A DNA stretch of 64,000 nt from an uncultured Acidobacteriota bacterium. Lineage in GTDB: Bacteria; Acidobacteriota; Thermoanaerobaculia; UBA5066. This document shows positions 1-64,000 of the stretch, piece by piece; position 1 is the first letter of the stretch; every line of letters begins with the position of its first letter. Made by a program: the position numbers and the translations under genes. Under the pieces are notes generated by a model. It saw only the letters and a program-made list of their open reading frames with translations, did not search any database and had not been told where the DNA came from. The stretch is from contig CAVZYA010000002.1 in NCBI GenBank assembly GCA_963779415.1, forward strand, positions 1,536,001 through 1,600,000. The letters run 5' to 3'.

Positions 1-680
1 TCGAAGACGAGGAAGAGGGCGCGCCGGCCGGACGCCTGGCGGCGGATGTTCTCCCCGACGACGAGCGCCGCGATCTCGGCGAGGGCGTCGCGGGAGATCA
101 CCGTCCCCGTGGGATTGAGCGGCGAGTTGATCAGGAGAAGGCGGGCGGTCGCGAGGTGCGGGTGGATCTGGGCGGCGGTCGGAAAGAAGTTCGACGTCTC
201 GTGGACGGTCAGCTCGACGGCGCGCGCCCCCGAAAGGTGAGCGTAGTGGTTGTTGTTCCACGACGGGACGGAGTAGAGGACGACGTCCCCGGGGTCCACG
301 GTCGCCCGGAAGGCGGCGTAGAGGAGCGGGCGTGCCCCCGACGCCACGAGGACGCCGTCGACGGGATACCGGAACCCGTGCTCCCGCGCGACGAAGCCGA
401 CGACGGCCTCCCGCAGCACGGCGAGGCCGTCCGAGGGGGGATAGTTCGTCTCGCCGCGCGCGAGCGCCTCGCGTGTGCCGTCGCGGAGGAGATCCGGGAT
501 CGGGAACTGCGCCGGGTCGAAGTCGCCGACGGTCAGGTTGCAGATCGGAACTCCGGAGGCGATCAGGGCGCGCGCCTCGGCCGCCATCCGGAGGATCTCG
601 GAGCCGACGAGGCCGCAGACGACGGACGAGAGCGAAGCGTCGGTGCTCTCTTCGGGCCCGAAGTCGGGGACGATCTCCAT
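1..680 (-). CDS. PLP-dependent aminotransferase class I/II (runs off window start)
   Basis: Manual translation from ATG 680: NLTVGDFDP...GETNYPPSDGLAVLRE...LINSPLNPTG, typical aspartate-aminotransferase family motifs. Confidence 0.85.
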   Translation of the reverse strand, partial: MEIVPDFGPEESTDASLSSVVCGLVGSEILRMAAEARALIASGVPICNLTVGDFDPAQFPIPDLLRDGTREALARGETNYPPSDGLAVLREAVVGFVAREHGFRYPVDGVLVASGARPLLYAAFRATVDPGDVVLYSVPSWNNNHYAHLSGARAVELTVHETSNFFPTAAQIHPHLATARLLLINSPLNPTGTVISRDALAEIAALVVGENIRRQASGRRALFLVF

Positions 681-729
681 GGCGGCGGAGACTATAGAAG
701 AAATTACCTCCTGCTATCCTCGCGGCCCT

Positions 730-2508
730 ATGCGCTGGTCGAACTACTTCCTCTCCACCCTCCGCGAGGTTCCCGGCGACGCCGAGGTCGTCTCTCACCA
801 GCTCCTCTCCCGCGCCGGGATGATTCAGAAGCTCGCGGCCGGCATCTATTCGTTCACGCCGCTCGGCTTCCGGTCGCTCCGGAAGATGATCGAGATCGTC
901 CGGGAGGAGATGGACCGCTCCGGAGCCCTCGAGGTCGATCTCCCGATCTGCCAGCCGAAGGAGATCTGGGTGGAGTCGGGGCGCTGGGACCGCTACATCA
1001 CCGAGGGGATCCTCTTCCACCTCGAGGACCGCAAGGGCGGCGAGTTCGCGCTCGCGCCGACGGCCGAGGAGGCCGTGACGGACATGGTCCGGCGGTCGGT
1101 CACCTCGTGGCGGCAGCTTCCGTTCAACCTCTACCAGATCCGGACGAAGTTCCGGGACGAGATCCGGCCCCGCTTCGGCCTCCTTCGCGGCCGCGAGTTC
1201 CTGATGAAGGACGCCTACTCCTTCGATCTCGACGCGAAGGGGCTCGACGTCCACTACCGGAAGATGGACGCGGCGTACCGCCGGATCTTCGACCGGTGCG
1301 GCCTCGAGTTCGCGGTCGTCCAGGCCGACTCGGGCGCCATCGGCGGGTCGGCCTCCGAGGAGTTCATGGTCGTCGCCGACACGGGGGAGGACGCGCTCGT
1401 CTTCTCCGAGGAGGGCGACTACGGCGCGAACATCGAGAAGGCCGAGACGGATCCGCTCCCGGAGCCGTGGGCGGGAGAGGAAGCGAGACCGTTTGGCCAG
1501 GCCAACGCGCCTACGCCCGGAATCACGACGTGCGAGGGGCAGGCGACTCACCTCAAGACGAGCGTTTCGCGGATCGTCAAGACGATGATCTTCGAATGGG
1601 TCAGAGGGGACGGCGAGGCGGGGGTCGCGGCGGTGCTGATTCGCGGCGATCTCGACATTAAGGAGGTGAAGCTGCCAAAGGCCCTCGGCGTCAGCCACGC
1701 GAAGCTCGTGTCCGAGGAGAAGCTCCTCAGCATCGCTGGAACCCGACCGGGGTTCGTGGGCCCCATCGGTCTCTCACCCTTCGAAGAAAGACCGGTTCGC
1801 CTCTGGGTGGACCGTTCCCTGGAGAACGCCGTCAACGTCTGGTGTGGAGCCAATCGCGAAGGGCTCCATCACTCGAACGTCTCGATCGCCCGCGACGTCA
1901 GGACGCTGCCCGGCTTCGCGGGAGTCGTGGAAGTCGCCACGGCTCGCGACGGGGACCCGTCTCCGACCGGGAAAGGCGTCCTCCGGGTCAAGCGCGGCAT
2001 CGAGGTCGGCCACATCTTCAAGCTCGGGACGAAGTATTCCGTCGCCATGAAGTGCGAGGTCGCCGACCAGGGCCAGAAGAAGGTCCCGATCGAGATGGGG
2101 TGCTACGGCCTCGGAGTCGGACGGACGGTGGCGGCCGCGATCGAGCAGCACCACGACGACGACGGGATCCTCTGGCCCGTTCCGCTGGCGCCGTTCGGCT
2201 GCGTCGTCGTTTCGCTCCAGAGGGACGCGCCGGTGATCGAGGCGGCCGACCGTCTCTACGACGCGCTGAAGGCCGCGGGCGTCGAGGTCTTCTACGACGA
2301 CCGCGACGAACGGCCCGGCGTGAAGTTCAAGGACGCCGACCTGATCGGCTTTCCCCTCCGCGTCGTCGTGGGAGCCAAGGCGCTCGCGAAAGGGGTCGTC
2401 GAGCTCTCCACGCGCCGCGAGAAGTCGAAGCACGAGATCCCGCCGGATCGGGTCGTCGACGTCGTGCAGAAGACCCTCGCGTCCGGGGCCAGGAGTCTGG
2501 CGATCTGA
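730..2508 (+). CDS. proS: Proline--tRNA ligase
   Basis: MRWSNYFLSTLRE...SHQLLSRAG, FRDEIRPRFGLLRGREFLMKDAYSF, GIEVGHIFKLG, MGCYGLG. Confidence 0.97.
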   Translation: MRWSNYFLSTLREVPGDAEVVSHQLLSRAGMIQKLAAGIYSFTPLGFRSLRKMIEIVREEMDRSGALEVDLPICQPKEIWVESGRWDRYITEGILFHLEDRKGGEFALAPTAEEAVTDMVRRSVTSWRQLPFNLYQIRTKFRDEIRPRFGLLRGREFLMKDAYSFDLDAKGLDVHYRKMDAAYRRIFDRCGLEFAVVQADSGAIGGSASEEFMVVADTGEDALVFSEEGDYGANIEKAETDPLPEPWAGEEARPFGQANAPTPGITTCEGQATHLKTSVSRIVKTMIFEWVRGDGEAGVAAVLIRGDLDIKEVKLPKALGVSHAKLVSEEKLLSIAGTRPGFVGPIGLSPFEERPVRLWVDRSLENAVNVWCGANREGLHHSNVSIARDVRTLPGFAGVVEVATARDGDPSPTGKGVLRVKRGIEVGHIFKLGTKYSVAMKCEVADQGQKKVPIEMGCYGLGVGRTVAAAIEQHHDDDGILWPVPLAPFGCVVVSLQRDAPVIEAADRLYDALKAAGVEVFYDDRDERPGVKFKDADLIGFPLRVVVGAKALAKGVVELSTRREKSKHEIPPDRVVDVVQKTLASGARSLAI

Positions 2509-2618
2509 ATGGCTCCCGGCCGCTGCCGGACGCGCGCTTCGAGGCGGGTTCTAATGCATTCGTACTCTTGAGGTTCGGGTATCCCGCGTATCTAGAATGA
2601 GGTGCAGAAGGGAGACAG

Positions 2619-4874
2619 ATGAGCATCACCAAGCAGGACGCCCTCGACTACCACTCGATGGGGCGAAAAGGAAAGCTGGAGGTCATACCGTCCAAGCCGT
2701 GCGCGACCCAGCGGGACCTCTCGCTCGCCTACACGCCCGGTGTGGCGGAGCCGTGCCTCGAGATCGCGAAGGACCCGGAGCTGGCGTACGAATACACGGG
2801 AAAGGGGAACCTCGTGGCGGTCGTCTCGAACGGCACGGCCGTCCTCGGCCTCGGGGACATCGGCGCGCAGGCGGGCAAGCCGGTCATGGAAGGGAAGGGA
2901 GTCCTCTTCAAGAGATTCGCCGACGTCGACGTCTTCGACATCGAGCTCGAAGAGCATGACCCCGACATGCTCATCGAGGTCGTGGCCCGGCTCGAGCCGA
3001 CCTTCGGCGGGATCAACCTCGAGGACATCAAGGCGCCAGAGTGCTTCTACATCGAGGAGAAGCTGAAGGCCCGGATGAAGATCCCCGTCTTCCACGACGA
3101 CCAGCACGGCACGGCGATCATCTCGGCCGCCGCCTTCCTGAACGCCCTCGAGATCACGAACCGGAAGATCGAGAACGTGAAGGTCGTCTTCTCCGGCGCC
3201 GGCGCCGCTGCCATCGCCTGCGCGAACCTCTACGTCACGTACGGCGTCCGACTCGAGAACATCCTCATGGTCGACCGGACCGGCGTCATCTATACGGGCC
3301 GGACCGAGAACATGAACCCCTACAAGGCGAAGTTCGCACGCGACACGAAGAAGCGGACGATCGACGAGGCGCTCGACGGAGCCGACGCCTTCATCGGCGT
3401 CTCCGCGGCGAAGCTCATCACGGGCGACATGATCAGGAAGATGAGGAAGAATCCGATCGTCTTCGCGATGGCGAACCCCGTGCCGGAGATCCTCCCCGAG
3501 GAGGCGCACGCGGCGCGGCCGGACGTCATCATGGCGACCGGCCGGTCCGATTACCCGAACCAGGTCAACAACGTCCTCGGCTTCCCCTTCATCTTCCGGG
3601 GCGCGCTCGACTGCCGCGCCACGCAGATCAACGAGGCGATGAAGCTGGCCGCCTCGAAGGCGCTCGCCTCCCTCGCGAAGGAGGACGTGCCCGACTCCGT
3701 CGCGCGGGCGTACGGCGTGGAAAGCTTCAAGTTCGGGAAGGAGTACCTCATCCCGAAGCCGTTCGACTGGCGTGTCCTGATGTGGGTCGCCCCGGCGGTC
3801 GCGGAGGCGGCGGCGCAGACGGGCGTCGCGAAGAGGCCGATCAAGGACCTCGAAGCTTACCGGACGAAGCTGGAGGGGATGCTCTCCCGCGCCCGCTCCT
3901 TCATGCAGATCATCCACGAAAAGGCGAAGTCGAACCCCAAGCGGGTCGTGATGGCCGAAGGCGACAACCCGAAGATCCAGCGTGCCGCCAAGATCCTCGC
4001 CGAGGAGGGAATCGCCCACCCGATCCTCCTGTCGCGCGACAAGAAGGCCGAGGAAGCCCTCCGGAACCTCGAGGTGAGCGCCCACGTGGAGGTCGTCGAC
4101 CCGGAAGAGCACCCGAAGTTCGAGAAGTACGTCGACGCGTTCTGGGAGAAGCGGAAGCGCCAGGGGGTGACGAAGGAGGACGCGTATCACATGTTGCGCG
4201 TCCGGAATTTCTTCGCCGGGATGATGGTGGCCGAGGGGGACGCCGACGTGGCGCTCTCGGGCCTGACGACGTACTACCCCGAGACGATCCGGCCGGCCCT
4301 TCTGACGATCGGCGTGGCGCCGGGGACGAAGAAAGTCTCGGGGCTCTACATTCTCGTCCTTCAGGACCGCGTCTTCTTCTTCGCCGACACCACCGTCAAC
4401 ATCAACCCGTCGGCCGAAGACCTCGCGGAGATCGCCATCCAGTCGGCCGAGACGGCGAAGCTCTTCAACATCACCCCCCGCGTCGCGATGATCGCCTTCT
4501 CCAACTTCGGCTCCACGCGTTCGCCGGAGACCGACAAGGTGCGCGAGGCGGTGAGGATCGTCCACCAGCGGCGGCCGGACATCGAGTGCGACGGCGAGAT
4601 GCAGGCCGACACGGCCGTCCTCCCCGACTTCCTGAAGAACGAATACCCCTGGGCGGCCCTCAAGGGCCCCCCGAACGTCCTCGTCTTCCCGGAGCTGCAG
4701 AGCGCCAACGCCGCCTACAAGCTGGTCTGGCGGCTCGCGAAGGCCGAGGCGATCGGACCGATCCTGATGGGGATGGGGAAGCCCGTCCACGTCCTCCAGC
4801 GCGGCGTCGAGGTGGCCGACATCGTCAACATGGCGGCCTTCGGCGTCGTGGACGCGCAGTCCCGGAAGAAGTAG
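2619..4874 (+). CDS. maeB: NADP-dependent malic enzyme with phosphotransacetylase-like domain
   Basis: [30 protein letters not shown]-terminal PTA domain (DGEMQAD). Confidence 0.96.
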
Positions 4875-4905
4875 ACGCCGGCCTTCCGTCCGTTACGATG
4901 GGCCC

Positions 4906-6129
4906 GTGGGTCTTCCCGCGGGCCTCTTTCTTTTCCTCTCGGCGGCGGCGCTTCCGCCGCTCTTCGACGCGCTCGGACGCCTGCGGCGGGCCGAGGCGTT
5001 TCGGCCGCGAGAAGTCCCCGGACGAAGGCCGGAACGCATCCTCGCGCTCGTCCCGGCGCGGGCCGAAGGGGACCGGATGATTCCTCTCTGCCGGGATCTC
5101 GCGCGCGAGGCGGCGGCCGCCGCGGTCCACGTCGAGACGCTCGTAATCCTCGACGGGGCGGACCCGGCCGCCGAGGCGGCTCTCGGGGCCGAGTCGGTCC
5201 CCTTCTCGTGAAGAGCCCGGCGAGGCCCCTCGAAAGGGGAGGCGCTCGCCTTCGCCGCGAGCGTTCTCGCCGCCCGGACGCCGGACCCCGTTTCGGAAGC
5301 GTCCTTCGTCATGGTCTTCGACGCCGACATGCGGCTCGAAGAAGGATTCTTCTCCCGGCTCGCCGTCCCGGAGGGAACGGAGGCGTTCCAGCTCCCGGTC
5401 CGTCCGGCCGGGATCCCGGCCTCCGGTCCCGCTCGCGTCGAAGCGTTCTCCCTTGCGGCGGCAACGCGCGTCGAGGATCTCGCACGGGACGGTGAGGGGC
5501 TCCCCGTCCGCCTTCGCGGCAAGGCGATGGGCTTCTCCCCGCGGGCATGGCGCGAAGGGCCCGCGGCGGCACGAAGGACGACGGCGGAAGACTCGGAGGC
5601 GACGCTCCGGCTCCTCGCGAGCGGCTTCCGTATCCGCGCTCTTCCGGCGCCGCTCGCCTTCGACGAGGCCGCGGGTGACGCCGGTACCCTCGCGCGTCCG
5701 CGCGCCCGGTGGTTCGGGGGGCACCTGAAGCTTCTCGTGAGCGGCGCGGCCGATCTCGTCCGGATCGCCCTCCGGAGCCCGCGGTCGGCATTCGTCCTCG
5801 GGGCGGACCTCTGGCTCCGGCCGCGGGCGCTCGTCCTCGGCTTCCTCTCGCTCATGGCGCTCTTCTCCGACATCGCGCTCGTCGTCCTCGCGCTCCGCGG
5901 GGAGACGGCGTCGCTCGTGCCGCCGCTTCTCGCCTCGGCCCTCTCGAAGGCCGCCCTCGTCCTCGAGGTCCGCGCGTCGGGCGCGGCGCGGGAGGTCCTC
6001 GGAACTCCCCCGGAGGTGCCGCACGTCTCCGCGCGCGATCTGGCCGCTTTCGCCGGAGTCTGGCTGCGAGCGCTGGGGGGCGCCCTGCGATCGCCCGGCG
6101 GCTGGCACCGGGCGAGGCGGGAAGCGTGA
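4906..6129 (+). CDS. Glycosyltransferase family 2-like membrane protein, frameshifted near 5208
   Basis: LVPARAE, VFDAD, AED and RARW motifs split over ORFs 4906-5211 and 5311-6129. Confidence 0.6.
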
Positions 6130-7280
6130 AGGTGCTTCTCGTCGTTCCACGACTCCCGGGGACGGGGCACACCGGGGACCGCCTTCGCGCGGAGATTCAC
6201 CTGACGGCGCTCCGCGAGGCCGGCTTTCGGGTGACGGTTGCCGGCGGGGCTTCTCTTGACAGGGCGGCAGACGTGCCGGAAGCGGAGCGGACGATCCGCG
6301 TGGCGCAGCCGTTTCTCGCGAAGGCGGTGGGCCTCGTCCGGATGCTCGTCTCGGGCGCGCCGCTCCAATCGGCTCTCTTTTCCGGACCGTGGCGGGAGCC
6401 GCTCGCGTCCGGAGGACCGTTCGATCTCGTCGTCCTTCTCCTGCCGCAGCGCCTCTTTCCTCACCTTTCCGGCGCCCTCCCGGCAGGGCCCCTCGTCGTC
6501 GATTACGTCGACGCGCTCGGAGCGGCCGCGCGGCAGGCGGGCGAGCGGGATCCGGCCCTCTGGCGCCGTCTCTACTGGCGGTTCGAGGCGCCGAGGCTCG
6601 CACGGGTCGAAGCGGCCGCGGCCCTTCCGGCACGCGTCCTCGTCGCGACCACCTCCTTCGACGCGGGAGAGCTTCCGGCCGGGACGACCGTCGTCGCGAA
6701 CGGAGTCGCCATCGGCCCGGCGCCGGCGGGCGCGCGGGGGCCCGTCGTGGCCTTCACCGGCCGGCTGCGGTACCGTCCGAACGAACTGGCCGTGAGACAG
6801 CTCGTCCGGGAGATCTGGCCGCGGGTGAGGCGCGAGGCGCCGGAGGCTCGTCTCCTCCTCGGCGGGGCCGAGGCTCCGCGCGAGCTCTTCGGCTTCCACG
6901 GCGAGGGAGGGATCGACGTCACGAGTCCTGTCGAGGAGATGGCGACCTTCCTGCGCGGGGCGCGCGTCGCCGCGGTTCCCGTCTCGCTGGGGACCGGGAC
7001 GCCGAACAAGATCTTCGAGGCATTCGAAGCGGGATGCGCCGTCGTCGCGACGCCGGAAGCGGTCGCGCGTGCCACCTCGGACGGCATTCCGCCCCCCGCC
7101 CGTGTCGCTGCGACGCCGGAGGAGTTCGCCTCGGCTCTTCTGGGGTACCTGCGCGACGCCCGGAAGGCTGCGGAGGACGGGAGCCGCGGGCGCGCGTGGG
7201 TCGAGGCGCACGCGGACCGGCGACGGGCCGTCGCCGCGCTGGTCGCGGCCTACGGCCGGGCGGCGGGGGGGAGCGCATGA
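6126..7280 (+). CDS. Glycosyltransferase family 4
   Basis: VVANGV, FTGRLRYRPN, GTGTPNKIFEAFEAGCAVVAT; GTG overlaps upstream stop. Confidence 0.88.
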   Translation: MKVLLVVPRLPGTGHTGDRLRAEIHLTALREAGFRVTVAGGASLDRAADVPEAERTIRVAQPFLAKAVGLVRMLVSGAPLQSALFSGPWREPLASGGPFDLVVLLLPQRLFPHLSGALPAGPLVVDYVDALGAAARQAGERDPALWRRLYWRFEAPRLARVEAAAALPARVLVATTSFDAGELPAGTTVVANGVAIGPAPAGARGPVVAFTGRLRYRPNELAVRQLVREIWPRVRREAPEARLLLGGAEAPRELFGFHGEGGIDVTSPVEEMATFLRGARVAAVPVSLGTGTPNKIFEAFEAGCAVVATPEAVARATSDGIPPPARVAATPEEFASALLGYLRDARKAAEDGSRGRAWVEAHADRRRAVAALVAAYGRAAGGSA

Positions 7281-8656
7281 AGCCGCGCGGACGCGAGGGA
7301 CGGCGGCTCCTTCTCATGGTGGGGGACGCCGGCGTCTCGCTCCTCGTCTTCGCGGTGGTCGTCTGGCTGCGCCGTCACGTCCCCCTCCCGTTCACGTCGT
7401 CGCTCCTTCCGGAGGAGAAGCTTCCTCTCGACGTCTTTCCGTGGCTCGCGGGGCTCGCGGCATCGACTCTCCTCGCGACGTCGCTCGCGGGGACGTACGA
7501 CGAGCCGCCGGCGTCGGTCCGCGAGCGCGGCGGCCTCCTCGTCTCCGCGCTCCTCGCGGGAACCGGCCTCGTCCCGCTCTACTTCCTGGCCGGTCTCGCC
7601 GTGCCACGATCGGTGCTCCTCATCTTCGCACCGGCCGTCTGGCTCGCCCTCGAGGTCTGGCGGTTCGTCGCGGAGCAGCTCGTCCCGATCGGTATCCGCC
7701 CCGTCGTCGTTCTCGGCGGGGGCGAGGACGCACGGCGCGCGGCGACGGCACTGAAGGCGGGAGAGATCACGGGTCACCGTCTGCATCGGTGGCGCGAGGA
7801 GCTTTCGGGTCTCCGCCCGGGAGCTTCCGAAGGCGGGAGAATCCTCCCGGACGGAGCGCTTGCCGCTCTTCTCCCGGCCGAAGGGCCATCGGATGTCGTC
7901 TTCGCGTCGGCGCTATTGGAGGACCGGCTGGTCCTGATCGGCCTTCTCGAGCGAAGCCTCGAGCACGATTTCGACCTCTGGATCCTCCCGGGTCTCGCGG
8001 ACGTCGTCGCCTCGCGCGTCGTGACGCGAAGCCTCGGCGACCTTCCGCTCACCCCCGTCGGGACGCGCGGCGCCTCCCTGACGGCGGGCGTCCTGCGGCG
8101 CGTCGTCGACCTGACGCTCGGCACGGCGCTTCTCGTCCTCTCCCTTCCGTTTCTCGCCCTGGCGAGCGCGGCCGTCGCGCTCGAGAGCCCGGGCGCCCCC
8201 TGGCTCCGGCAGCGCCGGGTGGGGCGGCACGGGGTGGAATTCGACCTCTGGAAGCTCCGGACGATGCGCCGGGCGGCCGAGGTGGGCACGGGCCCGACTC
8301 TCGCCGCGCCGGACGACGAGCGGACGACCCGCATCGGCCGGCTGCTCCGGAAGACACGCCTCGACGAGCTCCCGCAGCTTCTTCACGTCGTCGGGGGGAC
8401 GATGAGCCTCATCGGGCCGCGGCCGGAGCGGCCGGAGTTCGTCGCGTCGTTCTCGCGTGACGTCCCCGCCTACCGTCTCCGCCTCGTTCTCAAGCCCGGC
8501 ATCACGGGCCTCGCGCAGGTGATGGGGGCGTACGCCACGAAGCCCGATGTGAAGCTCCGGTACGACCTCGGCTACCTCTTCCACTGGAGCCCGTTCCTCG
8601 ACCTCTTCATCCTCCTCCGCACCGTCGCGACGGTCCTGAAGGGGACGGGGGTCTAG
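7277..8656 (+). CDS. Polyprenyl-phosphate glycosylphosphotransferase (WcaJ-like priming sugar transferase)
   Basis: KLRTM, RKTRLDELPQL, MSLIGPRPERP, KPGITGLAQV. Confidence 0.92.
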   Translation: MKPRGREGRRLLLMVGDAGVSLLVFAVVVWLRRHVPLPFTSSLLPEEKLPLDVFPWLAGLAASTLLATSLAGTYDEPPASVRERGGLLVSALLAGTGLVPLYFLAGLAVPRSVLLIFAPAVWLALEVWRFVAEQLVPIGIRPVVVLGGGEDARRAATALKAGEITGHRLHRWREELSGLRPGASEGGRILPDGALAALLPAEGPSDVVFASALLEDRLVLIGLLERSLEHDFDLWILPGLADVVASRVVTRSLGDLPLTPVGTRGASLTAGVLRRVVDLTLGTALLVLSLPFLALASAAVALESPGAPWLRQRRVGRHGVEFDLWKLRTMRRAAEVGTGPTLAAPDDERTTRIGRLLRKTRLDELPQLLHVVGGTMSLIGPRPERPEFVASFSRDVPAYRLRLVLKPGITGLAQVMGAYATKPDVKLRYDLGYLFHWSPFLDLFILLRTVATVLKGTGV

Positions 8657-8657
8657 G

Positions 8658-10541
8658 CTAGAGCTTCGGCGTCAGCCCGTCGGGAAGATCGGGGGTGCGG
8701 CCGCCCTTCGGCAGCGCCGCCGCGGCCTCGCCGATCGAGCGGAGGAGCGCACCACGGTCCGCCGTGGGCGGGAGCATCTCCGCGAGGGAGGGGAGGATCC
8801 AGACGCTGCGCCGGAAGAAGGCGGCGGCCTTCTCCGGGTGGCCGCCGGCGAGGACGACGAGCCCGAGGTTGAAATCGGTCTCCCCCCGCTCCTCGATCGA
8901 GAGCGATCGGGCGTAGGCGAGAAAAGCGTTCTCCCAGTCCTCGTCGATCCGGTACGTCGACCCGAGGGCGATCCAGGCCGTCGGGCTCATGGGACGAAGG
9001 GCGAGGGCCCTCTTCAATTGTCGCCGTGCGGAGTCGTTCAGCTCGCTCCGCGCGGCCCCCTGGAAGACGGGCGTCGCCTGGAGCCGCAGCTCACCGTCTG
9101 CCTGCAGGGAGACCGCGGCGATGCGGACCGCCGCCGTGCCGAAGAGGAGAAGGGCGGCAAGGCCGAGCGCGACGGAGAGGCGGGGAGCGGCGGGAGGCTC
9201 CGCCTTCGCCGGCCGCAGCCCCACGCGTGCGCTGAGCCCGAGAGCGTATGCGGCCGGTCCTACGGAGAGGGCGAGCCGGAGCGGAAAGCTCGCCACCGAG
9301 AGGACCGCGAAGGACGCGAGAAGCGCGAGGAGCGTGTCGGGAGGCAGATCTCCGATCGCGCTTCCGTCCGCCTTCCTCACGGACGCCACGAAAAGCCCGA
9401 CAGCGGTGGTCCCGAGCAGGACGAGCCCGAGCGCCGCGGCCGGAAGCCCGCTCTCTGCGGCGATCGTGAGTGCCTCGTCGTGCGCGTTGTCGAAGTGCGC
9501 GAGCCCGGAGTCGTGCCGGAATCTCCGGCCGGCGCGCTCTTCGGCCCGAAGCCTCGCGGGGATGAAGGCGTTCTCGAACGCTCCCGGCCCGACGCCGAGA
9601 AGAGGCCTCGCGCGGATCATCTCGAGCGCCGAGAGGACTCCGATGTCCCGCTGGGTGGAGGCGGTCGCGGCATGGCCGCTTCGGAATTCCCGGATCTTCG
9701 TGAGGATCCGTTGCCCCGTGCCCGTCGCGACGGTCGCCCCGACGAGGAGGAGCGCGGCGGCGACCAGAGGGCGCCATCGGTGCCGGAGGTCGAGAATCGG
9801 GTAGAGGACGACCGCCGCCGCGACCGCGACGAGGGGGGAGATCGCCTCCGTCGCGCCGAGGCCAACGAGCGTCGCCCCGAGGCCGGCCCCGTAGAGGAGG
9901 CGCTTTCGGACGCCGGCCGCGGAGGTGAGGCCGATCCAGAGGAGGACCGTGGGGGCGACGAGCGCCGCCCCGACGTCTCCGGGGTTTCCAATGAGCGCCG
10001 CGGCCTGGAAGCGCGGCTCCGGGGCGTCCATCGCGATGATCCGAAGCACCCCGAGGAACCGCTGCGCCGCGGCGAGGATTCCCGTCGCCACGCCGACGGC
10101 CATCAGCGAGAGGAAGACCCGCGGAGCGGCAGCGCCCCCGGCCGTCGAGGCGCCGACGACGACGAGCGCGAGGGGCGCGAGGACCGCGACGGAGGTGAGA
10201 GGGTCGACGCGCGACGCGTTCGCGAATGCCGAGAGGAGCGCGAAGAGAAGAGCGCCGGCGAGAGCGGCGAGGCCGGTACGGGCGATCGGAGCGAGCTCCC
10301 GAAGCGAGGGCATCGGGTTTCGCCGGCGCGCGGCGATGCCAAGGCCGAGGAGGGCGAAGGAGGCCCCGGCCGCCTGGAAGGCTAGCTTGCCGTCCCTCAG
10401 CTGCTCGGGCGAGTCGGCGAGCCAGAGGACAAAGGAAATGGCGAGCGAAAAGACGAGGCCGAGCGTGACGAGAAGCTCCCCGGCCGTCGGCACGGCCGGG
10501 GAGGCCGGTGCGACCACGCGAGGAGTCGGCCTTCGCGGCAT
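8658..10541 (-). CDS. O-antigen ligase family protein with C-terminal TPR
   Basis: Multiple TM helices, GNP motif, PLLGVGPGAF, NAHDE, TPR-like C-terminus; start approximate. Confidence 0.8.
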   Translation of the reverse strand: MPRRPTPRVVAPASPAVPTAGELLVTLGLVFSLAISFVLWLADSPEQLRDGKLAFQAAGASFALLGLGIAARRRNPMPSLRELAPIARTGLAALAGALLFALLSAFANASRVDPLTSVAVLAPLALVVVGASTAGGAAAPRVFLSLMAVGVATGILAAAQRFLGVLRIIAMDAPEPRFQAAALIGNPGDVGAALVAPTVLLWIGLTSAAGVRKRLLYGAGLGATLVGLGATEAISPLVAVAAAVVLYPILDLRHRWRPLVAAALLLVGATVATGTGQRILTKIREFRSGHAATASTQRDIGVLSALEMIRARPLLGVGPGAFENAFIPARLRAEERAGRRFRHDSGLAHFDNAHDEALTIAAESGLPAAALGLVLLGTTAVGLFVASVRKADGSAIGDLPPDTLLALLASFAVLSVASFPLRLALSVGPAAYALGLSARVGLRPAKAEPPAAPRLSVALGLAALLLFGTAAVRIAAVSLQADGELRLQATPVFQGAARSELNDSARRQLKRALALRPMSPTAWIALGSTYRIDEDWENAFLAYARSLSIEERGETDFNLGLVVLAGGHPEKAAAFFRRSVWILPSLAEMLPPTADRGALLRSIGEAAAALPKGGRTPDLPDGLTPKL

Positions 10542-10570
10542 CGAACGGAGGATAGCGTGGCGGCTCCGGA

Positions 10571-11675
10571 TCAACTTCCCGGAGCGGAACGGTTGAGGAG
10601 CCCGAGGATCTTCAGAAGAAGGCCGCCGTGTTCATGGCGTGCAATTTCGCTCTCGCGAAGCAGCAGGGTTCTCCGGCGAGACCGCCCGCGTGACGTTCGG
10701 TGACGCGCGTCGTGGAAATGGTGGTGAGAGGTCAATGTCGTCTTTTCTTCGACGGTAAAGACATCCACGACATAGCGCCGGTCCAGTACGGAGTGGCGGA
10801 GCTCGCCGAGCTGCTCGAGCGCTTCGACCGCCCGGCCCGTAACGTCTTTCCACCCTTTTCGAAGAACCTCGGCAGGCCGGTGCCGTGCCGGGACGCGGAA
10901 GAGAGGGACGGACAGGTGGCCTCGGACGATCTCGTCGTCCTCGACCAGGAGGAGACGGCCTCGTCTCCTCGCGACGCCGGCCACGAGGCGGATCCTCGTC
11001 ACGGCCTTCCGCTTCGGCCTCCGCGGATACGACTCGGGCGAGCCGCTCGCCCGCCCGCGGCAGCGCTTCCGGAGAGGGCAGCCGCCGCAGCGCGGGGCGC
11101 GCGGCGTGCAGACGAGGGCGCCGAGCTCCATCAGGGCCTGGTTCCGGTCGCCGGGTGCGCGCGAGGAGACGAGCGGACGGGCGAGGGCCCGGACTCGCGC
11201 GAGAGTCGCGGAGGCCTTCGGATCGAGATGGAGGCCGTGAAGACGGCAGAGGACCCGGACGACGTTGCCGTCCACGACGGGCTCCGGGACGCCGAAGGCG
11301 ATCGAGGCGACCGCGGCGGCCGTGTAGGCGCCGACGCCCGGGAGGGCGCGGAGCCCCTCGACGGTGCGCGGAAAGCCCCCCGCGCGGACGAGGTTCCTGG
11401 CCGCCCGGTGGAGGTTCTTCGCCCGGGCGTAGTAGCCGAGACCGCTCCATTCCGCGAGGACGTCGCGCCCGGGGGCGGCGGCGAGCGCCTCGACGGAAGG
11501 AAACCGCTCGAGAAAGCGGTGATATCGCGTCCTGACGGTCGCAACCGCCGTCTGCTGAAGCATCACCTCGGAAAGCCAGATCGCATACGGATCGCGCGTC
11601 CGCCGCCACGGCAGATCGCGCCGTCGGCGGCGGTACCAGGCAAGGAGAGGCGCGCGCGAGCCCGGCGTCAGTCAA
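10571..11675 (-). CDS. mutY: A/G-specific adenine glycosylase (apparent frameshift near 11650)
   Basis: DLPWRRTRDPYAIWLSEVMLQQT, WSGLGYYARA, LPGVGAYTAAA, C-x6-C-x2-C-x5-C Fe-S motif. Confidence 0.9.
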
Positions 11676-12273
11676 GGCGGCTGCGGAGCCTGAGGAGCCC
11701 CTGGCGAATCCGGGTCTTCACGGTGCCGAGAGGCTCCTTCAGCCGCTCGGCGATCTCGACGTGGGTGAGACCCTTGAAGAAGGCGAGCTCCACCGCCTCG
11801 CGCTGGGCGGGAGGGAGGGACTTCATCGCCTCGCGGACGGCGTCGCGCGCTTGCCGGAAGGAGGCGACCTGGTCCGGCGTCGCCTCGTCGTCCAGCGGGT
11901 CGAGATTGGCGTTGGGATCGTCGAAGGAGATCGTCCGGTCCTCGCGCCGGTGGCGCGCCCGGAGCCGGTCGATCGCGCGCGAGCGGGCCACCGTGAAGAT
12001 CCACGCGGGAGGCGCGCCCCGCGCCGGGTCGTACCGGCCGGCCTGACGCCAGACCTGCCAGAAGACGTCCAGCGCCACGTCCTCGGCTTCCTCGGTGTTC
12101 TGGAGGATCTTCCAGACGAGGGAATAGACCACCGAGGCGTAACGCCCGTAGAGAGCGTCGAGCGCGGTCTGGTCCCCCTGCCGGATCCGATCGAGCAGTT
12201 CGAGGTCGGACGCGCTCGCGGAGGGGGCGACAGGGGAGGAGGGGCGAGCCGGATCGTTGCGACCCATTCTCAT
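11668..12273 (-). CDS. ECF sigma-70 factor (SigK-like)
   Basis: EAEDVALDVFWQVW, WIFTVARSRAIDRLR, HVEIAERLKEPLGTVKTRIRQG. Confidence 0.9.
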   Translation of the reverse strand: MRMGRNDPARPSSPVAPSASASDLELLDRIRQGDQTALDALYGRYASVVYSLVWKILQNTEEAEDVALDVFWQVWRQAGRYDPARGAPPAWIFTVARSRAIDRLRARHRREDRTISFDDPNANLDPLDDEATPDQVASFRQARDAVREAMKSLPPAQREAVELAFFKGLTHVEIAERLKEPLGTVKTRIRQGLLRLRSRLD

Positions 12274-12280
12274 CGGGAGA

Positions 12281-12967
12281 TTAACAGGAGTGGGAGAAAC
12301 CGGTGGGAATCCGGAAAACGGCCCTCGCGAAGCGCGCCGGAACGTGAAAGTCGGGGGGGGAGGCGCGAAGGGTGGGCGAGAGGGCGAGGTACCGGGTCGA
12401 GCGGCCGCGTGCGATCCGGGTGGCGTTGAGCCGCCGTTCCTCACCCGGCAGGGGAGCAGACCCCTTCGGGGAGATCGAGCGCCACGGAACCGAGATCGCG
12501 CCCTTCCACCGCCGCCGGGCGGAAGGGGGGCCGGCCGCGGGCTCTCCCGTGACGGAGACGGAGAGGCCCGCGGGGAGGATCCCCGCGCGGAGTGTCCAGG
12601 TTTCCCGGCTTCCGTCGGGGTTCCGGACCTCGGCCCCGTAACGGGCTCCGGCCGCGTTGACGACGATCTCGATGTAGAAGGCGGGATCCTCCTGGGCGGC
12701 GACGAAGAGCTCGACGCAGTCGTCTTCGAAGACGTGCCCCCCGTCGGAAGCGGTGAGTGCGAGAGGGGGCTCGGCGTCGACGTCGAAGAGGGCATGGAGC
12801 GCCTCGGGAGTCGCCGCGAAGGCGACGGCGGCCGTGGGACCGTCGTTCGGACCGCCGCCGACGTCCCGCATTCCGTGGCGCGGGGCCGCCGCGAGCGCCT
12901 CTTCCAGACGTTCGGACGGGACGAGGGCGATCTCGAGGGTCCGCACCGGAGAGGAGGTCATTTCCAT
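12281..12967 (-). CDS. Carbohydrate-binding family 9-like protein
   Basis: VFEDDCVELF, YIEIVVNAAG, RLNATR, PDFHVPARF. Confidence 0.7.
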   Translation of the reverse strand: MEMTSSPVRTLEIALVPSERLEEALAAAPRHGMRDVGGGPNDGPTAAVAFAATPEALHALFDVDAEPPLALTASDGGHVFEDDCVELFVAAQEDPAFYIEIVVNAAGARYGAEVRNPDGSRETWTLRAGILPAGLSVSVTGEPAAGPPSARRRWKGAISVPWRSISPKGSAPLPGEERRLNATRIARGRSTRYLALSPTLRASPPDFHVPARFARAVFRIPTGFSHSC

Positions 12968-13836
12968 CGAATCCTGAAGCTCGCGAGGCGGGCGAGAAGT
13001 TCCTCCGCTTCCCTCCGGGCCGCGAGAAATGAACGGCTCGCATCGCGTGTGAGCGCCGGGAGCAGAAGCTGGTTCGACCGCATCTCGCGCGGCGTCTTCA
13101 CGGCCCCGCTGGCGATGGCGGCCAGCTCGAGGCGGTCGTGAGCGTCGCCCGCCGTGTCCTGAAAGCTCCGGAGCGCCGCGAGCAGCGGTGTCGTGTCGGG
13201 AACGAGCTCGCGGACCAGCTCGAGACCGTATCGAAAGTCCTTCGCGGCGATCCGGGCGGCGTGAAGGCTCTCCCGGTCCGGGATGCCCCCTTCGAGGAGC
13301 CTCGTCCGCCGCTTCTCGAGGCGGCGAAGGACGAGGCGGGCGAGGCGCGCGTCCGTGACGGAACCGACGACGCTCGCGAAAGGGCGGCTGAAGCGGGAAA
13401 GCTCGGCCGCACGGATGGCAAAGGCGGCCCGAAGGGCGGCGAGGCGGACGTCCCCGTCCCGCGCAGCCCCCTTCGTATCCGGCGCGGGGCCGAGGCGGGC
13501 CGCCAGCCGGAGTGCCGCCGCATGGCGTCCCGGATCGCGGCGGAACCGGACGCGGAGCCTCGCGGCCGAGACCTCCAGGGTCCGGTGCGGGGAGAGAAAC
13601 TGCCGAAGGTCGCGGGAGGTCCTCCGGAGCGGCAGGGCCGAGTCCGGATCCGGGAACCCGCGCGTCAGCTTCGCGACGGCGGCGGTTCGCCGCAGCGCGA
13701 CCCGAAGGTCGTGGAGCACGCGCTCGTCGTCGAGCCGCTCGGCACGCGCGAGGACCTCCTCGATCCGGGCGCGCTGGGTCGAGACGGTCGCGGCGAGGTG
13801 TGCCACGAGGGGCGGGGCAGAGGGACCCGTCGGCAC
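12958..13836 (-). CDS. CHAD domain (polyphosphate-binding) protein
   Basis: LHDLRVALRR, LHAARIAAKDFRYGLE, FQDTAGDAHD. Confidence 0.88.
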   Translation of the reverse strand: MPTGPSAPPLVAHLAATVSTQRARIEEVLARAERLDDERVLHDLRVALRRTAAVAKLTRGFPDPDSALPLRRTSRDLRQFLSPHRTLEVSAARLRVRFRRDPGRHAAALRLAARLGPAPDTKGAARDGDVRLAALRAAFAIRAAELSRFSRPFASVVGSVTDARLARLVLRRLEKRRTRLLEGGIPDRESLHAARIAAKDFRYGLELVRELVPDTTPLLAALRSFQDTAGDAHDRLELAAIASGAVKTPREMRSNQLLLPALTRDASRSFLAARREAEELLARLASFRIRWK

Positions 13837-13867
13837 GCGTCCATCGTACGCGCCCCACCGGCGGGCA

Positions 13868-15218
13868 TCACTCCCCGCCGGAGGGCTCCGGGCCGCCGCC
13901 CGTCAGGCCGGCCCAGAGACCGAGCTCGTCCGTCGCGGCGTCGTACTCGAAAAGCTCCGTGGAGCGTCCCCAGCTGACGACGGCGTCGAAAAGGGCCGGG
14001 ATGTCGGCCGCCGGGAGGTGGGTCGCGAGCATGTCGCGCACCTCTCCGCCGGGGCGCGGGACATCCGGCGTGGCCGCGAGGAACCGCACGACGGCGGCGA
14101 AAGTGCCGAGCGCGAGGATCTGTCTCCGAAGGATCCGGAGCCGGTCCCGGGGAGGCGCCCCGATGAGGGTCCGGCCCGCTTCCGTGAGCAGGACCCGTTG
14201 CCGCGGCGTGTCGACGAGGTCGAGAAGCTCGGCTGCCTTGACGACCGAGATCGTCTTTCCGAAGTCGTACTCGGTGTCGCGGTCGAGGGCGAAGAGGTCC
14301 ATCTCGCCGCCATGCGCGAAGAGGATGTCGAGGAGGCCGCCGATCTCGCCGATGGCGACGTTCGGGACGGGAACGATCGGCGCTTCCGGGCGTCGGCCGG
14401 GAGGCGCCGGAGCGGGCGCGGCCTCCTCGGGAAGGTGGACGCCCGTGACGGCGTCGTGAACCTCGGCCACGATCCGGAGGAAGGCGGGATCGCGGAACGA
14501 GCGCGGGTGGGGGAGCGGGTTCGCCGGTCTCCCACCGGACCGTCCCGGGGTTCGCCCCGAGGACGACGATCCGGTCGCCGAGATAAACCGCCTCCTCGAT
14601 CAGGTGCGTGATCAGGAGGACCGAGGAGAGGCCCGTCGAGGGATCCTTGAAGAGCCGGTAGACCTCGGAGCGGAGCAGCTCGGCGGTCAGGACGTCGAGC
14701 GCCGAAAAGGGCTCGTCCATGCAGAGCAGCTCCGGCCTTCCGACGATCGCCCGCGCGATCCCGACCCGCTGCTTCATGCCGCCCGACAGCTCCTTCGGGT
14801 AGGCGCGCGAAGCGCCGGAGAGCCCGACCGCCGAGAGAACCTCCCGGACCCGCTCGTTCGCCTCGCGCTCCGGAACTCCGCGTGCGTGGAGCCCGAGCCT
14901 CACGTTCTCCTCCACCGTGAGCCACGGAAAGAGGGCGAAGTTCTGGAAGACGACGGCCGCGCCCGGGTGGATTCCTTCGAGAGGAAGGCCGTGCTGCTCG
15001 ACGACCCCCTTCGACGGCGGAATCAGGCCGATGAGGATCCGGAGGAGCGTCGACTTTCCGCACCCGGACGGGCCGAGCACGGCGAGAACCTCGTTCGGCC
15101 GGACCTCGAAATCGATGTTCGCGAGGACGACCCTCTCGCGTCCGTCCTCGTCCCGGAAGACGCGCGAAACGCCGCGGGCGCGGGCGATGGGGGGCGCGGG
15201 CGCGGAGAGGGCGCTCAT
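13868..15218 (-). CDS. NitT/TauT-family ABC ATPase with C-terminal AAA-associated domain (frameshift near 14530)
   Basis: GPSGCGKST, LSGGMKQRV, MDEPFSALD; C-terminal domain ending WGRSTELFEYD in ORF 13868-14470. Confidence 0.85.
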
Positions 15219-16885
15219 CGGTTCAGGCTGTACTTCGTCGCGGCCAGCGTCCAGAGGCGACGCCAGACGGTCCGGTTCAGGAGGACGAGGGCCAGCGACA
15301 TCGTGAGGACTCCGGCGGCGAGGAGAGGGAAGTTGGCCTCCTGCGTCGCGCGGGTGATGAGGGATCCGAGCCCGAAGGTCTCGAGGGTCCGCCCGCGGTA
15401 GGTCAGCGTCTCGGCCACGATCGAGGCGTTCCAGGCGCCGCCGGCCGCCGTGACGAGGCCGGTGACGAGGAACGGAAAGACGGCCGGCACGAGGAGGACG
15501 CGCCACGTCGCCGCGCCGGAGAGGCCGGAGACCCGGGCGACCTCGTCGAGGTCACCGGGAATCGCGCTCGCTCCCGCGAGGACGTTGAAGAGGACGTACC
15601 ACTGGGCCCCGAGGAGCATCAGGACGGCCGCGATCGCCGCGAAGGGGACCCGAAGCGCGAGGAGACCGCCCGTCACGAGCGGAAAGATCATCGGCGCCGG
15701 GAACGACGCCACGATCTGGACGACGGGCTGGAGGCGCCGCGACAGGGCCGGCCGGCGGCCGATCAGGATGCCGGCGGGAAGGGTCCAGAGAAGGGCGAGG
15801 GCGAGCGCGGCCGCAGTCCGGAGGGCCGTGGCGCCGAGGCCGGCCCCCACCATCCGCCACTCGGCCGCGGTGACGCGGAGGAGAAGCCGGAGGAGGGCGA
15901 CAGCGCCGGCCGCGGAGCCGACGGCGGCGGCCGCGCCGACGAGCCAGCCGATCGCGGACCGGAGCGCGCTTCCGCCGTCCCCCGGAGCCTCTTCCGATTT
16001 CGTCTCCGGGCTCGTCCTGGCGCGCGCCTCGCGCGCCGCACGGAAGGCGCGCCGGATCTTCCGGAGAGCCGTCGAGCGGCGGAGGAGGTCGAGGACCCAG
16101 GAGGAGGGGGCCTTCTCGCCGCTCACGTCCTCCGTCCGGAAGCGCTGCGACCACGCGACGAGAGGCCTCCAGAGGAGCTGGTCCACGGCGACGATCATCG
16201 CGGTCATCGCGACGAGCGCCCACGCCATCGCCTTCCGGTCGTCCCTCTCGATGGCGACCGCCATGTACGAGCCGATTCCGGGGAGGCGGAAATCGTGGGC
16301 CCCGAGCGTGAACGCTTCGTTGACGGTCAGGAAGAACCAGCCCCCGGCCATCGACATCATCGAGTTCCAGACGAGGCCGATGACCGCGGACGAAAGCTCG
16401 ACCGTCCGGAAGCGGCGTCCCCACGAGAAACGGTGGATCCGCGCGACTTCGTTGAGCTCATTCGGGATGGCCCGGAGGGATCCGTAATAAGAGAACGCCA
16501 TGTTCCAGACCTGTCCCGTGAAGATCATTACGATGCAGGCCAGCTCGAGGCCGACGTTGCTCTTGGGGAAGAGGGCGACCATCCCGAGGACGAGCCCCGG
16601 AAGGAAGCCGAGGACGGGGATTCCCTGTCCGACGTCGAGAAGCGGGATCAGCACCTTCTCGGCTCTCTTCGAGTGCGCGGCCGCCGTCCCGACGACGAGG
16701 GTGAAGAGGAGCGAGAGGAGATAGGCGGCGAGACCCCGCGAGAGGGAGAAGAGCGTGTAGCCGGGGAGGGCGGTCGGGGAGAGGTCGATCTCGACCGCCG
16801 CCCGCATCGGCGCTTCCCAGCGCCGCGCGAGGCCGACGACGGCCGCGACGCTCGCACCGACAACCACGAAGAGGAGAAGATTCAC
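15215..16885 (-). CDS. NitT/TauT-family ABC permease (duplicated TM domain)
   Basis: LDVGQGIPVLGF, NSMMSMAGGWFF, GGAWNASIVAE; start approximate. Confidence 0.85.
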   Translation of the reverse strand: MNLLLFVVVGASVAAVVGLARRWEAPMRAAVEIDLSPTALPGYTLFSLSRGLAAYLLSLLFTLVVGTAAAHSKRAEKVLIPLLDVGQGIPVLGFLPGLVLGMVALFPKSNVGLELACIVMIFTGQVWNMAFSYYGSLRAIPNELNEVARIHRFSWGRRFRTVELSSAVIGLVWNSMMSMAGGWFFLTVNEAFTLGAHDFRLPGIGSYMAVAIERDDRKAMAWALVAMTAMIVAVDQLLWRPLVAWSQRFRTEDVSGEKAPSSWVLDLLRRSTALRKIRRAFRAAREARARTSPETKSEEAPGDGGSALRSAIGWLVGAAAAVGSAAGAVALLRLLLRVTAAEWRMVGAGLGATALRTAAALALALLWTLPAGILIGRRPALSRRLQPVVQIVASFPAPMIFPLVTGGLLALRVPFAAIAAVLMLLGAQWYVLFNVLAGASAIPGDLDEVARVSGLSGAATWRVLLVPAVFPFLVTGLVTAAGGAWNASIVAETLTYRGRTLETFGLGSLITRATQEANFPLLAAGVLTMSLALVLLNRTVWRRLWTLAATKYSLNR

Positions 16886-16932
16886 GCCGGCGCGCTGCAC
16901 GCGGCCGGCGCGGAGAACGCTCCGGCGGGACG

Positions 16933-18708
16933 TCAGGCTCGCGTCCTCCTCGCGGTGTCCTCGGGGTAGGGTGCGGGGAGCTCCGGGACGGGGGGACCGA
17001 TGTGGTACCCCTGCGCCCGGTCGACGCCGAGAACGGCGAGGATCTCGAGAATGTCCTGCGACTCGACCCCTTCGGCCACCGTCTTGACGCCGAGCCCGCG
17101 GCAGATCTCCGTGATGCCCCGGACGAAGACGCGGTTCTCCGGCTTGTGCTCGAGGTTCCGGATGTAGCTCATGTCGAGCTTGAGCGTCGAGACCGGAAGC
17201 TCGCGGAGGTAACGGAACGAGGAGAAGCCGACCCCGAAGTCGTCGAGGGCGAAGCGGAAGCCCTCGGACGTCAGGGCCCGGGTGAAATGCTGGACGCGGG
17301 CGAGGTCGCGCAGGACGGCCGTCTCGGTGATCTCGAACGTCACCCGCTCGGGCCGGATCCCCTTGGCCCTCGCGAGACGGGAGATGTCCGCCACGAGCGA
17401 GTCGTCCTCGAAGTCGAGGCCCGAGAGGTTGAGCGCCATCTCGAGGTTCGCGATCGTCTTGTTCCGCGCGGAGACGAGCTTCTCGAAGGCGGCCGCGATG
17501 ACGAGCCGGTCCATCTGGGTGACGAAGCCGAACCGCTCGGCGGCGTCGAGGAAGGAAGCGGGGGCCGTCAGGAGGCCGTTCGGCTCCTTCAGGCGCGCGA
17601 GCGTCTCGACCGCGACGATCCGCCCGGTCATGACCTCGGCGATCGGCTGGAAGACCGGGACGAACCGGTGCTCGGAGAGGGCGGCCCGGATCCGGTTCGC
17701 CTGCTCGCGGAGGCCGGAGATCCGGTGGCGCTCCATGTCGTCCGGGTCGTGCATCAGCGCGCGCGAGCCGCCCCGCCTCTTCGCCTGGTGCATGGCGAGA
17801 TCCGCCGCGCGGACGAGGTCGGCGGCTCCTCCGGCATGGTCCGGATAGAGCGCCACGCCCGCGCTCGCGGAGAGCGAAAGGGAGCTTCCCTCCCAGACGG
17901 GTGCCATCCCCGTGATGAGCGCCAGAATCTGGTCGGCGCGCTCCACAGCCTCCCCGGTTCCGGTGTCCGGGATGAGGATCGCCACCTCGTCCCCGCCGAC
18001 GCGCGCGAGAAGCTCGGGGTTCGGGAGGGCGTTGCGGAGATTCTCGCCGAGGCTCCGGAGGTATTCGTCTCCCGCCGCGAGCCCGTGCGTGTCGTTGAGC
18101 GACTTGAAGCGGTCGAGTCCGACATAGACGAGGGCGAGCGGGTGGCCCGTCCGGTCGGCCGCCGCGATCTCCCGGTCGAGGATGAACCGGAAGTTCTCGC
18201 GATTCAGGAATCCGGTCAGGCCGTCCCGGCTCATGTGCTCGGCCAGCTCGTTGTAGAGGGACTTGAGCCGCTCGAACTCGGCCATCTTCTCGGTCACGTC
18301 CCGGGCGACGGCGACGAAGAAACCGGCCCCGGCCTCCGGGCACTCCCGGGTCGAGATCCAGAAGAACCGGTCCGGATTCCCGTCCCCTCCCGGCACCGTG
18401 ACGTCCAGGTTTCGAACTCCGCCGGGACGGGAGGCGCCGTCGAGGAGGCGTGCGAGGCCTTCCGGATCGTTCCAGAAGGGAAGGCACCGCTCGTGCGTGA
18501 CGCTCTCCTCGGCGGGTTCCGGCGTGCCGGCCTCGCTTGCGGCGTCGTTGATCGAGACGATGCGCCCGCCATCGCTGAAGAGGGCGGCGGGATCCGGGCT
18601 CGTGAAGAGGATGGCCGCCAGGGCCCGGCGGGAGAACGTGCCGGACTGCGGCCGGCGCGAGTCACGCGCGGCCTGGAAGGTGCCGGAGGTGCTGCGGCGG
18701 GTCGTCAC
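16933..18708 (-). CDS. PAS-GGDEF-EAL protein
   Basis: DGLTGFLNR, ARVGGDEV, ETLAR, FEITET, LDDFGVGFSS, VAEGVE. Confidence 0.92.
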   Translation of the reverse strand: MTTRRSTSGTFQAARDSRRPQSGTFSRRALAAILFTSPDPAALFSDGGRIVSINDAASEAGTPEPAEESVTHERCLPFWNDPEGLARLLDGASRPGGVRNLDVTVPGGDGNPDRFFWISTRECPEAGAGFFVAVARDVTEKMAEFERLKSLYNELAEHMSRDGLTGFLNRENFRFILDREIAAADRTGHPLALVYVGLDRFKSLNDTHGLAAGDEYLRSLGENLRNALPNPELLARVGGDEVAILIPDTGTGEAVERADQILALITGMAPVWEGSSLSLSASAGVALYPDHAGGAADLVRAADLAMHQAKRRGGSRALMHDPDDMERHRISGLREQANRIRAALSEHRFVPVFQPIAEVMTGRIVAVETLARLKEPNGLLTAPASFLDAAERFGFVTQMDRLVIAAAFEKLVSARNKTIANLEMALNLSGLDFEDDSLVADISRLARAKGIRPERVTFEITETAVLRDLARVQHFTRALTSEGFRFALDDFGVGFSSFRYLRELPVSTLKLDMSYIRNLEHKPENRVFVRGITEICRGLGVKTVAEGVESQDILEILAVLGVDRAQGYHIGPPVPELPAPYPEDTARRTRA

Positions 18709-18717
18709 GTCCTCACG

Positions 18718-19272
18718 TCAGAGCGGGTCGAAGCCTGCATTATCGCCGCGAATTCGCTTCGGCGCCACGTCGGGTCGTTTCTTTCCCTCCGTCCCGAGGA
18801 CCCGGAGCGCCTCCCCGTGGAGCCGGTAGGTCCGCCACTCATCCATGGGGACCGCGCCGAGGCCCCGGTAGAAGCCGATCGCGGGCTCGTTCCAGGTCAG
18901 AACGGACCATTCCATCCTCCCGCAGCCGCGCTCGACCGCGATTTCGGCGAGGCGGACGAGGAGGGCCTTCCCGATCCCGAGGCCTCTCGCCTCCGGCCGG
19001 ACGAAGAGATCCTCGAGATAGATCCCGGGGCGCGTGAGCCAGGTGGAGTAGTTGTGAAAGAAAAGTGCGAAACCGCAGACAGCGCCGTCCCGCTCGGCCA
19101 CGATCGCTTCCACGAAGGGCCTCGGGCCGAAAAGGTGCTCGCGGAGGAGCGATGTCTCCGCATGGCATTCGGCGGGAGCCCGCTCGTATTCCGCGAGGTC
19201 GTGGATCAGCCCTGCAATTGCCGGAACGTCCTCCGGCCTGGCGCCCCGGAGGAGAAACGATTCCGAGAGCAC
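18718..19272 (-). CDS. GNAT N-acetyltransferase (SSAT-like)
   Basis: LAEYE, NYSTWL, YLEDLFVRPEARGLGIG, WNEPAIGFY. Confidence 0.9.
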   Translation of the reverse strand: MLSESFLLRGARPEDVPAIAGLIHDLAEYERAPAECHAETSLLREHLFGPRPFVEAIVAERDGAVCGFALFFHNYSTWLTRPGIYLEDLFVRPEARGLGIGKALLVRLAEIAVERGCGRMEWSVLTWNEPAIGFYRGLGAVPMDEWRTYRLHGEALRVLGTEGKKRPDVAPKRIRGDNAGFDPL

Positions 19273-19309
19273 GGCGGCATCTTACGGCGGCAGTGTTAAA
19301 AAGAGGGGC

Positions 19310-19894
19310 ATGCGCCCGCCGTACCGGCTCGATGGACTCCTGACGCGCCCCCTCATCGAGGTGCGCCTTGCCGCCGTCCGGCCGTTCGTCCCGGCGGGCG
19401 CGCGCCTTCTCGACGTCGGCTGCGGTCTGACTCCCCTTCCCGGACGAACCGGTCCTTACCTCGGCTGTGACCGGAGCCCCGAGATCCTCGAGGAGAACCG
19501 CCGCCGCCATCCGGGGGCGCGATTCGTCGAATGGGACGTCGAAGCGGGAGAGGCTCCGGCCGAGATCCGCGTTTCGGGGCCTTGGGACGTTATCCTCTGC
19601 CTCGCGCTTCTCGAGCACCTCTCGGAGCCGGCCGGCCTCTTCGTCCGGACGGCGCCGCTTCTCTCGGATGCCGGCCGTCTCGTCGTCACGACGCCGTCCC
19701 CCTCCGGCCGGGTGCCGCTCACGGTCGGCGCCTCTCTCGGCCTTCTCTCCCGCCACGCGGCCGACGAGCACGAAACGCTTCTCTCGCGCGCCGATCTCGA
19801 GGCGGGGGGGGCGGCTGCCGGACTCCGACTCGTCCACTATCGTCGCTTCCTCCTCGGCCTCGACCAGGTCGCGGTCTTCGCGCGAGCCGGATGA
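19310..19894 (+). CDS. Class I SAM-dependent methyltransferase
   Basis: LLDVGCG, LEHL, VVTTP. Confidence 0.8.
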   Translation: MRPPYRLDGLLTRPLIEVRLAAVRPFVPAGARLLDVGCGLTPLPGRTGPYLGCDRSPEILEENRRRHPGARFVEWDVEAGEAPAEIRVSGPWDVILCLALLEHLSEPAGLFVRTAPLLSDAGRLVVTTPSPSGRVPLTVGASLGLLSRHAADEHETLLSRADLEAGGAAAGLRLVHYRRFLLGLDQVAVFARAG

Positions 19895-22881
19895 ACGGCC
19901 CCGGAAAGTCGATCCGGATCGTCGGCGCCCGGACCCACAACCTGCACGGCGTCTCGTGCGACGTGCCGATCGGGAAGCTGACCGTCGTGACCGGGCCGTC
20001 CGGCTCCGGAAAGTCGTCGCTCGCGTTCGACACGCTCTACGCGGAAGGGCAGCGGCGGTTCGTCGAGTCGATGTCCACATACGCGCGCCAGTACCTCGAG
20101 CGGCTCGAGCGTCCGGACGTCGACGCCATCGACCACGTTCTTCCGGCCGTCGCGGTGGAGCAGAAAGCGCCCGCGCGCTCGGCACGCTCGACGGTCGGGA
20201 CCGCGACGGAGATCCACGACGTCCTCCGCCTCCTCTACGCTTCGATTGGTACGCTCACGTGCCCGGACGACGGCAGGCCTGTCCGGCGCCACACGCCCGA
20301 GAGCGTCCGGAAGGCGCTCCTGTCTGCCTTCGGAGAAGGGGCCCGGATCCTCGTCATCGCGCCGCGAAAGCCGGAGCGTTTCGACGAGGAAGTCGCCGGC
20401 TGGCGCAGACTCGGTTTCTTCCGCTGTGTCTCCGCGGCGGGAGAGGTCCTGGAGATTTCTTCGAAGGAGACGACGCCGGTCGACGCGCGGGGGCGCGTCC
20501 CGCTCCTCGTGGGACGGCACGTCCTCTCGTCCGGCGACCCGGAGGTTCTCTCTTCAGTTTCGATGGCATTCGACATCGGTGACGGCGAGCTTCTCGGTCT
20601 CAGGCACGCGGAAGAGCTTTCCTCCGCCCGCCGCTTCTTTCGCGGACTCGTCTGTGACGGCTGCGGCCGGGCGGTCGCCGAGCCGGTGCCGGCGCTCTTT
20701 TCGTTCAACTCGCCGCGTGGTGCCTGTCCCTCGTGTCAGGGATTCGGCCGCCTGGCCGGAATCGACCCGAAAAAGGTCCTCCCCGACCCGGAAAGGTCGA
20801 TCGCCGGGAGGCCGTTCGCGCCGTTCAACTCGCCCGCCTACGAAAGCGCGTACGCCGACCTCGCACGCGCCTGCCGCCGGCTGAAGATCCGCCGCGAGGT
20901 GCCGTGGAACCGGCTGCCGGCGCGCGACAGGCGCCTCGTCTGGGACGGAGACGGAGACTGGTACGGGGTCAAGGGGCTCTTCGAGTGGCTGGAGAAGAAG
21001 CGCTACAAGGTCCACGTTCGCGTCTTCCTCTCCCGCTACCGGGGTTACACGACCTGTCCGGCCTGCGGCGGAGCGCGCCTGGTCCCGGAGGCGCTCGCCG
21101 TGACCGTGCGCGGGAAGAACATCGCCTCTCTCTGCGATCTCACGTTCGCCGGGCTCCTCGACTTCCTTCGCGGGGCGGATTGGACGGAGGTCGAGCGGGA
21201 ACGGGCGGGTCCGCTCCTTTCGGACCTCCTCCAGCGCGTCGGGACGCTCGTGGAGCTGGGCCTTCCCTACCTCTCGCTCTCGCGGCCGATGCGGACGCTC
21301 TCCGGCGGCGAGGCACAGCGTCTCCAGCTCGGCGCCGCCATCGGCAACTCCCTCACGGGGACGCTCTACGTTCTCGACGAGCCGACGGTCGGGCTCCATC
21401 CCCGCGACACCGGCCGGCTCCTCGGGGCGATCCGCCGCCTCGCCCTCCGGGGAAACGCCGTCGTCGCCGTCGAGCACGACCTCGCGGTGATTCGTGCTGC
21501 CGACCACGTGATCGACCTCGGCCCGGGGGCGGGAGTCCACGGCGGCCGGGTCGTCTTCGAGGGGACGCCGGCCGCGCTTACGAAGGCCGACACCGCGACG
21601 GGAAGGGCCCTCCGAGAAGAGAGATTCTTTGAGGGGGAAGACCGGCAGGCCGAGAGGGCGGAGCGCGACGAGCTGCAGCTTCGCGTGGCGGAGGGTGTCC
21701 GCGCCTTCGGTGCGAGTCCGCAAGACGAAAGAGAACCTGCTGATATCCGGCGGCTGCTGAAGCAGCCGCCGATAGCAGAGAACGTGCTCTCGGCTGACCG
21801 GAGTCAAGGGCGCGCTTCGCGCGCCGCGAAGCGGTCGCTGACCCTTGACACCGGTCAGCCGAGGGCTACCCCCAGGAAGACCTTTCTCCGCGTTTTCGGC
21901 GCCCGGGCGAATAACCTCAGGAACCTCTTCGTGTCCTTTCCCCTCAACCGGCTCGTCGCGGTCTGCGGGGTTTCGGGGTCGGGGAAGTCGTCGCTCGTCG
22001 TGGACGTCCTCGCGGCCGGGGCACGCCAGCGGCTCGGCCTTTCGCTCCCGCCCGGCGTGGACGAGACGGGGGCGCACGACAGGATCGAGGGACTCGAAGC
22101 CCTGACGGAGGTCGCCCTCGTCGACCAGTCGCCTCTCGGCCGCTCGGCCCGGTCGAATCCCGCGACGTACACGAAGGCGTGGGACGAGGTTCGCGCGCTC
22201 CTCGCCCGGACGCCCGCCGCGAAACGCCTCGGCCTCCCACCCGGCCGGTTCAGCTTCAACGCGAAAGGGGGCCGGTGCGAGCGGTGCGAAGGGGCCGGGA
22301 CGGTCCTCGTCGACATGCAGTTCCTCGCCGACGTCACGGTCGTCTGCGACGTCTGCGAGGGGCGGCGTTTCCGGAGGGAAGTTCTCTCCGTCCGACTGCG
22401 CGGCCGGAACGTCCACGAGCTTCTCGCGACGACGGTGGACGAGGCGCGGTCGCTGTTCGAGGACGTCCCGTCCCTTGCCGGCCGGCTGGCCCCGCTCGCG
22501 GCGGCCGGGCTCGGCTACCTGACGCTCGGCCAGCCGACGGCGACGCTTTCGGGAGGGGAGGCGCAGCGGCTGAAGGTGGCGTCCTTCCTCCGGAGAGGGG
22601 GGGCGCCGGGACGGGTCCTCTTCCTCTTCGACGAGCCGACGACCGGACTTCATGCCGCCGACGTGACCGTCCTTCTTCGCGTCTTCCGGGGACTCCTCGC
22701 CGCGGGACACTCGATCGTCGCCGTCGAGCACAACCCGGGTTTTCTCTCGGCCGCGGACCATCTGATCGAGCTGGGGCCGGACGGCGGCCCGGAGGGAGGC
22801 GCGATCGTCTTCGAGGGTCCGCCCGCGCTCCTCGCGTCGCGCGGCGGAACGGCCACGGCAGCCGCTCTTCGCGGGACGTAG
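19891..22881 (+). CDS. uvrA: Excinuclease ABC subunit A (probably a UvrA paralog)
   Basis: GARTHNL, TGPSGSGKSSLAFDTLYAEGQRR, two LSGGEAQRL signatures, Zn-finger CxxC pairs. Confidence 0.9.
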   Translation: MNGPGKSIRIVGARTHNLHGVSCDVPIGKLTVVTGPSGSGKSSLAFDTLYAEGQRRFVESMSTYARQYLERLERPDVDAIDHVLPAVAVEQKAPARSARSTVGTATEIHDVLRLLYASIGTLTCPDDGRPVRRHTPESVRKALLSAFGEGARILVIAPRKPERFDEEVAGWRRLGFFRCVSAAGEVLEISSKETTPVDARGRVPLLVGRHVLSSGDPEVLSSVSMAFDIGDGELLGLRHAEELSSARRFFRGLVCDGCGRAVAEPVPALFSFNSPRGACPSCQGFGRLAGIDPKKVLPDPERSIAGRPFAPFNSPAYESAYADLARACRRLKIRREVPWNRLPARDRRLVWDGDGDWYGVKGLFEWLEKKRYKVHVRVFLSRYRGYTTCPACGGARLVPEALAVTVRGKNIASLCDLTFAGLLDFLRGADWTEVERERAGPLLSDLLQRVGTLVELGLPYLSLSRPMRTLSGGEAQRLQLGAAIGNSLTGTLYVLDEPTVGLHPRDTGRLLGAIRRLALRGNAVVAVEHDLAVIRAADHVIDLGPGAGVHGGRVVFEGTPAALTKADTATGRALREERFFEGEDRQAERAERDELQLRVAEGVRAFGASPQDEREPADIRRLLKQPPIAENVLSADRSQGRASRAAKRSLTLDTGQPRATPRKTFLRVFGARANNLRNLFVSFPLNRLVAVCGVSGSGKSSLVVDVLAAGARQRLGLSLPPGVDETGAHDRIEGLEALTEVALVDQSPLGRSARSNPATYTKAWDEVRALLARTPAAKRLGLPPGRFSFNAKGGRCERCEGAGTVLVDMQFLADVTVVCDVCEGRRFRREVLSVRLRGRNVHELLATTVDEARSLFEDVPSLAGRLAPLAAAGLGYLTLGQPTATLSGGEAQRLKVASFLRRGGAPGRVLFLFDEPTTGLHAADVTVLLRVFRGLLAAGHSIVAVEHNPGFLSAADHLIELGPDGGPEGGAIVFEGPPALLASRGGTATAAALRGT
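21748..21863. repeat. Palindromic elements inside the uvrA interdomain linker
   Basis: CGGCGGCTGC-TGAA-GCAGCCGCCG (21748-21771); 13-bp perfect IR CTCGGCTGACCGG/CCGGTCAGCCGAG (21789-21863) enclosing GTCAAGGG...CCCTTGAC. Confidence 0.8.
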
Positions 22882-22894
22882 AATCGCATCCATC

Positions 22895-23986
22895 GTGGGC
22901 AGCGATACGTGGCGCTATCTCCTGACGGTCGACGGGCGTCCGGTGGAGATCTCCGACGGCGAGGCGACGCTCGGCCGGAGCCGGACGGCGACCATCCGCG
23001 TCGAGCACGATTCGGTCTCGCGGTCTCACGCTCTCGTGACGCTTCAGCACGGCGACGTGACGATCCGCGACCTGAACTCCTCGAACGGAACGTGGATCGC
23101 CGGGCGCCGTATCACGGAGGAGGTTCCGCTTCGGGACGGCAGCCGTGTCCAGCTCGGGGCCGCCGCCGTTGTCCTCAGGATCATTCCGCCCGAAGGCGCC
23201 CTGTCGGAGAAGACGACCCATCTCGAGACGAACGGGGGGCCTCCGCCGGTGGCGATCGGCGCGGACGGAGCGGCCGCAGCCGAACCGCCTCCATCACCTT
23301 CGTCGGCGGAGAGTCTCTTTTCGGAGATCGACCGCGAGGCCCTTCAGTCGGTCTCCACGCCTGTCGTCCACGAGGAGATCCTCCTTCCGGTTCCGGCCCC
23401 GCCGCAGGCGCCCGTACCGCCGCCGTCGGTTGAGGACGTCTCGCTCGCGATCGGGACCCCGGGAGCGGCGCGGAATGCGCCGTCCCGGCCCCGCTCGGCC
23501 GAACGGCGCGTCGAGGCAGGCGGAACGGGAGGTCCGGAGCCGGCGCGGCTCGGCCCACGCGTCGCGGCGACGCTCGTCGACGCCGTCATCCTCGCGGCGA
23601 TGAACGCCGTCCTTCTTTCGCCGGCCTTCCTCATCTCGTACTTCCAGCCCGCGATCCCGTCGGCTCCCCGCGGCAACGACCGGGTTTTTCTCGGCATCCT
23701 CGTCCTCTGCGGGATCCTCGTCGTCGCCGCCGACCTGCTTTACACGGCCGGACTCTGGGCCCTTCGCGGGAGGACGCCCGGAAAGTCGATTCTCGAGCTC
23801 GCGATCGTCCGCGGCGGCAGGCAGCCTGGAGAGGGCATCGGCTGGGGGCCGGCGCTCATCCGCTGTCTCGTGATGGCGGTGGGGGCAATCCCGCTCTTCG
23901 CCGGATGGTGGAGCGCGGCCCTGCGGAAGGACCGGCGATCCTGGCACGACCTTGCCGCCGGGACCCGTGTCGTCCGGATGCGGTGA
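22895..23986 (+). CDS. FHA domain + RDD family membrane protein
   Basis: LGRS...VSRSHA...DLNSSNGT (FHA); RVAATLVD, GRTPGK, SWHDLAAGTRVV (RDD). Confidence 0.9.
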   Translation: MGSDTWRYLLTVDGRPVEISDGEATLGRSRTATIRVEHDSVSRSHALVTLQHGDVTIRDLNSSNGTWIAGRRITEEVPLRDGSRVQLGAAAVVLRIIPPEGALSEKTTHLETNGGPPPVAIGADGAAAAEPPPSPSSAESLFSEIDREALQSVSTPVVHEEILLPVPAPPQAPVPPPSVEDVSLAIGTPGAARNAPSRPRSAERRVEAGGTGGPEPARLGPRVAATLVDAVILAAMNAVLLSPAFLISYFQPAIPSAPRGNDRVFLGILVLCGILVVAADLLYTAGLWALRGRTPGKSILELAIVRGGRQPGEGIGWGPALIRCLVMAVGAIPLFAGWWSAALRKDRRSWHDLAAGTRVVRMR

Positions 23987-23996
23987 CCGCCGGGCG

Positions 23997-24833
23997 TCAG
24001 CCGGAGAGCAGGGCGCGGAGAGCCGGAGAAAGCCAGGCCTCCTCGCTTCGCGGAGAGCCGCCGCGCTTGCGGTAGGCCGCGAGGCTCTTCTTCGCCTTCG
24101 CGAGGAGAGAAGGATCCCGGCTCCCTTCGAGAACGTAGCGCGATCCAAAGAGGACCGCGGAAAGAAGCTCGGGCTCCGCGGCGTCGGGAGAGACCGCGCG
24201 GACGCGCTGAAGCTCCGCTTCGGCTTCCCGGAACCGTCCCTGCGCGATGGCTTCGATGAGCGGCGTCAGCGAGACGACGGTGGGAGGGGCGATTCGGCTC
24301 TCGGCGATCCTTCGAGGCTGGGCCGGTGCGTCGGGCCGCCGCGACGCGGCCGCTGGAGTCGGTATCGGCGCCGCGGTGGGACCGGGCGTGGGCGCTCGCC
24401 GGGCCACCTCGCGCTCGTCGAGAATACGGATTCGCGAGAGGAGATCCGCGAACTCCGGGTGCCGCTCGATCACGCCGGCCTCCCGAGAGAGAAGAAAGTT
24501 CCTTCGGGCCGCCTCCTCCTCGCCGATCTCCATCTGGGCGACGCCGAGCCAGTAGTAAGGGTCGTACCACTCCAACTGGTAGCGGCTGGTCCCGAAGCGC
24601 TCGTCGGCCCGGGTGTGCCCCGTCGCGAGGGCGGCATTCATCCGGTCGATCGCCGCCCGGAAGTCCTTCTTCTTCAGCGCTTCGAGGCCGAGCTCGTACT
24701 CCCGGACGGCCGCGTCGCGGGGTAAGATGGTGGACTGCGCGGCTGCGGGAGTGGCCGCAAAGAGGCTCGCGAGAACGGCCCCGGCGAGAACGCGTGGGAT
24801 CGCGTGCCGGGCGGGACACTTCAGACGGTTCAC
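23997..24833 (-). CDS. Secreted TPR-like protein
   Basis: Signal peptide ending AAAQ, helical TPR-like segments (YYWLGVAQME), Pro-rich linker; start approximate. Confidence 0.6.
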   Translation of the reverse strand: MNRLKCPARHAIPRVLAGAVLASLFAATPAAAQSTILPRDAAVREYELGLEALKKKDFRAAIDRMNAALATGHTRADERFGTSRYQLEWYDPYYWLGVAQMEIGEEEAARRNFLLSREAGVIERHPEFADLLSRIRILDEREVARRAPTPGPTAAPIPTPAAASRRPDAPAQPRRIAESRIAPPTVVSLTPLIEAIAQGRFREAEAELQRVRAVSPDAAEPELLSAVLFGSRYVLEGSRDPSLLAKAKKSLAAYRKRGGSPRSEEAWLSPALRALLSG

Positions 24834-24867
24834 CGGAGCCGATTCTAGGAGCGGGAAGGCGTCACGG

Positions 24868-27800
24868 TTGAGAGGATTCGTCGGGACAGGGAAATGGGCC
24901 GTTGCGGCGCTGCTCCTCACGCGAGCCGCCGCGATGGACGGACAGACGTCGGCGGGGGGAGCGCCCGGCGCTTCGGCCATGGTCTGCCCGCTCCCGAATC
25001 TCGTCCTCGTCGGCCCGTCCTCCCTGCGCTCCGGAAGCACCTACTCCCTCTCCTGGAACGACGCCCTCGGCGGCGCTCCGGGCACGGTCTACGGTGTCGA
25101 ACGGACGGCCGATCCCACCTTCGCGACCGGAGTCTCCCGATACTCGACCAGCCAGACGTCGTTCGCTTTTCCGGCGCTCGTCCTCTCCTCGGCGAAAGTC
25201 TCCACCCTCTACCATCGCGTGTCGACGAAGAACCCCTGTACGACCCCCGCTTCCACGGCGACATCACAGGTACTGGCCATCCCGGTCAGTGCGGGCTGCC
25301 CGGCGCCGGGAACCCTCGGCACCATCAGCGTCAGCCCGCCCCGCCCGCCTTCCGGTTCCACGTACGTCGTGACGTGGTTCCACGTCGGCCCCGGCGTCGC
25401 CGGCGCCCAGGGCACGCTCGACGGAATCGTTTTTCGCGTCCGGCGGACGACGGCGGACGGTACGAACGAGTGGGTCACCGACCAGACCTCCGCGTCGTTC
25501 ATCGATTCGCCGGGAACCTACGAGTACGAGGCGCGGGCCGAGGCGACGTGCGGCACGGCCGGCCCATGGACGGCTCCGATCCAGGTGGAGGTCGTGCCGT
25601 CCGGCCCCCAGCTCGTCCTCGTGTCGGCCCCGAAGCCGATCGTCGTCTCCTGGCCGCTTTCGGCCGTGCCGGCGACGCGATTCACAGTCCGGAACGCCGG
25701 CGTCGGGGAGGCGGCGGCCGTGACCGTCTCGACGACCGCCGGAGCGCTGGCCGTGGCTCCGAAGAGCTTCACGCTCGCCCCGGGCCAGACGCAGGACGTC
25801 GTCGCGACTCTCGTCGCCGCGATTTCGATGCTGCAGAGCGCGAGCGTCACGATCCGGCTGGACGCGGGGAGCGGCGTCTCTCTCGCGGTCCCCGTCAGCT
25901 TTCTCGCGGCCTCGCCGTCGTCGAATGCCGTCCTCTGGAATCTCGCCAGCGCCGACGTGGACACGACGGGCGATCCGGTCTCCGTGAAGATCCTGAATCC
26001 GAACTACACGGCGTCGCCGTTCGCGACCGTGATCGGGGTCCCGTGGCTCTCGGTCGATTCCTTCGACGGAACGAGCTGGAACCGTCCGCTCGGCGCGCGC
26101 GAGGTGCGAAGCGTGCAGATCGTCGTCGACCGGTCGAAGCGACGCTCGGCGACGGGAACCGAGACCGGAACGATCACTCTCATCACGCCCGGAGCCGCGG
26201 AAAGCCCGAGCGTGCTCGTCGTCTCGGATGACGGCACGGCGCCGACGATCACCGTATCGCCCGGCGGCGTCGGGGCGCCCACGGGCATCGGGGGCTCGCC
26301 GGCCCAGACGCGGATCCTCTTCCCGTCGCTGGCCAACAACGCGGACGCCAAGGGTGTCGGCTGGTTCTCGTCCGACGTCTGGGTGACGAACTCGGATGCG
26401 TCGAATCCGGCGGACATCGCGATTTTCATGACCCCCGTCGTGCGCCCGACGATTGCCGGCCCCGGGGTCGCCCTTCCGGTCGCGCCGAACGTCCAGCGCA
26501 TCGACGCGCGGCTCTCACCCGGCGAGACGCGCCGCTTCCGCAACCTCCTGGCGTCCGCCTCTCTCTCGGGCGCCGCGTCCGTCGAGGTCCGATCGACGGC
26601 GACGACCGTCTCCGCAACGGCCGTCGTCAACAACCAGCCCAATACGCCCGAGGCGGCGGTCTACAGCCTTTCGACGGGCGATCCGGTGGACCAGACGCCC
26701 GTCCAGCCGGCTCCGCGGTATTTCGGCTCCGAGATGCGCCCGGTTGCCCCGGGTGAAGGGGCGAAAGCTTCGGACCCGCAATTCGTCGTCTCCGGCATCG
26801 CCTACGACCCGAGCCGGCGGACGAACCTCATTCTCGCGGAGACCTCGGGACAGGACACGGTCGTTCGTATCCAGCTCTACCAGTCGAGCGGAGATCCGGC
26901 GACGATCGGAGGAGCGCCCGTCGACATGACGCTGCTCGTCCCCGCGGGCCAGACGGTGCAGGTCAACTACCCGGACCTTTTCGACGACGCGGCGGCTTAC
27001 GTGAGTCCCTACTTCTACGCTCTCGTCACGTATCAGCCGGGATCCGGCGTCGGCGGCTCCGTCGTTCCGATGGCAACGGTCCTCGACGACCGGACCCAGG
27101 ACTTCTCGCTTCACGTCGGCTCTTCCACGCGGGCCCTCGACCCCGCGAACCTGCCGACCTCCCAGCTCCGGTCCTCTCCCGGGGGGGCGTTTTCCCTCTC
27201 AGGCGTCAGCGCGAGCCTTCCGTACGGCGGCGGCCCCTCTCCGCTCTTCTTCCCGGCGGGTCACGCGCTCGGCGCTCCGCTTGGCAGCGGGAGACAGCCG
27301 CGGTGGCGAACGCGCGTGACGATGACGAACACCGGGGGCGATCAGCGCCGCATCATTCTCGAGTTCGTGGAGAAGAGCGGTAACGGCGCCAAGGAAAACC
27401 TCGTCGCGGGCCCCATCTTCCTCGGTCCGAAGACCGTCGTCCATTGGGAGGACTTCATCGGCGAGGTGTTCGTCGTCACCGCGGGGGGCGGATCGCAGCC
27501 CCCTCCGGCGGACGAGACCTTCTACGGCAGCATGCGGATCGACGTCGCTTCCGGGGGCGACAGCCAGACGACCTGGAAGGACGTCGACGTGCAGACCGAG
27601 ATCTACACCGTCGACCCGAACGCCACGACGAGTCCCCCGGGGGAGTTCAAGACAGGGATGGAGGGGTTACCCCTACTGGCACGGCTACTCCTCGTTCCAG
27701 TCGAACCTCGGCTCCCTTCAGATGGAGGGGGCCGAAAGCTCCTCGTCCTACCGGACGAACCTGATCCTTCAGGAGACGGGGGGAGCGTCCGCGGATGTCG

Positions 27801-28061
27801 CCGTCGCGGTCTATACGGCGGGCTCGTTCGTCCCGCTCGCGCAGACGACGATCTCGCTCGCGCCCTACGACTATCTCGAACCGCGAGCTGTTCCGGAGCG
27901 TTCTCGGCCTCGACCTCAGCGACCTGACCGACGTGAGGGTCGTCATCCGCCAGGTGGCCGGCGACGGCGTCTTCATGGCCTTCGTCTCCAAGATCAATCT
28001 CGCCACGGGCGACCCGGCCAACATCTTCCTGAGGCCCGCCATGGCCGGTACCGGACGGTGA
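24868..28061 (+). CDS. Large secreted beta-rich protein (FN3/Ig-like plus repeated domains); frameshifts near 27670 and 27880
   Basis: Signal-like N-terminus, YEYEARAE FN3-like strands, repeated WFSSDVWVTN/WRTRVTMTN and RTNLIL units; C-terminus continues in ORFs 27722 and 27795. Confidence 0.7.
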
Positions 28062-28065
28062 CGGA

Positions 28066-29514
28066 ATGGCATCGGGGGCCGTCGAGCGGATCGCCCACTA
28101 CCGGGTCCTGAAACGTATCGGCCGGGGCGGGATGGGGATCGTCTACCGCGCGGTGGACGAGCGTGACGGCCGGTCCGTCGCCCTGAAGGTCATCCGCGAG
28201 TCGGAGTCGGCGGGGATGGAGGACGCCGCGCACGCCCACGAGGCGCGCATCCGGTTCGACAGGGAAGCGGAGATCCTCCGGAGCCTTCTCCACGTCAACG
28301 TCGTGGCGTTCTACGAGATCGGCGAAGAGGACGGCACGCCCTGGCTCGCGATGGAGTACCTGGACGGAGTGCCGCTGACGTCGTTCGCCGGGCGCCCCTG
28401 GACGGAGACGGTGCCGCTTCTCATCCAGGCCGCCCACGGCCTCGAGTACCTCTCCTCGCGCGGCATCGTCCACCGGGACCTCTCGCCCGACAACATCCTC
28501 GTCATCGAGCGCGGAGGAGAGCGGATCGTCAAGCTTCTCGACTTCGGCGTCGCGAAGATGTTCGAGCGCGGAAGCGGCCTCGAGTCGCTCACGGCCACCG
28601 GTTTCTTCCTCGGAAAGGTCGCCTACGGCTCGCCCGAGCAGCTCGGCTCGCTCGGCGCGCGGACGATCCTCGACTGGCGAAGCGACGTCTACAGTCTCGG
28701 CGTCATCTTCTACCAGGTCCTCTCGGGCGAACGCCCCTTCGAGGGAAAGGTCCCGGTCGAGTACATCGCCGGGCACCTGAACGTCGTCCCCGCGCCCGTC
28801 GCGGCTCCTCCCGAGGCGCCGCCGCTCCCGATGGAGCTCGTTCGGCTCATTTCCCGGATGCTCGCGAAGCACCGCGAGGAGCGGCCCGAAAGCTGGCGCG
28901 AGATCATCGATCGTCTCGTCTCCGTCCTGCGCGACTCCGGGGCGACCGTGTCGACGCCGGCCCGGCCGCTTCCGGCCGCACCGGCCCCGGGCGGCGTGAC
29001 GGCCTCGACCTCCCTCGTCTCGCCGGACGGCGCCCCCCGGCCGAAGGATCCGCCGACGCGCCGCCTCCCGAGAGTTCGCCGAAGCCGGCGGCTGACGCTG
29101 GCCGCCGTGGCTGTCGCCGCCGCGGTGATCGGCGTTCTCTGGCTCGGGCGGCCCTCGCCGCCTCCGGGCAGCCCGGTGGCGGATGTGGCCCGCCCCTCGT
29201 TCTCCTTTCGCGCGAGGCGGACGCCGACCCCGGCCGCCGTCGCTCCGGGACGCTTGCAGCTCTTCGCGATCCCCTGGGCGCGCGTCGTTTCCATCACGGA
29301 CCTTGCGGACGAGCGTCCCCTTCCCCTTCCGGACGGGACTGTCACTCCGTTTCTCCTCACCCCGCTCGAGCCGGGGACCTATCGGATCGTCCTTGCCTGT
29401 CCGCAGCTCTCGGGAGCACAGCAGACGCGCGACGTGAAGGTGACGCCCGGGGAGACGGTGCCGATCGCCATCTCCTTCCTCCCCGCCTCGACGCTCGCCG
29501 AGCGGCTCCGATGA
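28066..29514 (+). CDS. Hanks-type Ser/Thr protein kinase with TM helix and PEGA-like extracellular domain
   Basis: IGRGGMGIVY, VALK, HRDLSPDN, DFG, SPEQ, SDVYSLG; C-terminal PWARV...LEPGTY. Confidence 0.93.
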   Translation: MASGAVERIAHYRVLKRIGRGGMGIVYRAVDERDGRSVALKVIRESESAGMEDAAHAHEARIRFDREAEILRSLLHVNVVAFYEIGEEDGTPWLAMEYLDGVPLTSFAGRPWTETVPLLIQAAHGLEYLSSRGIVHRDLSPDNILVIERGGERIVKLLDFGVAKMFERGSGLESLTATGFFLGKVAYGSPEQLGSLGARTILDWRSDVYSLGVIFYQVLSGERPFEGKVPVEYIAGHLNVVPAPVAAPPEAPPLPMELVRLISRMLAKHREERPESWREIIDRLVSVLRDSGATVSTPARPLPAAPAPGGVTASTSLVSPDGAPRPKDPPTRRLPRVRRSRRLTLAAVAVAAAVIGVLWLGRPSPPPGSPVADVARPSFSFRARRTPTPAAVAPGRLQLFAIPWARVVSITDLADERPLPLPDGTVTPFLLTPLEPGTYRIVLACPQLSGAQQTRDVKVTPGETVPIAISFLPASTLAERLR

Positions 29515-29533
29515 CATAATGCCTCTCGCTTAA

Positions 29534-30976
29534 ATGTGCCGGACACGGACTGCCGCTCTCCTTGCGGCCTTCGCGGCTGCCGTCCTGTCGGAGCGCGCCG
29601 CCGCGCAGATTGATTCGGCCCTCCTGTCGAAGCTCTCCTTCAACCTGACGAACCCGGGAGGCAAGTCGCTCGCCATGGGCGGCGCCTTCACCGCCATCGC
29701 CGACGATGCGACGGCCGCGCTCGTGAACCCGGCCGGCCTCGGCCAGCTCTCCTCGGTCCAGATGGGGCTGTCGGTCAAGCGGATCGACGAGTCGATCGGC
29801 CTCGTCACGGCCCGTTCCACGGCAACCGGAGGACTCACGGATCCGTGGGGCCCGGTCACCTCCAGCGATTCGCAGATCGGCTTTCAGAGCACGAACCTGG
29901 AGTACGCCGGGGTCGTCGTTCCGATCTCCAGCCGCGTCGTCGTCGCGGTGAGCTACGCCGAGAACCTGAGCTTCGAAGGGAGCGCCGACCCCGGCGGCTA
30001 CCAGTACGTCGAGTTCCGCGACAACCGCTCGGGAGGCGTGACGCGGCGGGATTACCTCTACGAGTACCGCGAATTCGGGGCCGTCTCGCTCCGGAACCGG
30101 CTCATCGGGCTCTCGGCCGCCTACCGGATCACCGACCGGATCCGGATCGGCGCCGGAATCACGCTCAACCGGACGACGTTCGAGATGGAGGGAGACGATG
30201 CCGGGCCGCACCGGATCGTCAGCCGGACTTTCGTCTCGGCCGTCGCCACGGAGACCCGGACGGTCACGATGAACGTGGAGGGATTCGAGGGGACGGCGCC
30301 GGCCTTCATCGGCGGAGTTCACGCGGACCTCAACGAGCGCGGCACCGTCAGCCTCGGGGCGAGCTACAGCTCGGCCGCGAGGACGGAAGGGACGCTCGTC
30401 ATCGGCGGAGACGTCCCGGCGAGTCTCCAGGGACAGGAACGGCGCCCGTTCCACTTTGCCGTCCCCTCCCAGTTCGCCGCCGGCGTCGCGGTGCGCCCCT
30501 TCCCGGGAATGACCATTGCCGGGGAAGCCCAGTGGGTCGAGTACGGCGGCGTCTGGGACGGCGCCCTGCCGGTCGTCTCGTACAGCGGCATCGTGGGCCC
30601 TTCGCCCGGAGTCCCGGTCGACAGCGCCCTCGCCACGGTAAGCTCTCCCGGCAATGCGTGGGTCCCGCGTCTCGGCGTCGAATACGTCGCGGCCTCGGGG
30701 AGCACGAGCGTCGCCTTCCGGCTCGGCTGGCACCGGGAGCCGAAGCGCGGGACGACGGAGCAGCTCGCCGTTCCCGACGGCTCCGGCAACACCTATCCGA
30801 TGAACGACCCCCCCTTCTCCGGAGGCGTCTCGACCGTCTTCAACGGCGGCACTGCCGAGAACCGGTACTCCGGCGGCCTCGGCGTGACGATCGGCCGCGC
30901 CCTGTCGCTCGATGTCGCGTTCGACGTCGGCCTCTCCGCCCAGCGCTTCGCCGCCAGCCTCTTCTGGCGGTTCTGA
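29534..30976 (+). CDS. FadL/OmpP1-like outer-membrane beta-barrel
   Basis: Signal peptide, NPGGKSLAMGGAFTAIADDATAALVNPAGL, terminal Phe. Confidence 0.85.
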   Translation: MCRTRTAALLAAFAAAVLSERAAAQIDSALLSKLSFNLTNPGGKSLAMGGAFTAIADDATAALVNPAGLGQLSSVQMGLSVKRIDESIGLVTARSTATGGLTDPWGPVTSSDSQIGFQSTNLEYAGVVVPISSRVVVAVSYAENLSFEGSADPGGYQYVEFRDNRSGGVTRRDYLYEYREFGAVSLRNRLIGLSAAYRITDRIRIGAGITLNRTTFEMEGDDAGPHRIVSRTFVSAVATETRTVTMNVEGFEGTAPAFIGGVHADLNERGTVSLGASYSSAARTEGTLVIGGDVPASLQGQERRPFHFAVPSQFAAGVAVRPFPGMTIAGEAQWVEYGGVWDGALPVVSYSGIVGPSPGVPVDSALATVSSPGNAWVPRLGVEYVAASGSTSVAFRLGWHREPKRGTTEQLAVPDGSGNTYPMNDPPFSGGVSTVFNGGTAENRYSGGLGVTIGRALSLDVAFDVGLSAQRFAASLFWRF

Positions 30977-30995
30977 AAGAAACGGGGTCGAGTCT

Positions 30996-31583
30996 CTATT
31001 TTATATTATAGGTGGTCGTGCCGAGCAGCCGGCGGATCTTCCCGAGCGCCCGCGTGGCGCCGGGCTCGTCCATGAGCCGCTCGGCCTCGTCGAGAGAGAA
31101 CCAGCGGAGGTCCAGTGACTCGGCGGCGTCCCGGAGGATGGCGTCGGGGGTCCGCGTGGCGAGCGCGTAGCGGACGTCGTGGTGCCGGTGCGCCGGCTGG
31201 TCCGGCCGCGCCGGGATCCCGTGGACGTCGAGGTCGAGAATCCCGGGAGAAAGGAACGTCAGGTCCCCGAGGCCGGATTCCTCGGCTCCCTCGCGGAGCG
31301 CCGTCGCGGCCGGGTCGTGCTCGCCTTCGTCGTGCCCTCCCATCTGGAGCCAGGCGCCGAGGCGGCGGTGATGGTGCAGGAGGAGCGCTCCGGTGTCCGG
31401 CCGGACGATGAAGGCGCTGCCGGTGACGTGTCCGGGAGCCCAGGTCATCCGCGCAAAGCAGGCGGGCTCCGTCTCGACGAGGGCGAGGATGGCGTCTCGG
31501 TGCGCGGCCTCTGCGGCGTCGAGAGGCAGAAGGTCCCGGAGGGCCTCGGCGAGGCGGGTGCGCGCCGGGTCGGGGCGGATCAC
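30996..31583 (-). CDS. NUDIX hydrolase
   Basis: GHVTGSA, WLQMGGH...ALREGAEESGL, HHDVRY. Confidence 0.88.
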   Translation of the reverse strand: MIRPDPARTRLAEALRDLLPLDAAEAAHRDAILALVETEPACFARMTWAPGHVTGSAFIVRPDTGALLLHHHRRLGAWLQMGGHDEGEHDPAATALREGAEESGLGDLTFLSPGILDLDVHGIPARPDQPAHRHHDVRYALATRTPDAILRDAAESLDLRWFSLDEAERLMDEPGATRALGKIRRLLGTTTYNIK

Positions 31584-31618
31584 GCCCTCGACCTTAGCAG
31601 CCCCGTCCGCTTTGCGGC

Positions 31619-32200
31619 ATGATCCTGCCGATGCACGCCCCGTTCGACCGTCCTCTCGTGGCCGTTTTCTGCGGTGCGCATTCGGGACTCTCGACACGCC
31701 ATGCCGAGGACGCGGCCGCCGTGGGGCGGGCCATCGCGCGAGCCGGCGCGGGGCTCATCTTCGGCGGGGGACGGGTCGGTCTCATGGGGGCGCTCGCGGA
31801 CGCGGCCCTCGAAGAAGGGGCGCCGGTCTGGGGAGTCATCCCGGCCGGGCTCGAAAAGAAGGAGATGGCCCATCCCGGCTGCACGCGGCTGGACGTCGTC
31901 GCCACGATGCACGAGCGGAAGCAGCGGATGGCCGACGCAGCCTCGGGGTTCATCGCGCTCGCGGGGGGCTTCGGCACGCTCGACGAGTTCTTCGAGATCG
32001 TCACGTGGCGGCATCTCGGACACCACACCCGCCCGATCATCCTCTTCAACGGCTCCGGCTTCTGGGACCCTCTCCTCTCGGCGGTTTCGAGAATGGCCGA
32101 GGAGTGCTTCATCCGCGACGCCGGGGAGCACTTCACGGTGGCGACGACCGCCGAGGACGCCGTGACCCGGGCGCTCGCCGAATGGGACGGCGGCGCGTAG
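31619..32200 (+). CDS. LOG family nucleotide phosphoribohydrolase
   Basis: VFCGA, GGGRVGLMG, MHERK, AGGFGTLDEFFE. Confidence 0.92.
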   Translation: MILPMHAPFDRPLVAVFCGAHSGLSTRHAEDAAAVGRAIARAGAGLIFGGGRVGLMGALADAALEEGAPVWGVIPAGLEKKEMAHPGCTRLDVVATMHERKQRMADAASGFIALAGGFGTLDEFFEIVTWRHLGHHTRPIILFNGSGFWDPLLSAVSRMAEECFIRDAGEHFTVATTAEDAVTRALAEWDGGA

Positions 32201-34230
32201 GCCGGGCGGCGGTTCCCGCGCCGTCGCGCTCTCCCGGCCGGAACCGTCTCCTTGCCGCCGCGGCGGCGGCGGTCTTTCTCGTCGTGGCGGGGACGGCCGA
32301 GGAGCGAACGTTCGGAACCGTCTCCGACGAGCAGCAGATGCTCTATTCGGCCATCTCGCTCGCGACGTTCGGGGAGGTGGGGATCGGCCGCGGCCAGATC
32401 TTCGGCGTGACGCGGCCGGCGGGGGACGCGGTCTCCCCCTACGGGATGGGGCTGGCGCTCCTCGAGGTTCCGTTTGCATTCGTGGCCCGGCCTTTCGAGA
32501 CGGCGTTCGGGGAGCACGCCTCCCAGACGCTCTTCGTCTTCCTGCAGGTTCTCCTCGTGACGGCGGCGTCGGCGATGGCCGGGCTTCTCGCCCGCGGGCT
32601 CGGCGCGGGGCGCTTCGGCGAAATGCTGGCCGTCTTCGCGACGGGGCTTTCGTCGCCTCTCTGGGCGTATCCGGCCTGCGGATTTTCGGAGCCCCTGCAG
32701 GCGGCCTGCTTCGCCGGCGCGGCGGGGCTTTCGATTCTCGCCGGAGGGCGGGCCGGAAAGGGTGAGAAGCCTGCCTCGCTCCGCCTCGCCGCCGGGGCGG
32801 GCTTCCTCGCCGGCTGGGCGCTTCTGACGAAGGGAGTGAACGCTCCCTTTGCGGCACTCCTCCTCGTGCCGCTTCTTTTCGACGCGGAGGGGCGCTTCGC
32901 GTTGCGGCCGCGCCTTTCCCTCGCGGCCGCGGCCGCGGCGGGCGCGTTTCTTCCGTCCGTCGCCTGGCTCGCTTTCGAGATCGCCCGCTTCGGCCGCCCG
33001 TTCGCCTCCTACTCGACGCAGCGCTTCACGCACGATCTCGTCGACGGGCTCTGGCGGCTTCTCGTCGGGCCGAACAAGGGGCTTCTCTTCTACTTCCCGC
33101 TCCTCCCCCTCGCCGTCGCCGGCCTCGCCGTATGCGTGCGGCAGAGACGGACGCGCGCCGCCGGCCTTGCGCTTTCCGCGGTCGGCGCCGGGACATGGCT
33201 CCTCTACGCCGGCTGGTGGGCGTGGGACGGAAGCCACGGATGGGGACCGCGGTTTCTCGTCCCGCTTCTCCCTCTCCTCGCGGCGCCGGCCGGCCTCGCC
33301 GCGGAGAGGTCGAAGGGATTCCGCGTCGCCGCGCTCCTTCTTGGAGGTGCCGGAGTCCTCGTGAACCTCCTCGGCGTCCTCGTGGTGGAAGCGGCTTCGG
33401 GGCACTACATCGGATCGACCGGGGGAGTGGCGGTGAGCCGCGAGGAGTTCGAGAGCTTCCCGGCTTCCTTCCGCGAGGCGACGCGGCAGAAGGAGAGGGT
33501 CCTTCCGCGAAACCAGGTCGCCCGGTACGACGCCGCCTTCGCGCCGATCCCGCTTCACTTCTGGCTTCTTCGCCAGCGCCTCGCCGCCTCGGACCCGGCG
33601 GACCTCGCCCGGCGGCTGGAGTCGCCGCCGTGGCTCGCCTCGCATCCCGACGCCAGGCCGCACGTCCCGGCGTCGACGCTCCTCCTCACCACCTTCACGC
33701 CGCTCGCGAACTATCTCGTGGCTCCCTTTCGCTGGCCCCACCTCGGAATGGCGGTCGCGCGGCGGGACGACGAGCCGGCGGGGACCTTCAACAACGCCTG
33801 GCGGAACGGCATCGCGGATCAGGTCTTCCGCAACCTCGACATCGGCCGGGCCGAAAGGGCGGCTCCGCTCGCCCTGTTCCTGCACGAGCAGCTCCCCTCG
33901 GGGTTCTCGGCGGCCGTCTACGCGGAGACCCTCCGCGCGTCCCGTCGCCCCGACGAGGCGCGGATCTTCCTTCGCTCCATCCCGGAGCGCGCCCTTGCCG
34001 CGCCCGCGGTGAACCTCGTCCGGGCGCTCCTCGCGCGCGACGACGGGGACGAGGAGCAGGCACGCGCCTTTCTGAGGGCCGCGGCCGCGAGTTATCCGAC
34101 CCCGGCCGTCCAGCAGGCGCTCCACGCCCCCGTTTCCGATTGGCCCGCCTCGCTTCGACTCTTCCTGACCGACGTCCCCGACGCCGGGTCGGAGCCGCGT
34201 CGTGGCGGGTCCGGGCGTCCGGTAAGATGA
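32182..34230 (+). CDS. GT-C-like polytopic membrane glycosyltransferase
   Basis: SDE motif after first TM, FSEP, KGLLFYFP, WDGSHGWGPRFLVP; start uncertain. Confidence 0.6.
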   Translation: MGRRRVGRAAVPAPSRSPGRNRLLAAAAAAVFLVVAGTAEERTFGTVSDEQQMLYSAISLATFGEVGIGRGQIFGVTRPAGDAVSPYGMGLALLEVPFAFVARPFETAFGEHASQTLFVFLQVLLVTAASAMAGLLARGLGAGRFGEMLAVFATGLSSPLWAYPACGFSEPLQAACFAGAAGLSILAGGRAGKGEKPASLRLAAGAGFLAGWALLTKGVNAPFAALLLVPLLFDAEGRFALRPRLSLAAAAAAGAFLPSVAWLAFEIARFGRPFASYSTQRFTHDLVDGLWRLLVGPNKGLLFYFPLLPLAVAGLAVCVRQRRTRAAGLALSAVGAGTWLLYAGWWAWDGSHGWGPRFLVPLLPLLAAPAGLAAERSKGFRVAALLLGGAGVLVNLLGVLVVEAASGHYIGSTGGVAVSREEFESFPASFREATRQKERVLPRNQVARYDAAFAPIPLHFWLLRQRLAASDPADLARRLESPPWLASHPDARPHVPASTLLLTTFTPLANYLVAPFRWPHLGMAVARRDDEPAGTFNNAWRNGIADQVFRNLDIGRAERAAPLALFLHEQLPSGFSAAVYAETLRASRRPDEARIFLRSIPERALAAPAVNLVRALLARDDGDEEQARAFLRAAAASYPTPAVQQALHAPVSDWPASLRLFLTDVPDAGSEPRRGGSGRPVR

Positions 34231-34234
34231 CGAG

Positions 34235-34735
34235 GTGTTGAGACGCGTTCTTCTCGAGGTGGCCGTCGCCTCGCTCCTCCTCGCCGCCTCCACGGGTCTG
34301 GCCAGCGGAAAGTCGGGCGGCCCGAGATGGCGGGGGATCCCGGAAGGCGAGGCCGAGGCGAAGAGGAGCGGCAAGCCGGCCCTCTATTTCTTCACCGCCG
34401 ACTGGTGCGGTCCCTGCCATACGATCGAAAAAGAGGTCTTCGCGGATCCGAAGGTGGCCGCGACCGTCGAAGAGCTCTACGTTCCCATCCTCTGCCGGGA
34501 CCGCTATCGGGAAGAGGGAGCGAATCCCCCGGGTTTCGACGAGCTTGCGCGGCTCTTCGGGCTCCGGGCCTTCCCGACGCTCGTCGTCGCGCGGCCGGGG
34601 ACGAAAAAGGGGCTCCGGCTGACCGGCTGGGCGGGAGCCGACGAAACGCGCGAATTCCTCGACGTGGCCGCGAGCCGTCTCAGGAAAGCCGAGGCCGGGG
34701 CCGCGAAGGCCGGAGCGGGAGGAGAAGAGCCATGA
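34235..34735 (+). CDS. Secreted thioredoxin-family protein
   Basis: Signal peptide, FTADWCGPC, FPT. Confidence 0.88.
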   Translation: MLRRVLLEVAVASLLLAASTGLASGKSGGPRWRGIPEGEAEAKRSGKPALYFFTADWCGPCHTIEKEVFADPKVAATVEELYVPILCRDRYREEGANPPGFDELARLFGLRAFPTLVVARPGTKKGLRLTGWAGADETREFLDVAASRLRKAEAGAAKAGAGGEEP

Positions 34736-34962
34736 GCACGAAGATCCGGATCCGGAACAACGGCCCGCTCGTCGTGGAGGGAGAGGTGACTCTCCTGGAC
34801 GCGGCGGAGACGCCCTTCGGCCTCGGCGGGCGGATGACGGTCAGCCTCTGCCGCTGCGGGCACTCGGCGAACAAACCCTTCTGCGACGGCTCGCACCGGA
34901 CACAGGGGTTCGCGGACTCGTGCGCCGCGAGGGATCTCCCGCCTCCGGCGCCGAAGCCCTGA
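34732..34962 (+). CDS. CDGSH iron-sulfur domain protein
   Basis: NGPL, LCRCGHSANKPFCDGSH. Confidence 0.93.
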   Translation: MSTKIRIRNNGPLVVEGEVTLLDAAETPFGLGGRMTVSLCRCGHSANKPFCDGSHRTQGFADSCAARDLPPPAPKP

Positions 34963-34965
34963 CGG

Positions 34966-36042
34966 CTACTGCGCCCCGACGCGGAAATTGATCACGTCGC
35001 CGTCGGCGACGACGTAGTCCTTTCCCTCCAGCCGGAACGAACCGTGCGCCCGGCAGGCCGCGAGCGAGCCCGCCTCCATCAGCTTCTCGAACGGAACGAC
35101 CTCCGCGCGGATGAACGTCCGCTCGAAGTCGGTGTGGATGACGCCGGCGGCCTTGACCGCGTGCGTCCCGCGCGGGATCGACCAGGCCCGGCACTCGTCC
35201 TCGCCCGCCGTCAGGAACGAGACGAGACCGAGGAGGTCGTAGGCGGCGCGAAGCAGCCGGTCGAGCGCCCGGTCGGGAAGGCCCAGCCCTTTCAGGAACT
35301 CCACCTGGTCCTCGGGCGACATCGCCGCGATCTCCTGCTCGATCGTCGCCGAGACCGCGGAGAAGCCGACCCGCGGCTCGCCTTTCCACTTGTCGAACCT
35401 CGCCCGCGCGATCGCGCCGGGAAGGTCCCCGGCGTCCTTCTCGTCGGCGTTCAGGATGACGAGCATCGGCTTTGCGGTCAGAAGGCCGAAGCCGCGGACC
35501 AGCTTCACCTCGTCCGGCGTCGGCTCGAAGCGGCGGAGCGCCTCCCCCTTTTCCAGCGTCGCCTTGTAGCGGGTCAGAAGCTCCCTCTCGGCCTCCAGCT
35601 CGGGCGTCTTCTTCTTCTGGATGTCCTTCACGACGCGGTCGAGCCGGTTCGTGACGACAGAGAGGTCCGACAGGAGCATCTCGGTCTCCAGGAGCTCGAG
35701 GTCGCGCGCCGGGTCGATCGAGCCTTCGGGGTGCGGGACCGCGTCGGACCCGAAGCCCCGTACGACGACGGCGAGGCCGTCCATCTGGCGCAGCTCAGGG
35801 AGGTTGAGGCTCTGCGCGCCCCCCTTCACGACGCCGGGGACGTCGACGAAGCGGACCGTGGCCGGGGTCTGCTTCTTCGGCTTGAACATCGCCGTCAGCC
35901 GGTCGAGGCGCGGGTCGGGGACGTGGGCGATCCCGACGTGCGCCTCCCGTTTGTGCGGCGCGACGGCGGTGACGTGTCCGGTCAACAGGGAGAAGAGCGT
36001 CGTCTTCCCGGAGAGCTCGAGGCCGAAGATTCCGAATTCCAT
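34966..36042 (-). CDS. ychF: Redox-regulated ATPase YchF
   Basis: GKTTLF, DPRLDRL, FLTAGEDECRAW, AGVIHTDF, RLEGKDYVVADGD. Confidence 0.93.
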   Translation of the reverse strand: MEFGIFGLELSGKTTLFSLLTGHVTAVAPHKREAHVGIAHVPDPRLDRLTAMFKPKKQTPATVRFVDVPGVVKGGAQSLNLPELRQMDGLAVVVRGFGSDAVPHPEGSIDPARDLELLETEMLLSDLSVVTNRLDRVVKDIQKKKTPELEAERELLTRYKATLEKGEALRRFEPTPDEVKLVRGFGLLTAKPMLVILNADEKDAGDLPGAIARARFDKWKGEPRVGFSAVSATIEQEIAAMSPEDQVEFLKGLGLPDRALDRLLRAAYDLLGLVSFLTAGEDECRAWSIPRGTHAVKAAGVIHTDFERTFIRAEVVPFEKLMEAGSLAACRAHGSFRLEGKDYVVADGDVINFRVGAQ

Positions 36043-36075
36043 GGCCGGATTCTCCCCCGGAGCTACGATTCCCGC

Positions 36076-37227
36076 ATGCCTCGACCACCACGCGTCTCGT
36101 CACCGGTCTCGGAGATCAAGGGCTCCGTCTACACCAAGCTCCTCCACAGGCTCGCCGCGCACCGGGGCGAGATCTATCCCTTCCACGTCGGAGACACATG
36201 GCGCGAGCCGCCGAAAGGGTGCGCCATGGAGGATCTCCGCGCGGCCGACCACCCGCACCTCAACCGTTACACGCCGCCGCAGGGGCTGCCGGAACTCGTC
36301 GACGCGCTCGTCGAGCGGGTCCGCGCCCGGACCGGCGTCGCCATCGAGAGGAGCCAGCTCGTCGTCACCGGCGGTGCCACGGCGGGCCTCTCGAACGCCG
36401 TCGGGGCGGTGGCCGAGGCGGGAGACGAGGTGCTCCTCCTGTCGCCGCACTGGCCCCTCATCGACGGGATCTGCCGCAGTTTCGGCGCGCGTCCCGTCGA
36501 AGTGCCGTTCTTCGGCGTGGCCGAATCCCCGGAGTCGGTGGTCGAGGCCGTGGAGAGAGAGCTCGGACCGCGGACCGTGGCGCTCTACCTCAACACGCCG
36601 AACAACCCGTCCGGACGCGTCATCCCGCGGGAGTCGCTCGAGGCCCTGGTCGAGTTCGCCCGCCGGGAGAGCCTCTGGCTCCTCTTCGACGACGTCTACG
36701 AGGACTACCAGTACGAGGGAGAACACGCTTACGGCCTGTCGCTCGCGCCCGAGCGGGCCTTCACCGCCTGCTCTTTCTCGAAGGCGTTCGGCATGGCAGG
36801 CTACCGTTGCGGCTGGCTCGTGGGGCCGCCCGCCCCGATGGAGGGGGCGCTCAAGCTCCACACGCACAACGTCTACAGTGCGCCGACCGCCTCGCAGGTG
36901 GCGGCGCTTCGCGTCCTTTCGGGCGCCGGAGAGGCGTGGCTCTCGGAGAGCCGCGCGCTCTACGCCGAGACGGGGCGAAAGGCCGCGAAACGCCTCGGCG
37001 TGGCGCCTCCCGAAGGGTCGACCTTTCTCTTCCTCGACGTGGCCGAGGCTCTCGGGGACGGCGGTCTCGAGACGTTCCTCGAAGGGTGCGCCGACGACGG
37101 CCTCTTCCTGGCTCCCGGCCCGAGCTTCGGGCCCTATCCGACGCACGTCCGCGTCTGCTACACGGCCGCTCCACCGGAAGTCGTGATGCGCGGTATCGAG
37201 ATTCTCGCGCGGCGGCTCGGACGCTGA
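36076..37227 (+). CDS. PLP-dependent aminotransferase class I/II
   Basis: NTPNNPSG, DDVY, SFSKAFGMAGYRCG. Confidence 0.9.
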   Translation: MPRPPRVSSPVSEIKGSVYTKLLHRLAAHRGEIYPFHVGDTWREPPKGCAMEDLRAADHPHLNRYTPPQGLPELVDALVERVRARTGVAIERSQLVVTGGATAGLSNAVGAVAEAGDEVLLLSPHWPLIDGICRSFGARPVEVPFFGVAESPESVVEAVERELGPRTVALYLNTPNNPSGRVIPRESLEALVEFARRESLWLLFDDVYEDYQYEGEHAYGLSLAPERAFTACSFSKAFGMAGYRCGWLVGPPAPMEGALKLHTHNVYSAPTASQVAALRVLSGAGEAWLSESRALYAETGRKAAKRLGVAPPEGSTFLFLDVAEALGDGGLETFLEGCADDGLFLAPGPSFGPYPTHVRVCYTAAPPEVVMRGIEILARRLGR

Positions 37228-37300
37228 ACGGGCGGGCTTCGGCCAGGCCCCGGAGAGACCTTTCGTGACAAAACGTCGAGGCCCGGACGACTAGGAGAGC

Positions 37301-37888
37301 GTGGTCCCTTTGACAGAGGACGTTCCCGGGCGCGCCGCAGGATTCTCCGGCGAGGGGTCGGAGGAGGAGTGGAAGCGACTCTTCGGGGATCTGGCGGAGG
37401 GAGACGCCATCGCCATGGAAGCCCTCTACGACGCGGGGTCTCGCCCGGTCTTCGGCATCGCGCTTTGGCGAACGGGGTCGGTCGAGGACGCCAGGGACGT
37501 CGTGCAGGAGGTGTTTCTCCGCATCGTCAGCTCTCGCCGTCGCCTCGTGTCGGTCGATGAACCGAGGGCATGGCTCCTTTCGCTGGCCCACCACGTTTCG
37601 GTCGACTTCGTCCGCGGACGGAAACGCCGGGCGGCGCGGAGCCTGGACGACGTCCCCTTTCTCGTCGCGCCGGCGGGCGACGTCTCCCGCGAGGTCGAGG
37701 CTCGCCGCGCCTCGGCGCTCCTGACGAAGCTTCCCGACGAACAGCGCGAGGCGGTCTGGCTGAAGCACTTCGGGGAGTGCACGTTCGCGGCGATAGGACG
37801 GATCACCGGCGTGCCGACGTTCACGGCTGCAAGCCGCTACCGCCTCGGCGTGGAGAAGCTGCGCCGCCTGATGGAGGGGAGCCGATGA
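37301..37888 (+). CDS. ECF sigma factor
   Basis: DARDVVQEVF, TFAAIGRITGVPTFTAASRYRLG. Confidence 0.88.
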   Translation: MVPLTEDVPGRAAGFSGEGSEEEWKRLFGDLAEGDAIAMEALYDAGSRPVFGIALWRTGSVEDARDVVQEVFLRIVSSRRRLVSVDEPRAWLLSLAHHVSVDFVRGRKRRAARSLDDVPFLVAPAGDVSREVEARRASALLTKLPDEQREAVWLKHFGECTFAAIGRITGVPTFTAASRYRLGVEKLRRLMEGSR

Positions 37889-38310
37889 GTCACGGCCGGC
37901 CACCCGACGATTTCCCGTTCTCCGGCCTTGCGCCTCCGGACCCGCCCGCGGAGCTGCGGGGAAGGGTGCTCGCTCTGGCCCGGGAGGCCCTCGCGGAGCC
38001 GGCCGCGCCCGACGTCTGGACGCGTATCTGGGAAAGTCGGCCTCTTCGTATCGCCTGGGCCGTCGCCGCCGCTCTTCTCGTCCTGGCGAATGTCGGCGCC
38101 AGCGTCAGGCGCCCGTCCGGCGCGGCGGTCGTCTCCCGATCCGCCGCCAGGACCGGGACGGAAGCCGAGAAACAGGCGGCCCGGGAGCTCTCGGCCCTCG
38201 TCGCGCTTCCGCCCATCGATGAGACCGTCCAGCCGCTCGTCGGTCGCGCGGCGGCGGAGGCATCGTCTCCCGAGAGAAAGCCCGCGACTTCCGGAGGAGG
38301 AATGTCATGA
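37885..38310 (+). CDS. Putative single-TM anti-sigma factor
   Basis: ATGA overlap with the ECF gene; PPAELRGRVL followed by one TM helix. Confidence 0.6.
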   Translation: MSHGRPPDDFPFSGLAPPDPPAELRGRVLALAREALAEPAAPDVWTRIWESRPLRIAWAVAAALLVLANVGASVRRPSGAAVVSRSAARTGTEAEKQAARELSALVALPPIDETVQPLVGRAAAEASSPERKPATSGGGMS

Positions 38311-39455
38311 GATCGCTGATCAAAGGTCGTCCTGCCGTCTTCGTTCTCTCGGCCGGAGGAGTCCTCGTGGGGCTCGCCGCCCTCCTCGTCATCCGGGTCG
38401 CGTCGGGGGCACGGCCCGACGAGCCGCGGAGGGAGGTTCTGGCGGCCCGCTCCGCCGGGGCCGAGGCGCCGCCACCGCGTGGGGAGGTGCCGCCGCCGCA
38501 TGCCATCGACATCGCGACGCTCTCGGTTCCCTGCTGGTCGTGCGAAGAAGCGCGCAACTCCTGGCCGCTCCGTTTCCGGACGGACCTCGACCTGCTCGCA
38601 CCTCTCGGAAACGGAACCGCCAACGCGGCCGTCTGGTTCAAGGACTTTGCGAAGCCGAACGGACGGCGCCTCGTCGAGGCCACCGCGGCGCTCGAGCGGC
38701 GGATCGAAGGCCCTCCGGGTTTCGGACAAGTCCTGCCTCCGGACGATCCGCTTCTCAAGGAGGCCGAGCCGTGGTGCGATCAGGCCACGATGCGCTTCTA
38801 CCCGGAGATCTTCGAAATGAAGGCCTGGGAGACGCAGGTTCCGAACCTCCTCGTTCCGATGAATTTCGCGCGATCGTGGGTTGCGCGCGGCGAGACGGAG
38901 AAAGACCCGGACAAGGCCATGGCCGATTTCCGGCGCACGATCCGGCTCGGGCGGCTCCTCCGGCAGGAGGACATCATCGTCGTCAGCGACCTCGTCGGCC
39001 TCGCGTGCATCCGGATCGGGGCGGAGGGGATCTATCGCAGGGCGGCGAAGCTCGGGGACCTTCGCCTCATGCTGGTCGCGGCGATCGTGGCGGGCGAGGC
39101 GGCGCCCCAGAGGCTCCTGACCTCCGAGCGCCTGACGCGGACCGACGTCTCGCCGTTCCTCCGGACGGATGGAGCCGGGAAGACGGTCCTCGACCTTCCC
39201 GACAAGAAGCTGGACGACCTCCTCGAGGCGGCCACGGCGAGTCCCGACGTCCGGCTGCGCGGCGAGGCGCTTCTCGAGATGAACGTCGTGCGGTTCCTCG
39301 GGACCCCCGGGCAGAAGGAGAAGGTCCTCGCCGTTCTCAACCGGGTGGCCGCCGGCGGAACGGGACCTCTCTCTCGCCTTGCAGTCTGGAGTCGCGACAC
39401 GGTACCGACGGAGGAGTCCCTGGCGGCGATCCGAACGCCGATACCGGGGCGCTGA
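38307..39455 (+). CDS. Membrane-anchored helical hypothetical protein with CxxC
   Basis: ATGA overlap, N-terminal TM, VPCWSC. Confidence 0.6.
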   Translation: MRSLIKGRPAVFVLSAGGVLVGLAALLVIRVASGARPDEPRREVLAARSAGAEAPPPRGEVPPPHAIDIATLSVPCWSCEEARNSWPLRFRTDLDLLAPLGNGTANAAVWFKDFAKPNGRRLVEATAALERRIEGPPGFGQVLPPDDPLLKEAEPWCDQATMRFYPEIFEMKAWETQVPNLLVPMNFARSWVARGETEKDPDKAMADFRRTIRLGRLLRQEDIIVVSDLVGLACIRIGAEGIYRRAAKLGDLRLMLVAAIVAGEAAPQRLLTSERLTRTDVSPFLRTDGAGKTVLDLPDKKLDDLLEAATASPDVRLRGEALLEMNVVRFLGTPGQKEKVLAVLNRVAAGGTGPLSRLAVWSRDTVPTEESLAAIRTPIPGR

Positions 39456-39470
39456 AGTGCGGGGCGGCCG

Positions 39471-40472
39471 TCAGCGGCCGCGTTCGCTGTCGAGGGTCGT
39501 CATTCCGTGGGCGTGGTAGCGGTCTCCCGCCGCGGCCCCGTGCGGAATCGCGTCCTCGATCCGCGCGAGGTCGTCGGCGGAAAGGCGGACGTCCAGGGCT
39601 CCGAGCGCCTCGGCGAGACGGTCCCTCCGGCGCGCGCCGACAAGCGGGACGATCTCTTCTCCGCGCGACAGGACCCAGGCGATCGCGGCCTGCGCCACCG
39701 TGATCTTCCTCCCGTCCGCGAACTCGCGAAGCGCCTCGACGAGCGCGAGATTCCGCTCGAGGTTCGGACCCAGGAAGCGGGGGAGGAAGCTCCGGATGTC
39801 CGTCGTTCCGCGGGCACGGTCGCTCGACCAGGTGCCGGAAAGGAGCCCGCGCGAGAGGACGCCGTAGGCGGTCACGCCGATTCCCAGCTCGCGGCAGGCG
39901 GGGAGGACCTCGGCTTCGAGGCTGCGCGAGAAGAGCGAGTACTCGATCTGCAGGTCGGCGATCGGGTGGACGGAGTGCGCGCGGCGGATCGTCTCGGCGC
40001 CCGCCTCGGAGAGACCGACGTAGCGGACGTGTCCGGCCTTCACCAGCTCCGCGATCGCCCCGATGGTCTCCTCGATCGGCACGGCGGGGTCGACGCGCGA
40101 GGGGCGGTAGATATCGACGTACTCCGTCCCGAGGCGGCGGAGCGTGTAGGAGAGGAAGTTCTTCACGGCGGCGGGGCGCGCGTCCACGCCGGTCCAGCCG
40201 CCGAACGGGTCGCGCAACGCCCCGAATTTCACGGAGAGGACGATCTTTCCGCGGTCGCGCCCGCGGATCGCCTCGCCGAGGAGCAGCTCGTTGTGCCCCA
40301 TCCCGTAGAAGTCGCCGGTATCGAGAAGGGTCACGCCGGCGTCGAGCGCGGCATGGATCGTCGCGGTGCTCTCCTCGTTATCGGACGGGCCGTAGAGATC
40401 GGACATCCCCATGCAGCCGAGGCCGATCGCCGAGACGACGGGACCGTGAGCTCCGAGCTTTCGCGTGATCAC
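39471..40472 (-). CDS. Aldo/keto reductase
   Basis: GLGCMGMS, DTGDFYG, VGLSE, QIEYSL. Confidence 0.93.
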   Translation of the reverse strand: MITRKLGAHGPVVSAIGLGCMGMSDLYGPSDNEESTATIHAALDAGVTLLDTGDFYGMGHNELLLGEAIRGRDRGKIVLSVKFGALRDPFGGWTGVDARPAAVKNFLSYTLRRLGTEYVDIYRPSRVDPAVPIEETIGAIAELVKAGHVRYVGLSEAGAETIRRAHSVHPIADLQIEYSLFSRSLEAEVLPACRELGIGVTAYGVLSRGLLSGTWSSDRARGTTDIRSFLPRFLGPNLERNLALVEALREFADGRKITVAQAAIAWVLSRGEEIVPLVGARRRDRLAEALGALDVRLSADDLARIEDAIPHGAAAGDRYHAHGMTTLDSERGR

Positions 40473-40511
40473 GGAGTTTCTCCGGGGCTCGTTCAGAAGG
40501 GCGATCGGTTC

Positions 40512-40673
40512 CTAGCTCTCTGACGGAGCGGGCGGGGCTGGCGGAGAGGGGGGAGTCACCTCTTCGGGTTTGGCGCCGGGCTTGTTCTGCCGGCGCAGCC
40601 GCTTCTCTTCCTGCTTCTTCTGCCTCGCGAGGTCCCGGAGGCGCTTTTCGTGCGAATAGTTCGGTCTTGCCAA
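40512..40673 (-). CDS. Small basic protein (53 aa), absent from the ORF track
   Basis: TTG start with GAGGA RBS; MARPNYSHEKRLRDLARQKKQEEKRLRR, recalling a widespread small Lys/Arg-rich family. Confidence 0.7.
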   Translation of the reverse strand: MARPNYSHEKRLRDLARQKKQEEKRLRRQNKPGAKPEEVTPPSPPAPPAPSES

Positions 40674-40812
40674 GGTTTCATCCTCTTCGGGCCGCGAAGA
40701 ATGCCGGGAATCGTGCGGTGCGGCTTTCCGATTCTACACCGGGGCCGATGGACGTCGCGTGACGGAGAAGGGCGGGGCGTCACCGGGGGAGACCGCCTCG
40801 GCCCTCCCGGGC

Positions 40813-41862
40813 TCACCTCAGGCTCGCGATGTCGATGACGAACCGGTAGCGGACGTCGCTCCGGATCATCCGCTCGTACGCCTCGTTGATCTTCCGGATC
40901 GGGATCATCTCGACGTCCGCGACGATCTTCTTCGCGGCGCAGTAGTCGAGCATCTCCTGCGTCTCGGCGATGCCGCCGATCATCGAGCCCGCCAGCTTCT
41001 TGTTCCCGTAGATGAGCGACATGGCCGCGATGGTGGCCGGCGCCGGCGGGACGCCGACGAGGACCATCGCCCCTTCCGTCCGAAGAAGGCCGAGATAGGC
41101 GTTCAGGTCGTGGTCGACGGAGATCGTGTCGATGAGAAGGTCGAAACGCCCCGCCAGCTTCCTGAGAGCCTTCGGCTCGCTCGTCAGCTCGAAGGCATGG
41201 GCGCCGAGCCGCCGCGCATCGGCTTCCTTCGAGCGCGAGGTGGAGAGCATCGTCACCTCCGCCCCCATCGAGGCGGCCAGCTTCACCGCCATGTGCCCGA
41301 GTCCCCCGAGCCCGACAACGCCGACACGGTCGCCGGGCTTGCACTTCCACTGCCGGAGCGGGGAATACGTCGTGATGCCGGCGCAAAGGAGCGGCGCCGC
41401 CCCCGCGAGGTCAAGGCCCGGGGGGACCTTCAGCGTGAACCGTTCGGCGACGACGATCTCCGTGGAGTAGCCGCCGAAAGTCGGCGTCTTGCGGTCCATC
41501 TCGGTCCCGTTGTAGGTGAACGCGGCCCCTTTCAGGCAGAACTGCTCGAGGTTCCGATGGCAGGGATTGCACTCGAGGCACGAGTCGACGAAGCAGCCGA
41601 CGCCGGCGAGGTCGCCGACGGCGAACCTCGTCACGCGGGCACCGACCTTCGTCACGCGGCCCACGATCTCGTGGCCGGGCACCATCGGGAAAATGCCGGG
41701 GCTCCACTCGTCGCGGACCTGGTGGATGTCGGAATGACAGACGCCGCAGTAGAGGATCTCGATCCCCACGTCGTGGGCCCCCGGCTCACGGCGTGTGATC
41801 GGGTGGGGAACGAGCGGCGCCCCGGGGGCGGGAGCGGCATAAGCGGCGATTCGAGCGGTCAT
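40813..41862 (-). CDS. NAD(P)-dependent zinc alcohol dehydrogenase (YahK/CAD-like)
   Basis: CGVCHSD, GHEIVG, structural Zn cysteines, GLGGLG. Confidence 0.93.
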   Translation of the reverse strand: MTARIAAYAAPAPGAPLVPHPITRREPGAHDVGIEILYCGVCHSDIHQVRDEWSPGIFPMVPGHEIVGRVTKVGARVTRFAVGDLAGVGCFVDSCLECNPCHRNLEQFCLKGAAFTYNGTEMDRKTPTFGGYSTEIVVAERFTLKVPPGLDLAGAAPLLCAGITTYSPLRQWKCKPGDRVGVVGLGGLGHMAVKLAASMGAEVTMLSTSRSKEADARRLGAHAFELTSEPKALRKLAGRFDLLIDTISVDHDLNAYLGLLRTEGAMVLVGVPPAPATIAAMSLIYGNKKLAGSMIGGIAETQEMLDYCAAKKIVADVEMIPIRKINEAYERMIRSDVRYRFVIDIASLR

Positions 41863-41899
41863 TACGGGTTTCTCCTCAACGTGACGGGACGCGTCGCCG

Positions 41900-42244
41900 T
41901 CACTTTTCGAGCTGCAGATGGAAGCGGTGGAAGAAGCGGTGGATGATGGGCGCGAAGATCACCCCGGCGATCACGATCAGGACGAGGCCGCTGTAGAGCG
42001 CATAGAAACCGGCGAAGAGCTTGCCGGCCGACGTCCGGGGATTGGCGATGGGGCCCATCCCCGACAGGATCATCGACGCGTTCAGGAAGGAGTCGACCCA
42101 GGGCAGATCGACGAGGACGTGATAGCCGACCATTCCCGCGAAGAGGGAAAAGGCAACGAGCCCCAGCCCGACGGAAACGCTCAGCGCCAGTCGCTTCAGG
42201 AAGACACGGGGATGGGCCAGCGGCTGGGAGCGGCGCTCGTACAC
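41900..42244 (-). CDS. Small membrane protein (ion-channel pore-like)
   Basis: TM - WVDSFLNASMILSGMGP - TM. Confidence 0.65.
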   Translation of the reverse strand: MYERRSQPLAHPRVFLKRLALSVSVGLGLVAFSLFAGMVGYHVLVDLPWVDSFLNASMILSGMGPIANPRTSAGKLFAGFYALYSGLVLIVIAGVIFAPIIHRFFHRFHLQLEK

Positions 42245-42308
42245 GAAAAGATCATGCCAGAAGCGAAGGCGCGCTCGTCCGCAGGGCTATGCGGAAAGCG
42301 CGCGGGCC

Positions 42309-42671
42309 CTATGCGGAGGCCGGGGCGCGGAGGCCCGTCGCGGTCCAGAGAGCGCCGGCGAGGTCGACCGCGCCGAACAGGGCGAGAGACGGAGGCGCGA
42401 AGCCGAAGAGCGCCAGCGCGGCGAACGCGAGGAAGACGAAGATCCTCGCGACCACCGTGGTGCGGTAGAACGGCACCAGTTCGAACCGCGCGGCGACGTA
42501 GTAATAGAGGCCGAGAACGGCGGCGAGAACGCCGACGACCCGTATCCAGCCCTCCGGTGAGTGGGGAATGCCGAACGGCGAAAGGACGACGTCCGGTGCC
42601 GCGATGAGGGTCGCGCCGAGGATCACGAGGTAGATCGAGAAGATACGGATGCTGGTTGTCGCACGGCTCAT
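42309..42671 (-). CDS. Hypothetical 4-TM protein
   Basis: Hydrophobic ORF with GGAGG RBS. Confidence 0.65.
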   Translation of the reverse strand: MSRATTSIRIFSIYLVILGATLIAAPDVVLSPFGIPHSPEGWIRVVGVLAAVLGLYYYVAARFELVPFYRTTVVARIFVFLAFAALALFGFAPPSLALFGAVDLAGALWTATGLRAPASA

Positions 42672-42674
42672 GGC

Positions 42675-43037
42675 TCAACCTCCTTGTGGCGAATCGTCCG
42701 AACGTCGCGGCGCCTCCGGGGGCAGCGGAGTCGAGGCGACCAGAAAGAAGAGCAGGACCAGGAGCGTCAGGAAGACGACGGTCAACGCGAGCCGCTTGCC
42801 GTGGAAGAGGCTCTCGATCCACTTCCGGATCTCGGCCGCGAGGACGTTCGCGGATCCGCCGTAGACCTCCATCTCGCGAAGATACCGCCTGGAATCCTCG
42901 GGTTCGTAACCGAGGGGATTGGCGGGAGCGATCGTCGCGGTGACGTAGATCAGGAGCGCGCTCCCGAAGCCCGCGACGAGAATGGCGGTGGCGATGAGCC
43001 TGCGGCGAGCGTGCAGCCGTACCGAAGTCAGCGTCAT
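42675..43037 (-). CDS. Hypothetical 2-TM protein
   Basis: Two TM helices; tightly packed in the minus-strand run. Confidence 0.6.
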   Translation of the reverse strand: MTLTSVRLHARRRLIATAILVAGFGSALLIYVTATIAPANPLGYEPEDSRRYLREMEVYGGSANVLAAEIRKWIESLFHGKRLALTVVFLTLLVLLFFLVASTPLPPEAPRRSDDSPQGG

Positions 43038-43043
43038 GCGGCA

Positions 43044-43382
43044 TCACGCCATGAGCTGGCGAACGTGCCTGGAGATCAACCTCAGCTGCTTCGCGTCGGC
43101 GCCCCTGAGCACGGTGCCGGCGATGGGCGACAAGATGCGAATGGCTCCGGAAAGGCCGAAGCTGGCCATCTGCAGTGCGACGAAGTTGAATTTCCCGTCC
43201 TTCAGGGGTTTGAGCAGGTAGTAGTCCATTCCGGCTTCCGTGAGAGACAGAACGAGAGCCGTGAGGGCCTCCGCGTGTCGCGTGGGTTCCGGATCGTCGT
43301 CGATTGCCGAGAGCACCTTCAGGGTCTGCGTCCGGAGGGCCGGCGAGTGCGTGAAACGAAGGGACGGTTTCGAGGCAGGCAT
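43044..43382 (-). CDS. Hypothetical protein
   Basis: MPASKPSLRF... helical ORF in the minus-strand run. Confidence 0.55.
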   Translation of the reverse strand: MPASKPSLRFTHSPALRTQTLKVLSAIDDDPEPTRHAEALTALVLSLTEAGMDYYLLKPLKDGKFNFVALQMASFGLSGAIRILSPIAGTVLRGADAKQLRLISRHVRQLMA

Positions 43383-43426
43383 GGGATGAGGCTCCCCGAT
43401 GCGAAGTCTACGCCGCGAAGACGGCC

Positions 43427-44425
43427 TCACGTTTCGCGGCGAAAGACGGGGCTGAAGACGGCGACGAGGAGTGCCGCGACCATGACCACGAAGAAGAAGA
43501 CCGTCCCGGTCGCTTCGTATCCGGAGAGCCCGAGATCGCCCATGAGATTGAGGGACGTATGCAGAAGCAGGGCGACGAGGATGGAACCCTTCGCTCGAAG
43601 ATAGAGCCAGGTGAAAAGAATCGAAACCGGAATGGCGTAGAAAACGCGCATGAGGACCGCGCCGAAACCGGTGAGGCCGAATCCCGCGTAGAGGTCGATC
43701 GGCAGGTGCCACAAGCCCCAGGCGACGCCGAGGAGGATCGAAGCGCCGACGGGAGTCCTCATCTTCAGGAGCTCGGGGAGCAGGAACCCGCGCCACCCGA
43801 TCTCCTCTCCGAGCGAACCTCCCAGAAGGAGGTTATGGGCAAAGCAGACAAGAACGGTCCACGTCGAAGCGAGAATTCCCCCCTGCAGAGCCGAAATCTC
43901 GAGTCCCTTGCTTCGGGCGCTGGCCACTACCCAGGCGACGAGAAAGAGAACCGGCATGAAGGTGACGGAGAGGAAAACCCATCTGGCCTCGGGCTTCGCC
44001 TGTAGGTTGCCGTTCGCCGGACCGAGGACTCGGCGGTTGAGGGGAGAGAAGAAGAGAAGGATCAGCGCTCCCACGGCCACCGCTGCAACCGACGGCATCA
44101 GCGGGAGCGACGTAATCCGGGAGGGAGCGGCCAGGGCGACGAGCACCCCAGGCACGACGAGCGGCATGAGAATGACGGGAATCGTCCACGGGCTGCTTCG
44201 GCGTTGCTCGGGCCCGAAGGTACTGGAGAGAATCAACCCCGAAAGCGACGGGCCGAAGACGCCGATCTGGGCGACGAGCCAGCGGAAGTCGTACGGGCCC
44301 TGGCCGCCGCGGGGAAGAACTCCCGAAAGGAGCCAGATCGGCCACGACAGGAGGCAGGTCAAGCCAAGGAAGATCCAGACGAATCTGCCGGAGGACTTCG
44401 GGTCGTCCACGGCCTCCGCCGACAT
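43427..44425 (-). CDS. CPBP (CAAX/Abi) intramembrane metalloprotease
   Basis: GEEIGWRGF, WGLWHLP, LLHTSLN. Confidence 0.9.
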   Translation of the reverse strand: MSAEAVDDPKSSGRFVWIFLGLTCLLSWPIWLLSGVLPRGGQGPYDFRWLVAQIGVFGPSLSGLILSSTFGPEQRRSSPWTIPVILMPLVVPGVLVALAAPSRITSLPLMPSVAAVAVGALILLFFSPLNRRVLGPANGNLQAKPEARWVFLSVTFMPVLFLVAWVVASARSKGLEISALQGGILASTWTVLVCFAHNLLLGGSLGEEIGWRGFLLPELLKMRTPVGASILLGVAWGLWHLPIDLYAGFGLTGFGAVLMRVFYAIPVSILFTWLYLRAKGSILVALLLHTSLNLMGDLGLSGYEATGTVFFFVVMVAALLVAVFSPVFRRET

Positions 44426-44455
44426 GGAGACCTCCTGACCGGAGGAATCGCGGGC

Positions 44456-44508
44456 TCCTCACCATACCGCGTTCTCGGCGATGGGCGGACGCGTCCGCCG
44501 CCTCAGGC
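44456..44508 (-). other. Heavily eroded attC-like remnant
   Basis: + strand TCCTCAC CATACCGC GTTCTC GGCGA...GTCCGC...CTCAGGC parallels the 47237 remnant; overlaps the stop codon of the upstream gene. Confidence 0.4.
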
Positions 44509-44931
44509 GGTTCGTGCCTGAGCCCTACCCCGATAGATTCGCGAGACGACCGCTCCGTAGAACGTGAACTCGAGGACTCCTCCCGCGAACCACTTCAGGA
44601 CGAGGCTGAAAGGAAGGGGGTAGAGAAGGTACTGGTTCACGTCGACGAGAAGCGCCACGAGCAGGCCGATGAAGAGGCCGTAACCGAGCCCCTCGCGAAG
44701 CGTTCCGGTTCGCGCGGTACGGACGTAGCCCCAGACGAAGAGGACGCAAACCAGTCCTGTCAGAAGAAGCGACCACCCCATGGCGCCGGGGAGGTCCGTG
44801 CGTCGAAGGTGCTGAACGGCCTCGTTGGCCCGCCGCAGGATGACGAGATGAAGAAGGCTGTTCCAGGCCAACGACAGGACGAAGAGGATGCTGACCGCGA
44901 GAGCGAATCGGGCGAGTTTGGGCACACGCAC
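44503..44931 (-). CDS. Hypothetical 4-TM protein
   Basis: Hydrophobic ORF; stop lies in the attC-like remnant. Confidence 0.65.
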   Translation of the reverse strand: MRVPKLARFALAVSILFVLSLAWNSLLHLVILRRANEAVQHLRRTDLPGAMGWSLLLTGLVCVLFVWGYVRTARTGTLREGLGYGLFIGLLVALLVDVNQYLLYPLPFSLVLKWFAGGVLEFTFYGAVVSRIYRGRAQARTA

Positions 44932-44932
44932 C

Positions 44933-45352
44933 TCACTTCTTCGGACAATCCCAGAGATCCAGTGCGATTCGCATCCGGTTCTGCGGGTCGTACTTCACGG
45001 GCACGACGCGTCCGGGTTGAATCGACGGCACGTCGAGGCGGGATACCAGAGCTTTCGTCTTCGCCTCGTACGGTTCGCCGTCGGCCGGGACGACGCGTAC
45101 GACGAACTCGACGACGGGGTCGTCGTTGATCGTCGTTCCCGTGTCGATGAGCCGGACGATCGTCCCGGTGGCAGATATGCCGGTCGCGAGGATCTCGCAG
45201 GACTCCTTCCGTCCGCTGTAGCTGTCGACGATCGATCGGCAGCCGAGAAGCGCCACAGCGAAGGCGGCGAGAACTGGTATCGCCGGCAGGAACGGCGCGA
45301 AGACCCCTTGGACCGTCGTCGTCGCCGGTCCGCGACGGAGCCTACTCGGCAT
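44933..45352 (-). CDS. Putative lipoprotein (DUF3592-like)
   Basis: LLGC lipobox, DTGTTINDDP, VPVKYDP. Confidence 0.65.
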   Translation of the reverse strand: MPSRLRRGPATTTVQGVFAPFLPAIPVLAAFAVALLGCRSIVDSYSGRKESCEILATGISATGTIVRLIDTGTTINDDPVVEFVVRVVPADGEPYEAKTKALVSRLDVPSIQPGRVVPVKYDPQNRMRIALDLWDCPKK

Positions 45353-45842
45353 GACTCCACGGGAGCGTTCGGTTCGCATACCGCGCCTCTCCGGTGAAGA
45401 GGTGGTAGAGGTAGGAGCCGAGACAAAAGCGGCCGAGGATCAGGGCTCCCAGCGCGGCGAGAAGCAGGGCCTCCAGAGCCCACGCGAACGTGTGCCAGCC
45501 GGAGAAGAGAGTCAGCCCGATCGCGAGCATGAAAGTCCCCGCCATGGCCTGCGCGAACCGTCGTGGATTCGGCGCCGGGCCGAGGGGCGGCCGGCCCCGG
45601 GGTGTCGCCACGAGGCGGTTATAGAGGGCGTCGAAGGGATTCAGAGACGGGAACGCCGCGTTCCACCAGAGAAGCGCCCAGAGAGCGAGGAAGTAAGGCC
45701 ACGGCTGGAACAGCAGGCCAATCAGGACCAGACCCCCGATCGCCCGTGGCTGCCACATCAGGGCCGGATACTGGGTGGCACAGGCTTCCGACGAGGCCTC
45801 CCGGAAGCCCTGCTGCCGCACGAAGTTCACTTCTGCCGTCAT
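45342..45842 (-). CDS. DUF4395-like membrane protein
   Basis: PRRFAQ, FCLGSYLY. Confidence 0.7.
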   Translation of the reverse strand: MTAEVNFVRQQGFREASSEACATQYPALMWQPRAIGGLVLIGLLFQPWPYFLALWALLWWNAAFPSLNPFDALYNRLVATPRGRPPLGPAPNPRRFAQAMAGTFMLAIGLTLFSGWHTFAWALEALLLAALGALILGRFCLGSYLYHLFTGEARYANRTLPWSHAE

Positions 45843-45928
45843 CTGATCCCCCCTGTCCGTATTGGATCATGCAGGTCAAAGGCGATGGGTCTGTCCATAA
45901 TGCCCCTCGACTCCGGCCCGCCGTGACG

Positions 45929-46345
45929 TCAAGAGTCTGCTGATTGTCGAAGCACGGGCTTGATGTCGACCACGGGTGTTCCGTCGATTGCCTCGATCGG
46001 TCCGACTCGCAATCGACTCCCGGCGATCTCGCGAACCGTCACGCGATGTAATCCGAGTGGATTGGGTCTGTCGGGAGAGCGTGTCGCAAAGACCCCCTTC
46101 AGGGGCCGGCTCTCATCCCCGCGCGGATGCACCTTCAGGACGTCGCGATGGGCCTCGTGAAACCACGTGATCAGGATGAGTTCGTCGCCGGCCGAAATGC
46201 CCGCAAGCCCTGCTGCCGCCGTCGAGTTCACTTCGAGCCATGCGTCGGGCGCGCCTTCGTGCCCCTGGTGGGGCGCTACCCGGCAGCTGGTCAGCTCCGA
46301 GTGCAGGACTCCGATGGGCTTGATCGAATAGGTCGCTTCCGTCAT
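45929..46345 (-). CDS. tsaA: tRNA m6t6A37 methyltransferase TsaA/TrmO family
   Basis: GVFATRSPDRPNPLGL, IDGTPVVDIKP. Confidence 0.9.
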   Translation of the reverse strand: MTEATYSIKPIGVLHSELTSCRVAPHQGHEGAPDAWLEVNSTAAAGLAGISAGDELILITWFHEAHRDVLKVHPRGDESRPLKGVFATRSPDRPNPLGLHRVTVREIAGSRLRVGPIEAIDGTPVVDIKPVLRQSADS

Positions 46346-46365
46346 CTCTGGTCCCTGTGTGAGAG

Positions 46366-46974
46366 TTATCGGTCTCTCTCCACCTTCGCGGGCTGACTCC
46401 CCGGGGGTACGATCCCGTTCATTCGAAGGTAGACGACGAGCTGGCCGTAATGATCCGACGCGTGCCAGACGGCGAGCGTCGTCAGCCCCAGGCGCGTGGA
46501 CGGGCCGCCGTACGGTCCGCTCACTGGTTCGAGCGCGTTGGCCGGCGTCATCATCCGGAGCACACTCTGGGCATAGTCGAACGACTGACGCAGGTACGTC
46601 ATGAGTTCGGCCTTGGTCGCGGCGGGGCTCGGCCCGCCGGTCGCGCACCCGGACGGGGGCTCCTTCTTTTCGATTTCGTTGAAAAAGGCGAAGTTTCCGC
46701 ACGCGACGTGTTTGACCTGCTCTCCGAAGGTCCGCGCCTCCTTGAACTCGCCGTTCGTCGGCTTGAACCCGTATTTCTCCGCAGGCATGGCGTCGGCCAG
46801 GCTGACGAACGATCGCTCGATCATCGAGAACGATTGCGCGACGGTGGCCGCCATCGAGTCGCCGCGCTCCTGCGAAAACCCGGCGGGAGCAAACAGGAGA
46901 GAAGCGATACTCACGAGCAGGGTAAAGAATCGCTGGCGAGCGTTCATGCCCTGATTGGAATGATTCGCGTTCAT
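46366..46974 (-). CDS. Secreted DinB family protein
   Basis: Signal-like N-terminus, RTFGEQVKH, HASDHYGQLVVYLRMNGIVPP. Confidence 0.85.
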   Translation of the reverse strand: MNANHSNQGMNARQRFFTLLVSIASLLFAPAGFSQERGDSMAATVAQSFSMIERSFVSLADAMPAEKYGFKPTNGEFKEARTFGEQVKHVACGNFAFFNEIEKKEPPSGCATGGPSPAATKAELMTYLRQSFDYAQSVLRMMTPANALEPVSGPYGGPSTRLGLTTLAVWHASDHYGQLVVYLRMNGIVPPGSQPAKVERDR

Positions 46975-47219
46975 TCTCCGGGCCTCCTCCCCGAATATGT
47001 ACACGTCTCTCGCGTGACCCGAGCGCGCCCCATCCAGACGCAGACTGCGCCCAGGAGCAGAAGGAGCAGACCGGCGCCGAGGAAGTAAAGGTGATGAACG
47101 GCGAAGACCTGCCGAGGCGCAAAGAGCCAGACGATGGCGGGGTAGAGCAGCGAGAAGAGCCCCGCGCCGATGAGAGCAGCTGCGGTAGAGTGATACGGGC
47201 CGAGCGTCGTTTCTGTCAT
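46971..47219 (-). CDS. Small 2-TM hypothetical protein
   Basis: GGAGG RBS; ATGA overlap with the DinB gene. Confidence 0.5.
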   Translation of the reverse strand: MTETTLGPYHSTAAALIGAGLFSLLYPAIVWLFAPRQVFAVHHLYFLGAGLLLLLLGAVCVWMGRARVTRETCTYSGRRPGE

Positions 47220-47236
47220 TCTGACCTCCGGGCGCT

Positions 47237-47296
47237 GGATGACGATACCGCGTCCCGCGGCGACCGGCGCGTGTCCGCAGCAGAGCGTGGTCAGAC
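47237..47296 (-). other. Degenerate attC
   Basis: + strand GGATGAC GATACCGC GTCCCGC GGCGA...GTCCGCAGCAGAGCGTG GTCAGAC aligns with intact attC 55258; contains the DHFR stop. Confidence 0.6.
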
Positions 47297-47812
47297 GGCG
47301 ACCTCGTACTCACTCTGGACGAGACCGCTGGCATACTGACGGGTCGCAACGTGCCTCAGGAGGATATCGTGCGGCGTCGCGCCAAAGAGCGGGATGCCGC
47401 TGCCGATCAGCACGGGAACGCGCGTGATGGTGAGGCGCTGGATGAGCCCGGCCCGAAGAAAGCGTTGAATGGTGATCCCGCCATCCACGTAAAGATGCCG
47501 GATTCCCCGAGCGGAAAGCCGGGAAACGACTTCGGCCGGCGCCCCGGCCATCCGCTCCACGACGGCTCCGTCGGGGGCCGGCGGAAGCGTTCGGGTGCTG
47601 AGGACGAAGACGGGCTTTTCTCCATAGGGCCAGGATGGAAACTTCGCGACGACTTCGAATGTGTTCCGCCCGATGACAAGAGCGTCGACCGTGGCGAAGA
47701 ACTCGTCATAGCCATGAGGTTCGCCGCCGTCGGCCGGCAGAAAGTCGAAGCTCCCGTCCGCACGTGCAATGAAGCCGTCAAGACTCGTGCCGACGAAGAC
47801 GGATGCTTTCAT
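47291..47812 (-). CDS. Dihydrofolate reductase/RibD C-terminal family protein
   Basis: SLDGFIA, GRNTFE, YVDGG, PVLIGSGIPLF. Confidence 0.9.
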   Translation of the reverse strand: MKASVFVGTSLDGFIARADGSFDFLPADGGEPHGYDEFFATVDALVIGRNTFEVVAKFPSWPYGEKPVFVLSTRTLPPAPDGAVVERMAGAPAEVVSRLSARGIRHLYVDGGITIQRFLRAGLIQRLTITRVPVLIGSGIPLFGATPHDILLRHVATRQYASGLVQSEYEVAV

Positions 47813-47832
47813 TACTCAGGCCTCCTGTTGCG

Positions 47833-47854
47833 GCCTGACGATATCAAGCTCCGC
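47833..47854 (-). other. Half attC remnant (R'/L' side only)
   Basis: + strand GCCTGAC GATATCAA GCTCCGC; no matching second arm before the next stop codon. Confidence 0.55.
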
Positions 47855-47873
47855 TGCTTGTTCGACGGATGGC

Positions 47874-48392
47874 TCATTCCCGGGCCCGCCGGGTCCAATG
47901 CCAGAGCCCACGGGTGGCCTCCTTGGGCAGAGGTCGTCCGAGCTGACGCGCGATCAGCACCAGTTGGCCACGATGGTGAGCCTCGTGCGCCACGAAGTAG
48001 CCGAGAAAGTGCTCCAGGTCCGTCGGGAAGTTCTGCCAGGTACTTCGAGGAACGCTGCCCCCGCGTGAAGCACCGAGCTCGATGAGACGAACGATCCCTT
48101 CACTGCTGCGCGACAGGGCCCGCAGGAGCGCTGCGGGAGAGACTCGGCGCAGATCGACGAGCGGAGGCGGGATGATGCCGTGGCGTCCTCCCAGGGCCTT
48201 GATCCACCGACATCGACTGTTATGAAGGTGCGCCGCGACCATCCTCACGGTGCGGCGTGGGGCCCCGGGGACCGACATGGACCAGAGATCTGGCGGGAGT
48301 CGCTCGATCAAGTACGTCGTCACCCGATTGCTCGTTCGCCAGGCGCTGACGAGCCTCGACGGGTTCCCGGCTCTCCGTTCCATCCACGTCAC
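47874..48392 (-). CDS. DinB family protein
   Basis: AHLHNSR, HEAHHRGQ. Confidence 0.88.
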   Translation of the reverse strand: MTWMERRAGNPSRLVSAWRTSNRVTTYLIERLPPDLWSMSVPGAPRRTVRMVAAHLHNSRCRWIKALGGRHGIIPPPLVDLRRVSPAALLRALSRSSEGIVRLIELGASRGGSVPRSTWQNFPTDLEHFLGYFVAHEAHHRGQLVLIARQLGRPLPKEATRGLWHWTRRARE

Positions 48393-48413
48393 GGCCTCGA
48401 TGTCTCCCTATCC

Positions 48414-48473
48414 GTCGAACGATATCAAGCTCAGTGGTGACAGCAGCGAGTCCGCCGGAACGCGGGGTCAGAC
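48414..48473 (-). other. Degenerate attC
   Basis: + strand GTCGAAC GATATCAA GCTCAGT...GCGAGTCCGCCGGAAC GCGGG GTCAGAC. Confidence 0.7.
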
Positions 48474-48890
48474 GCCGCGCCGGGACCTGGCCCGTGCGAC
48501 GAGGCCAAGCAGGTGCGCGACGCCAATGCCGAGGGATAGTGCCGAGAAGGCCGCCTGACGAACGGGATACCCGGCGCCGCGCCACAACCGAATGAAGTCC
48601 GGAACGAGCACGAGGCCGCGAAGGATATAGACGCCCGCGATGAAGACCAGCACGGTGCGAACGAGGGGAAGGGGCGCCAGGACGCCGGCGCCAGAGAGGG
48701 CATAGGCGCCCCAGATGAAGAACATGACTGCGATTGCGGCCGTGATGAGGGCCGGAGCGAGGGAACCTTGGCGCGCCTGCAGTGCCAGGGAGGAGGCTCC
48801 GAAATAGAGGTATCCCGGTGCTCCGATGAAGATGATGACGACATGCAGGAGTGCTATGGCGAAGCTCCCGGTGGCGCCGCGGTGAGCCAA
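48468..48890 (-). CDS. Cassette membrane protein
   Basis: LHVVIIFIGAPGYLYFGA, YALSGAG, IAGVYILRG; stop in R'' box; start uncertain. Confidence 0.7.
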   Translation of the reverse strand: MAHRGATGSFAIALLHVVIIFIGAPGYLYFGASSLALQARQGSLAPALITAAIAVMFFIWGAYALSGAGVLAPLPLVRTVLVFIAGVYILRGLVLVPDFIRLWRGAGYPVRQAAFSALSLGIGVAHLLGLVARARSRRGV

Positions 48891-48941
48891 GCGCGTGTCC
48901 GGGTCGGGATGAGAGGCTGTGACTTCAGGTTCCCTCGCGGT

Positions 48942-49011
48942 GTCTAACGCTCAAGCTAAGCCGATGTGACCGCCGGGGGCGGCCACGGTCGGCTTGAGCG
49001 CCTGGTTGGGC
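48942..49011 (-). other. attC site (70 bp)
   Basis: + (bottom) strand GTCTAAC GCTCAA GCTAAGC...GCTT(G)AGC GCCTG GTTGGGC with extrahelical G. Confidence 0.92.
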
Positions 49012-49046
49012 AGTACCTCATGCCTTCTTCCAGAGTGACTCCCGGC

Positions 49047-49607
49047 TCACGTCCGGCCACGGCCCTGTGACTTCGGGGCGCTGGACCGGAGATTCTCCGC
49101 GACCGCGGCCTGGATCAAGGCCTTGAACGCCTCAGCATCGAGCACCTCTCCCTCCCTGATGTCGATGGCGCGACGCGTGTTTCCATCGAGGCTGGAGTTG
49201 AAGAGCCCCCGAGGGTCCTCCAAGGAGGCACCCCGGGCGAAGGTCAGCTTGACCACCTGTTTGTAGGCCTCTCCGGTGCAGACGATCCCAGCGTGGGACC
49301 ATACGGGCACCCCCAATGGGTTGGTGGGCTTGATCCATTTGCACTCCTCCACGATGTCCGGGTCCGCCTCGTGGATAAGGCGGCGAACCTCCGCCAGGGT
49401 CTCGGCGCGCCAGCCACCCAGAGACCGGATCCGCTCGTCGATGAGATGAGAGGCCGCCATCGCGGTCGCGCGCTCCGCTTCCGCACCGGGCTTGGCCTTC
49501 GCGCCTGCCTTCGGCGGAGACTTGGCCCCGGCGGCCGGCTTGCGTGGCTTGCTCGCGCGCGACGTGCCCTTGGCCTTCGGCTCACTTCTCTTTGGTTTTC
49601 GCGCCAC
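49047..49607 (-). CDS. DUF1801 (YdhG-like) cassette protein
   Basis: WRAETLAEVRRLIHEADP, CTGEAYK, FNSSLDGNTRRAIDI. Confidence 0.88.
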   Translation of the reverse strand: MARKPKRSEPKAKGTSRASKPRKPAAGAKSPPKAGAKAKPGAEAERATAMAASHLIDERIRSLGGWRAETLAEVRRLIHEADPDIVEECKWIKPTNPLGVPVWSHAGIVCTGEAYKQVVKLTFARGASLEDPRGLFNSSLDGNTRRAIDIREGEVLDAEAFKALIQAAVAENLRSSAPKSQGRGRT

Positions 49608-49632
49608 GATTCATTCTTCAATTTGTTGTCAT

Positions 49633-49731
49633 GCCCAATGACGACCGGCGTTCAGCCGCTTGCACGAGCCCTTCTGCGCGTGCTCGCACAGAGCGGGGCG
49701 AGTGCCAGTCGGCTGCAACGGCACGTTAGAG
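49633..49731 (-). other. attC site with damaged crossover core
   Basis: GCCCAA(TGA)C GACCGGC GTTCAGC...GCTGCAAC GGCAC GTTAGAG. Confidence 0.8.
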
Positions 49732-49762
49732 GGCCCCGCAGACGGAATGGCGAGAGGTGACC

Positions 49763-50410
49763 TCAGATCGACCGCTCCATGAGAATGGTGGCCTCCGCAC
49801 TCTCGATAGACGCGAAGACTGCCTGGCCATGGAACTGGAAAGTCTTGTAGGGTGCGGACAGAACGTCGTTGAAGCCCAGCTTCCGGAAGACATGCTGGGA
49901 CACACTGCCTGTCGCTTCGGTGACTGCGGTGCGGTAACCAAGGTGCTCACCATTAGCGAGGCAGCTTGAGATGAGCTGGTGGGCGATACCTCTGCCAGAA
50001 GCTGAGCGCGCGACACCTAGCATGAACAGGTGGAGGTGTGTGCCGGGGGCAATGTCCCGTGTGGCGCGGTACGAAGTGTCGAGGCTGTCGAGCAAGGCGC
50101 CGATCGGAGCGAAGGTGGGTGCAAGAAGGTGGAGACCGTCTGGCGTTGGCGTGCCGAAGTCATCGGTGAGCAGTGCACCGACGAGATCGCCCGTGAAGGT
50201 GTCGCGTGCGACCAGGGTGAGCCGCTCAGAAAGCGCCTTCGGGACGAAAGCCGGCAGGAAGCCCTGGATTTCGGCTATGGAAAGACCGAGTGCCACGGCG
50301 GGCGGGTCATAAAGGCTGAACACCTCAGCAAGCAGGCGAACCATGGAATCCGCTTCTGGCGCTTGGAGGAGCCCGTATTCGATATCACCGACAACACTGA
50401 GAGGAATCAT
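49763..50410 (-). CDS. GNAT acetyltransferase cassette (AANAT-like)
   Basis: HLFMLGV...SGRGIA, TEATGSVSQHVFRKLGF. Confidence 0.85.
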   Translation of the reverse strand: MIPLSVVGDIEYGLLQAPEADSMVRLLAEVFSLYDPPAVALGLSIAEIQGFLPAFVPKALSERLTLVARDTFTGDLVGALLTDDFGTPTPDGLHLLAPTFAPIGALLDSLDTSYRATRDIAPGTHLHLFMLGVARSASGRGIAHQLISSCLANGEHLGYRTAVTEATGSVSQHVFRKLGFNDVLSAPYKTFQFHGQAVFASIESAEATILMERSI

Positions 50411-50424
50411 GTGTCTCCTGGGCC

Positions 50425-50490
50425 ACCTAACGCTTCGCCGATAACCTGCGGGGCGCGAAGCGATCCGTCAGGTTCATCGGCAGGTTAGGC
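50425..50490 (-). other. attC site (66 bp)
   Basis: ACCTAAC...CCGATAACCTG...CAGGTT(C)ATCGG CAG GTTAGGC. Confidence 0.9.
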
Positions 50491-50627
50491 AGTGCGCCTC
50501 GCTGCCAGATATCGTGGTTCTGCGTGAAGTGGGTACTCGTCCATTCGACCTCGCAATAGCCCCTTCGGAGAAATCCGGAGGGGTCTTCGCATTCGGCCGC
50601 CGTTGACGCACAGTTTGGCAGATAGGG

Positions 50628-51305
50628 CTAGAGAGAGATCGACGGGTTGTGCGCATATTTCAGGCAGCCTCGGAACCTGCGCGCCCAGATTCGCTTGAGG
50701 AGCAGCTTCCGTACGAGCCATGGCATCCCTGCGAAATGAAACTTCTGCTCGTCGTCGGTGAGGGAGTGCACGAGCAGCATGAGTACCGACGGGCCGCCGA
50801 CGCGCTGCCCGTGCTTCGACGATCGCACCTCGAGCGCGAGGACCTCGTCGGCGCGCAGCAGCTTCGCCAGGGCCGTCCCGTCGAGCGCCGACTCCTCCGC
50901 GTCGAGGTGCGGGAACAGAACGTTTCGAACTTCGTCCGCTGTCCGATGCAGCGTCTCGTACGATCCGCCCTTGCGGAACTGCGCCGTGGCCGTCTCGAAC
51001 GCGCTCAAGCGGCCGAGGAGCTTCTCGTGATCGGCGCGCCAGCCCACGACGTCCGAGGCGTACGCGGGCAGCGAGGCGCGTGCGGCGACCTCCGTCAGCT
51101 TCGGGAAGATGATCTTCTCTTCACCGTCGTGGTGGGTGTGCAGGAAGCGCGTGAAGAGCGCACAGAACTCGGCGAAGTCGGCGCGATCGCCCTCGGGCAC
51201 GGGGGCGGCTGAGACGCGCACGATCGTTTCGAGGCTGCGCCGAAGAGCTGTGTGGATCCGGATCAGGCTCTGGGCCATCAGGTCAGACGGCGCCGACGCG
51301 TTCAT
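50628..51305 (-). CDS. Hemerythrin-domain protein
   Basis: IHTALRR, HHDGEE, DH, HLDAEE. Confidence 0.85.
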   Translation of the reverse strand: MNASAPSDLMAQSLIRIHTALRRSLETIVRVSAAPVPEGDRADFAEFCALFTRFLHTHHDGEEKIIFPKLTEVAARASLPAYASDVVGWRADHEKLLGRLSAFETATAQFRKGGSYETLHRTADEVRNVLFPHLDAEESALDGTALAKLLRADEVLALEVRSSKHGQRVGGPSVLMLLVHSLTDDEQKFHFAGMPWLVRKLLLKRIWARRFRGCLKYAHNPSISL

Positions 51306-51544
51306 GGGGTCACCATGGCCGACGGGCGGCCGAGCGGAAGACCTTCGCACGTCTCGAACGGGGTGCTTGACATGCCTCCACGCTACCACGAACGCGCCGA
51401 CGCAACTTCGAGATGACCACTCAATGTCGCGTGTATCTTCGCTGGGTGTTTCTGCCCAAAGAGCGAGCCGGCTTCGTCAGGTTCTTCGGCACATCGGGCT
51501 TCGACATGATTCAAGTCTGTCTAACGATAGGACCTTGCTCCGGT

Positions 51545-52384
51545 TTAGTTGACACCGCTGTGGATAGGGGCCTGGGCTTCGAAGATGGCCGGAGGAAGGT
51601 ACCCAAGCGACGAATGGAGCCGCTTCTGATTGTAGAAGCGGACGTAGTCGAGGAGGGCCGTCCTGAGTTCGGAGTCGGTCTGGAGCGTCATTCCGAAAAG
51701 GCACTCCGTCTTCAGCGAGTGAAAGAACGACTCCATGTGAGCGTTGTCGTTCATCTGCCGCGGGCGATTCATGCTCTGTAGAAAGCCCCGGCGGGACAGC
51801 GAGGCTCGAAGGTCGAGGGCGGCGTATTCGATTCCCCGGTCGCTGTGGAAGGTGACGCCGGGGGAGGGGCGCCGCCATCGGACGGCGTGAGAGAGGGCGC
51901 GCCGGGTGAGCGAAGCGTCCCGATTCCGGCCCAGGCTCCAGCCGAGGACCCTTCGGGAGTGCCGGTCCATGACGACGGCGAGGTACCACCAGCGGCCGGC
52001 GACCCGGACGTAGGTGACGTCCGCCACCCAGAGCTGGTTCGGGCTCGTTGTCGTGACGCCGTGGACCGTGTTCGGATGCACCCGATAGAACGCTTTCTGA
52101 CCCACCCGCGACCGGCGATAAAGACGGGCCGAGCGGCCCTGGAGTTGCGCCAGCCGCATCAGGCGGGCGACCCTTCGGCGGCCGACCGGGACCCCTTGCC
52201 GCCCGAGTTCCCGCGTCACCCGGGGGCTGCCGTAAAGCCCCCTGGCCTCCTGGAACACCGCGAGAACCCGTTCGGTCATCGCCGCATCAGACGCCGTTCG
52301 GCGGCTCGGTCGTCTGCTCCGCCAGGCATAGAACCCGCCCCGCGTGACGCCGAACCTCCTGCACATCAGGCTCACCGGGAACAA
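51545..52384 (-). CDS. IS3 OrfB DDE transposase
   Basis: YGSPRV, WVADVTY, FHSDRG, DNAHMESFFHSLKTE; probably joined to OrfA by a -1 frameshift. Confidence 0.93.
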   Translation of the reverse strand: MFPVSLMCRRFGVTRGGFYAWRSRRPSRRTASDAAMTERVLAVFQEARGLYGSPRVTRELGRQGVPVGRRRVARLMRLAQLQGRSARLYRRSRVGQKAFYRVHPNTVHGVTTTSPNQLWVADVTYVRVAGRWWYLAVVMDRHSRRVLGWSLGRNRDASLTRRALSHAVRWRRPSPGVTFHSDRGIEYAALDLRASLSRRGFLQSMNRPRQMNDNAHMESFFHSLKTECLFGMTLQTDSELRTALLDYVRFYNQKRLHSSLGYLPPAIFEAQAPIHSGVN

Positions 52385-52728
52385 GCTCCGGTTCGCCTCG
52401 AGGAACGCGAAGACGTCCCCCGTAACTCGCGGGCGAACCGGATCGCTCTTTTTAGGAGTTCGTGCTCCATCTTCAGCCGCTTGTACTCGCGCTCAACCTC
52501 CCGTAGCCGTTGGAGCTCACCCACGGCTTTCACGTCCAGAGCCGGCAAGGCACCACGAAGCTCACCGTCCCGAGCCTGCTTGCGCCAGCGCGACAGCATG
52601 AACGGGTGAATGCACAGTGACTCCGTCACGTCCCGGACCAGAACGCCGGGCTGCTGACTCAGTTGAACAGCCCGCAGCTTGAACTCCTGGCTGTAGCTTC
52701 TGACTCTCCGGGGTCCTGCTTTTCCCAT
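52372..52728 (-). CDS. IS3 OrfA (HTH)
   Basis: YSQEFKLRAV, LSRWRKQ, leucine zipper. Confidence 0.9.
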   Translation of the reverse strand: MGKAGPRRVRSYSQEFKLRAVQLSQQPGVLVRDVTESLCIHPFMLSRWRKQARDGELRGALPALDVKAVGELQRLREVEREYKRLKMEHELLKRAIRFARELRGTSSRSSRRTGACSR

Positions 52729-52856
52729 CGTGACCTCTCTAGTTAGCTCAGAGTGTCAACGATACCGAAGCAACCTCCGAGTCCGCTGCAACGCGTGGTT
52801 AGACGGCATACGGTGGGGCGATGGCGGTGCGGGATGCAGAGCGACCGCCGCTAGAT

Positions 52857-53129
52857 CTAGGTTGACTGACGCACGGCAGCTGTCTCGTTGCGCTGAGCCG
52901 CCTTGGCGCCGGTATAGATGAACAGCGATACGCCGAGCAATATCGCCGGCAACAGAGTTCCTGCGGCGAGGAGCGGCAGGAAAGATGCGTCCGACGGAAG
53001 GCCCGCCTGGATAAGCAGCACGCGAAGAGCCCAGGCCACGAATGGACATGGGACAGCGAGAATGAACCAGAGACGAGCCCACCGAAAAAGCCGCGACGAT
53101 TTGGACGACGAGGCGTGTTCTCGAAACAT
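52857..53129 (-). CDS. Small 2-TM cassette protein
   Basis: ATG 3 nt after the GTTAGAC core; cassette bounded by 12-bp inverted GTTAGACGGCAT. Confidence 0.6.
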   Translation of the reverse strand: MFREHASSSKSSRLFRWARLWFILAVPCPFVAWALRVLLIQAGLPSDASFLPLLAAGTLLPAILLGVSLFIYTGAKAAQRNETAAVRQST

Positions 53130-53253
53130 GCCGTCTAACGATAGGCGTTCAGCGGCGAGCGAAGCGAGATGGAATGAGAAGGCCGGCCTCCCGTCGCAGT
53201 CTGAAAATCAGCTGCAGGTCAGACGGGCTCGAGGCCCAGAGAGGAGACCGGCC

Positions 53254-54406
53254 ATGAGGAAGCGTAGCACCGGAGCGGCGACGATGGACCCAACCCCGAA
53301 GAGGACGAGGAGGTACGAAGGGACGGAGACGGAGGGCAGGGTGTCCTCGAGCAACCTGACCGTGGGCGTGGACCTTGGGGATCGGGTGAGCCACGTGTGT
53401 GTGCTGGACTCCAAGGGAGAGATCGTCGAGGAGATGCGTGTGGCAACGACGAGGAGCGGGTTGAGGCGAGCGCTGGGCGGCGAGCGCCTCGGGAAGTGCC
53501 GGATCGCCATGGAGGTCGGGACGCACTCGCCGTGGGTGAGCCGACTGCTCGAAGAGATGGGGCACGAGGTGCTGGTGGCCAACCCGCGCAAGCTGCGGTT
53601 CATCTACCAGAGCCGCGGCAAGACGGACCGGGTGGACGCACGATCGCTGGCGCGGGTGGCGAGGATGGACCCGGCGCTGCTCTCGCCGGTGGAGCATCGG
53701 TGCGAGCCGTTCGCGCAGGACCTGGCCGTGCTGCGGACGAGGGACTTGCTGGTGCGGACCCGGGTGAAGCTGATCGGGCATGCGCGGGGAGCGGTGAAGG
53801 CCACGGGACACCGGTTGAAGGCGAGCTCGACGCGGAGCTTCACCGTCGAGGCCGGACCGATGCTTCCGGAGGAGCTGAAGGAGACGCTGGGGCCCGTCCT
53901 CTCTGCGATCGACGCCGTGTCGGAGCAGATCCGCGCCCTGAACCGGAAGGTTCGCGAGCTGGCGAAGAAGAAGCACCCGGAGACGGAGCTGCTGCGGCAG
54001 GTGCCGGGAGTGGGCTTCATCCTGTCGCTGGCGTTCGTCCTGACGCTGGAGCGAGCGGACAGGTTCGAGAAGAGCCGGATGGTGGGGCCGTACCTCGGGC
54101 TGGTGCCCGGACGCCGGCAGAGCGGCGACAGCGATCCGCAGCTGAGGATCACGAAGGAGGGCGACGACTTCGTGCGCCGCCTGCTGGTCCAGGCAGCCCA
54201 GTACATCCTGGGACCGTTCGGCCCCGACTGTGACCTTCGTCGGTTCGGCCTGGCGCTGGAGGCACGCGGCGGAAGGTACGCCAAGAAGCGAGCCATCGTC
54301 GCCGTGGCCCGGAAGCTGGCGGTCCTTCTGCATCGACTCTGGAGCTCGGGAGAGGTCTACGACCCGGCTCGCCAGGTGCGCCCGGCCCGACGCATCGGCG
54401 GCGTAG
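53254..54406 (+). CDS. IS110 DEDD recombinase/transposase (likely +1 frameshift near 54385)
   Basis: GVDLG, AMEVG, KTDRVD, VPGVG, YLGLVPGRRQSG; GAGGAG RBS; likely true end ...PDASAA* at TAG 54404-54406. Confidence 0.9.
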
Positions 54407-54504
54407 AGAACGACGAGAGTTTCTTAGAAAGAAGAGAGAGACGGGAGCCCCGACAGTCGGGAACGGTGAGAAGGAACGCAATACATGGAATCGAATCGAC
54501 GCCC

Positions 54505-54660
54505 TGTCTGGGCGACTGCGAAGCGGACTCGGGTCCGGAGGGCCATCCGGCTGCTCCAAGAAGACCGACAGCGAGATGGCAGCGCCCTTTCAGCTCGGAC
54601 ACCCTCATGCACCGAGCGCCGCAGCGCGGCGACGAGAGTGCGAATGGAAGCGAGGTGATC
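54505..54660 (+). ncRNA. Putative bridge/seek RNA of the IS1111 element
   Basis: Two stem-internal-loop units carrying AGCGGACT, AGCGAG (target) and ATGGAAG (donor) matches; boundaries approximate. Confidence 0.75.
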
Positions 54661-54700
54661 GATTCGACGTCCCCAGGGAGACCGAGCCCCCGCTTCTCAC

Positions 54701-54706
54701 TTGACA
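54701..54706 (+). promoter_or_regulatory. -35 box of the IS circle-junction promoter
   Basis: TTGACA just inside IRR; a GAAGAT -10 would form 18 bp downstream only after end joining. Confidence 0.65.
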
Positions 54707-54751
54707 CGACCGGGCCTTCTCATGGAAGTCCGCTGCAGCGCGGGGTTAGGC

Positions 54752-55248
54752 GGCAGCGCCAGAAGACGTGGGCGGCGAATAGCCCAGCAGGATGCTGCGC
54801 AAGAAGACGGCCGTCCCGAGGCGTTACCGGAACCGCGACAATGCTGCCCATTCCAAGGGCGGTAACGATGAAGATGGAGAAAGAACAGGAACACGCCCCA
54901 GGCGTCTTCTAGCGGAGGTGGGAAGACCCATCTGAAAGGACGATAAGAGTGGCGTAGAGGGACGACGGTGCCGCCCACAAAGAACGATGCCTCCGAACAG
55001 GAAGCTGTGCCTGATGCTCGACATGCGGAAGGCTCTGAGTTAGAGGCGTCCAGAGGAGTAGGCCAAAGCGGCGACCAGGAATGCTCCCGGATAGCGGAGA
55101 GCGAGAAGACTCGGACGCTCATGAAACCCTGCCGCGCGGAGCGTAACCAGGTTAGGGCGGGATGCCCCAGGACACCCCAAGTAAGGGCGAATGCTGCAAC
55201 GAGCGAATGCTGAAACACGGAGCTTTGTAGAAAGCGAGGTCGCGACAT
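54752..55248 (-). pseudogene. Cassette membrane-protein gene with several frameshifts
   Basis: ATG 55248 just after attC; hydrophobic segments spread over three frames; cassette bounded by inverted GTTAGGCGGC. Confidence 0.45.
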
Positions 55249-55257
55249 GAGGTCGCC

Positions 55258-55337
55258 GCCTAACGATATCGAGTTCAGCGGCGAAGAGGAAGGAGCGCAG
55301 CGACTGACGATGAGTCCGCTGCAATGAGGTGTTAGGC
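55258..55337 (-). other. attC site (80 bp)
   Basis: GCCTAAC GATATCGA GTTCAGC...GAGTCCGCTGCAAT GAGGT GTTAGGC. Confidence 0.92.
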
Positions 55338-55725
55338 GGCAGTGGTGGACGAACGAGCAGGGCCTGAATGGCCCGCCAGTGACGCCGGGCTCCGAACATT
55401 GCCCCCGGCCGAGGGAGATGGAGAGAAACGGAGAACGCGCGAGAGAGAGATGGTGCTTTGATTTGGCCGAGGATGACTCGCGAAGCCACGTGAGGTTCGA
55501 AACGGCCCACTGAGCCGCTGGCGATAGCAGATTGCGTGACACGGCAGGCGCGACTTCCTCCCTACAGATTGTGGCGAGGTTTCCTAACGAGTAACCGGAC
55601 GCCGTAAGCACCGCTGCGATACGCGCGTAGTCCGTGGGTTGCAACTCGGTGTCGAGCCAGAATTCCGACAGCGCCTGCCATACAGGCTGACGTCGCTCGA
55701 CATCAAGAAGGGCGTCACTCAGCAC
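55338..55725 (-). CDS. First cassette: DUF7079-like hypothetical protein (3' end frameshifted or uncertain)
   Basis: RRQPVWQALSEFWLDTEL...SGYS...EEVAP...NLLS; GTG 7 nt after the core site. Confidence 0.6.
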
Positions 55726-55732
55726 GTTCGCC

Positions 55733-55776
55733 GCCCAACTAGTAGTAGACGGACGTTGACAAGGGTGGATAGACGG
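55733..55776 (-). other. Putative attI
   Basis: - strand CGTCTAC-TACTA-GTTGGGC (degenerate L, 5-bp spacer, R); no attC hairpin; extra TAGACGG repeats. Confidence 0.7.
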
Positions 55777-55936
55777 AAGAAACGTCGGTGTAGCGGCCGG
55801 GGAGGAAGTGCGACGGCGAGGCGGGAAGCCCCTGATTAGACGGGCTTTCTCGCTGACAGGATTGCGCAGACTCTGGAGTGATAGGCCGAAAAAGATTCGG
55901 CTTAGTGCCGTCGGTGTTAGGCCGACGACAAGAGGG

Positions 55937-56902
55937 TCAGAGCGCATCGAGGGGGCTCCGGACACCGCGTCCTCCTGCCTGGTTCAGGACGTGAGTGTAG
56001 ATCATCGTGGTCGTCACATCCCGGTGTCCCAGCAGCTCCTGGATGGTCCGGATGTCGTAGCCCCCTTCCAGGAGATGCGTCGCGAAGGAGTGGCGGAAGG
56101 TGTGGCAGCTGACCGACTTCGGGATGCCGGCTTTCCCGGCCGCCTCCTTGACCGCTTTCTGGATGGTCGTCTCGTGAAGATGGTGGCGGCCGGTGCGTCC
56201 GGTGCGCGGATCGGTGCTGAGGCCGGGCGCCGGAAAGGCGTATTGCCAGGCCCACTGCCGGCTCGCGGCCGGGAACTTCCGCGTCAAAGCATCGGGGAGC
56301 CACGTCTCGCCGAGACCGCGCTTGAGATCGGCGTCGTGAAGAGACTTCACCTCGACCAGATGCTGGCGAAGCGTCTCGGAGAGGGAGGCCGGAAGCATCG
56401 TCCGTCGGTCCTTCTGCCCCTTGCCGTCGCGGACGAGGATCTGGTTGAGGGCGAAGTCGAGGTCCTTGACGCGGAGGCGAAGGGCCTCCATCAGCCGCAG
56501 GCCGCTGCCGTAGAGAAGGGTGGCGACGAGGCGCGGGGCGCCGTCGAGGCGGGAGAGGACGGCCTTGACCTCGGCGGGGGTGAGGACGACGGGAAGGCGC
56601 GCGGGGCGGCGGGCGCGGACGACGTCGCCGAGAGACTCGAGCGGCTTCCCGAGGACGTCGCGGTAAAGGAAGAGCAGGGCCGAGAGCGCCTGGTTCTGGG
56701 TGGAGGCGGCCACCTTCTTCTTCACCGCGAGGTCGGTGAGAAAGGCATTGATCTCGGCCTCGCCCATCTCGTCCGGATGGCGCTTGCCGTGGAAGAGGAC
56801 GTACCTTCGGACCCACGCGACGTAGGCCTCCTCGGTCCGCAGGCTGTAGTGTCGCGCGCGGAGGGCGGCGCGGAGGCGGTCGAGAAGGCGGGGCTTGTCC
56901 AT
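55937..56902 (-). CDS. intI: Integron integrase
   Basis: [31 protein letters not shown] and the IntI-specific insert [24 protein letters not shown]. Confidence 0.97.
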
Positions 56903-56913
56903 GGCGTTGCTTC

Positions 56914-57339
56914 TTACTTCCGTGCCGATCCTGCTCTTTCTTCCCCGCTCTTGCGCTTCGTGCGGCGGCGGGACTCCGGCCGCCGGCGTGGCCGGGCTCC
57001 CTTTGGCCGGGCATGTCTCGGCTCGTAGACGCCGAGCGTCCCCCCGCCGGGGAGGGTGACCCGGGTCAACAGCCCCCAGCCCAGGTTCTGAACGGGACTG
57101 CAAGGAACCCCGTGCCGGGCCATCGCGGAGACGAACGCTTTGGCGTCTTCGCAGATGAAATAGAACTCGTGGAGGTCGTTCTTCCGGGACGGATGAACCG
57201 CCACCTCCGCGGGCGGCAGGCCGAAGATGAGCCAGCTGTCGCCGACATCGACGTGCGGGAGCCGGAGGACGTCCCGAAGGAAGGCCCGGTCGGCCTCGGG
57301 CTTGCGGCTGTAGATGATCGAATGGGCGCCCGTGATCAT
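56914..57339 (-). CDS. VOC/glyoxalase family protein
   Basis: [11 protein letters not shown]...[10 protein letters not shown]...GWG...LGVYEPRH. Confidence 0.85.
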
Positions 57340-57347
57340 GTGAGCCT

Positions 57348-57827
57348 CTATTTTTCTTTCGCCTGCGCCGCCGCGCGGCGGGCCATCTCCTCGGGGGAGA
57401 CGTCCTCGATGTGGGTGGCGAAGCCCCACTGGTGGCCGAAGGGGTCCTTCAGGAAGCCCATCCGGTCGCCGTAGAACTTGTTCGTCACGGGCTGCATCTC
57501 GGTGGCGCCGGCCGCGAGGGCCCTCTTGAAGAAGGAGTCGACGTCCTCGACGTAGACGAGCATCGAGAAGGACGTCCCTCCGAGCGTGTCGGGGGAGAGC
57601 GCGTGCATGGCCGCGTTCTCGTCGGCCAGCATGACGCGGGCCTTGCCGACGGAGAACTCGGCATGCCCGACCTTCCCGTCGGGGCCGTCCATGCGGACCT
57701 CCACCTTGGCTCCGAAGGCGCGCTTGTAGAAGTCGAGGGCCTTCGCGGCGCCCCGGATGTAGAGGTAGGGGGTGGCCCCCTCGGCGCCGGCGGGGATGGG
57801 GGCGGGTTTGGTGGCGGCTGTGGTCAT
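57348..57827 (-). CDS. VOC family protein (PhnB-like)
   Basis: TPYL...[31 protein letters not shown]; AAGGAG RBS. Confidence 0.9.
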
Positions 57828-57898
57828 GGTCGTCTCCTTTCCATGGGGCTTTTCGTTGAGATCCGGTCTCGATTGTTCCTCTCGTTTCACCGGATTGC

Positions 57899-59448
57899 CT
57901 AGTCGTAAACGCCATCGGCGAACCAGTCGCCGCTCTTCGTGTCGCGGTAGATGCGGCAGAGGGGGCCGGCGGAAAGCTCGACGTCCCAGTAGTCGCGGGC
58001 GACCCCTTCGCCGGTCCACCACGCCTCCTCGAGGTGCCACGGGCCGGAGGCGACGCGGACGGCTCCCGCGATCTCGGGCGTCCCCTTTGCCGGCTCGGCC
58101 GCGAGCGTCTTGAGGGAGACGGGGCGCGGAGAGATGCCCGACGCGTTGTGCCGTTGCCGTTGCCGTGGCCGTTCCCCTCCACGATCACCTCCAGCGCCAG
58201 CGGCGGGCGGAGGACGCGGACGGCGAGGAGGCCGCGCCCTTCGCGCGGGGGCCTGCGTTCCACGGGCGCCGGCGGCGGGGCCCACGGCACGAGGGCGAAG
58301 CGCTCGGGGCGGTGGCCGTCGACGGTGCGGGGCGACCCGACGCGCCCCTCGCCGAGGAGGGAGAACAACCGGGCCATCGCGGTGGCCAGCTTGTCGGGGG
58401 AGATCTCGGCCGGGCCGAAGAGGGTGAGCTGGCCGGGGCGCGGGGCGTCGGGGTGGGCGGTGAAGGAGAAGCCCGAGACGGGGGCGCCGGGGGGCTTCGA
58501 TTCGAGGCTGAGGCGAAGAAGGGAGAGGAGCGTCTTCGTGTCGCGCGTCGGGGCGGGGAGGGAGAGGCTGCGCGCGTCGTGGCCGTCGGGGTCGAGGGAA
58601 AGCTCGACGTCCAGCTTCACGCAGCCGGCGGCGTGGTCGGCGAGGCGCCGGACGAGCCGCTCGAGGGCCGCGGCGGCGATGCCGAGGAAGGGCTCGAGGG
58701 TGACGAGGGGCCACTCCAGGCTCGTCCCCTCGGTGAAGCCGGGGGGCGGCCTTCGCGGGACGAAGGGGCGCGGGTCGAGGCCGCGCGCCACGTCGTGCAG
58801 GGCGCGCCCCGCCTCGCCGAGGCGGCCGGCGATCTCCGAGGCGGGGAGCTTCGCGAAGTCGCCCACGGTGGAGAGGCCCCACCGGAAAAGGGTGCCGGCG
58901 AGGCCCATCTCGGGGGCGAGGCGCGAAAGGGGAAGGGGCGCGAGGAAGGGGGCCTCGCCCCCCGCGGGGACGACGACGGGGGAGTCGGGGAGCCCGGCCG
59001 CCACCTGCGCCGCGAGCTTGCTCGACGCGATGCCGCAGCGGGCGGGGAGCCCTTCGCGCTTCGCCGCGGCGACGAGGGCGCGGCCGAGGTCTCTCTCCTC
59101 GGGGAAGTGGCGATGGAGCCCGTCCAGGTCGATGTAGACGACGCCCTCGCCACCGTCCTCGACGCGCGGTGAGATCCGCTCGGCGGCGTCGAGGAGGGCT
59201 TCGGCGGCGGCGCGCTCGGCGGCCTCGTCGCGGCCGCGGGCGACGAGCTTCGGAAGGATCGCCCGCGCCTGCGGAAGGGTCATGCCGGGGCGCAGCCCCG
59301 CCTTCCGCGCCGAGCGCGTGGCCGCCACGAGGCGCGCGGCGTGGCCGTTGCCCGCGAAGACGGCGGCGGCCGTCCCCGCGAGCTCGGGCTCACTTCGCAG
59401 CCGCGCGGCGAGCGGAAACATCGGAACGAGAAGACAGGCGAGACGCAT
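57899..59448 (-). CDS. imuB: ImuB/Y-family polymerase-like protein (frameshift near 58150)
   Basis: GLRPGMTLPQARA, SPRVE, clamp-like QLTLF, C-terminal GPWHLEEAWW...RDYWDVE...GVYD in the second frame. Confidence 0.88.
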
Positions 59449-59650
59449 AAAGGTGAGCGATCAGGGAGGTTCTTCTACCGGCCAACGCTCGGCGCCAGGA
59501 GAGTCGGGTAAGCACTAGCGCCTCGCTCGGCTCAGCGAGCGCGGACGACTTAGAGCATCTCCCGCGCGTCCCCGGGCGCGCTCGCTTCGACGTGGCCGCA
59601 CGGAGAGTCCCGCCGGTCGTTGCAGGAGATCGCTTTCGTTATTTTTTTCT

Positions 59651-60391
59651 TTAAAGAAATACTTCCTTGCATTCGAAGAGGCATGGCTTCGAAGCTCCCC
59701 GGGCGCGGCCGCGGAGCTTTTCGAGAAAGAGGCGCGAGGAGAGGCCGAGGAGAAGGGGAAGCGCCGCGCGGCCGCCAGAGGAGCCCGAGACGGAGCGGCT
59801 CCAGCCGGCGCGCGTCCCGCCGGCCGCGACGACGGCCTCGGCCGCCGGGCCGGTGACGTGGAAGGGGGAGAGGACGAGAAGCGCCGCGCCGTGCGATTCG
59901 GCCGTCCGCGAAAGGCGGAGGAAGGCGAACTCGTGCCGCGCGCGCCTCCAGAGCGAGATCTTCGACGTGGCGAGGCCGAGGTCGAGGACGACGACCGGGA
60001 CGCCGGCGGAAAGGAGCGTCTCGGCCGCAAGGAGCGCCTCTTTCAGCGTCCGCGGCCGGACCCAGAGGAGGCGCGGAAGGTCGGTCCCGAAAGCCGCGGC
60101 CGCTTGAGGGTCGAAGTGGTCGCCGAGGTCGACGAAGGCCGCCGCCTCGCCCCCCTCCGTCGCTGCGGCGAGGACGGAGAGGGCCAGGGAAAAGCGCCCC
60201 GACGAGCGGCTCCCCGTCAGCTCCACCAGCGTCCCGCGCGGGAGGCCCCCGGCGAGGAGACGGTCGAGGGGAGGGACCGCGGTGGGGAGTGCCTCCCTCT
60301 GCCGCAGCATCGCGCCGCGCCGCGCGAGATCGGCGGCGCGCACCAGTTGGCGGGAGACGTCGTCGGGAAGGGGCAAAGAGGGCGGGCTCAT
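59651..60391 (-). CDS. imuA: ImuA/RecA-like protein
   Basis: LDRLLAGGLPRGTLVELTGSRSSGR (degenerate Walker A), FDP, LPRLLWVRP; upstream of imuB. Confidence 0.82.
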   Translation of the reverse strand: MSPPSLPLPDDVSRQLVRAADLARRGAMLRQREALPTAVPPLDRLLAGGLPRGTLVELTGSRSSGRFSLALSVLAAATEGGEAAAFVDLGDHFDPQAAAAFGTDLPRLLWVRPRTLKEALLAAETLLSAGVPVVVLDLGLATSKISLWRRARHEFAFLRLSRTAESHGAALLVLSPFHVTGPAAEAVVAAGGTRAGWSRSVSGSSGGRAALPLLLGLSSRLFLEKLRGRARGASKPCLFECKEVFL

Positions 60392-60409
60392 GGCATTTCC
60401 GGGATGGAA

Positions 60410-60438
60410 AACGTAGGCGCAATAAAGACGTAAGTCAA
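60410..60438 (-). promoter_or_regulatory. Sigma70-type promoter of imuA
   Basis: - strand TTGACT-17 bp-TACGTT. Confidence 0.75.
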
Positions 60439-60460
60439 GGGTGTGCCGACTGAGCCGTGA

Positions 60461-60502
60461 TTCATTTTTATCAATGACGCCCCCCCTCCTACGTGCTAGC
60501 TT
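60461..60502 (+). promoter_or_regulatory. FNR/CRP-type box and extended -10 upstream of etfB
   Basis: TTCAT-N4-ATCAA (9/10 to TTGAT-N4-ATCAA) centred about -41.5 from the TSS implied by TGcTAGCTT. Confidence 0.65.
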
Positions 60503-60532
60503 GCCGCCGCCTTTCGAGGGGGCTTTGAAGAA

Positions 60533-61309
60533 ATGAATCATGTCGTCTGCATCGCATACGTCCCGGACACCGAAACGAAGATCAAGATCGGAGCGGACGG
60601 AAAGTCGATCGACGAGGCCGACGTCAAGTGGATCGTCTCGCCGTACGACGAGTACGCGCTGGAAGAGGCTCTGAAGACGAAGGAGGCGAAGGGGGGGACG
60701 GTCACGGTCGTGACGTACGGCCCGGCCCGCGCCGACGCGGGGCTGCGCGAGTGCCTGGCCCGCGGCGCCGACGAGGCGATCCGGATCGCGTCCGAGGGGA
60801 CGGGCGAGATCGACTCGCTGGGTGTCGCCCAGATCCTCGCGGGGGCCGTCAAGGCGCTGCCGCACGACATCGTCTGGATGGGGAACAAGGGGGTCGGCAC
60901 CGACGCCCAGCTCCTCGTCCCGATGGTGGCCGAGCTTCTGGACCTGCCGCACGTCTCCCCCGTGATGAAGCTGGAGTGGGGAGACGGCAAGATCACCGCG
61001 AAGCGCGAGATCGAGGGGGCGACCGAGGTCGTCGAGGCGCCGCTCCCCGTCGTTCTCGGCGCGCAGAAGGGGCTGAACGAGCCGCGCTACGCCTCGCTGA
61101 AGGGGATCATGGCGGCCAAGAAGAAGACGATCGCCGTCAAGCAGCCCGCGGACGTCGGGTACGTCCCGGCCGCGGGGGGCGCCGTGACCTGGACGAAGCT
61201 GGAGCTTCCCGCCGCGCGCGGCGCCGTGAAGCTGATCCCCGCCGACGATCCGAACAAAGCCGCGGAAGAACTCCTCAGGCTGCTGAGAGACGAAGCGAAG
61301 GTGCTGTGA
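60533..61309 (+). CDS. etfB: Electron transfer flavoprotein beta subunit
   Basis: VPDTE, PYDEYALEEAL, LNEPRYASLKGIMAAKKK. Confidence 0.95.
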   Translation: MNHVVCIAYVPDTETKIKIGADGKSIDEADVKWIVSPYDEYALEEALKTKEAKGGTVTVVTYGPARADAGLRECLARGADEAIRIASEGTGEIDSLGVAQILAGAVKALPHDIVWMGNKGVGTDAQLLVPMVAELLDLPHVSPVMKLEWGDGKITAKREIEGATEVVEAPLPVVLGAQKGLNEPRYASLKGIMAAKKKTIAVKQPADVGYVPAAGGAVTWTKLELPAARGAVKLIPADDPNKAAEELLRLLRDEAKVL

Positions 61310-62289
61310 TGAGTAACGTTCTCGTCTTCATCGAACAGCGCGACGGAAAGATCCGCAAGGCCTCTCTCGAGGCGCTGACCCTGGGGCGGACGCTCGCCGG
61401 CAAGACCGGCGGGACGGTGGCCGCCTGCGTGGCCGGCTCCGGCATCGGCACCCTCGCCCCCGAGCTGGCGGCCTACGGCGCCGCGAAGGTCTTCGTGGCC
61501 GACGCGCCCGAGCTTCAGCTCTTCTCCTGCGAGGGGTACACGGCCGCGCTCGACGCGGCGGTTTCGGCCTTCAGTCCCTCGATCCTCCTCGTCTCCGCCA
61601 CGACGATGGGGAAGGACCTCGCCCCGCGACTCGCCGCGCGGCGAAAGGTGGGGGTCCTCTCCGACGTGATGACGCTCGACGTGGAGGGGGGCCATCTCGT
61701 CGGGACGCGACCGGTCTACTCGGGCAAGGCGCGCGCGACGGTGACCCCGGCCGCGGGAGCGGCGCTTCAGATCGCGACGCCCCGTCCGAACGTCTTCCCG
61801 GCCTCGAAGGCTCCCTCGCCCGGCGCGGGCGAGGTCGTCGCGGTCTCCGCCGCCGGGGCGAAGATCCGGGCGAAGGTCGTGAAGGTGGAGGCCGCCGAGG
61901 CCGGCGAGCTGGACGTGGCCGAGGCCGACAAGATCGTCTCCGGGGGGCGCGGCATCAAGGGGCCGGAAAACTGGCCGGTCCTGCGCGCGCTCTGCCACGA
62001 GCTGGGCGCGGCGCTCGGCGCCTCTCGTGCCGCCGTGGACGCGGGGTGGATCGACCACTCGCACCAGGTCGGCCAGACCGGGAAGGTCGTCTCGCCGTCG
62101 CTCTACATCGCCTGCGGCATCTCGGGGGCCATCCAGCACCTCGCCGGGATGGGCTCCTCGAAGGTGATCGTCGCCATCAACAAGGACCCGGAAGCCCCCA
62201 TCTTCAAGGCGGCCACGTACGGCGTCGTCGCGGACCTCTTCCAGATCGTCCCGGCGATGACCGAGGCAGCCAAGAAGATGAAGGCGTAA
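61309..62289 (+). CDS. etfA: Electron transfer flavoprotein alpha subunit
   Basis: [32 protein letters not shown]. Confidence 0.95.
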
Positions 62290-62296
62290 TCCGTAA

Positions 62297-64000
62297 ATGA
62301 CGCTGACGCCGACTCAGGCCCTCTACTTCGGCGTTCCGGGGAACGTCCTCTTCGCGGTCGTCCTCGCCGCCACGGTCGTCTTTTTCCTCGTCACGGCCTC
62401 GCGGCGGGTGCAGCTGCTCCTGATCGGTGCCGGGGCGCCGGACGACCGCTTCGACCGTCCCTTCCGGCGGCTCTGGCACGTCGTCGAATATGGAATCCTC
62501 CAACGGAAGATGTGGCGAGACCCCTACGCGGGGCTCTACCACATCCTCATCTTCTCGGGCTTCGTCGTCCTCACGGTCCGAACGACGTCGCTCGTCCTCG
62601 AGGGGCTCAGCCCGTCGGCGGCGCTTCCGTTCCTCTCGACGGGCTTCTGGGAGGCGTACCTCCTCCTGAAAGACGTCGTCCTCGTGACGACGCTCGCCGG
62701 GGTCCTTCTCGCCTTAGGGCGGCGGCACCTCTTCCGAAAGGAACGTCTCGACCCGTCGTTCGACGCCGACCTGATTCTTCTTCTGATCGCCCTCCTGATG
62801 GTGACCGATCTGACGGCGGGCGCGGCGAGGGATGCCCTTTCGCCGGCGAATGTGCCGGGATGGGAACCCCTGACTTTCTTCCTTTCTAAGAATCTTTCGG
62901 GGTATTCCTCCTCTTTCCTTCAGGCCGTCTATTTCTCCTCCTGGTGGATCCATCTCCTGGCGATCTTCTTCTTCCTGAACTACCTCCCCTTCGCGAAGCA
63001 CTTCCACGTCATCACGGCCCTCCCGAACCTCTTTTTCGCGAAGCTCGACGCGCCGGGGAAGATGTCGACCGTCGACATCGAGAAGGCGGCGGAGGCCGGG
63101 GTCTTCGGCGTCTCGAAGATCGAGGACTTCAGCTGGAAGCAGAAGCTGGACATCTTCACCTGCACGGAGTGCGGGCGATGCCGCGAGAACTGCCCGACGC
63201 ACCTGACCGGAAAGCCGCTCACGCCGAAGGGCTTCACCGTGGATCTCCGCCACGCGCTCTACACGGACGCTCCGGCCCTCCTCGACGCGGCCACGGGCTT
63301 TGCGGGCGGGAAGAAGGCGAAGGATCTCGAGGAGCGGAAGGCCCTCATCGGCGGCTGGATCTCCGAAGAGACGATCTGGGCCTGCACGACCTGCCGCTAC
63401 TGCGAGCACGCCTGTCCAGTCGGGATCACGTACGTCGACAAGATCACGGACCTCCGGCGGCATCTCGTCCTCGAGCGGAGCGAGTTTCCGAAGGAGGCGC
63501 AGACCGCCTTCAACGGGATGGAGCGGCAGGGGAACCCGTGGAACCTCGCGGCAGCCGATCGTGGCGCCTGGGTGAAGGAGCTGCCGTTCCCCGTCCTGAC
63601 GATGGCCGAGGCGGGCGCCTCCGGCGTCGAAGTGCTCTTCTGGGTCGGCTGCGCGGGCTCGTACGAGGACCGCGGGAAGAAGGTCTCGCGCGCCCTCGCG
63701 ACGCTGCTCCACGAGGCGGGAGTGACCTTCGCGATCCTCGGATCCGAGGAGACCTGCACCGGCGACGCGGCGCGGCGGCTGGGGAACGAGTACCTCTTCC
63801 AGACGCTCGCGCAGCAGAACGTCGGGACGCTGAACGGCTACGGCGTGAAGAAGATCGTCACGAACTGCCCCCACTGCTTCAACACGCTCTCGCGCGAGTA
63901 CCCGGATTTCGGCGGCCGCTTCGAGGTGGTGCACGGCACCGAGCTGGTGGCGAAGCTGATCGAGGAGGGGCGCCTCGACTTTTCGACGCGGATCGAGAAG
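62297..64000 (+). CDS. FadF/HdrD-like membrane Fe-S oxidoreductase (runs off window end)
   Basis: Manual translation: TM region, [40 protein letters not shown]. Confidence 0.88.

Follow-up and report, generated by a model that had tools for sequence, protein, structure and literature searches.

The window, i.e. the whole stretch of 64,000 nucleotides that was analysed, carries an integron made of an integrase gene (intI) and of an array of attC sites that all lie on one strand, running from 55337 to 47237, with a relic at 44456. The nearest relatives of the integrase are 70-72% identical and are found in Thermoanaerobaculia MAGs. The intI gene shares the strand of the cassettes, which corresponds to an 'inverted' arrangement. 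The motif ACTAG/TTRG is kept downstream of intI in five loci (the window, L007, L001, L023 and L037), and the slash marks the predicted position of the attI crossover. The attC sites were detected with the covariance model R1 (E up to 10), nhmmer (E up to 50), DNA folding and pairwise alignment to the copies of L007, a locus from a Thermoanaerobaculia MAG whose IntI is 72% identical to that of the window. The hexamer studied here reads ACGATA on the plus strand and TATCGT on the cassette strand. The features are as follows.

55937..56902, minus strand: intI, integron integrase of 321 aa (frame, start and stop codons; TIGR02249, 469.2 bits, profile positions 1-315 of 315)
55731..55744, minus strand: candidate attI crossover, TACTAG/TTGGGCGG on the cassette strand, 193 nt past the intI stop codon
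55258..55337, plus strand (recombining, bottom strand): attC site 1, subfamily b, intact, hexamer at 55263-55268 (R1, 69.6 bits on the plus strand and 11.3 on the minus strand; hairpin of -19 kcal/mol)
54727..54752, plus strand: 3' part of attC site 2, L'' arm and R'' box (nhmmer model positions 39-65, E = 2.2e-4)
53169..54728, plus strand: IS110-family IS splitting attC site 2, transposase at 53254-54430 (Pfam PF01548 and PF02371)
53133..53168, plus strand: 5' part of attC site 2, R' box, GATA and L' arm, hexamer at 53138-53143 (nhmmer model positions 2-40, E = 1.7e-6)
52757..52807, plus strand: attC site 3R, subfamily c, part of the L' arm deleted, hexamer at 52759-52764 (nhmmer model positions 36-65, E = 1.1e-6; R1, 12.7 bits; pairwise alignment)
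51549..52758, minus strand: IS3-family element, orfA at 52372-52728, orfB at 51545-52384, ends TGACAC...GTGTCA (Pfam HTH_Tnp_1, rve and HTH_21)
51519..51531, plus strand: attC fragment 3L, R' box and GATAGG only, hexamer at 51524-51529 (sequence)
50425..50490, plus strand: attC site 4, other family, CTAACGCTTC, without hexamer (R1, 25.4 bits; hairpin of -22.1 kcal/mol whose 3' arm bulges T and C)
49636..49731, plus strand: attC site 5, other family, R' box CAATGAC, without hexamer (R1, 15.7 bits, E = 0.068; hairpin of -28.9 kcal/mol)
48942..49011, plus strand: attC site 6, other family, CTAACGCTCAAGC, without hexamer (R1, 23.5 bits; fold)
48414..48473, plus strand: attC site 7, subfamily a, worn, R' GTCGAAC and R'' GTCAGAC, hexamer at 48419-48424 with TGn (R1, 44.2 bits; alignment)
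47833..47869, plus strand: attC site 8, subfamily a, R' GCCTGAC, hexamer at 47838-47843 with TGn (R1, 15.6 bits; nhmmer positions 2-26, E = 0.0064)
47237..47296, plus strand: attC site 9, subfamily c, worn, hexamer at 47242-47247 (R1, 36.2 bits; 11/55 positions changed)
44456..44515, plus strand: relic of a subfamily c attC site, ACCATA at 44461-44466, i.e. TATGGT on the cassette strand (local alignment; 14/55 positions changed)

All nine covariance-model matches score on the plus strand, and the strand of the array was fixed by the bulged bases of the 3' arm together with the scores of site 1 on both strands. Minus-strand ORFs with Pfam domains sit between the sites. Inverse cores AAC/GTT are found in sites 1, 4 and 6, AAC with GTC in site 7, GAC with GTC in site 9, GAC in site 8 and GAC with GTT in site 5. 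Sites 1, 4, 5 and 6 fold as DNA into hairpins of -19 to -29 kcal/mol, and the 3' arm bulges T and C on the plus strand. By their cores, their hairpins and their arrangement in an array, these are integron attC sites, and their recombination by IntI itself is predicted.

Site 1 is identical to the subfamily b copies of L007 at 71/75 positions. The IS110-family element of site 2 entered beside the extrahelical T, as judged from the sequence and the two nhmmer halves for the junctions and from inverted repeats recognised by eye. Site 3R adjoins the end of the IS3-family element, and no target duplication was seen when the sequence was read at the ends of this element (51549..52758). Fragment 3L has TAACGATAGG in common with site 2; neither the covariance model nor nhmmer found anything of it beyond 51519..51531, and its remainder is missing beside the IS3-family element. 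Site 7 differs from its L007 reference at 12/55 positions, none of which lies in the 17 nt after the first base. Site 8 has lost about 20 nt of its hairpin and no longer forms a stable one (-5.4 kcal/mol), but its 14 bases from the core 'AC' onward are intact. In site 9, R' reads TGAC and R'' reads GTCA; therefore, the boxes still pair.

Over the whole window and both strands, ACGATA occurs 11 times, versus 6.38 +/- 2.33 in shuffles (5/100 shuffles reach 11). Eight occurrences are on the plus strand within 47242-55268, where 0.40 is expected from the shuffle rate (Poisson P about 1e-8). The original prediction listed six of them (47242, 47838, 48419, 51524, 53138 and 55263), and a motif search on the plus strand found all six at these coordinates. 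Two others had been overlooked: the one at 52759 is the R' end of the attC site adjoining the IS3-family element, and the one at 54940 lies within no attC match and is probably a chance occurrence unrelated to attC. Hence, seven of the eight are located at the R' end of an attC site or attC fragment. A remnant carrying TATGGT had also been proposed at 44456. The hexamer and the start of the remnant are indeed there, but its assignment to attC is tentative, since neither the covariance model (E up to 10) nor nhmmer (E up to 50) found it. Its local score against subfamily c is 36, a value reached by 12 of 2,842 windows of 90 nt, true attC sites included.

In L007, ACGATA is present in 18/18 attC sites, which read CTAACGATA. 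They belong to three subfamilies whose L arms differ and in which GATA is constant. In the intact sites of this family, the L boxes TCAGCGGCGA and GAGTCCGCTGCA are invariant, like GATA. All seven sites or fragments of the L007 type in the window also carry the hexamer. An alignment of 18 rows (A2; 17 L007 copies and site 1) has standard pairs in 95.4% of its pair cells; five of the seven R-box pairs never vary, and pairing is complete (100%) in the L helix, where one pair has changed in both partners. Since the covariation score of A2 is matched in 46/500 shuffles, covariation is weak. These comparisons establish the attC family, its structure, its strand and the place that the hexamer occupies in a site.

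In related integrons (27 loci), G comes right after AAC in 98 of the 100 attC sites with an AAC core, and conservation of the spacer drops with distance from the core. Outside L007, the three bases after AAC-G are A in 44/82, T in 24/82 and A in 28/82 sites, and TANNNT is found in the register of the hexamer in 3/82 sites. The Verrucomicrobial attC family of L073 reads TAACGAGA in 17/17 distinct sites, the same four spacer positions being invariant, and its top strand reads TCTCGT. In the attC family of L003, the first spacer base is kept in 15/15 sites and the three that follow it in 13 to 14. Furthermore, attI, which is conserved in five genomes, displays an A/T-rich TACTA at the spot equivalent to the GATA patch; a search for TANNNT in the hexamer register of these five attI found none.

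We lean towards the view, somewhat likely in our opinion, that ACGATA is a lineage-specific consensus of the attC recombination site in a Thermoanaerobaculia-type chromosomal integron whose intI shares the strand of the cassettes. The recombining (plus) strand reads RYYYAAC-GATAY. The 'AC' of ACGATA is part of the AAC triplet cut by IntI, its G is the base found after AAC in nearly all related attC sites, and its ATA, with which the unpaired spacer separating the R and L boxes begins, is specific to the family. The GATA patch, which adjoins the cut on its 3' side within the strand-exchange region, would have to stay unpaired; the spacer that faces it is G/C-rich (GCGTT, GAGGT or TG). The patch would be kept as part of the recombination site used by this integrase lineage, and this role in recombination would conserve ACGATA, any transcription from the hexamer being incidental. 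On this view, TATC/GT, read on the cassette strand, fits TANNNT simply because the A/T-rich patch ends in the core GT.

At the sequence level, TATCGT resembles a -10 box and is a putative promoter element. The T1, A2 and T6 of TANNNT are found in TATCGT at the seven window sites, in TATGGT at the relic and in 18/18 L007 sites, and T3 is kept in all of them as well. In high-G+C bacteria, TANNNT without a -35 box is the usual promoter signal. A search for a -35 box gave no two-hexamer site, either in the window between 43000 and 57200 (1.3 expected) or in L007 between 10900 and 20942 (1.8 expected); by eye, the L007 copies display GCTACG at 17 nt, a 2/6 match to -35. The TGn of an extended -10 is restricted to subfamily a, i.e. 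to 2/7 sites of the window and 13/18 of L007; TGaTATCGT was predicted at 47838 and 48419 and is read directly in the sequence at both.

Distances from hexamer to start codon are 8, 14, 22, 25, 26, 35 and 134 nt in the window and extend in L007 from 3 nt to at least 59 nt. The ATG that follows the hexamer at 53138 was put forward as a case of leaderless spacing. It does lie 8 nt after the hexamer and opens an ORF (52857..53129) encoding a hydrophobic protein of 90 aa with no family, but it stands alone among distances that vary between 3 and 134 nt: only there does a start codon fit the predicted transcription start. At each of the four worn sites, a start codon lies 22 to 35 nt downstream, with GGAGG-type ribosome sites before the starts at sites 8 and 9 and the relic and with GAGG before a GTG at site 7. 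The relic is located 35 nt before the ATG of an Rce1-like gene (43427-44425). In many L007 cassettes, the ATG lies 10 to 21 nt past the hexamer and no Shine-Dalgarno match was seen. The start codons and ribosome sites that follow the worn sites give them the look of an independent transcription unit, a point against the view of a recombination consensus.

Wear was evaluated at 48419 (site 7), 47242 (site 9), 47838 (site 8) and the 44456 relic, using references from the L007 copies. The 12-nt block beside the core is changed at 1/48 positions versus 43/149 elsewhere (p = 1.5e-5), and no other among the 44 possible 12-nt blocks has changed so little; the protected block extends over 12 to 17 nt and is wider than the hexamer. 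The excess of conservation over other spacer positions, proposed as a check in the original prediction, is found both for the hexamer (1/24 positions changed versus 43/173 elsewhere; p = 0.014) and for the A/T positions (0/17 in the patch versus 22/46 elsewhere; p = 1.5e-4). For GATA alone, the difference is not significant (1/16 versus 43/181; p = 0.089). Moreover, in sites 7 and 9 and the relic, family-invariant A/T positions needed for recombination are lost in 15/36 cells, among them the A that opens AAC, the T at position three of GTT and the L-box A:T pair, versus 0/12 for the A/T positions of the hexamer (p = 0.005).

The hexamer was said to persist where the core and the second arm have decayed, and this holds in part: GAC replaces AAC at 47242 and 47838, GTC replaces GTT in R'' at 48419 and 47242, the arms have mismatches at 48419 and 47242 and about 20 nt of hairpin are gone at 47838. 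However, the GTC change alone is not a proof of decay, since IntI1 recombined an attC with GTC and the wild-type attI1 at wild-type levels, according to PMC2811028. A constraint due to recombination should not outlast the core and the arms. Against a view limited to recombination, the hairpin of site 8 is gone and 14 bases are intact, and a solo relic of L007, GATATCGTTATGG, has no hairpin. This solo relic precedes a stretch without ORF.

The same patch may have been kept for other reasons. If TATCGT or TGaTATCGT were a working -10, RNA polymerase would open the A/T patch and begin transcription near the final base of the R' core, every attC site of this family would transcribe the next cassette whatever its distance from Pc, and the patch would be selected as a gene promoter once the cassette had become fixed and the hairpin had worn. 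We consider this possible but rather doubtful. The four hexamer positions kept throughout, the ordinary character of TANNNT without -35 at high G+C, the resistance of the patch to the A/T-to-G/C drift of worn sites, the genes with good ribosome sites after these sites and the L007 ATGs without Shine-Dalgarno match argue for it, as does one Vibrio cassette, F2, for which the available part of PMC11014356 reports a transcription start inside attC. However, no site of the window or L007 has a -35, TGn is confined to one subfamily, start-codon distances are scattered with a single leaderless case and TANNNT is rare in register among related attC sites and absent from attI. Furthermore, the same four positions are invariant in attC families unable to be a -10, such as that of L073 with TCTCGT. 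The statistics come from 3 to 4 worn sites, no ORF follows the L007 solo relic, and GAC/GTC cores may still recombine, as the excerpt of PMC2811028 indicates, so that sites 7 and 9 may not have lost recombination.

The patch could also serve another function in expression, in the leader of the downstream gene and without being a promoter, either within a polycistronic transcript, as an unstructured A/U-rich stretch for ribosome standby or S1 binding, or as a site for a nucleoid or regulatory protein. We find this very unlikely, although the protected block exceeds the hexamer and lies 22 to 35 nt ahead of start codons, and although attC hairpins are described in part of PMC8876359 as hindering translation of the next cassette, so that loss of the arms would be an advantage if the A/U patch stayed open. 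None of the known motifs matches the three subfamilies alike; WATCAA, which forms the first half of the IHF consensus, occurs in subfamily a alone. Chance or history, i.e. few sites, a recent single deletion in site 8 or unknown subfamilies that would make our references wrong, is a very unlikely cause of the asymmetry in the worn sites. It would require no selection and is consistent with the 3 to 4 worn sites available, with references taken from another genome and with the GATA-only test. However, the references are adequate because intact site 1 differs from L007 subfamily b at just 4/75 positions, and the rank and p value of the core-adjacent block argue against chance. None of these explanations, the recombination-site consensus that we prefer included, accounts fully for an ACGATA patch that outlasts core and arms in worn sites.

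In the standard integron model, cassettes are promoterless and their expression is set by their distance from Pc. If the hexamer were a working -10, the whole array would be constitutively expressed by its recombination sites, captured cassettes would have a route to become ordinary genes, and the view of the cost and of the 'memory' function of chromosomal integrons would change. Promoter or not, the first four spacer bases beside the AAC cut are invariant or nearly so in each of three unrelated attC families. This invariance within families contradicts the usual statement that the spacer is not conserved and suggests that each integrase has sequence preferences of its own next to the cleavage site.

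The integron of the window resembles sedentary chromosomal integrons with taxon-specific attC families, such as the Vibrio cholerae repeats, by its near-identical sites along the array, common to the window and L007, by its R''/R' inverse cores, L boxes and bases bulged on one strand, and by an integrase and sites that appear to vary together. Taxon-specific sequence and structure of attC, Acidobacteria included, were described with covariance models by Ghaly et al. 2021, in the part of PMC8352920 available. It departs from those sedentary integrons in having intI and the cassettes oriented alike, short sites (55 to 80 nt) and an array that mixes its own family with three foreign attC types and worn copies. 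In addition, on the recombining strand, the base bulged closest to the R box is C, instead of the G that is usual according to the excerpt of PMC5027507.

In the same excerpt, Nivina et al. 2016 describe the attC spacer as not bound by the integrase and not conserved in sequence, and report that its inversion alters recombination and strand choice. Like this unpaired central spacer (UCS), GATA(Y) lies in the 5' spacer arm between R' and L' and is unpaired with the facing arm. Unlike the UCS as described there, its first four bases vary little or not at all within the family of the window and within those of L073 and L003.

Promoters in integron cassettes are known from the gene-less promoter cassettes of Vibrio superintegrons (Blanco et al. 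2024, PMC11014356, in part) and from the 5' UTRs of cmlA, qac and qnrVC1 (review PMC8876359, in part). Only if the hexamer acts as a -10 would the window resemble them, by expressing downstream cassettes independently of Pc. In the sections available of these two articles, cassette-borne promoters lie in bodies or 5' UTRs and are cassette-specific, the start within the attC of F2 being the one reported, whereas the candidate of the window lies within a repeated recombination site.

Like attC-targeting elements, the IS110-family element of the window is located inside an attC site. The IS1111-attC insertion sequences also target attC sites. Group IIC-attC introns carry outward promoters that can drive the next cassette, as stated in part of PMC3001079. 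These introns and ISs are inserted mobile elements, whereas ACGATA is a feature of the attC sequence itself.

The hexamer ACGATA (TATCGT on the cassette strand), which the original prediction read as a portable -10 promoter for the next cassette, is over-represented in the integron: the plus strand holds eight copies in 8,027 nt for 0.40 expected (P about 1e-8), seven of them located at the R' core ends of attC sites. The six positions first put forward (47242, 47838, 48419, 51524, 53138 and 55263) are all correct; a seventh attC copy, at 52759, adjoins an IS3-family element and was absent from that list, and the eighth hexamer, at 54940, is unrelated to attC. The family consensus for the recombining strand is RYYYAAC-GATAY, where ACGATA joins the AC of the cleavage triplet to GATA, the four bases that open the 5' spacer arm. 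This arm, located between the boxes, is part of the unpaired central spacer described by Nivina et al. (PMC5027507). Read on the cassette strand (TATC-GTTAGRC), the hexamer ends with the G and the first T of the R' core, and it contains the crossover.

The ORFs with Pfam domains within 43427-51389 (Rce1-like, DUF4395, TrmO_N, RibD_C, DinB, DUF1801, GNAT and hemerythrin) are all on the minus strand, like intI. The integron therefore has an 'inverted' arrangement, with intI in the same direction as the cassettes; a sub-clade of inverted IntIs is mentioned by Ghaly et al. (PMC8352920). A scan of genome contigs with IntI matched 80 loci, the closest being the Thermoanaerobaculia MAGs L001 and L007 (70-72% identity), which makes this class the probable source of the window. 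Downstream of intI, the motif ACTAG↓TTRG (arrow, crossover), which is probably the attI crossover, is kept in five genomes (window, 55731-55744; L007, 11474; L001, 2717; L023, 3047; L037, 1606). Two direct repeats of CCGTCTA, which may be bound by the integrase, stand ahead of it in the window. Directly upstream of intI and on the same strand (56914-60952, minus) are SOS mutagenesis genes, one ImuB-like (PF00817) and one ImuA/RecA-like (PF00154), and a short ORF of glyoxalase/VOC-type appearance, as judged by eye, stops 12 nt short of the start of intI, in the frame that also holds intI. The window has a G+C content of 69%; third-position G+C is weaker in the cassettes nearest attI (52813-55262; 0.55 to 0.67) than in those farther away (0.69 to 0.82).

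RYYYAAC ... GTTRRRY pairs were read between the ORFs on the plus strand of the window, and in L007 a single strand carries 18 copies of YTAACGATA downstream of intI. Extraction from L007 gave 18 near-identical attC sites of three subfamilies: a (GATATCAAGCTCAGCGG ... GCAGCGCGTTGTTAG, L007 copies), b (GATATCGAGTTCAGCGG ..., 80 nt, including attC 1 of the window, identical at 71/75 positions) and c (GATACCGCGTTCAGCGG ... GCAACGCGTGGTTAG, L007 copies). Alignment A2 comprised 17 L007 copies and attC 1, with R-box and L-box pairs assigned by hand, and was then used to build the covariance model R1. Standard pairs fill 95.4% of the pair cells of A2 and two pairs are altered on both sides; the covariation score was matched or exceeded by 46/500 shuffles, the family being too uniform to display strong covariation. 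Alignment A1 (MAFFT, six heterogeneous window sites) placed the L' arms wrongly and did not enter the model, and a search by core pairs and constrained fold returned mostly false hairpins, so that the covariance model was preferred. At gathering thresholds, Rfam gave no match to any family in the window.

Features of the array (window coordinates; sites numbered from the intI side; bit scores from R1 run with filters off)
start 56902, within frame 55937-57448, minus: integron integrase gene intI, 321 aa (TIGR02249, 469.2 bits, profile positions 1-315 of 315)
55255-55340, plus: attC 1, 69.6 bits
from 53130, plus: attC 2, 20 bits
53169-54728: IS110-family element inside attC 2 (PF01548, PF02371)
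52752-52807, plus: attC 3R, 12.7 bits
51549-52758: IS3-family element between two different attC pieces, 3L and 3R (region 51517-52812)
50422-50493, plus: attC 4, 25.4 bits
49633-49734, plus: attC 5, 15.7 bits
48939-49014, plus: attC 6, 23.5 bits
48411-48476, plus: attC 7, 44.2 bits
47830-47869, plus: attC 8, 15.6 bits
47234-47299, plus: attC 9, 36.2 bits

On the minus strand, attC 1 reaches only 11.3 bits, and the bulged T and C of the attC folds are located in the 3' arm of the plus strand. Hence, the bottom strand, which recombines, is the plus strand, and the cassettes are read from the minus strand, with which the ORFs agree. Sequence-only nhmmer retrieved the same family members (attC 1, 7, 9 and 8, both halves of 2, and 3R). 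The sites attC 4 to 6 are other attC types without ACGATA. In attC 6 (48942-49011), unlike the other sites, the extra bases form a bulge of 2-3 nt in the 5' arm on the plus strand, and this might be an inverted site or one of different design. The remnant at 44456, read as a relic, has about 80% identity to subfamily c, but profile methods missed it: nhmmer gave no family match at 43 to 47 kb. Between attC 9 and this relic (43427-47219), there are six or seven more minus-strand genes without attC detectable by R1 or nhmmer; either their attC sites are wholly eroded or the region is not cassette DNA.

Two insertion sequences interrupt the array. The IS110-family element, which has short terminal inverted repeats (about ATGAGAAGGCC), entered attC 2 next to the extrahelical T, with GCGAG on one side and TCCGCTG on the other, and resembles the attC-targeting IS1111-attC group. 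The IS3-family element is flanked on one side by a 13-nt R'-plus-GATAGG attC fragment followed by 18 unrelated nt, and on the other by an almost complete attC of subfamily c, the R' box of which now starts in the IS end. Around 51549-52758, no target duplication was seen, and the flanks suggest an adjacent deletion or an IS-mediated rearrangement.

In A2, CTAACGATA is invariant and the L-box TCAGCGGCGA and GAGTCCGCTGCA are equally so. Of the spacer, GATA is what never varies: subfamilies differ at the positions after it (T/C, then A/G/C) and in the facing arm (GCGTT, GAGGT, TG). The excess conservation over other spacer positions, whose absence would have counted against the original prediction, is thus real. 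R1 applied to the 80 loci (E up to 0.1) yielded 104 sites in 28 loci, 100 of them with an AAC core. In 98/100 of these (alignment A3, 27 loci from very different phyla), and in 80/82 outside L007, AAC is followed by G on the recombining strand; from these sequences, the usual attC core consensus could be extended by this base. Outside L007, the bases after this G are A in 44/82, T in 24/82 and A in 28/82, frequencies that are biased, if at all, towards the motif and in favour of a promoter, since R1 was built on the GATA family.

In high-G+C bacteria, promoters usually follow a TANNNT rule. In the register of the hexamer, TANNNT is present in 18/18 L007 sites versus 3/82 elsewhere. In the last 30 nt of sites outside L007, retrieved by the same GATA-biased model, it occurs in 13/85 top strands and 2/85 bottom strands. 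Other families conserve the same positions with other bases. For instance, TAACGAGA is invariant in 17/17 distinct sites of a Verrucomicrobiae family (L073) whose later spacer positions vary, and the family of locus L003 keeps the first spacer base in 15/15 sites and the three that follow it in 13 to 14 of 15. Their top strands read TCTCGT and AGGTCGT, respectively, neither of which is -10-like. Judging from these alignments, invariant first four spacer bases, specific to each family, are a general property of these attC families, and a promoter is therefore not needed to explain the invariance of GATA.

The worn sites (attC 7, 8, 9 and the relic) tell more in favour of a promoter. Each window site was aligned to its nearest L007 subfamily, with references from another genome and only three or four worn sites available: 12/55 positions are changed in attC 7, 11/55 in attC 9 and 14/55 in the relic, and attC 8 keeps its first 16 nt with one change before a deletion of about 20 nt. 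The hexamer is changed in 1/24 cells versus 43/173 elsewhere (p = 0.014), GATA alone in 1/16 versus 43/181 (p = 0.089) and the 12-nt block from AC onward in 1/48 versus 43/149 (p = 1.5e-5), the lowest count among the 44 possible 12-nt blocks. Mutation bias is excluded as the cause: outside the block, A/T reference positions changed more often than G/C ones (22/46 versus 14/83), so that drift runs towards G+C, and A/T positions of the block changed in 0/17 cases versus the 22/46 outside (p = 1.5e-4). With family-invariant A/T positions only, the counts are 0/12 in the patch versus 15/36 elsewhere (p = 0.005). On these alignments, the patch outlasts positions needed by recombination, which is the strongest point for the original prediction. 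The loss of recombination that it presupposes holds for attC 8 and probably for the relic; it is not clear for attC 7, which still scores 44 bits and whose two L' changes preserve G-T pairs, or for attC 9, whose R' (TGAC) and R'' (GTCA) changes match each other. With IntI1, recombination between an attC carrying GTC and wild-type attI1 reaches the level of the wild type (PMC2811028). The TGA stop codons of cassettes 9 and 7 (47291-47293 and 48468-48470) fall in the R'' core, GTCTGAC instead of GTCTAAC; variant and stop codon are the same bases. In L007, a solo GACGATATCGTTATGG without hairpin lies at 11741, in the first stretch after attI. Nearly palindromic, it was first proposed as attI, but this was rejected because the motif that five genomes keep after intI is ACTAG↓TTRG; it is now read as what is left of a subfamily b attC, with only the R'-proximal end kept, as in the worn sites of the window. 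Among the 80 loci, nhmmer found no further family relics, only eight weak partial matches to other attC families.

Other promoter features are scarce or variable. A scan for two-hexamer promoters gave none in window 43000-57200 (1.3 expected) and none in the L007 array (1.8 expected), and the GCTACG located 17 nt upstream of the hexamer, read by eye in L007 copies, matches a -35 at 2/6 positions. The extended -10 sequence TGaTATCGT does occur at 47838 and 48419; TGn is found in subfamily a only (13/18 L007 sites, 2/7 window sites). An IHF-like WATCAA, considered as the identity of the patch, was likewise dropped as confined to subfamily a. The candidate attI has an A/T-rich TACTA at the place of the hexamer but no TANNNT in register.

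Distance from hexamer to start codon (hexamer start in brackets)
attC 2 (53138): 8 nt
attC 1 (55263): 14 nt; ORF doubtful, GC3 0.63
attC 9 (47242): 22 nt
attC 8 (47838): 25 nt
attC 7 (48419): 26 nt
relic at 44456 (44461): 35 nt
attC 3L (51524): 134 nt to the hemerythrin GTG; an ATG at 16 nt is out of frame

The ATG 8 nt after 53138 is thus confirmed, but the leaderless spacing seen in it is a single case, since distances vary so widely in the window and in L007 (3 to 59 nt or more). Ribosome-binding matches follow the four worn sites (GGAGG-type at attC 8, attC 9 and the relic, GAGG at attC 7); in several L007 cassettes, the ATG lies 10 to 21 nt after the hexamer without such a match.

The simplest account fitting all families, and one that we tend to favour, is that GATA would be part of the recombination site used by this integrase lineage, the -10 look of the hexamer arising because an A/T patch abuts GT. 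This account does not explain why the patch survives in worn sites, and it is this survival that keeps alive a real -10 promoter, a reading that we nevertheless find less likely. That the patch was kept for another leader function is improbable, and its survival by chance slightly more so. Structural work reportedly exists on VchIntIA with a Vibrio repeat.

Our literature search turned up no paper on an attC family that carries a -10 of its own. Known cassette-borne promoters are located in cassette bodies and 5' UTRs (PMC8876359), and group IIC-attC introns carry outward promoters (PMC3001079). Promoters also occur in gene-less cassettes, and the closest parallel to the hexamer studied here is a transcription start located inside an attC, that of cassette F2 (PMC11014356).

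Follow-up and report, generated by a model that had tools for sequence, protein, structure and literature searches.

The IS1111-attC group of insertion sequences is reportedly associated with the work of Tetu and Holmes in 2008 and of Post and Hall in 2009. The group includes ISPa21, ISPst6, ISKpn4 and ISPa25, which are site-specific for the attC sites of integron cassettes and are inserted in the antisense orientation (PMC11187229). ISKpn4, ISPst6 and ISPa25 target attC, and the seekRNA of IS1111 elements is encoded downstream of tnp, in which the top-strand match precedes the bottom-strand match (Siddiquee et al., 2024, PMC11187229). Many IS1111 bridge RNAs lie in the right end of the element, and their donor-binding bases are often placed in a multiloop (Durrant et al., 2024, PMC11208160). 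ISPpu9 of Pseudomonas putida is reported to be an IS110-family element with an RNA gene downstream of the transposase and with solo ssr9 copies (PMC12288879). A literature search of a limited collection returned no paper on the present lineage or on bridge RNAs in acidobacterial integrons.

The window (the whole stretch of 64,000 nucleotides that was analysed, from an uncultured Acidobacteriota bacterium) contained a feature that very probably belongs to the IS110 family of RNA-guided DEDD transposases, as an element of the IS1111 type, and whose guide RNA loops match the attC site in which it lies. An earlier note on this DNA had proposed an IS1111 element with a 3' bridge/seek RNA programmed for its own attC. 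This proposal was borne out by the family models, the architecture of the element and the covariation of both stems and guides, and every coordinate given in that note agreed with the sequence and with the alignment-to-window map. The features are listed in Table 1.

Table 1. Positions of the element, its gene, its predicted RNA and the surrounding integron features in the window.
Feature	Position	Strand	Remarks
IS1111-type insertion sequence	53169..54728	+	1,560 bp including one AG core copy at the right end
Left sub-terminal inverted repeat ATGAGAAGGCCGG	53174..53186	+	starts 5 nt in from the left end (ATGGA)
Transposase gene (DEDD / IS110 family)	53254..54406	+	conserved part to about 54357 (...LWSSGEVYDP)
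Predicted bridge/seek RNA core	54500..54657	+	outer stem P1: CGCC 54500-54503 to GGTG 54654-54657
Target-binding stem-loop	54510..54587	+	closing stem GGGCG-A-CTGC with GCAG-CGCCC
5' target guide (A)AGCGGA-CT-CG	54521..54531	+	reverse complement of core plus right flank (AG-TCCGCT)
3' target guide AGCG-AG	54570..54578	+	AGCGAG 54570-54575 identical to left flank plus core
Donor-region inner hairpin	54609..54641	+	GCACC 54609-54613 with GAGTGC 54636-54641, encloses a variable hairpin
3' donor guide ATGGAAG	54644..54650	+	identical to right end plus core (CATGGA-AG, 54721-54728)
TTGACA in motif CTTGAC(A/T)	54701..54706	+	kept by the majority of relatives, directly before the right inverted repeat
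Right sub-terminal inverted repeat CCGGGCCTTCTCAT	54710..54723	+	then GGA and core AG (54727-54728)
attC left part	53133..53168	+	box GTCTAAC 53133-53139, left target flank, ends ...GAAGCG and core AG
attC right part	54729..54751	+	right target flank TCCGCTGCAGCGCGGG, box GTTAGGC 54745-54751
Integron integrase gene	55937..57103	-	context only, not part of the element; array holding the target

The element shares sub-terminal inverted repeats, a long non-coding region after tnp and attC insertion antisense to the cassettes with the IS1111-attC group, and its RNA resembles the seekRNAs of that group in having two short matches to the two target strands, with the top-strand match first. It differs in its host, which is acidobacterial and not proteobacterial, and in its position within attC: the insertion point here is the hairpin apex, whereas the published group, compared through its descriptions, is placed at 'one end' or 'near the 5'-end' of attC. 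IS621 (Durrant et al., 2024, PMC11208160; Hiraizumi et al., 2024) is similar in its DEDD recombinase, in its structured RNA with separate target and donor guides, in the reading of the target sides on different strands around a CT core and in the variation of the guides on a constant scaffold. However, the IS621 RNA is located in the left end upstream of the gene, whereas here the right end holds the RNA, and the two strand matches come in the reverse order relative to tnp. Moreover, the binding sites of IS621 are simple internal loops, while the donor guide here sits within a multiloop that an outer stem closes. As is reported for ISPpu9, an RNA gene follows the transposase and an RNA copy without transposase exists (here one orphan); ISPpu9 is reported to lie in REP sequences and not in attC sites. 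IS1111 elements that target attC have been published before, as have their seekRNAs, and the element described here is a new, distant lineage of a known kind.

The boundaries of the element were set from the conserved ends common to relatives with differing flanks. The AG core (CT on the other strand) was read directly at both junctions, at 53167-53168 on the left (GAAGCG-AG followed by ATGGAATGAG) and at 54727-54728 on the right (CATGGA-AG followed by TCCGCT). The AG core was also present at most junctions of the relatives; of the 69 elements with both ends found, L055 and L068 had no AG where the left core was expected. A matching core dinucleotide at the two junctions, together with the lack of long terminal inverted repeats, corresponds to the definition of the IS110 family. 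Sub-terminal inverted repeats of 11-13 bp were kept in the family, within the range of about 7-17 bp that is given for IS1111 elements, and a local alignment of the upstream and downstream regions across loci paired ATGAGAAGGCC(GG) with (CC)GGCCTTCTCAT. The left end was 85 nt long (53169-53253), compared with about 320 nt from the stop position of the relatives to 54728; a longer non-coding region downstream of tnp, with the right end exceeding the left, is likewise an IS1111 feature. If the TTGACA near the right end is read as the -35 element of a junction promoter, the best -10-like hexamer after circularisation lies 23 nt away, as judged by eye.

The transposase carried the Pfam domains PF01548 (DEDD_Tnp_IS110, 9e-21) and PF02371 (Transposase_20, 3.6e-17). 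It also matched the NCBIfam model NF033542, 'IS110 family RNA-guided transposase', at 1.5e-62 and 211.8 bits (cut-off 140) over profile positions 1-342 of 343. The C-terminal IS1111 motif GL-P----S(t)G was present as GLVPGRRQSG in the window protein and was kept in the relatives. IS1111 proteins are defined by a length of 330-350 aa together with clade placement; the window protein measured about 383 aa to the stop position of its relatives, including an N-terminal extension of about 35 aa, and the transposases of the relatives measured 344-393 aa from the start of the match. The identity of the window transposase to any IS110-family gene on 72,556 plasmids was at most 33.2%, and its identity to the named elements ISEc11 and IS5708 was 24.5-26.8%. 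IS5708 is presumably of the IS1111 type. ISEc11 is named as IS1111-type in the title of a reference. As a matter of identity, and not of tree placement, the top plasmid value of 33.2% argues against close kinship with ISPa21 or ISPst6.

The reading frame from the ATG at 53254 contained no stop before 54912, which is past the end of the element. The earlier note spoke of a C-terminal frameshift, and a frame problem is indeed present: the TAG stop of the relatives corresponds to 54404-54406 in the window, where it falls in another frame. The proteins of the relatives ended 8-20 residues after EVY(D/E)P, with tails of varying length. The host genome is assembled in 3 contigs, and an assembly indel is a possible cause of the missing stop. 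This copy may be inactive because its transposase frame runs without a stop to 54912 and it is the only full copy in the genome. It is quite possible, though we lean against it, that the element is a dead relic, which arrived RNA-guided but whose transposase now reads through the stop into the RNA gene, leaving the RNA region as a fossil. The open frame, the single full copy and the existence of relatives truncated to their 3' part (the orphan RNA copy, L002, and L088, which keeps only tnp residues 310-369) all fit this explanation. However, the conserved part of the protein is intact over nearly the whole NCBIfam profile, the tail of one relative (L074) is itself long, the frame change may be an assembly error, and the RNA retains every stem and guide, with the match to the flanks preserved. 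Moreover, the relic explanation concerns the present activity of the element and not its identity, and it can hold together with the reading of the element as an RNA-guided IS1111-type insertion in attC.

The element interrupts an attC site in the array of a chromosomal integron. The integron integrase of the array matched TIGR02249 at 1.3e-140 and 468.2 bits (cut-off 265), together with Pfam PF00589 and PF13495. The left part of the interrupted attC belonged to the attC repeat families D1, D2 and D8, and the right part was a member of D1 with 90% identity to the reference copy. When the two halves were rejoined, they folded into an attC-like hairpin of -16.3 kcal/mol (DNA parameters), and the insertion point was at the apex of this hairpin, about 16 nt inside the box. 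The tnp gene was on the plus strand and the neighbouring cassette ORFs were on the minus strand, so that the element was inserted antisense to the cassette genes, and relatives occupied the same attC position; insertion into attC antisense to the cassettes is one of the features that define the IS1111-attC subgroup. In one related genome, five copies (78% amino-acid identity) occupied this attC position; four of them had both attC boxes and the fifth had the right box only.

The motif GAGTCCGC recurred at 48448, 52779 and 55312 within the attC repeat family, and all three positions, which had been pointed out earlier, were verified. The further suggestion that the element is tuned to the attC family of its host proved only partly right. 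The guide for the right flank agrees with the conserved arm of attC, but the full 12-nt target was not enriched either in the window (12 matches at no more than 2 mismatches, compared with 19.2 expected) or in the genome (1 perfect match, and 38 matches at no more than 1 mismatch compared with 52 for a reversed control). The only other attC in the array within one mismatch of the target was at 48445-48456.

The fold of the RNA region was evaluated from alignment A1 (36 sequences; MAFFT), an RNAalifold consensus and pair counts. In the consensus fold of 22 pairs, 93.0% of the cells were paired, compared with 23.7-43.5% when the partners were slid, and 59 cells were changed on both sides, compared with 8-15 when the partners were slid. 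Changes on both sides occurred at 11 pairs, and none of 500 shuffles reached the observed fold values. RNA folding and guide-target covariation across homologs had been put forward in the earlier note as a check of its proposal; both the stems and the guides covaried when this check was run. In the closing stem of the target loop, GGGCGACTGC at 54510-54519 pairs with GCAGCGCCC at 54579-54587, and the inner stem of the target loop was formed by GGTC at 54532-54535 and GACC at 54563-54566. For this stem-loop, helix 2 was 97.8% paired, both sides having changed at 4 of its pairs, and two pairs of helix 3 were changed on both sides. Helix 4, the inner hairpin of the donor region, was 99.4% paired and mostly invariant, and one of its pairs was changed on both sides in 2 sequences. 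The outer CGCC/GGTG stem, which closes the multiloop containing the 3' donor guide, was retained because its covariation supports the pairing. Two other candidates for the donor stem were rejected. The CTCG/CGAG stem, which had been read as the outer stem of a second unit, was absent from the relatives, with CATG at that place in the closest ones, and a CACC/GGTG pairing as the outer donor stem was dropped on reading the rows of A1.

Single-sequence folding of 54493-54700 gave a fold no better than those of shuffles (z -0.58). No Rfam family scored up to its gathering threshold anywhere in the window, and a search of 54300-54800 at E up to 10 returned chance-level matches only. The covariance model R1 found two sites in the genome, the RNA region of the window and one other. 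It is very unlikely that the 3' region functions as DNA and not as RNA, for example as a junction promoter or through binding sites for the transposase. In favour of this, sequence conservation is seen in the CTTGAC(A/T) motif and in the inverted repeat close to the right end, and a scan of 53000-54900 gave 0 sigma-70-like promoters in the linear element and no promoter for a separate RNA; the one terminator-like site in the same interval was on the minus strand and at the chance rate. However, the stems stay paired through changes on both sides and through G-U pairs (e.g., GU:7, columns 13/204), which fit an RNA read from the tnp strand and would be A-C mismatches on the other strand. Furthermore, RNA from the same 3' region of published IS1111 elements co-purifies with the transposase (PMC11187229).

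With the 3' region read as a guide RNA, the match of its loops to the target was analysed. Two segments of the internal loop matched opposite target strands around the core and covaried with the target, as is expected of a bridge/seek RNA. The core of the 5' guide was AGCGGACT at 54522-54529, and its match to the target extended to 54531 as AGCGGACTCG (10 nt). As AGCGGACT(CG), this segment matched the right flank plus the core and would pair with the tnp-sense strand, and the 3' target guide, by its sequence, pairs with the strand opposite to that of the 5' guide. The two internal-loop guides had been located in the earlier reading at 54522-54529 and, as AGCGAG, at 54570-54575; both were present and both covaried with the flanks. 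The ATG that follows the 3' target guide is identical to the first bases of the element, and this tail may have a handshake-like role. A 10-nt match to the opposite strand was reached by 13 of 1,000 dinucleotide shuffles of the non-coding region, 9-nt matches to the tnp strand were common by chance (148 of 1,000 shuffles), and the 6-mer AGCGAG alone was not significant in window shuffles. At the level of sequence, the window alone is modest support for the guide matches, and it is the covariation across relatives that settles the case.

The matches were held to be beyond chance because the guides covary with their targets across the relatives. Over 35 guide types, the mean match of the 5' guide was 5.57 of 7 for cognate flanks and 2.19 for non-cognate flanks, and that of the 3' guide was 4.38 and 1.78, respectively; these means include the L023 group, which was mis-anchored by the search pattern and scored 0. 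A further test on 14 distinct types used a fixed register, with the guide anchored on CT and a rule blind to the target. The 5' guide matched its own right flank at 84 of 98 positions, compared with 28.6 for shuffled pairings, and the 3' guide matched its own left flank at 64 of 98, compared with 26.4; 0 of 20,000 permutations reached the observed value in either case. The four core-adjacent positions of the 3' guide matched in 86-100% of the types. A fixed-column reading of the 5' guide was discarded because MAFFT had placed the CT one column apart between rows; it yielded 42 matches out of 112, a value that 79 of 20,000 permutations reached. All six loci that lay outside the building of the rule and the model and had a readable guide and flank matched at 5-7 of 7 positions, five of them at 7/7. 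Among the 35 alignment rows with mapped ends, L046 and L061 were exceptions without CT in the guide zone, and the guide of L019 matched only at a 1-nt offset. In the target code obtained from the family, about 4 nt are specified on the left side of the core and 6-7 nt on the right side. That the matches to the flanks are due to chance, or are a by-product of GC-rich palindromic attC-like sequence with the protein alone picking the target, is hardly credible: the frequent 9-nt matches in shuffles, the further 6-9-mers matching at 54518, 54621 and 54647 and the unremarkable single-sequence fold would suit it, but the two structural positions vary together with the flanks among relatives that have unrelated targets, neither guide's match is reached by permutation, the loci outside rule-building obey the rule, and the closest relative lacks other matches of the window, such as GAAGCGAG at 54647.

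Of 33 rows, 32 had the same sequence in the 3' donor guide and the right end, and L020 was discordant; this agrees with the earlier assignment of ATGGAAG as a match to the donor end. The guide and the end also changed jointly, L049 and L076 reading ATAGAAG in both. The other donor guide, which had been described as matching poorly, gave a weak signal of uncertain register in the family: in the best of 30 registers, 55 of 95 positions of the 5' donor guide matched, compared with 48.6 for shuffled pairings (103 of 20,000 permutations), and the match of the window itself in that register was 3/5.

A mechanism may be proposed for the guided insertion of this element. On the model of IS621, ISEc11 and ISKpn4, transcription of the long 3' non-coding region on the tnp strand would give a structured RNA. 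The 5' guide in the internal loop would pair with the tnp-sense strand at the right flank and core, and the 3' guide in the same loop would pair with the opposite strand at the left flank and core. The multiloop closed by the outer stem would hold at least one donor guide, ATGGAAG, matching the right end and core. At the AG core (CT on the opposite strand), the transposase would then join the element, in its circular form, to the target. From the behaviour of the described elements, the RNA is probably made and probably binds the protein, and this copy may still be mobile.

An orphan copy of the RNA was found on another contig (G000:C1:751208-751395), with its stems and guides intact. A perfect TATAAT lies about 60 nt upstream of it, in a genome of 70% G+C. 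A search of the surroundings revealed no left end or tnp remains beside this copy. It is conceivable but unlikely that the orphan is a maintained, separately transcribed guide and no decayed remnant, that it serves the single transposase in trans or is a decoy, directed in either case at the same attC arm, and that the scaffold has been repeatedly retargeted to different attC hairpin positions in Acidobacteriota, Chloroflexota and Gemmatimonadota. If this were true, integron arrays would be a recurrent landing site that was reached independently of the proteobacterial IS1111-attC clade.

The current picture of both fields, bridge recombinases and integrons, is unchanged by these results. They place an RNA-guided IS1111-type element in integron attC sites of environmental, non-proteobacterial genomes. 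The family forms a natural series of 35 guide types on 66 elements, in which the donor end and the scaffold are nearly constant and the target guides differ, and it offers the mining of bridge recombinases a ready data set on the programming of IS1111-type guides. For integron biology, it adds one more element that is able to split cassettes in chromosomal arrays.

The element inserted in the split attC site was characterized by its gene, its ends and its 3' non-coding region (see the table). The transposase frame from ATG 53254 contained the Pfam domains PF01548 and PF02371 and covered positions 1–342 of the 343 in the NCBIfam profile NF033542, named "IS110 family RNA-guided transposase". The left end was short (85 nt), approximately 320 nt followed the gene, and the sub-terminal inverted repeats were ATGAGAAGGCCGG and CCGGGCCTTCTCAT. 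The element shows the IS1111 layout as set out by Siddiquee et al. (PMC11187229) and Durrant et al. (PMC11208160). The left junction read GTCTAAC...GAAGCG-AG and then ATGGAATGAGAAGGCCGG, the right junction CCGGGCCTTCTCATGGA-AG and then TCCGCTGCAGCGCGGGGTTAGGC; the AG dinucleotide was thus present at both.

Coordinates of the element, its predicted guide RNA and the surrounding array
Feature	Position	Strand	Basis
attC site interrupted by the element	53133-54751		read from sequence
Inserted element, 1,560 bp	53169-54728		
RNA outer stem	54500-54503 with 54654-54657		alignment mapped to window
Target-loop closing stem	54510-54519 with 54579-54587		alignment mapped to window
Target-loop inner stem	54532-54535 with 54563-54566		alignment mapped to window
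Donor-region stem	GCACC 54609-54613 with GAGTGC 54636-54641		alignment mapped to window
Integron integrase gene	55937-57103	minus	TIGR02249 1.3e-140, 468 bits vs cut-off 265
HTH_Tnp_1 ORF of IS3-family element	52372-52728	minus	
rve ORF of IS3-family element	51545-52384	minus	

The right attC half was one of the six members of a repeat family (47272, 48449, 49707, 52780, 54727 and 55313) with the terminus GTTAGRC or GTCAGAC, and the left half was also similar to other repeat copies, those of two further attC-like families of the window (D2 and D8). When the halves were rejoined by script, the outer boxes paired and a central stem formed, giving a hairpin with the element at its apex. The split attC, the repeat family and the integrase gene together identify the region as a chromosomal integron array, with ~64% G+C against ~70% in the flanking chromosome. 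The integrase gene shared its strand with the cassette ORFs, and the array (47272-55341) lay downstream of it. Integrase and array are usually divergent in integrons, and the same-strand layout departs from this; it resembles the "inverted integrase" integrons known from some phyla outside the Proteobacteria. A second insertion sequence of the cassette array, an IS3-family element (51545-52728, minus strand), directly adjoined the attC at 52730-52808. The cassette toward the integrase (54697-55965, minus strand) encoded a DUF7079 domain (9.8e-24); its ORF, over-long as listed in this G+C-rich DNA, ran into the end of the element.

Relatives were sought in one genome per species, and 200 of 597 candidate stretches were confirmed. 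The best 80 of these, with 51–78% amino-acid identity, came mostly from Acidobacteriota (including Thermoanaerobaculia), Anaerolineales and Gemmatimonadota MAGs. Both ends were placed by pattern in 69 of 81 elements (80 loci and the window), and placement failed in 12. The ends were near-uniform in all placed elements, with AG followed at the left junction by AT(G/T)GG(A/G)ATGAGAAGGCC... and the right end reading ...CTTGAC(A/T)...GGCCTTCTCATGGA-AG, whereas the flanks varied. Most of the family conserved CTTGAC(A/T) at a distance of 4–10 nt from the right inverted repeat, on its upstream side (54700-54706 in the window); a promoter formed at the circle junction could use it as its -35 box, although every -10-like hexamer seems to lie too far away. 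A short palindrome, TTTCTTAGAAAG, lay at 54420-54431, directly after the position of the relatives' stop codon, and distant relatives had related palindromes (TTCTTAGAA, TTCCAGGAA and TTCTTAGGAAG) at the same post-stop place. Among IS110-family genes on 72,556 plasmids, none was more than 33.2% identical to the window transposase.

The fold of the predicted guide RNA was evaluated on an alignment of 36 3' regions (the window, an orphan copy and 34 distinct relatives). RNAalifold recovered the target-loop closing stem, the GCAC/GTGC stem and long-range pairing of 5' CGCC with 3' GGTG; the target-loop inner stem was added before pairs were counted. Paired cells made up 93.0% of 791, compared with 23.7–43.5% when the 3' partners were slid by 1–3 columns, and both sides had changed in 59 cells versus 8–15 in these controls. 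No shuffle of 500 matched any observed pairing measure, but kinship alone, with no structure, can let sequences outscore shuffles of this type, and sliding the partners is therefore the fairer control. Several positions held G-U pairs, which are consistent with an RNA read from the transposase strand. The stem coordinates in the window therefore bear out, to the base, the target-loop stems drawn in the earlier note, which had proposed an RNA-guided element programmed against the host attC family. The CTCG/CGAG stem of its second unit was not conserved in relatives and was rejected. The donor guide ATGGAAG (54644-54650) sat in a multiloop, an arrangement that Durrant et al. (PMC11208160) report in many IS1111 orthologues.

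The correspondence between guides and targets was explored across the relatives. Downstream of the invariant GACTGCG, all relatives had a segment with a terminal CT, and the bases ahead of this CT were reverse-complementary to the right flank (5' guide). A second segment, just ahead of (A)T(G/T)GCAGC, carried the last left-flank bases and AG (3' guide). For 66 elements with 35 guide types, one of them mis-anchored, the cognate mean was 5.57/7 for the 5' guide versus 2.19/7 for non-cognate pairs, and 4.38 versus 1.78 for the 3' guide. A second test used a register rule blind to the target on the 35 alignment rows with mapped ends, which excluded the orphan. Two rows without CT in the guide zone were dropped, and the remaining 33 were reduced to 14 types by removing those whose left flank was not known or whose 5' guide differed from that of an earlier row at no more than 2 positions. 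The 5' guides gave 84/98 matches against 28.6 in shuffled pairings (sd 5.6, maximum 62), and the 3' guides 64/98 against 26.4 (sd 5.0, maximum 49). Neither value was reached in 20,000 permutations. As kin are not independent, this somewhat overstates the significance, an effect reduced by representing each distinct guide with a single row. The specified span was 6–7 nt next to the core for the 5' guide and 4 nt for the 3' guide. Furthermore, a covariance model built from the alignment returned 12 loci, the window's own and 11 new; in the six new loci where the 5' guide and right flank were readable by pattern, 7, 7, 7, 7, 7 and 5 of 7 positions matched. Hence, the guide–target covariation named in the earlier note as a check was found, and the new loci agreed.

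In the window, the 5' guide AAGCGGA-CT matched CAGCGGA at 6/7 positions, and the 3' guide GACAGCG-AG matched CGAAGCG at 4/7, the four next to the core. Of 1,000 shuffles, 13 gave the 10-nt match and 148 gave a 9-nt match to the other strand; the window alone would not be convincing. The guide CAGCGGA-CT occurred in three genomes, and the two with a readable right flank were inserted at the attC arm used in the window, TCCGCTGCA...GTTAG. At the donor side, the 3' donor guide equalled the right end and core in 32/33 rows, with one row discordant, and in two rows guide and end had changed jointly to ATAGAAG. The 5' donor guide matched poorly, as the earlier note had remarked, the best of 30 registers giving 55/95 versus 48.6 for shuffled pairings.

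The proposed tuning to the attC family held in part. The right-flank guide fitted the conserved arm TCCGCTG of three other attCs in the window (52780 and 55313 exactly, 48449 with one change), but the left flank differed at most of them and the 12-nt target was not enriched: the window had 12 matches with at most 2 mismatches versus 19.2 expected, and the genome had 1 perfect match and 38 with at most 1 mismatch versus 52 in the reversed control. In L074, a locus of another Thermoanaerobaculia MAG (L074:1-4029), the element adjoined the GTTAGGC box of the same kind of attC, ~11 nt further along, with flanks ...GTCCGCTGCAACG-AG and GGGTTAGGCGAC, and its 5' guide CTAACCC-CT matched at 7/7; this is a predicted natural retargeting within one site. 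L013 also adjoined a GTTAGGC-type box, and L054, L046 and L070 each had one attC box nearby; judged by boxes, these five sites, entered at positions other than the window's, are putatively attC-like. One Thermoanaerobaculia MAG, with one integron integrase above the cut-off, carried five copies inserted as in the window, at an identical position of this type of site; four of them had both attC boxes, and the fifth had a different left flank. The covariance model detected further copies in 18/120 other sampled genomes of the class (19/121 including the window's). Of 17 matches on several contigs of one such genome, 15 had identical scores, which suggests a recent burst of one element.

The state of the window copy was also considered. 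Its transposase frame was open until 54912, past the element's end. The closest relatives stopped at a TAG that was out of frame in the window, where the interval from GAGGTCTAC to this TAG was 2 nt shorter; the alternative frame ended in ASAA and a stop, resembling the relatives' tails. The conserved part of the protein was intact. Since the assembly comprises 3 contigs, the missing stop may reflect either a real frameshift or an assembly error. Only one full copy was present in the genome, and the single genome sampled from the same genus had none; with the lost stop, present activity is therefore doubtful. It is quite possible, though not probable, that the copy is a relic, which has no bearing on the element's identity. 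An orphan RNA gene with a right end, 72% identical to the window's, occurred in the same genome (G000:C1:751208-751395, minus strand; ~1500-1760 of locus L002). It had neither transposase nor left end, its stems and guides were intact, and it was followed by TCCGCTGCAGCGCGTTGTTAGAGG, an attC right half. Upstream, a perfect TATAAT lay within an AT-rich stretch, accompanied by two copies of the 16-nt sequence TGACCCCACTATTGCG in direct repeat; further away was GCCTGACGATATCGCGTT, which resembled an attC left half. Two other loci kept the RNA gene and right end, with transposase residues 310–369 only (L088, G096:C77:5322-8509, inside an attC with the arm TCCGCTGCA) or 33–117 only (L097), so 3' remnants like the orphan recur.

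According to PMC3001079, the known attC-targeting IS1111 elements form a monophyletic subgroup and insert near the attC 5' end, antisense to the cassettes. The seekRNAs of ISKpn4 and ISPst6 co-purify with the transposase and match both attC target strands, the top-strand match coming first, and the same matches and fold were predicted for ISPa25, according to Siddiquee et al. (PMC11187229). The window element was likewise antisense (cassette ORFs on the minus strand, transposase on the plus strand) and in the same half of the attC, and its strand matches followed the same order as in the published seekRNAs. In contrast, its lineage was at most 33% identical to plasmid-borne relatives, its host belonged to a different phylum, and its insertion lay at the hairpin apex, theirs at "one end". 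The element is filed with a kind already known, the attC-targeting IS1111 elements with a seekRNA, to which it adds a member.
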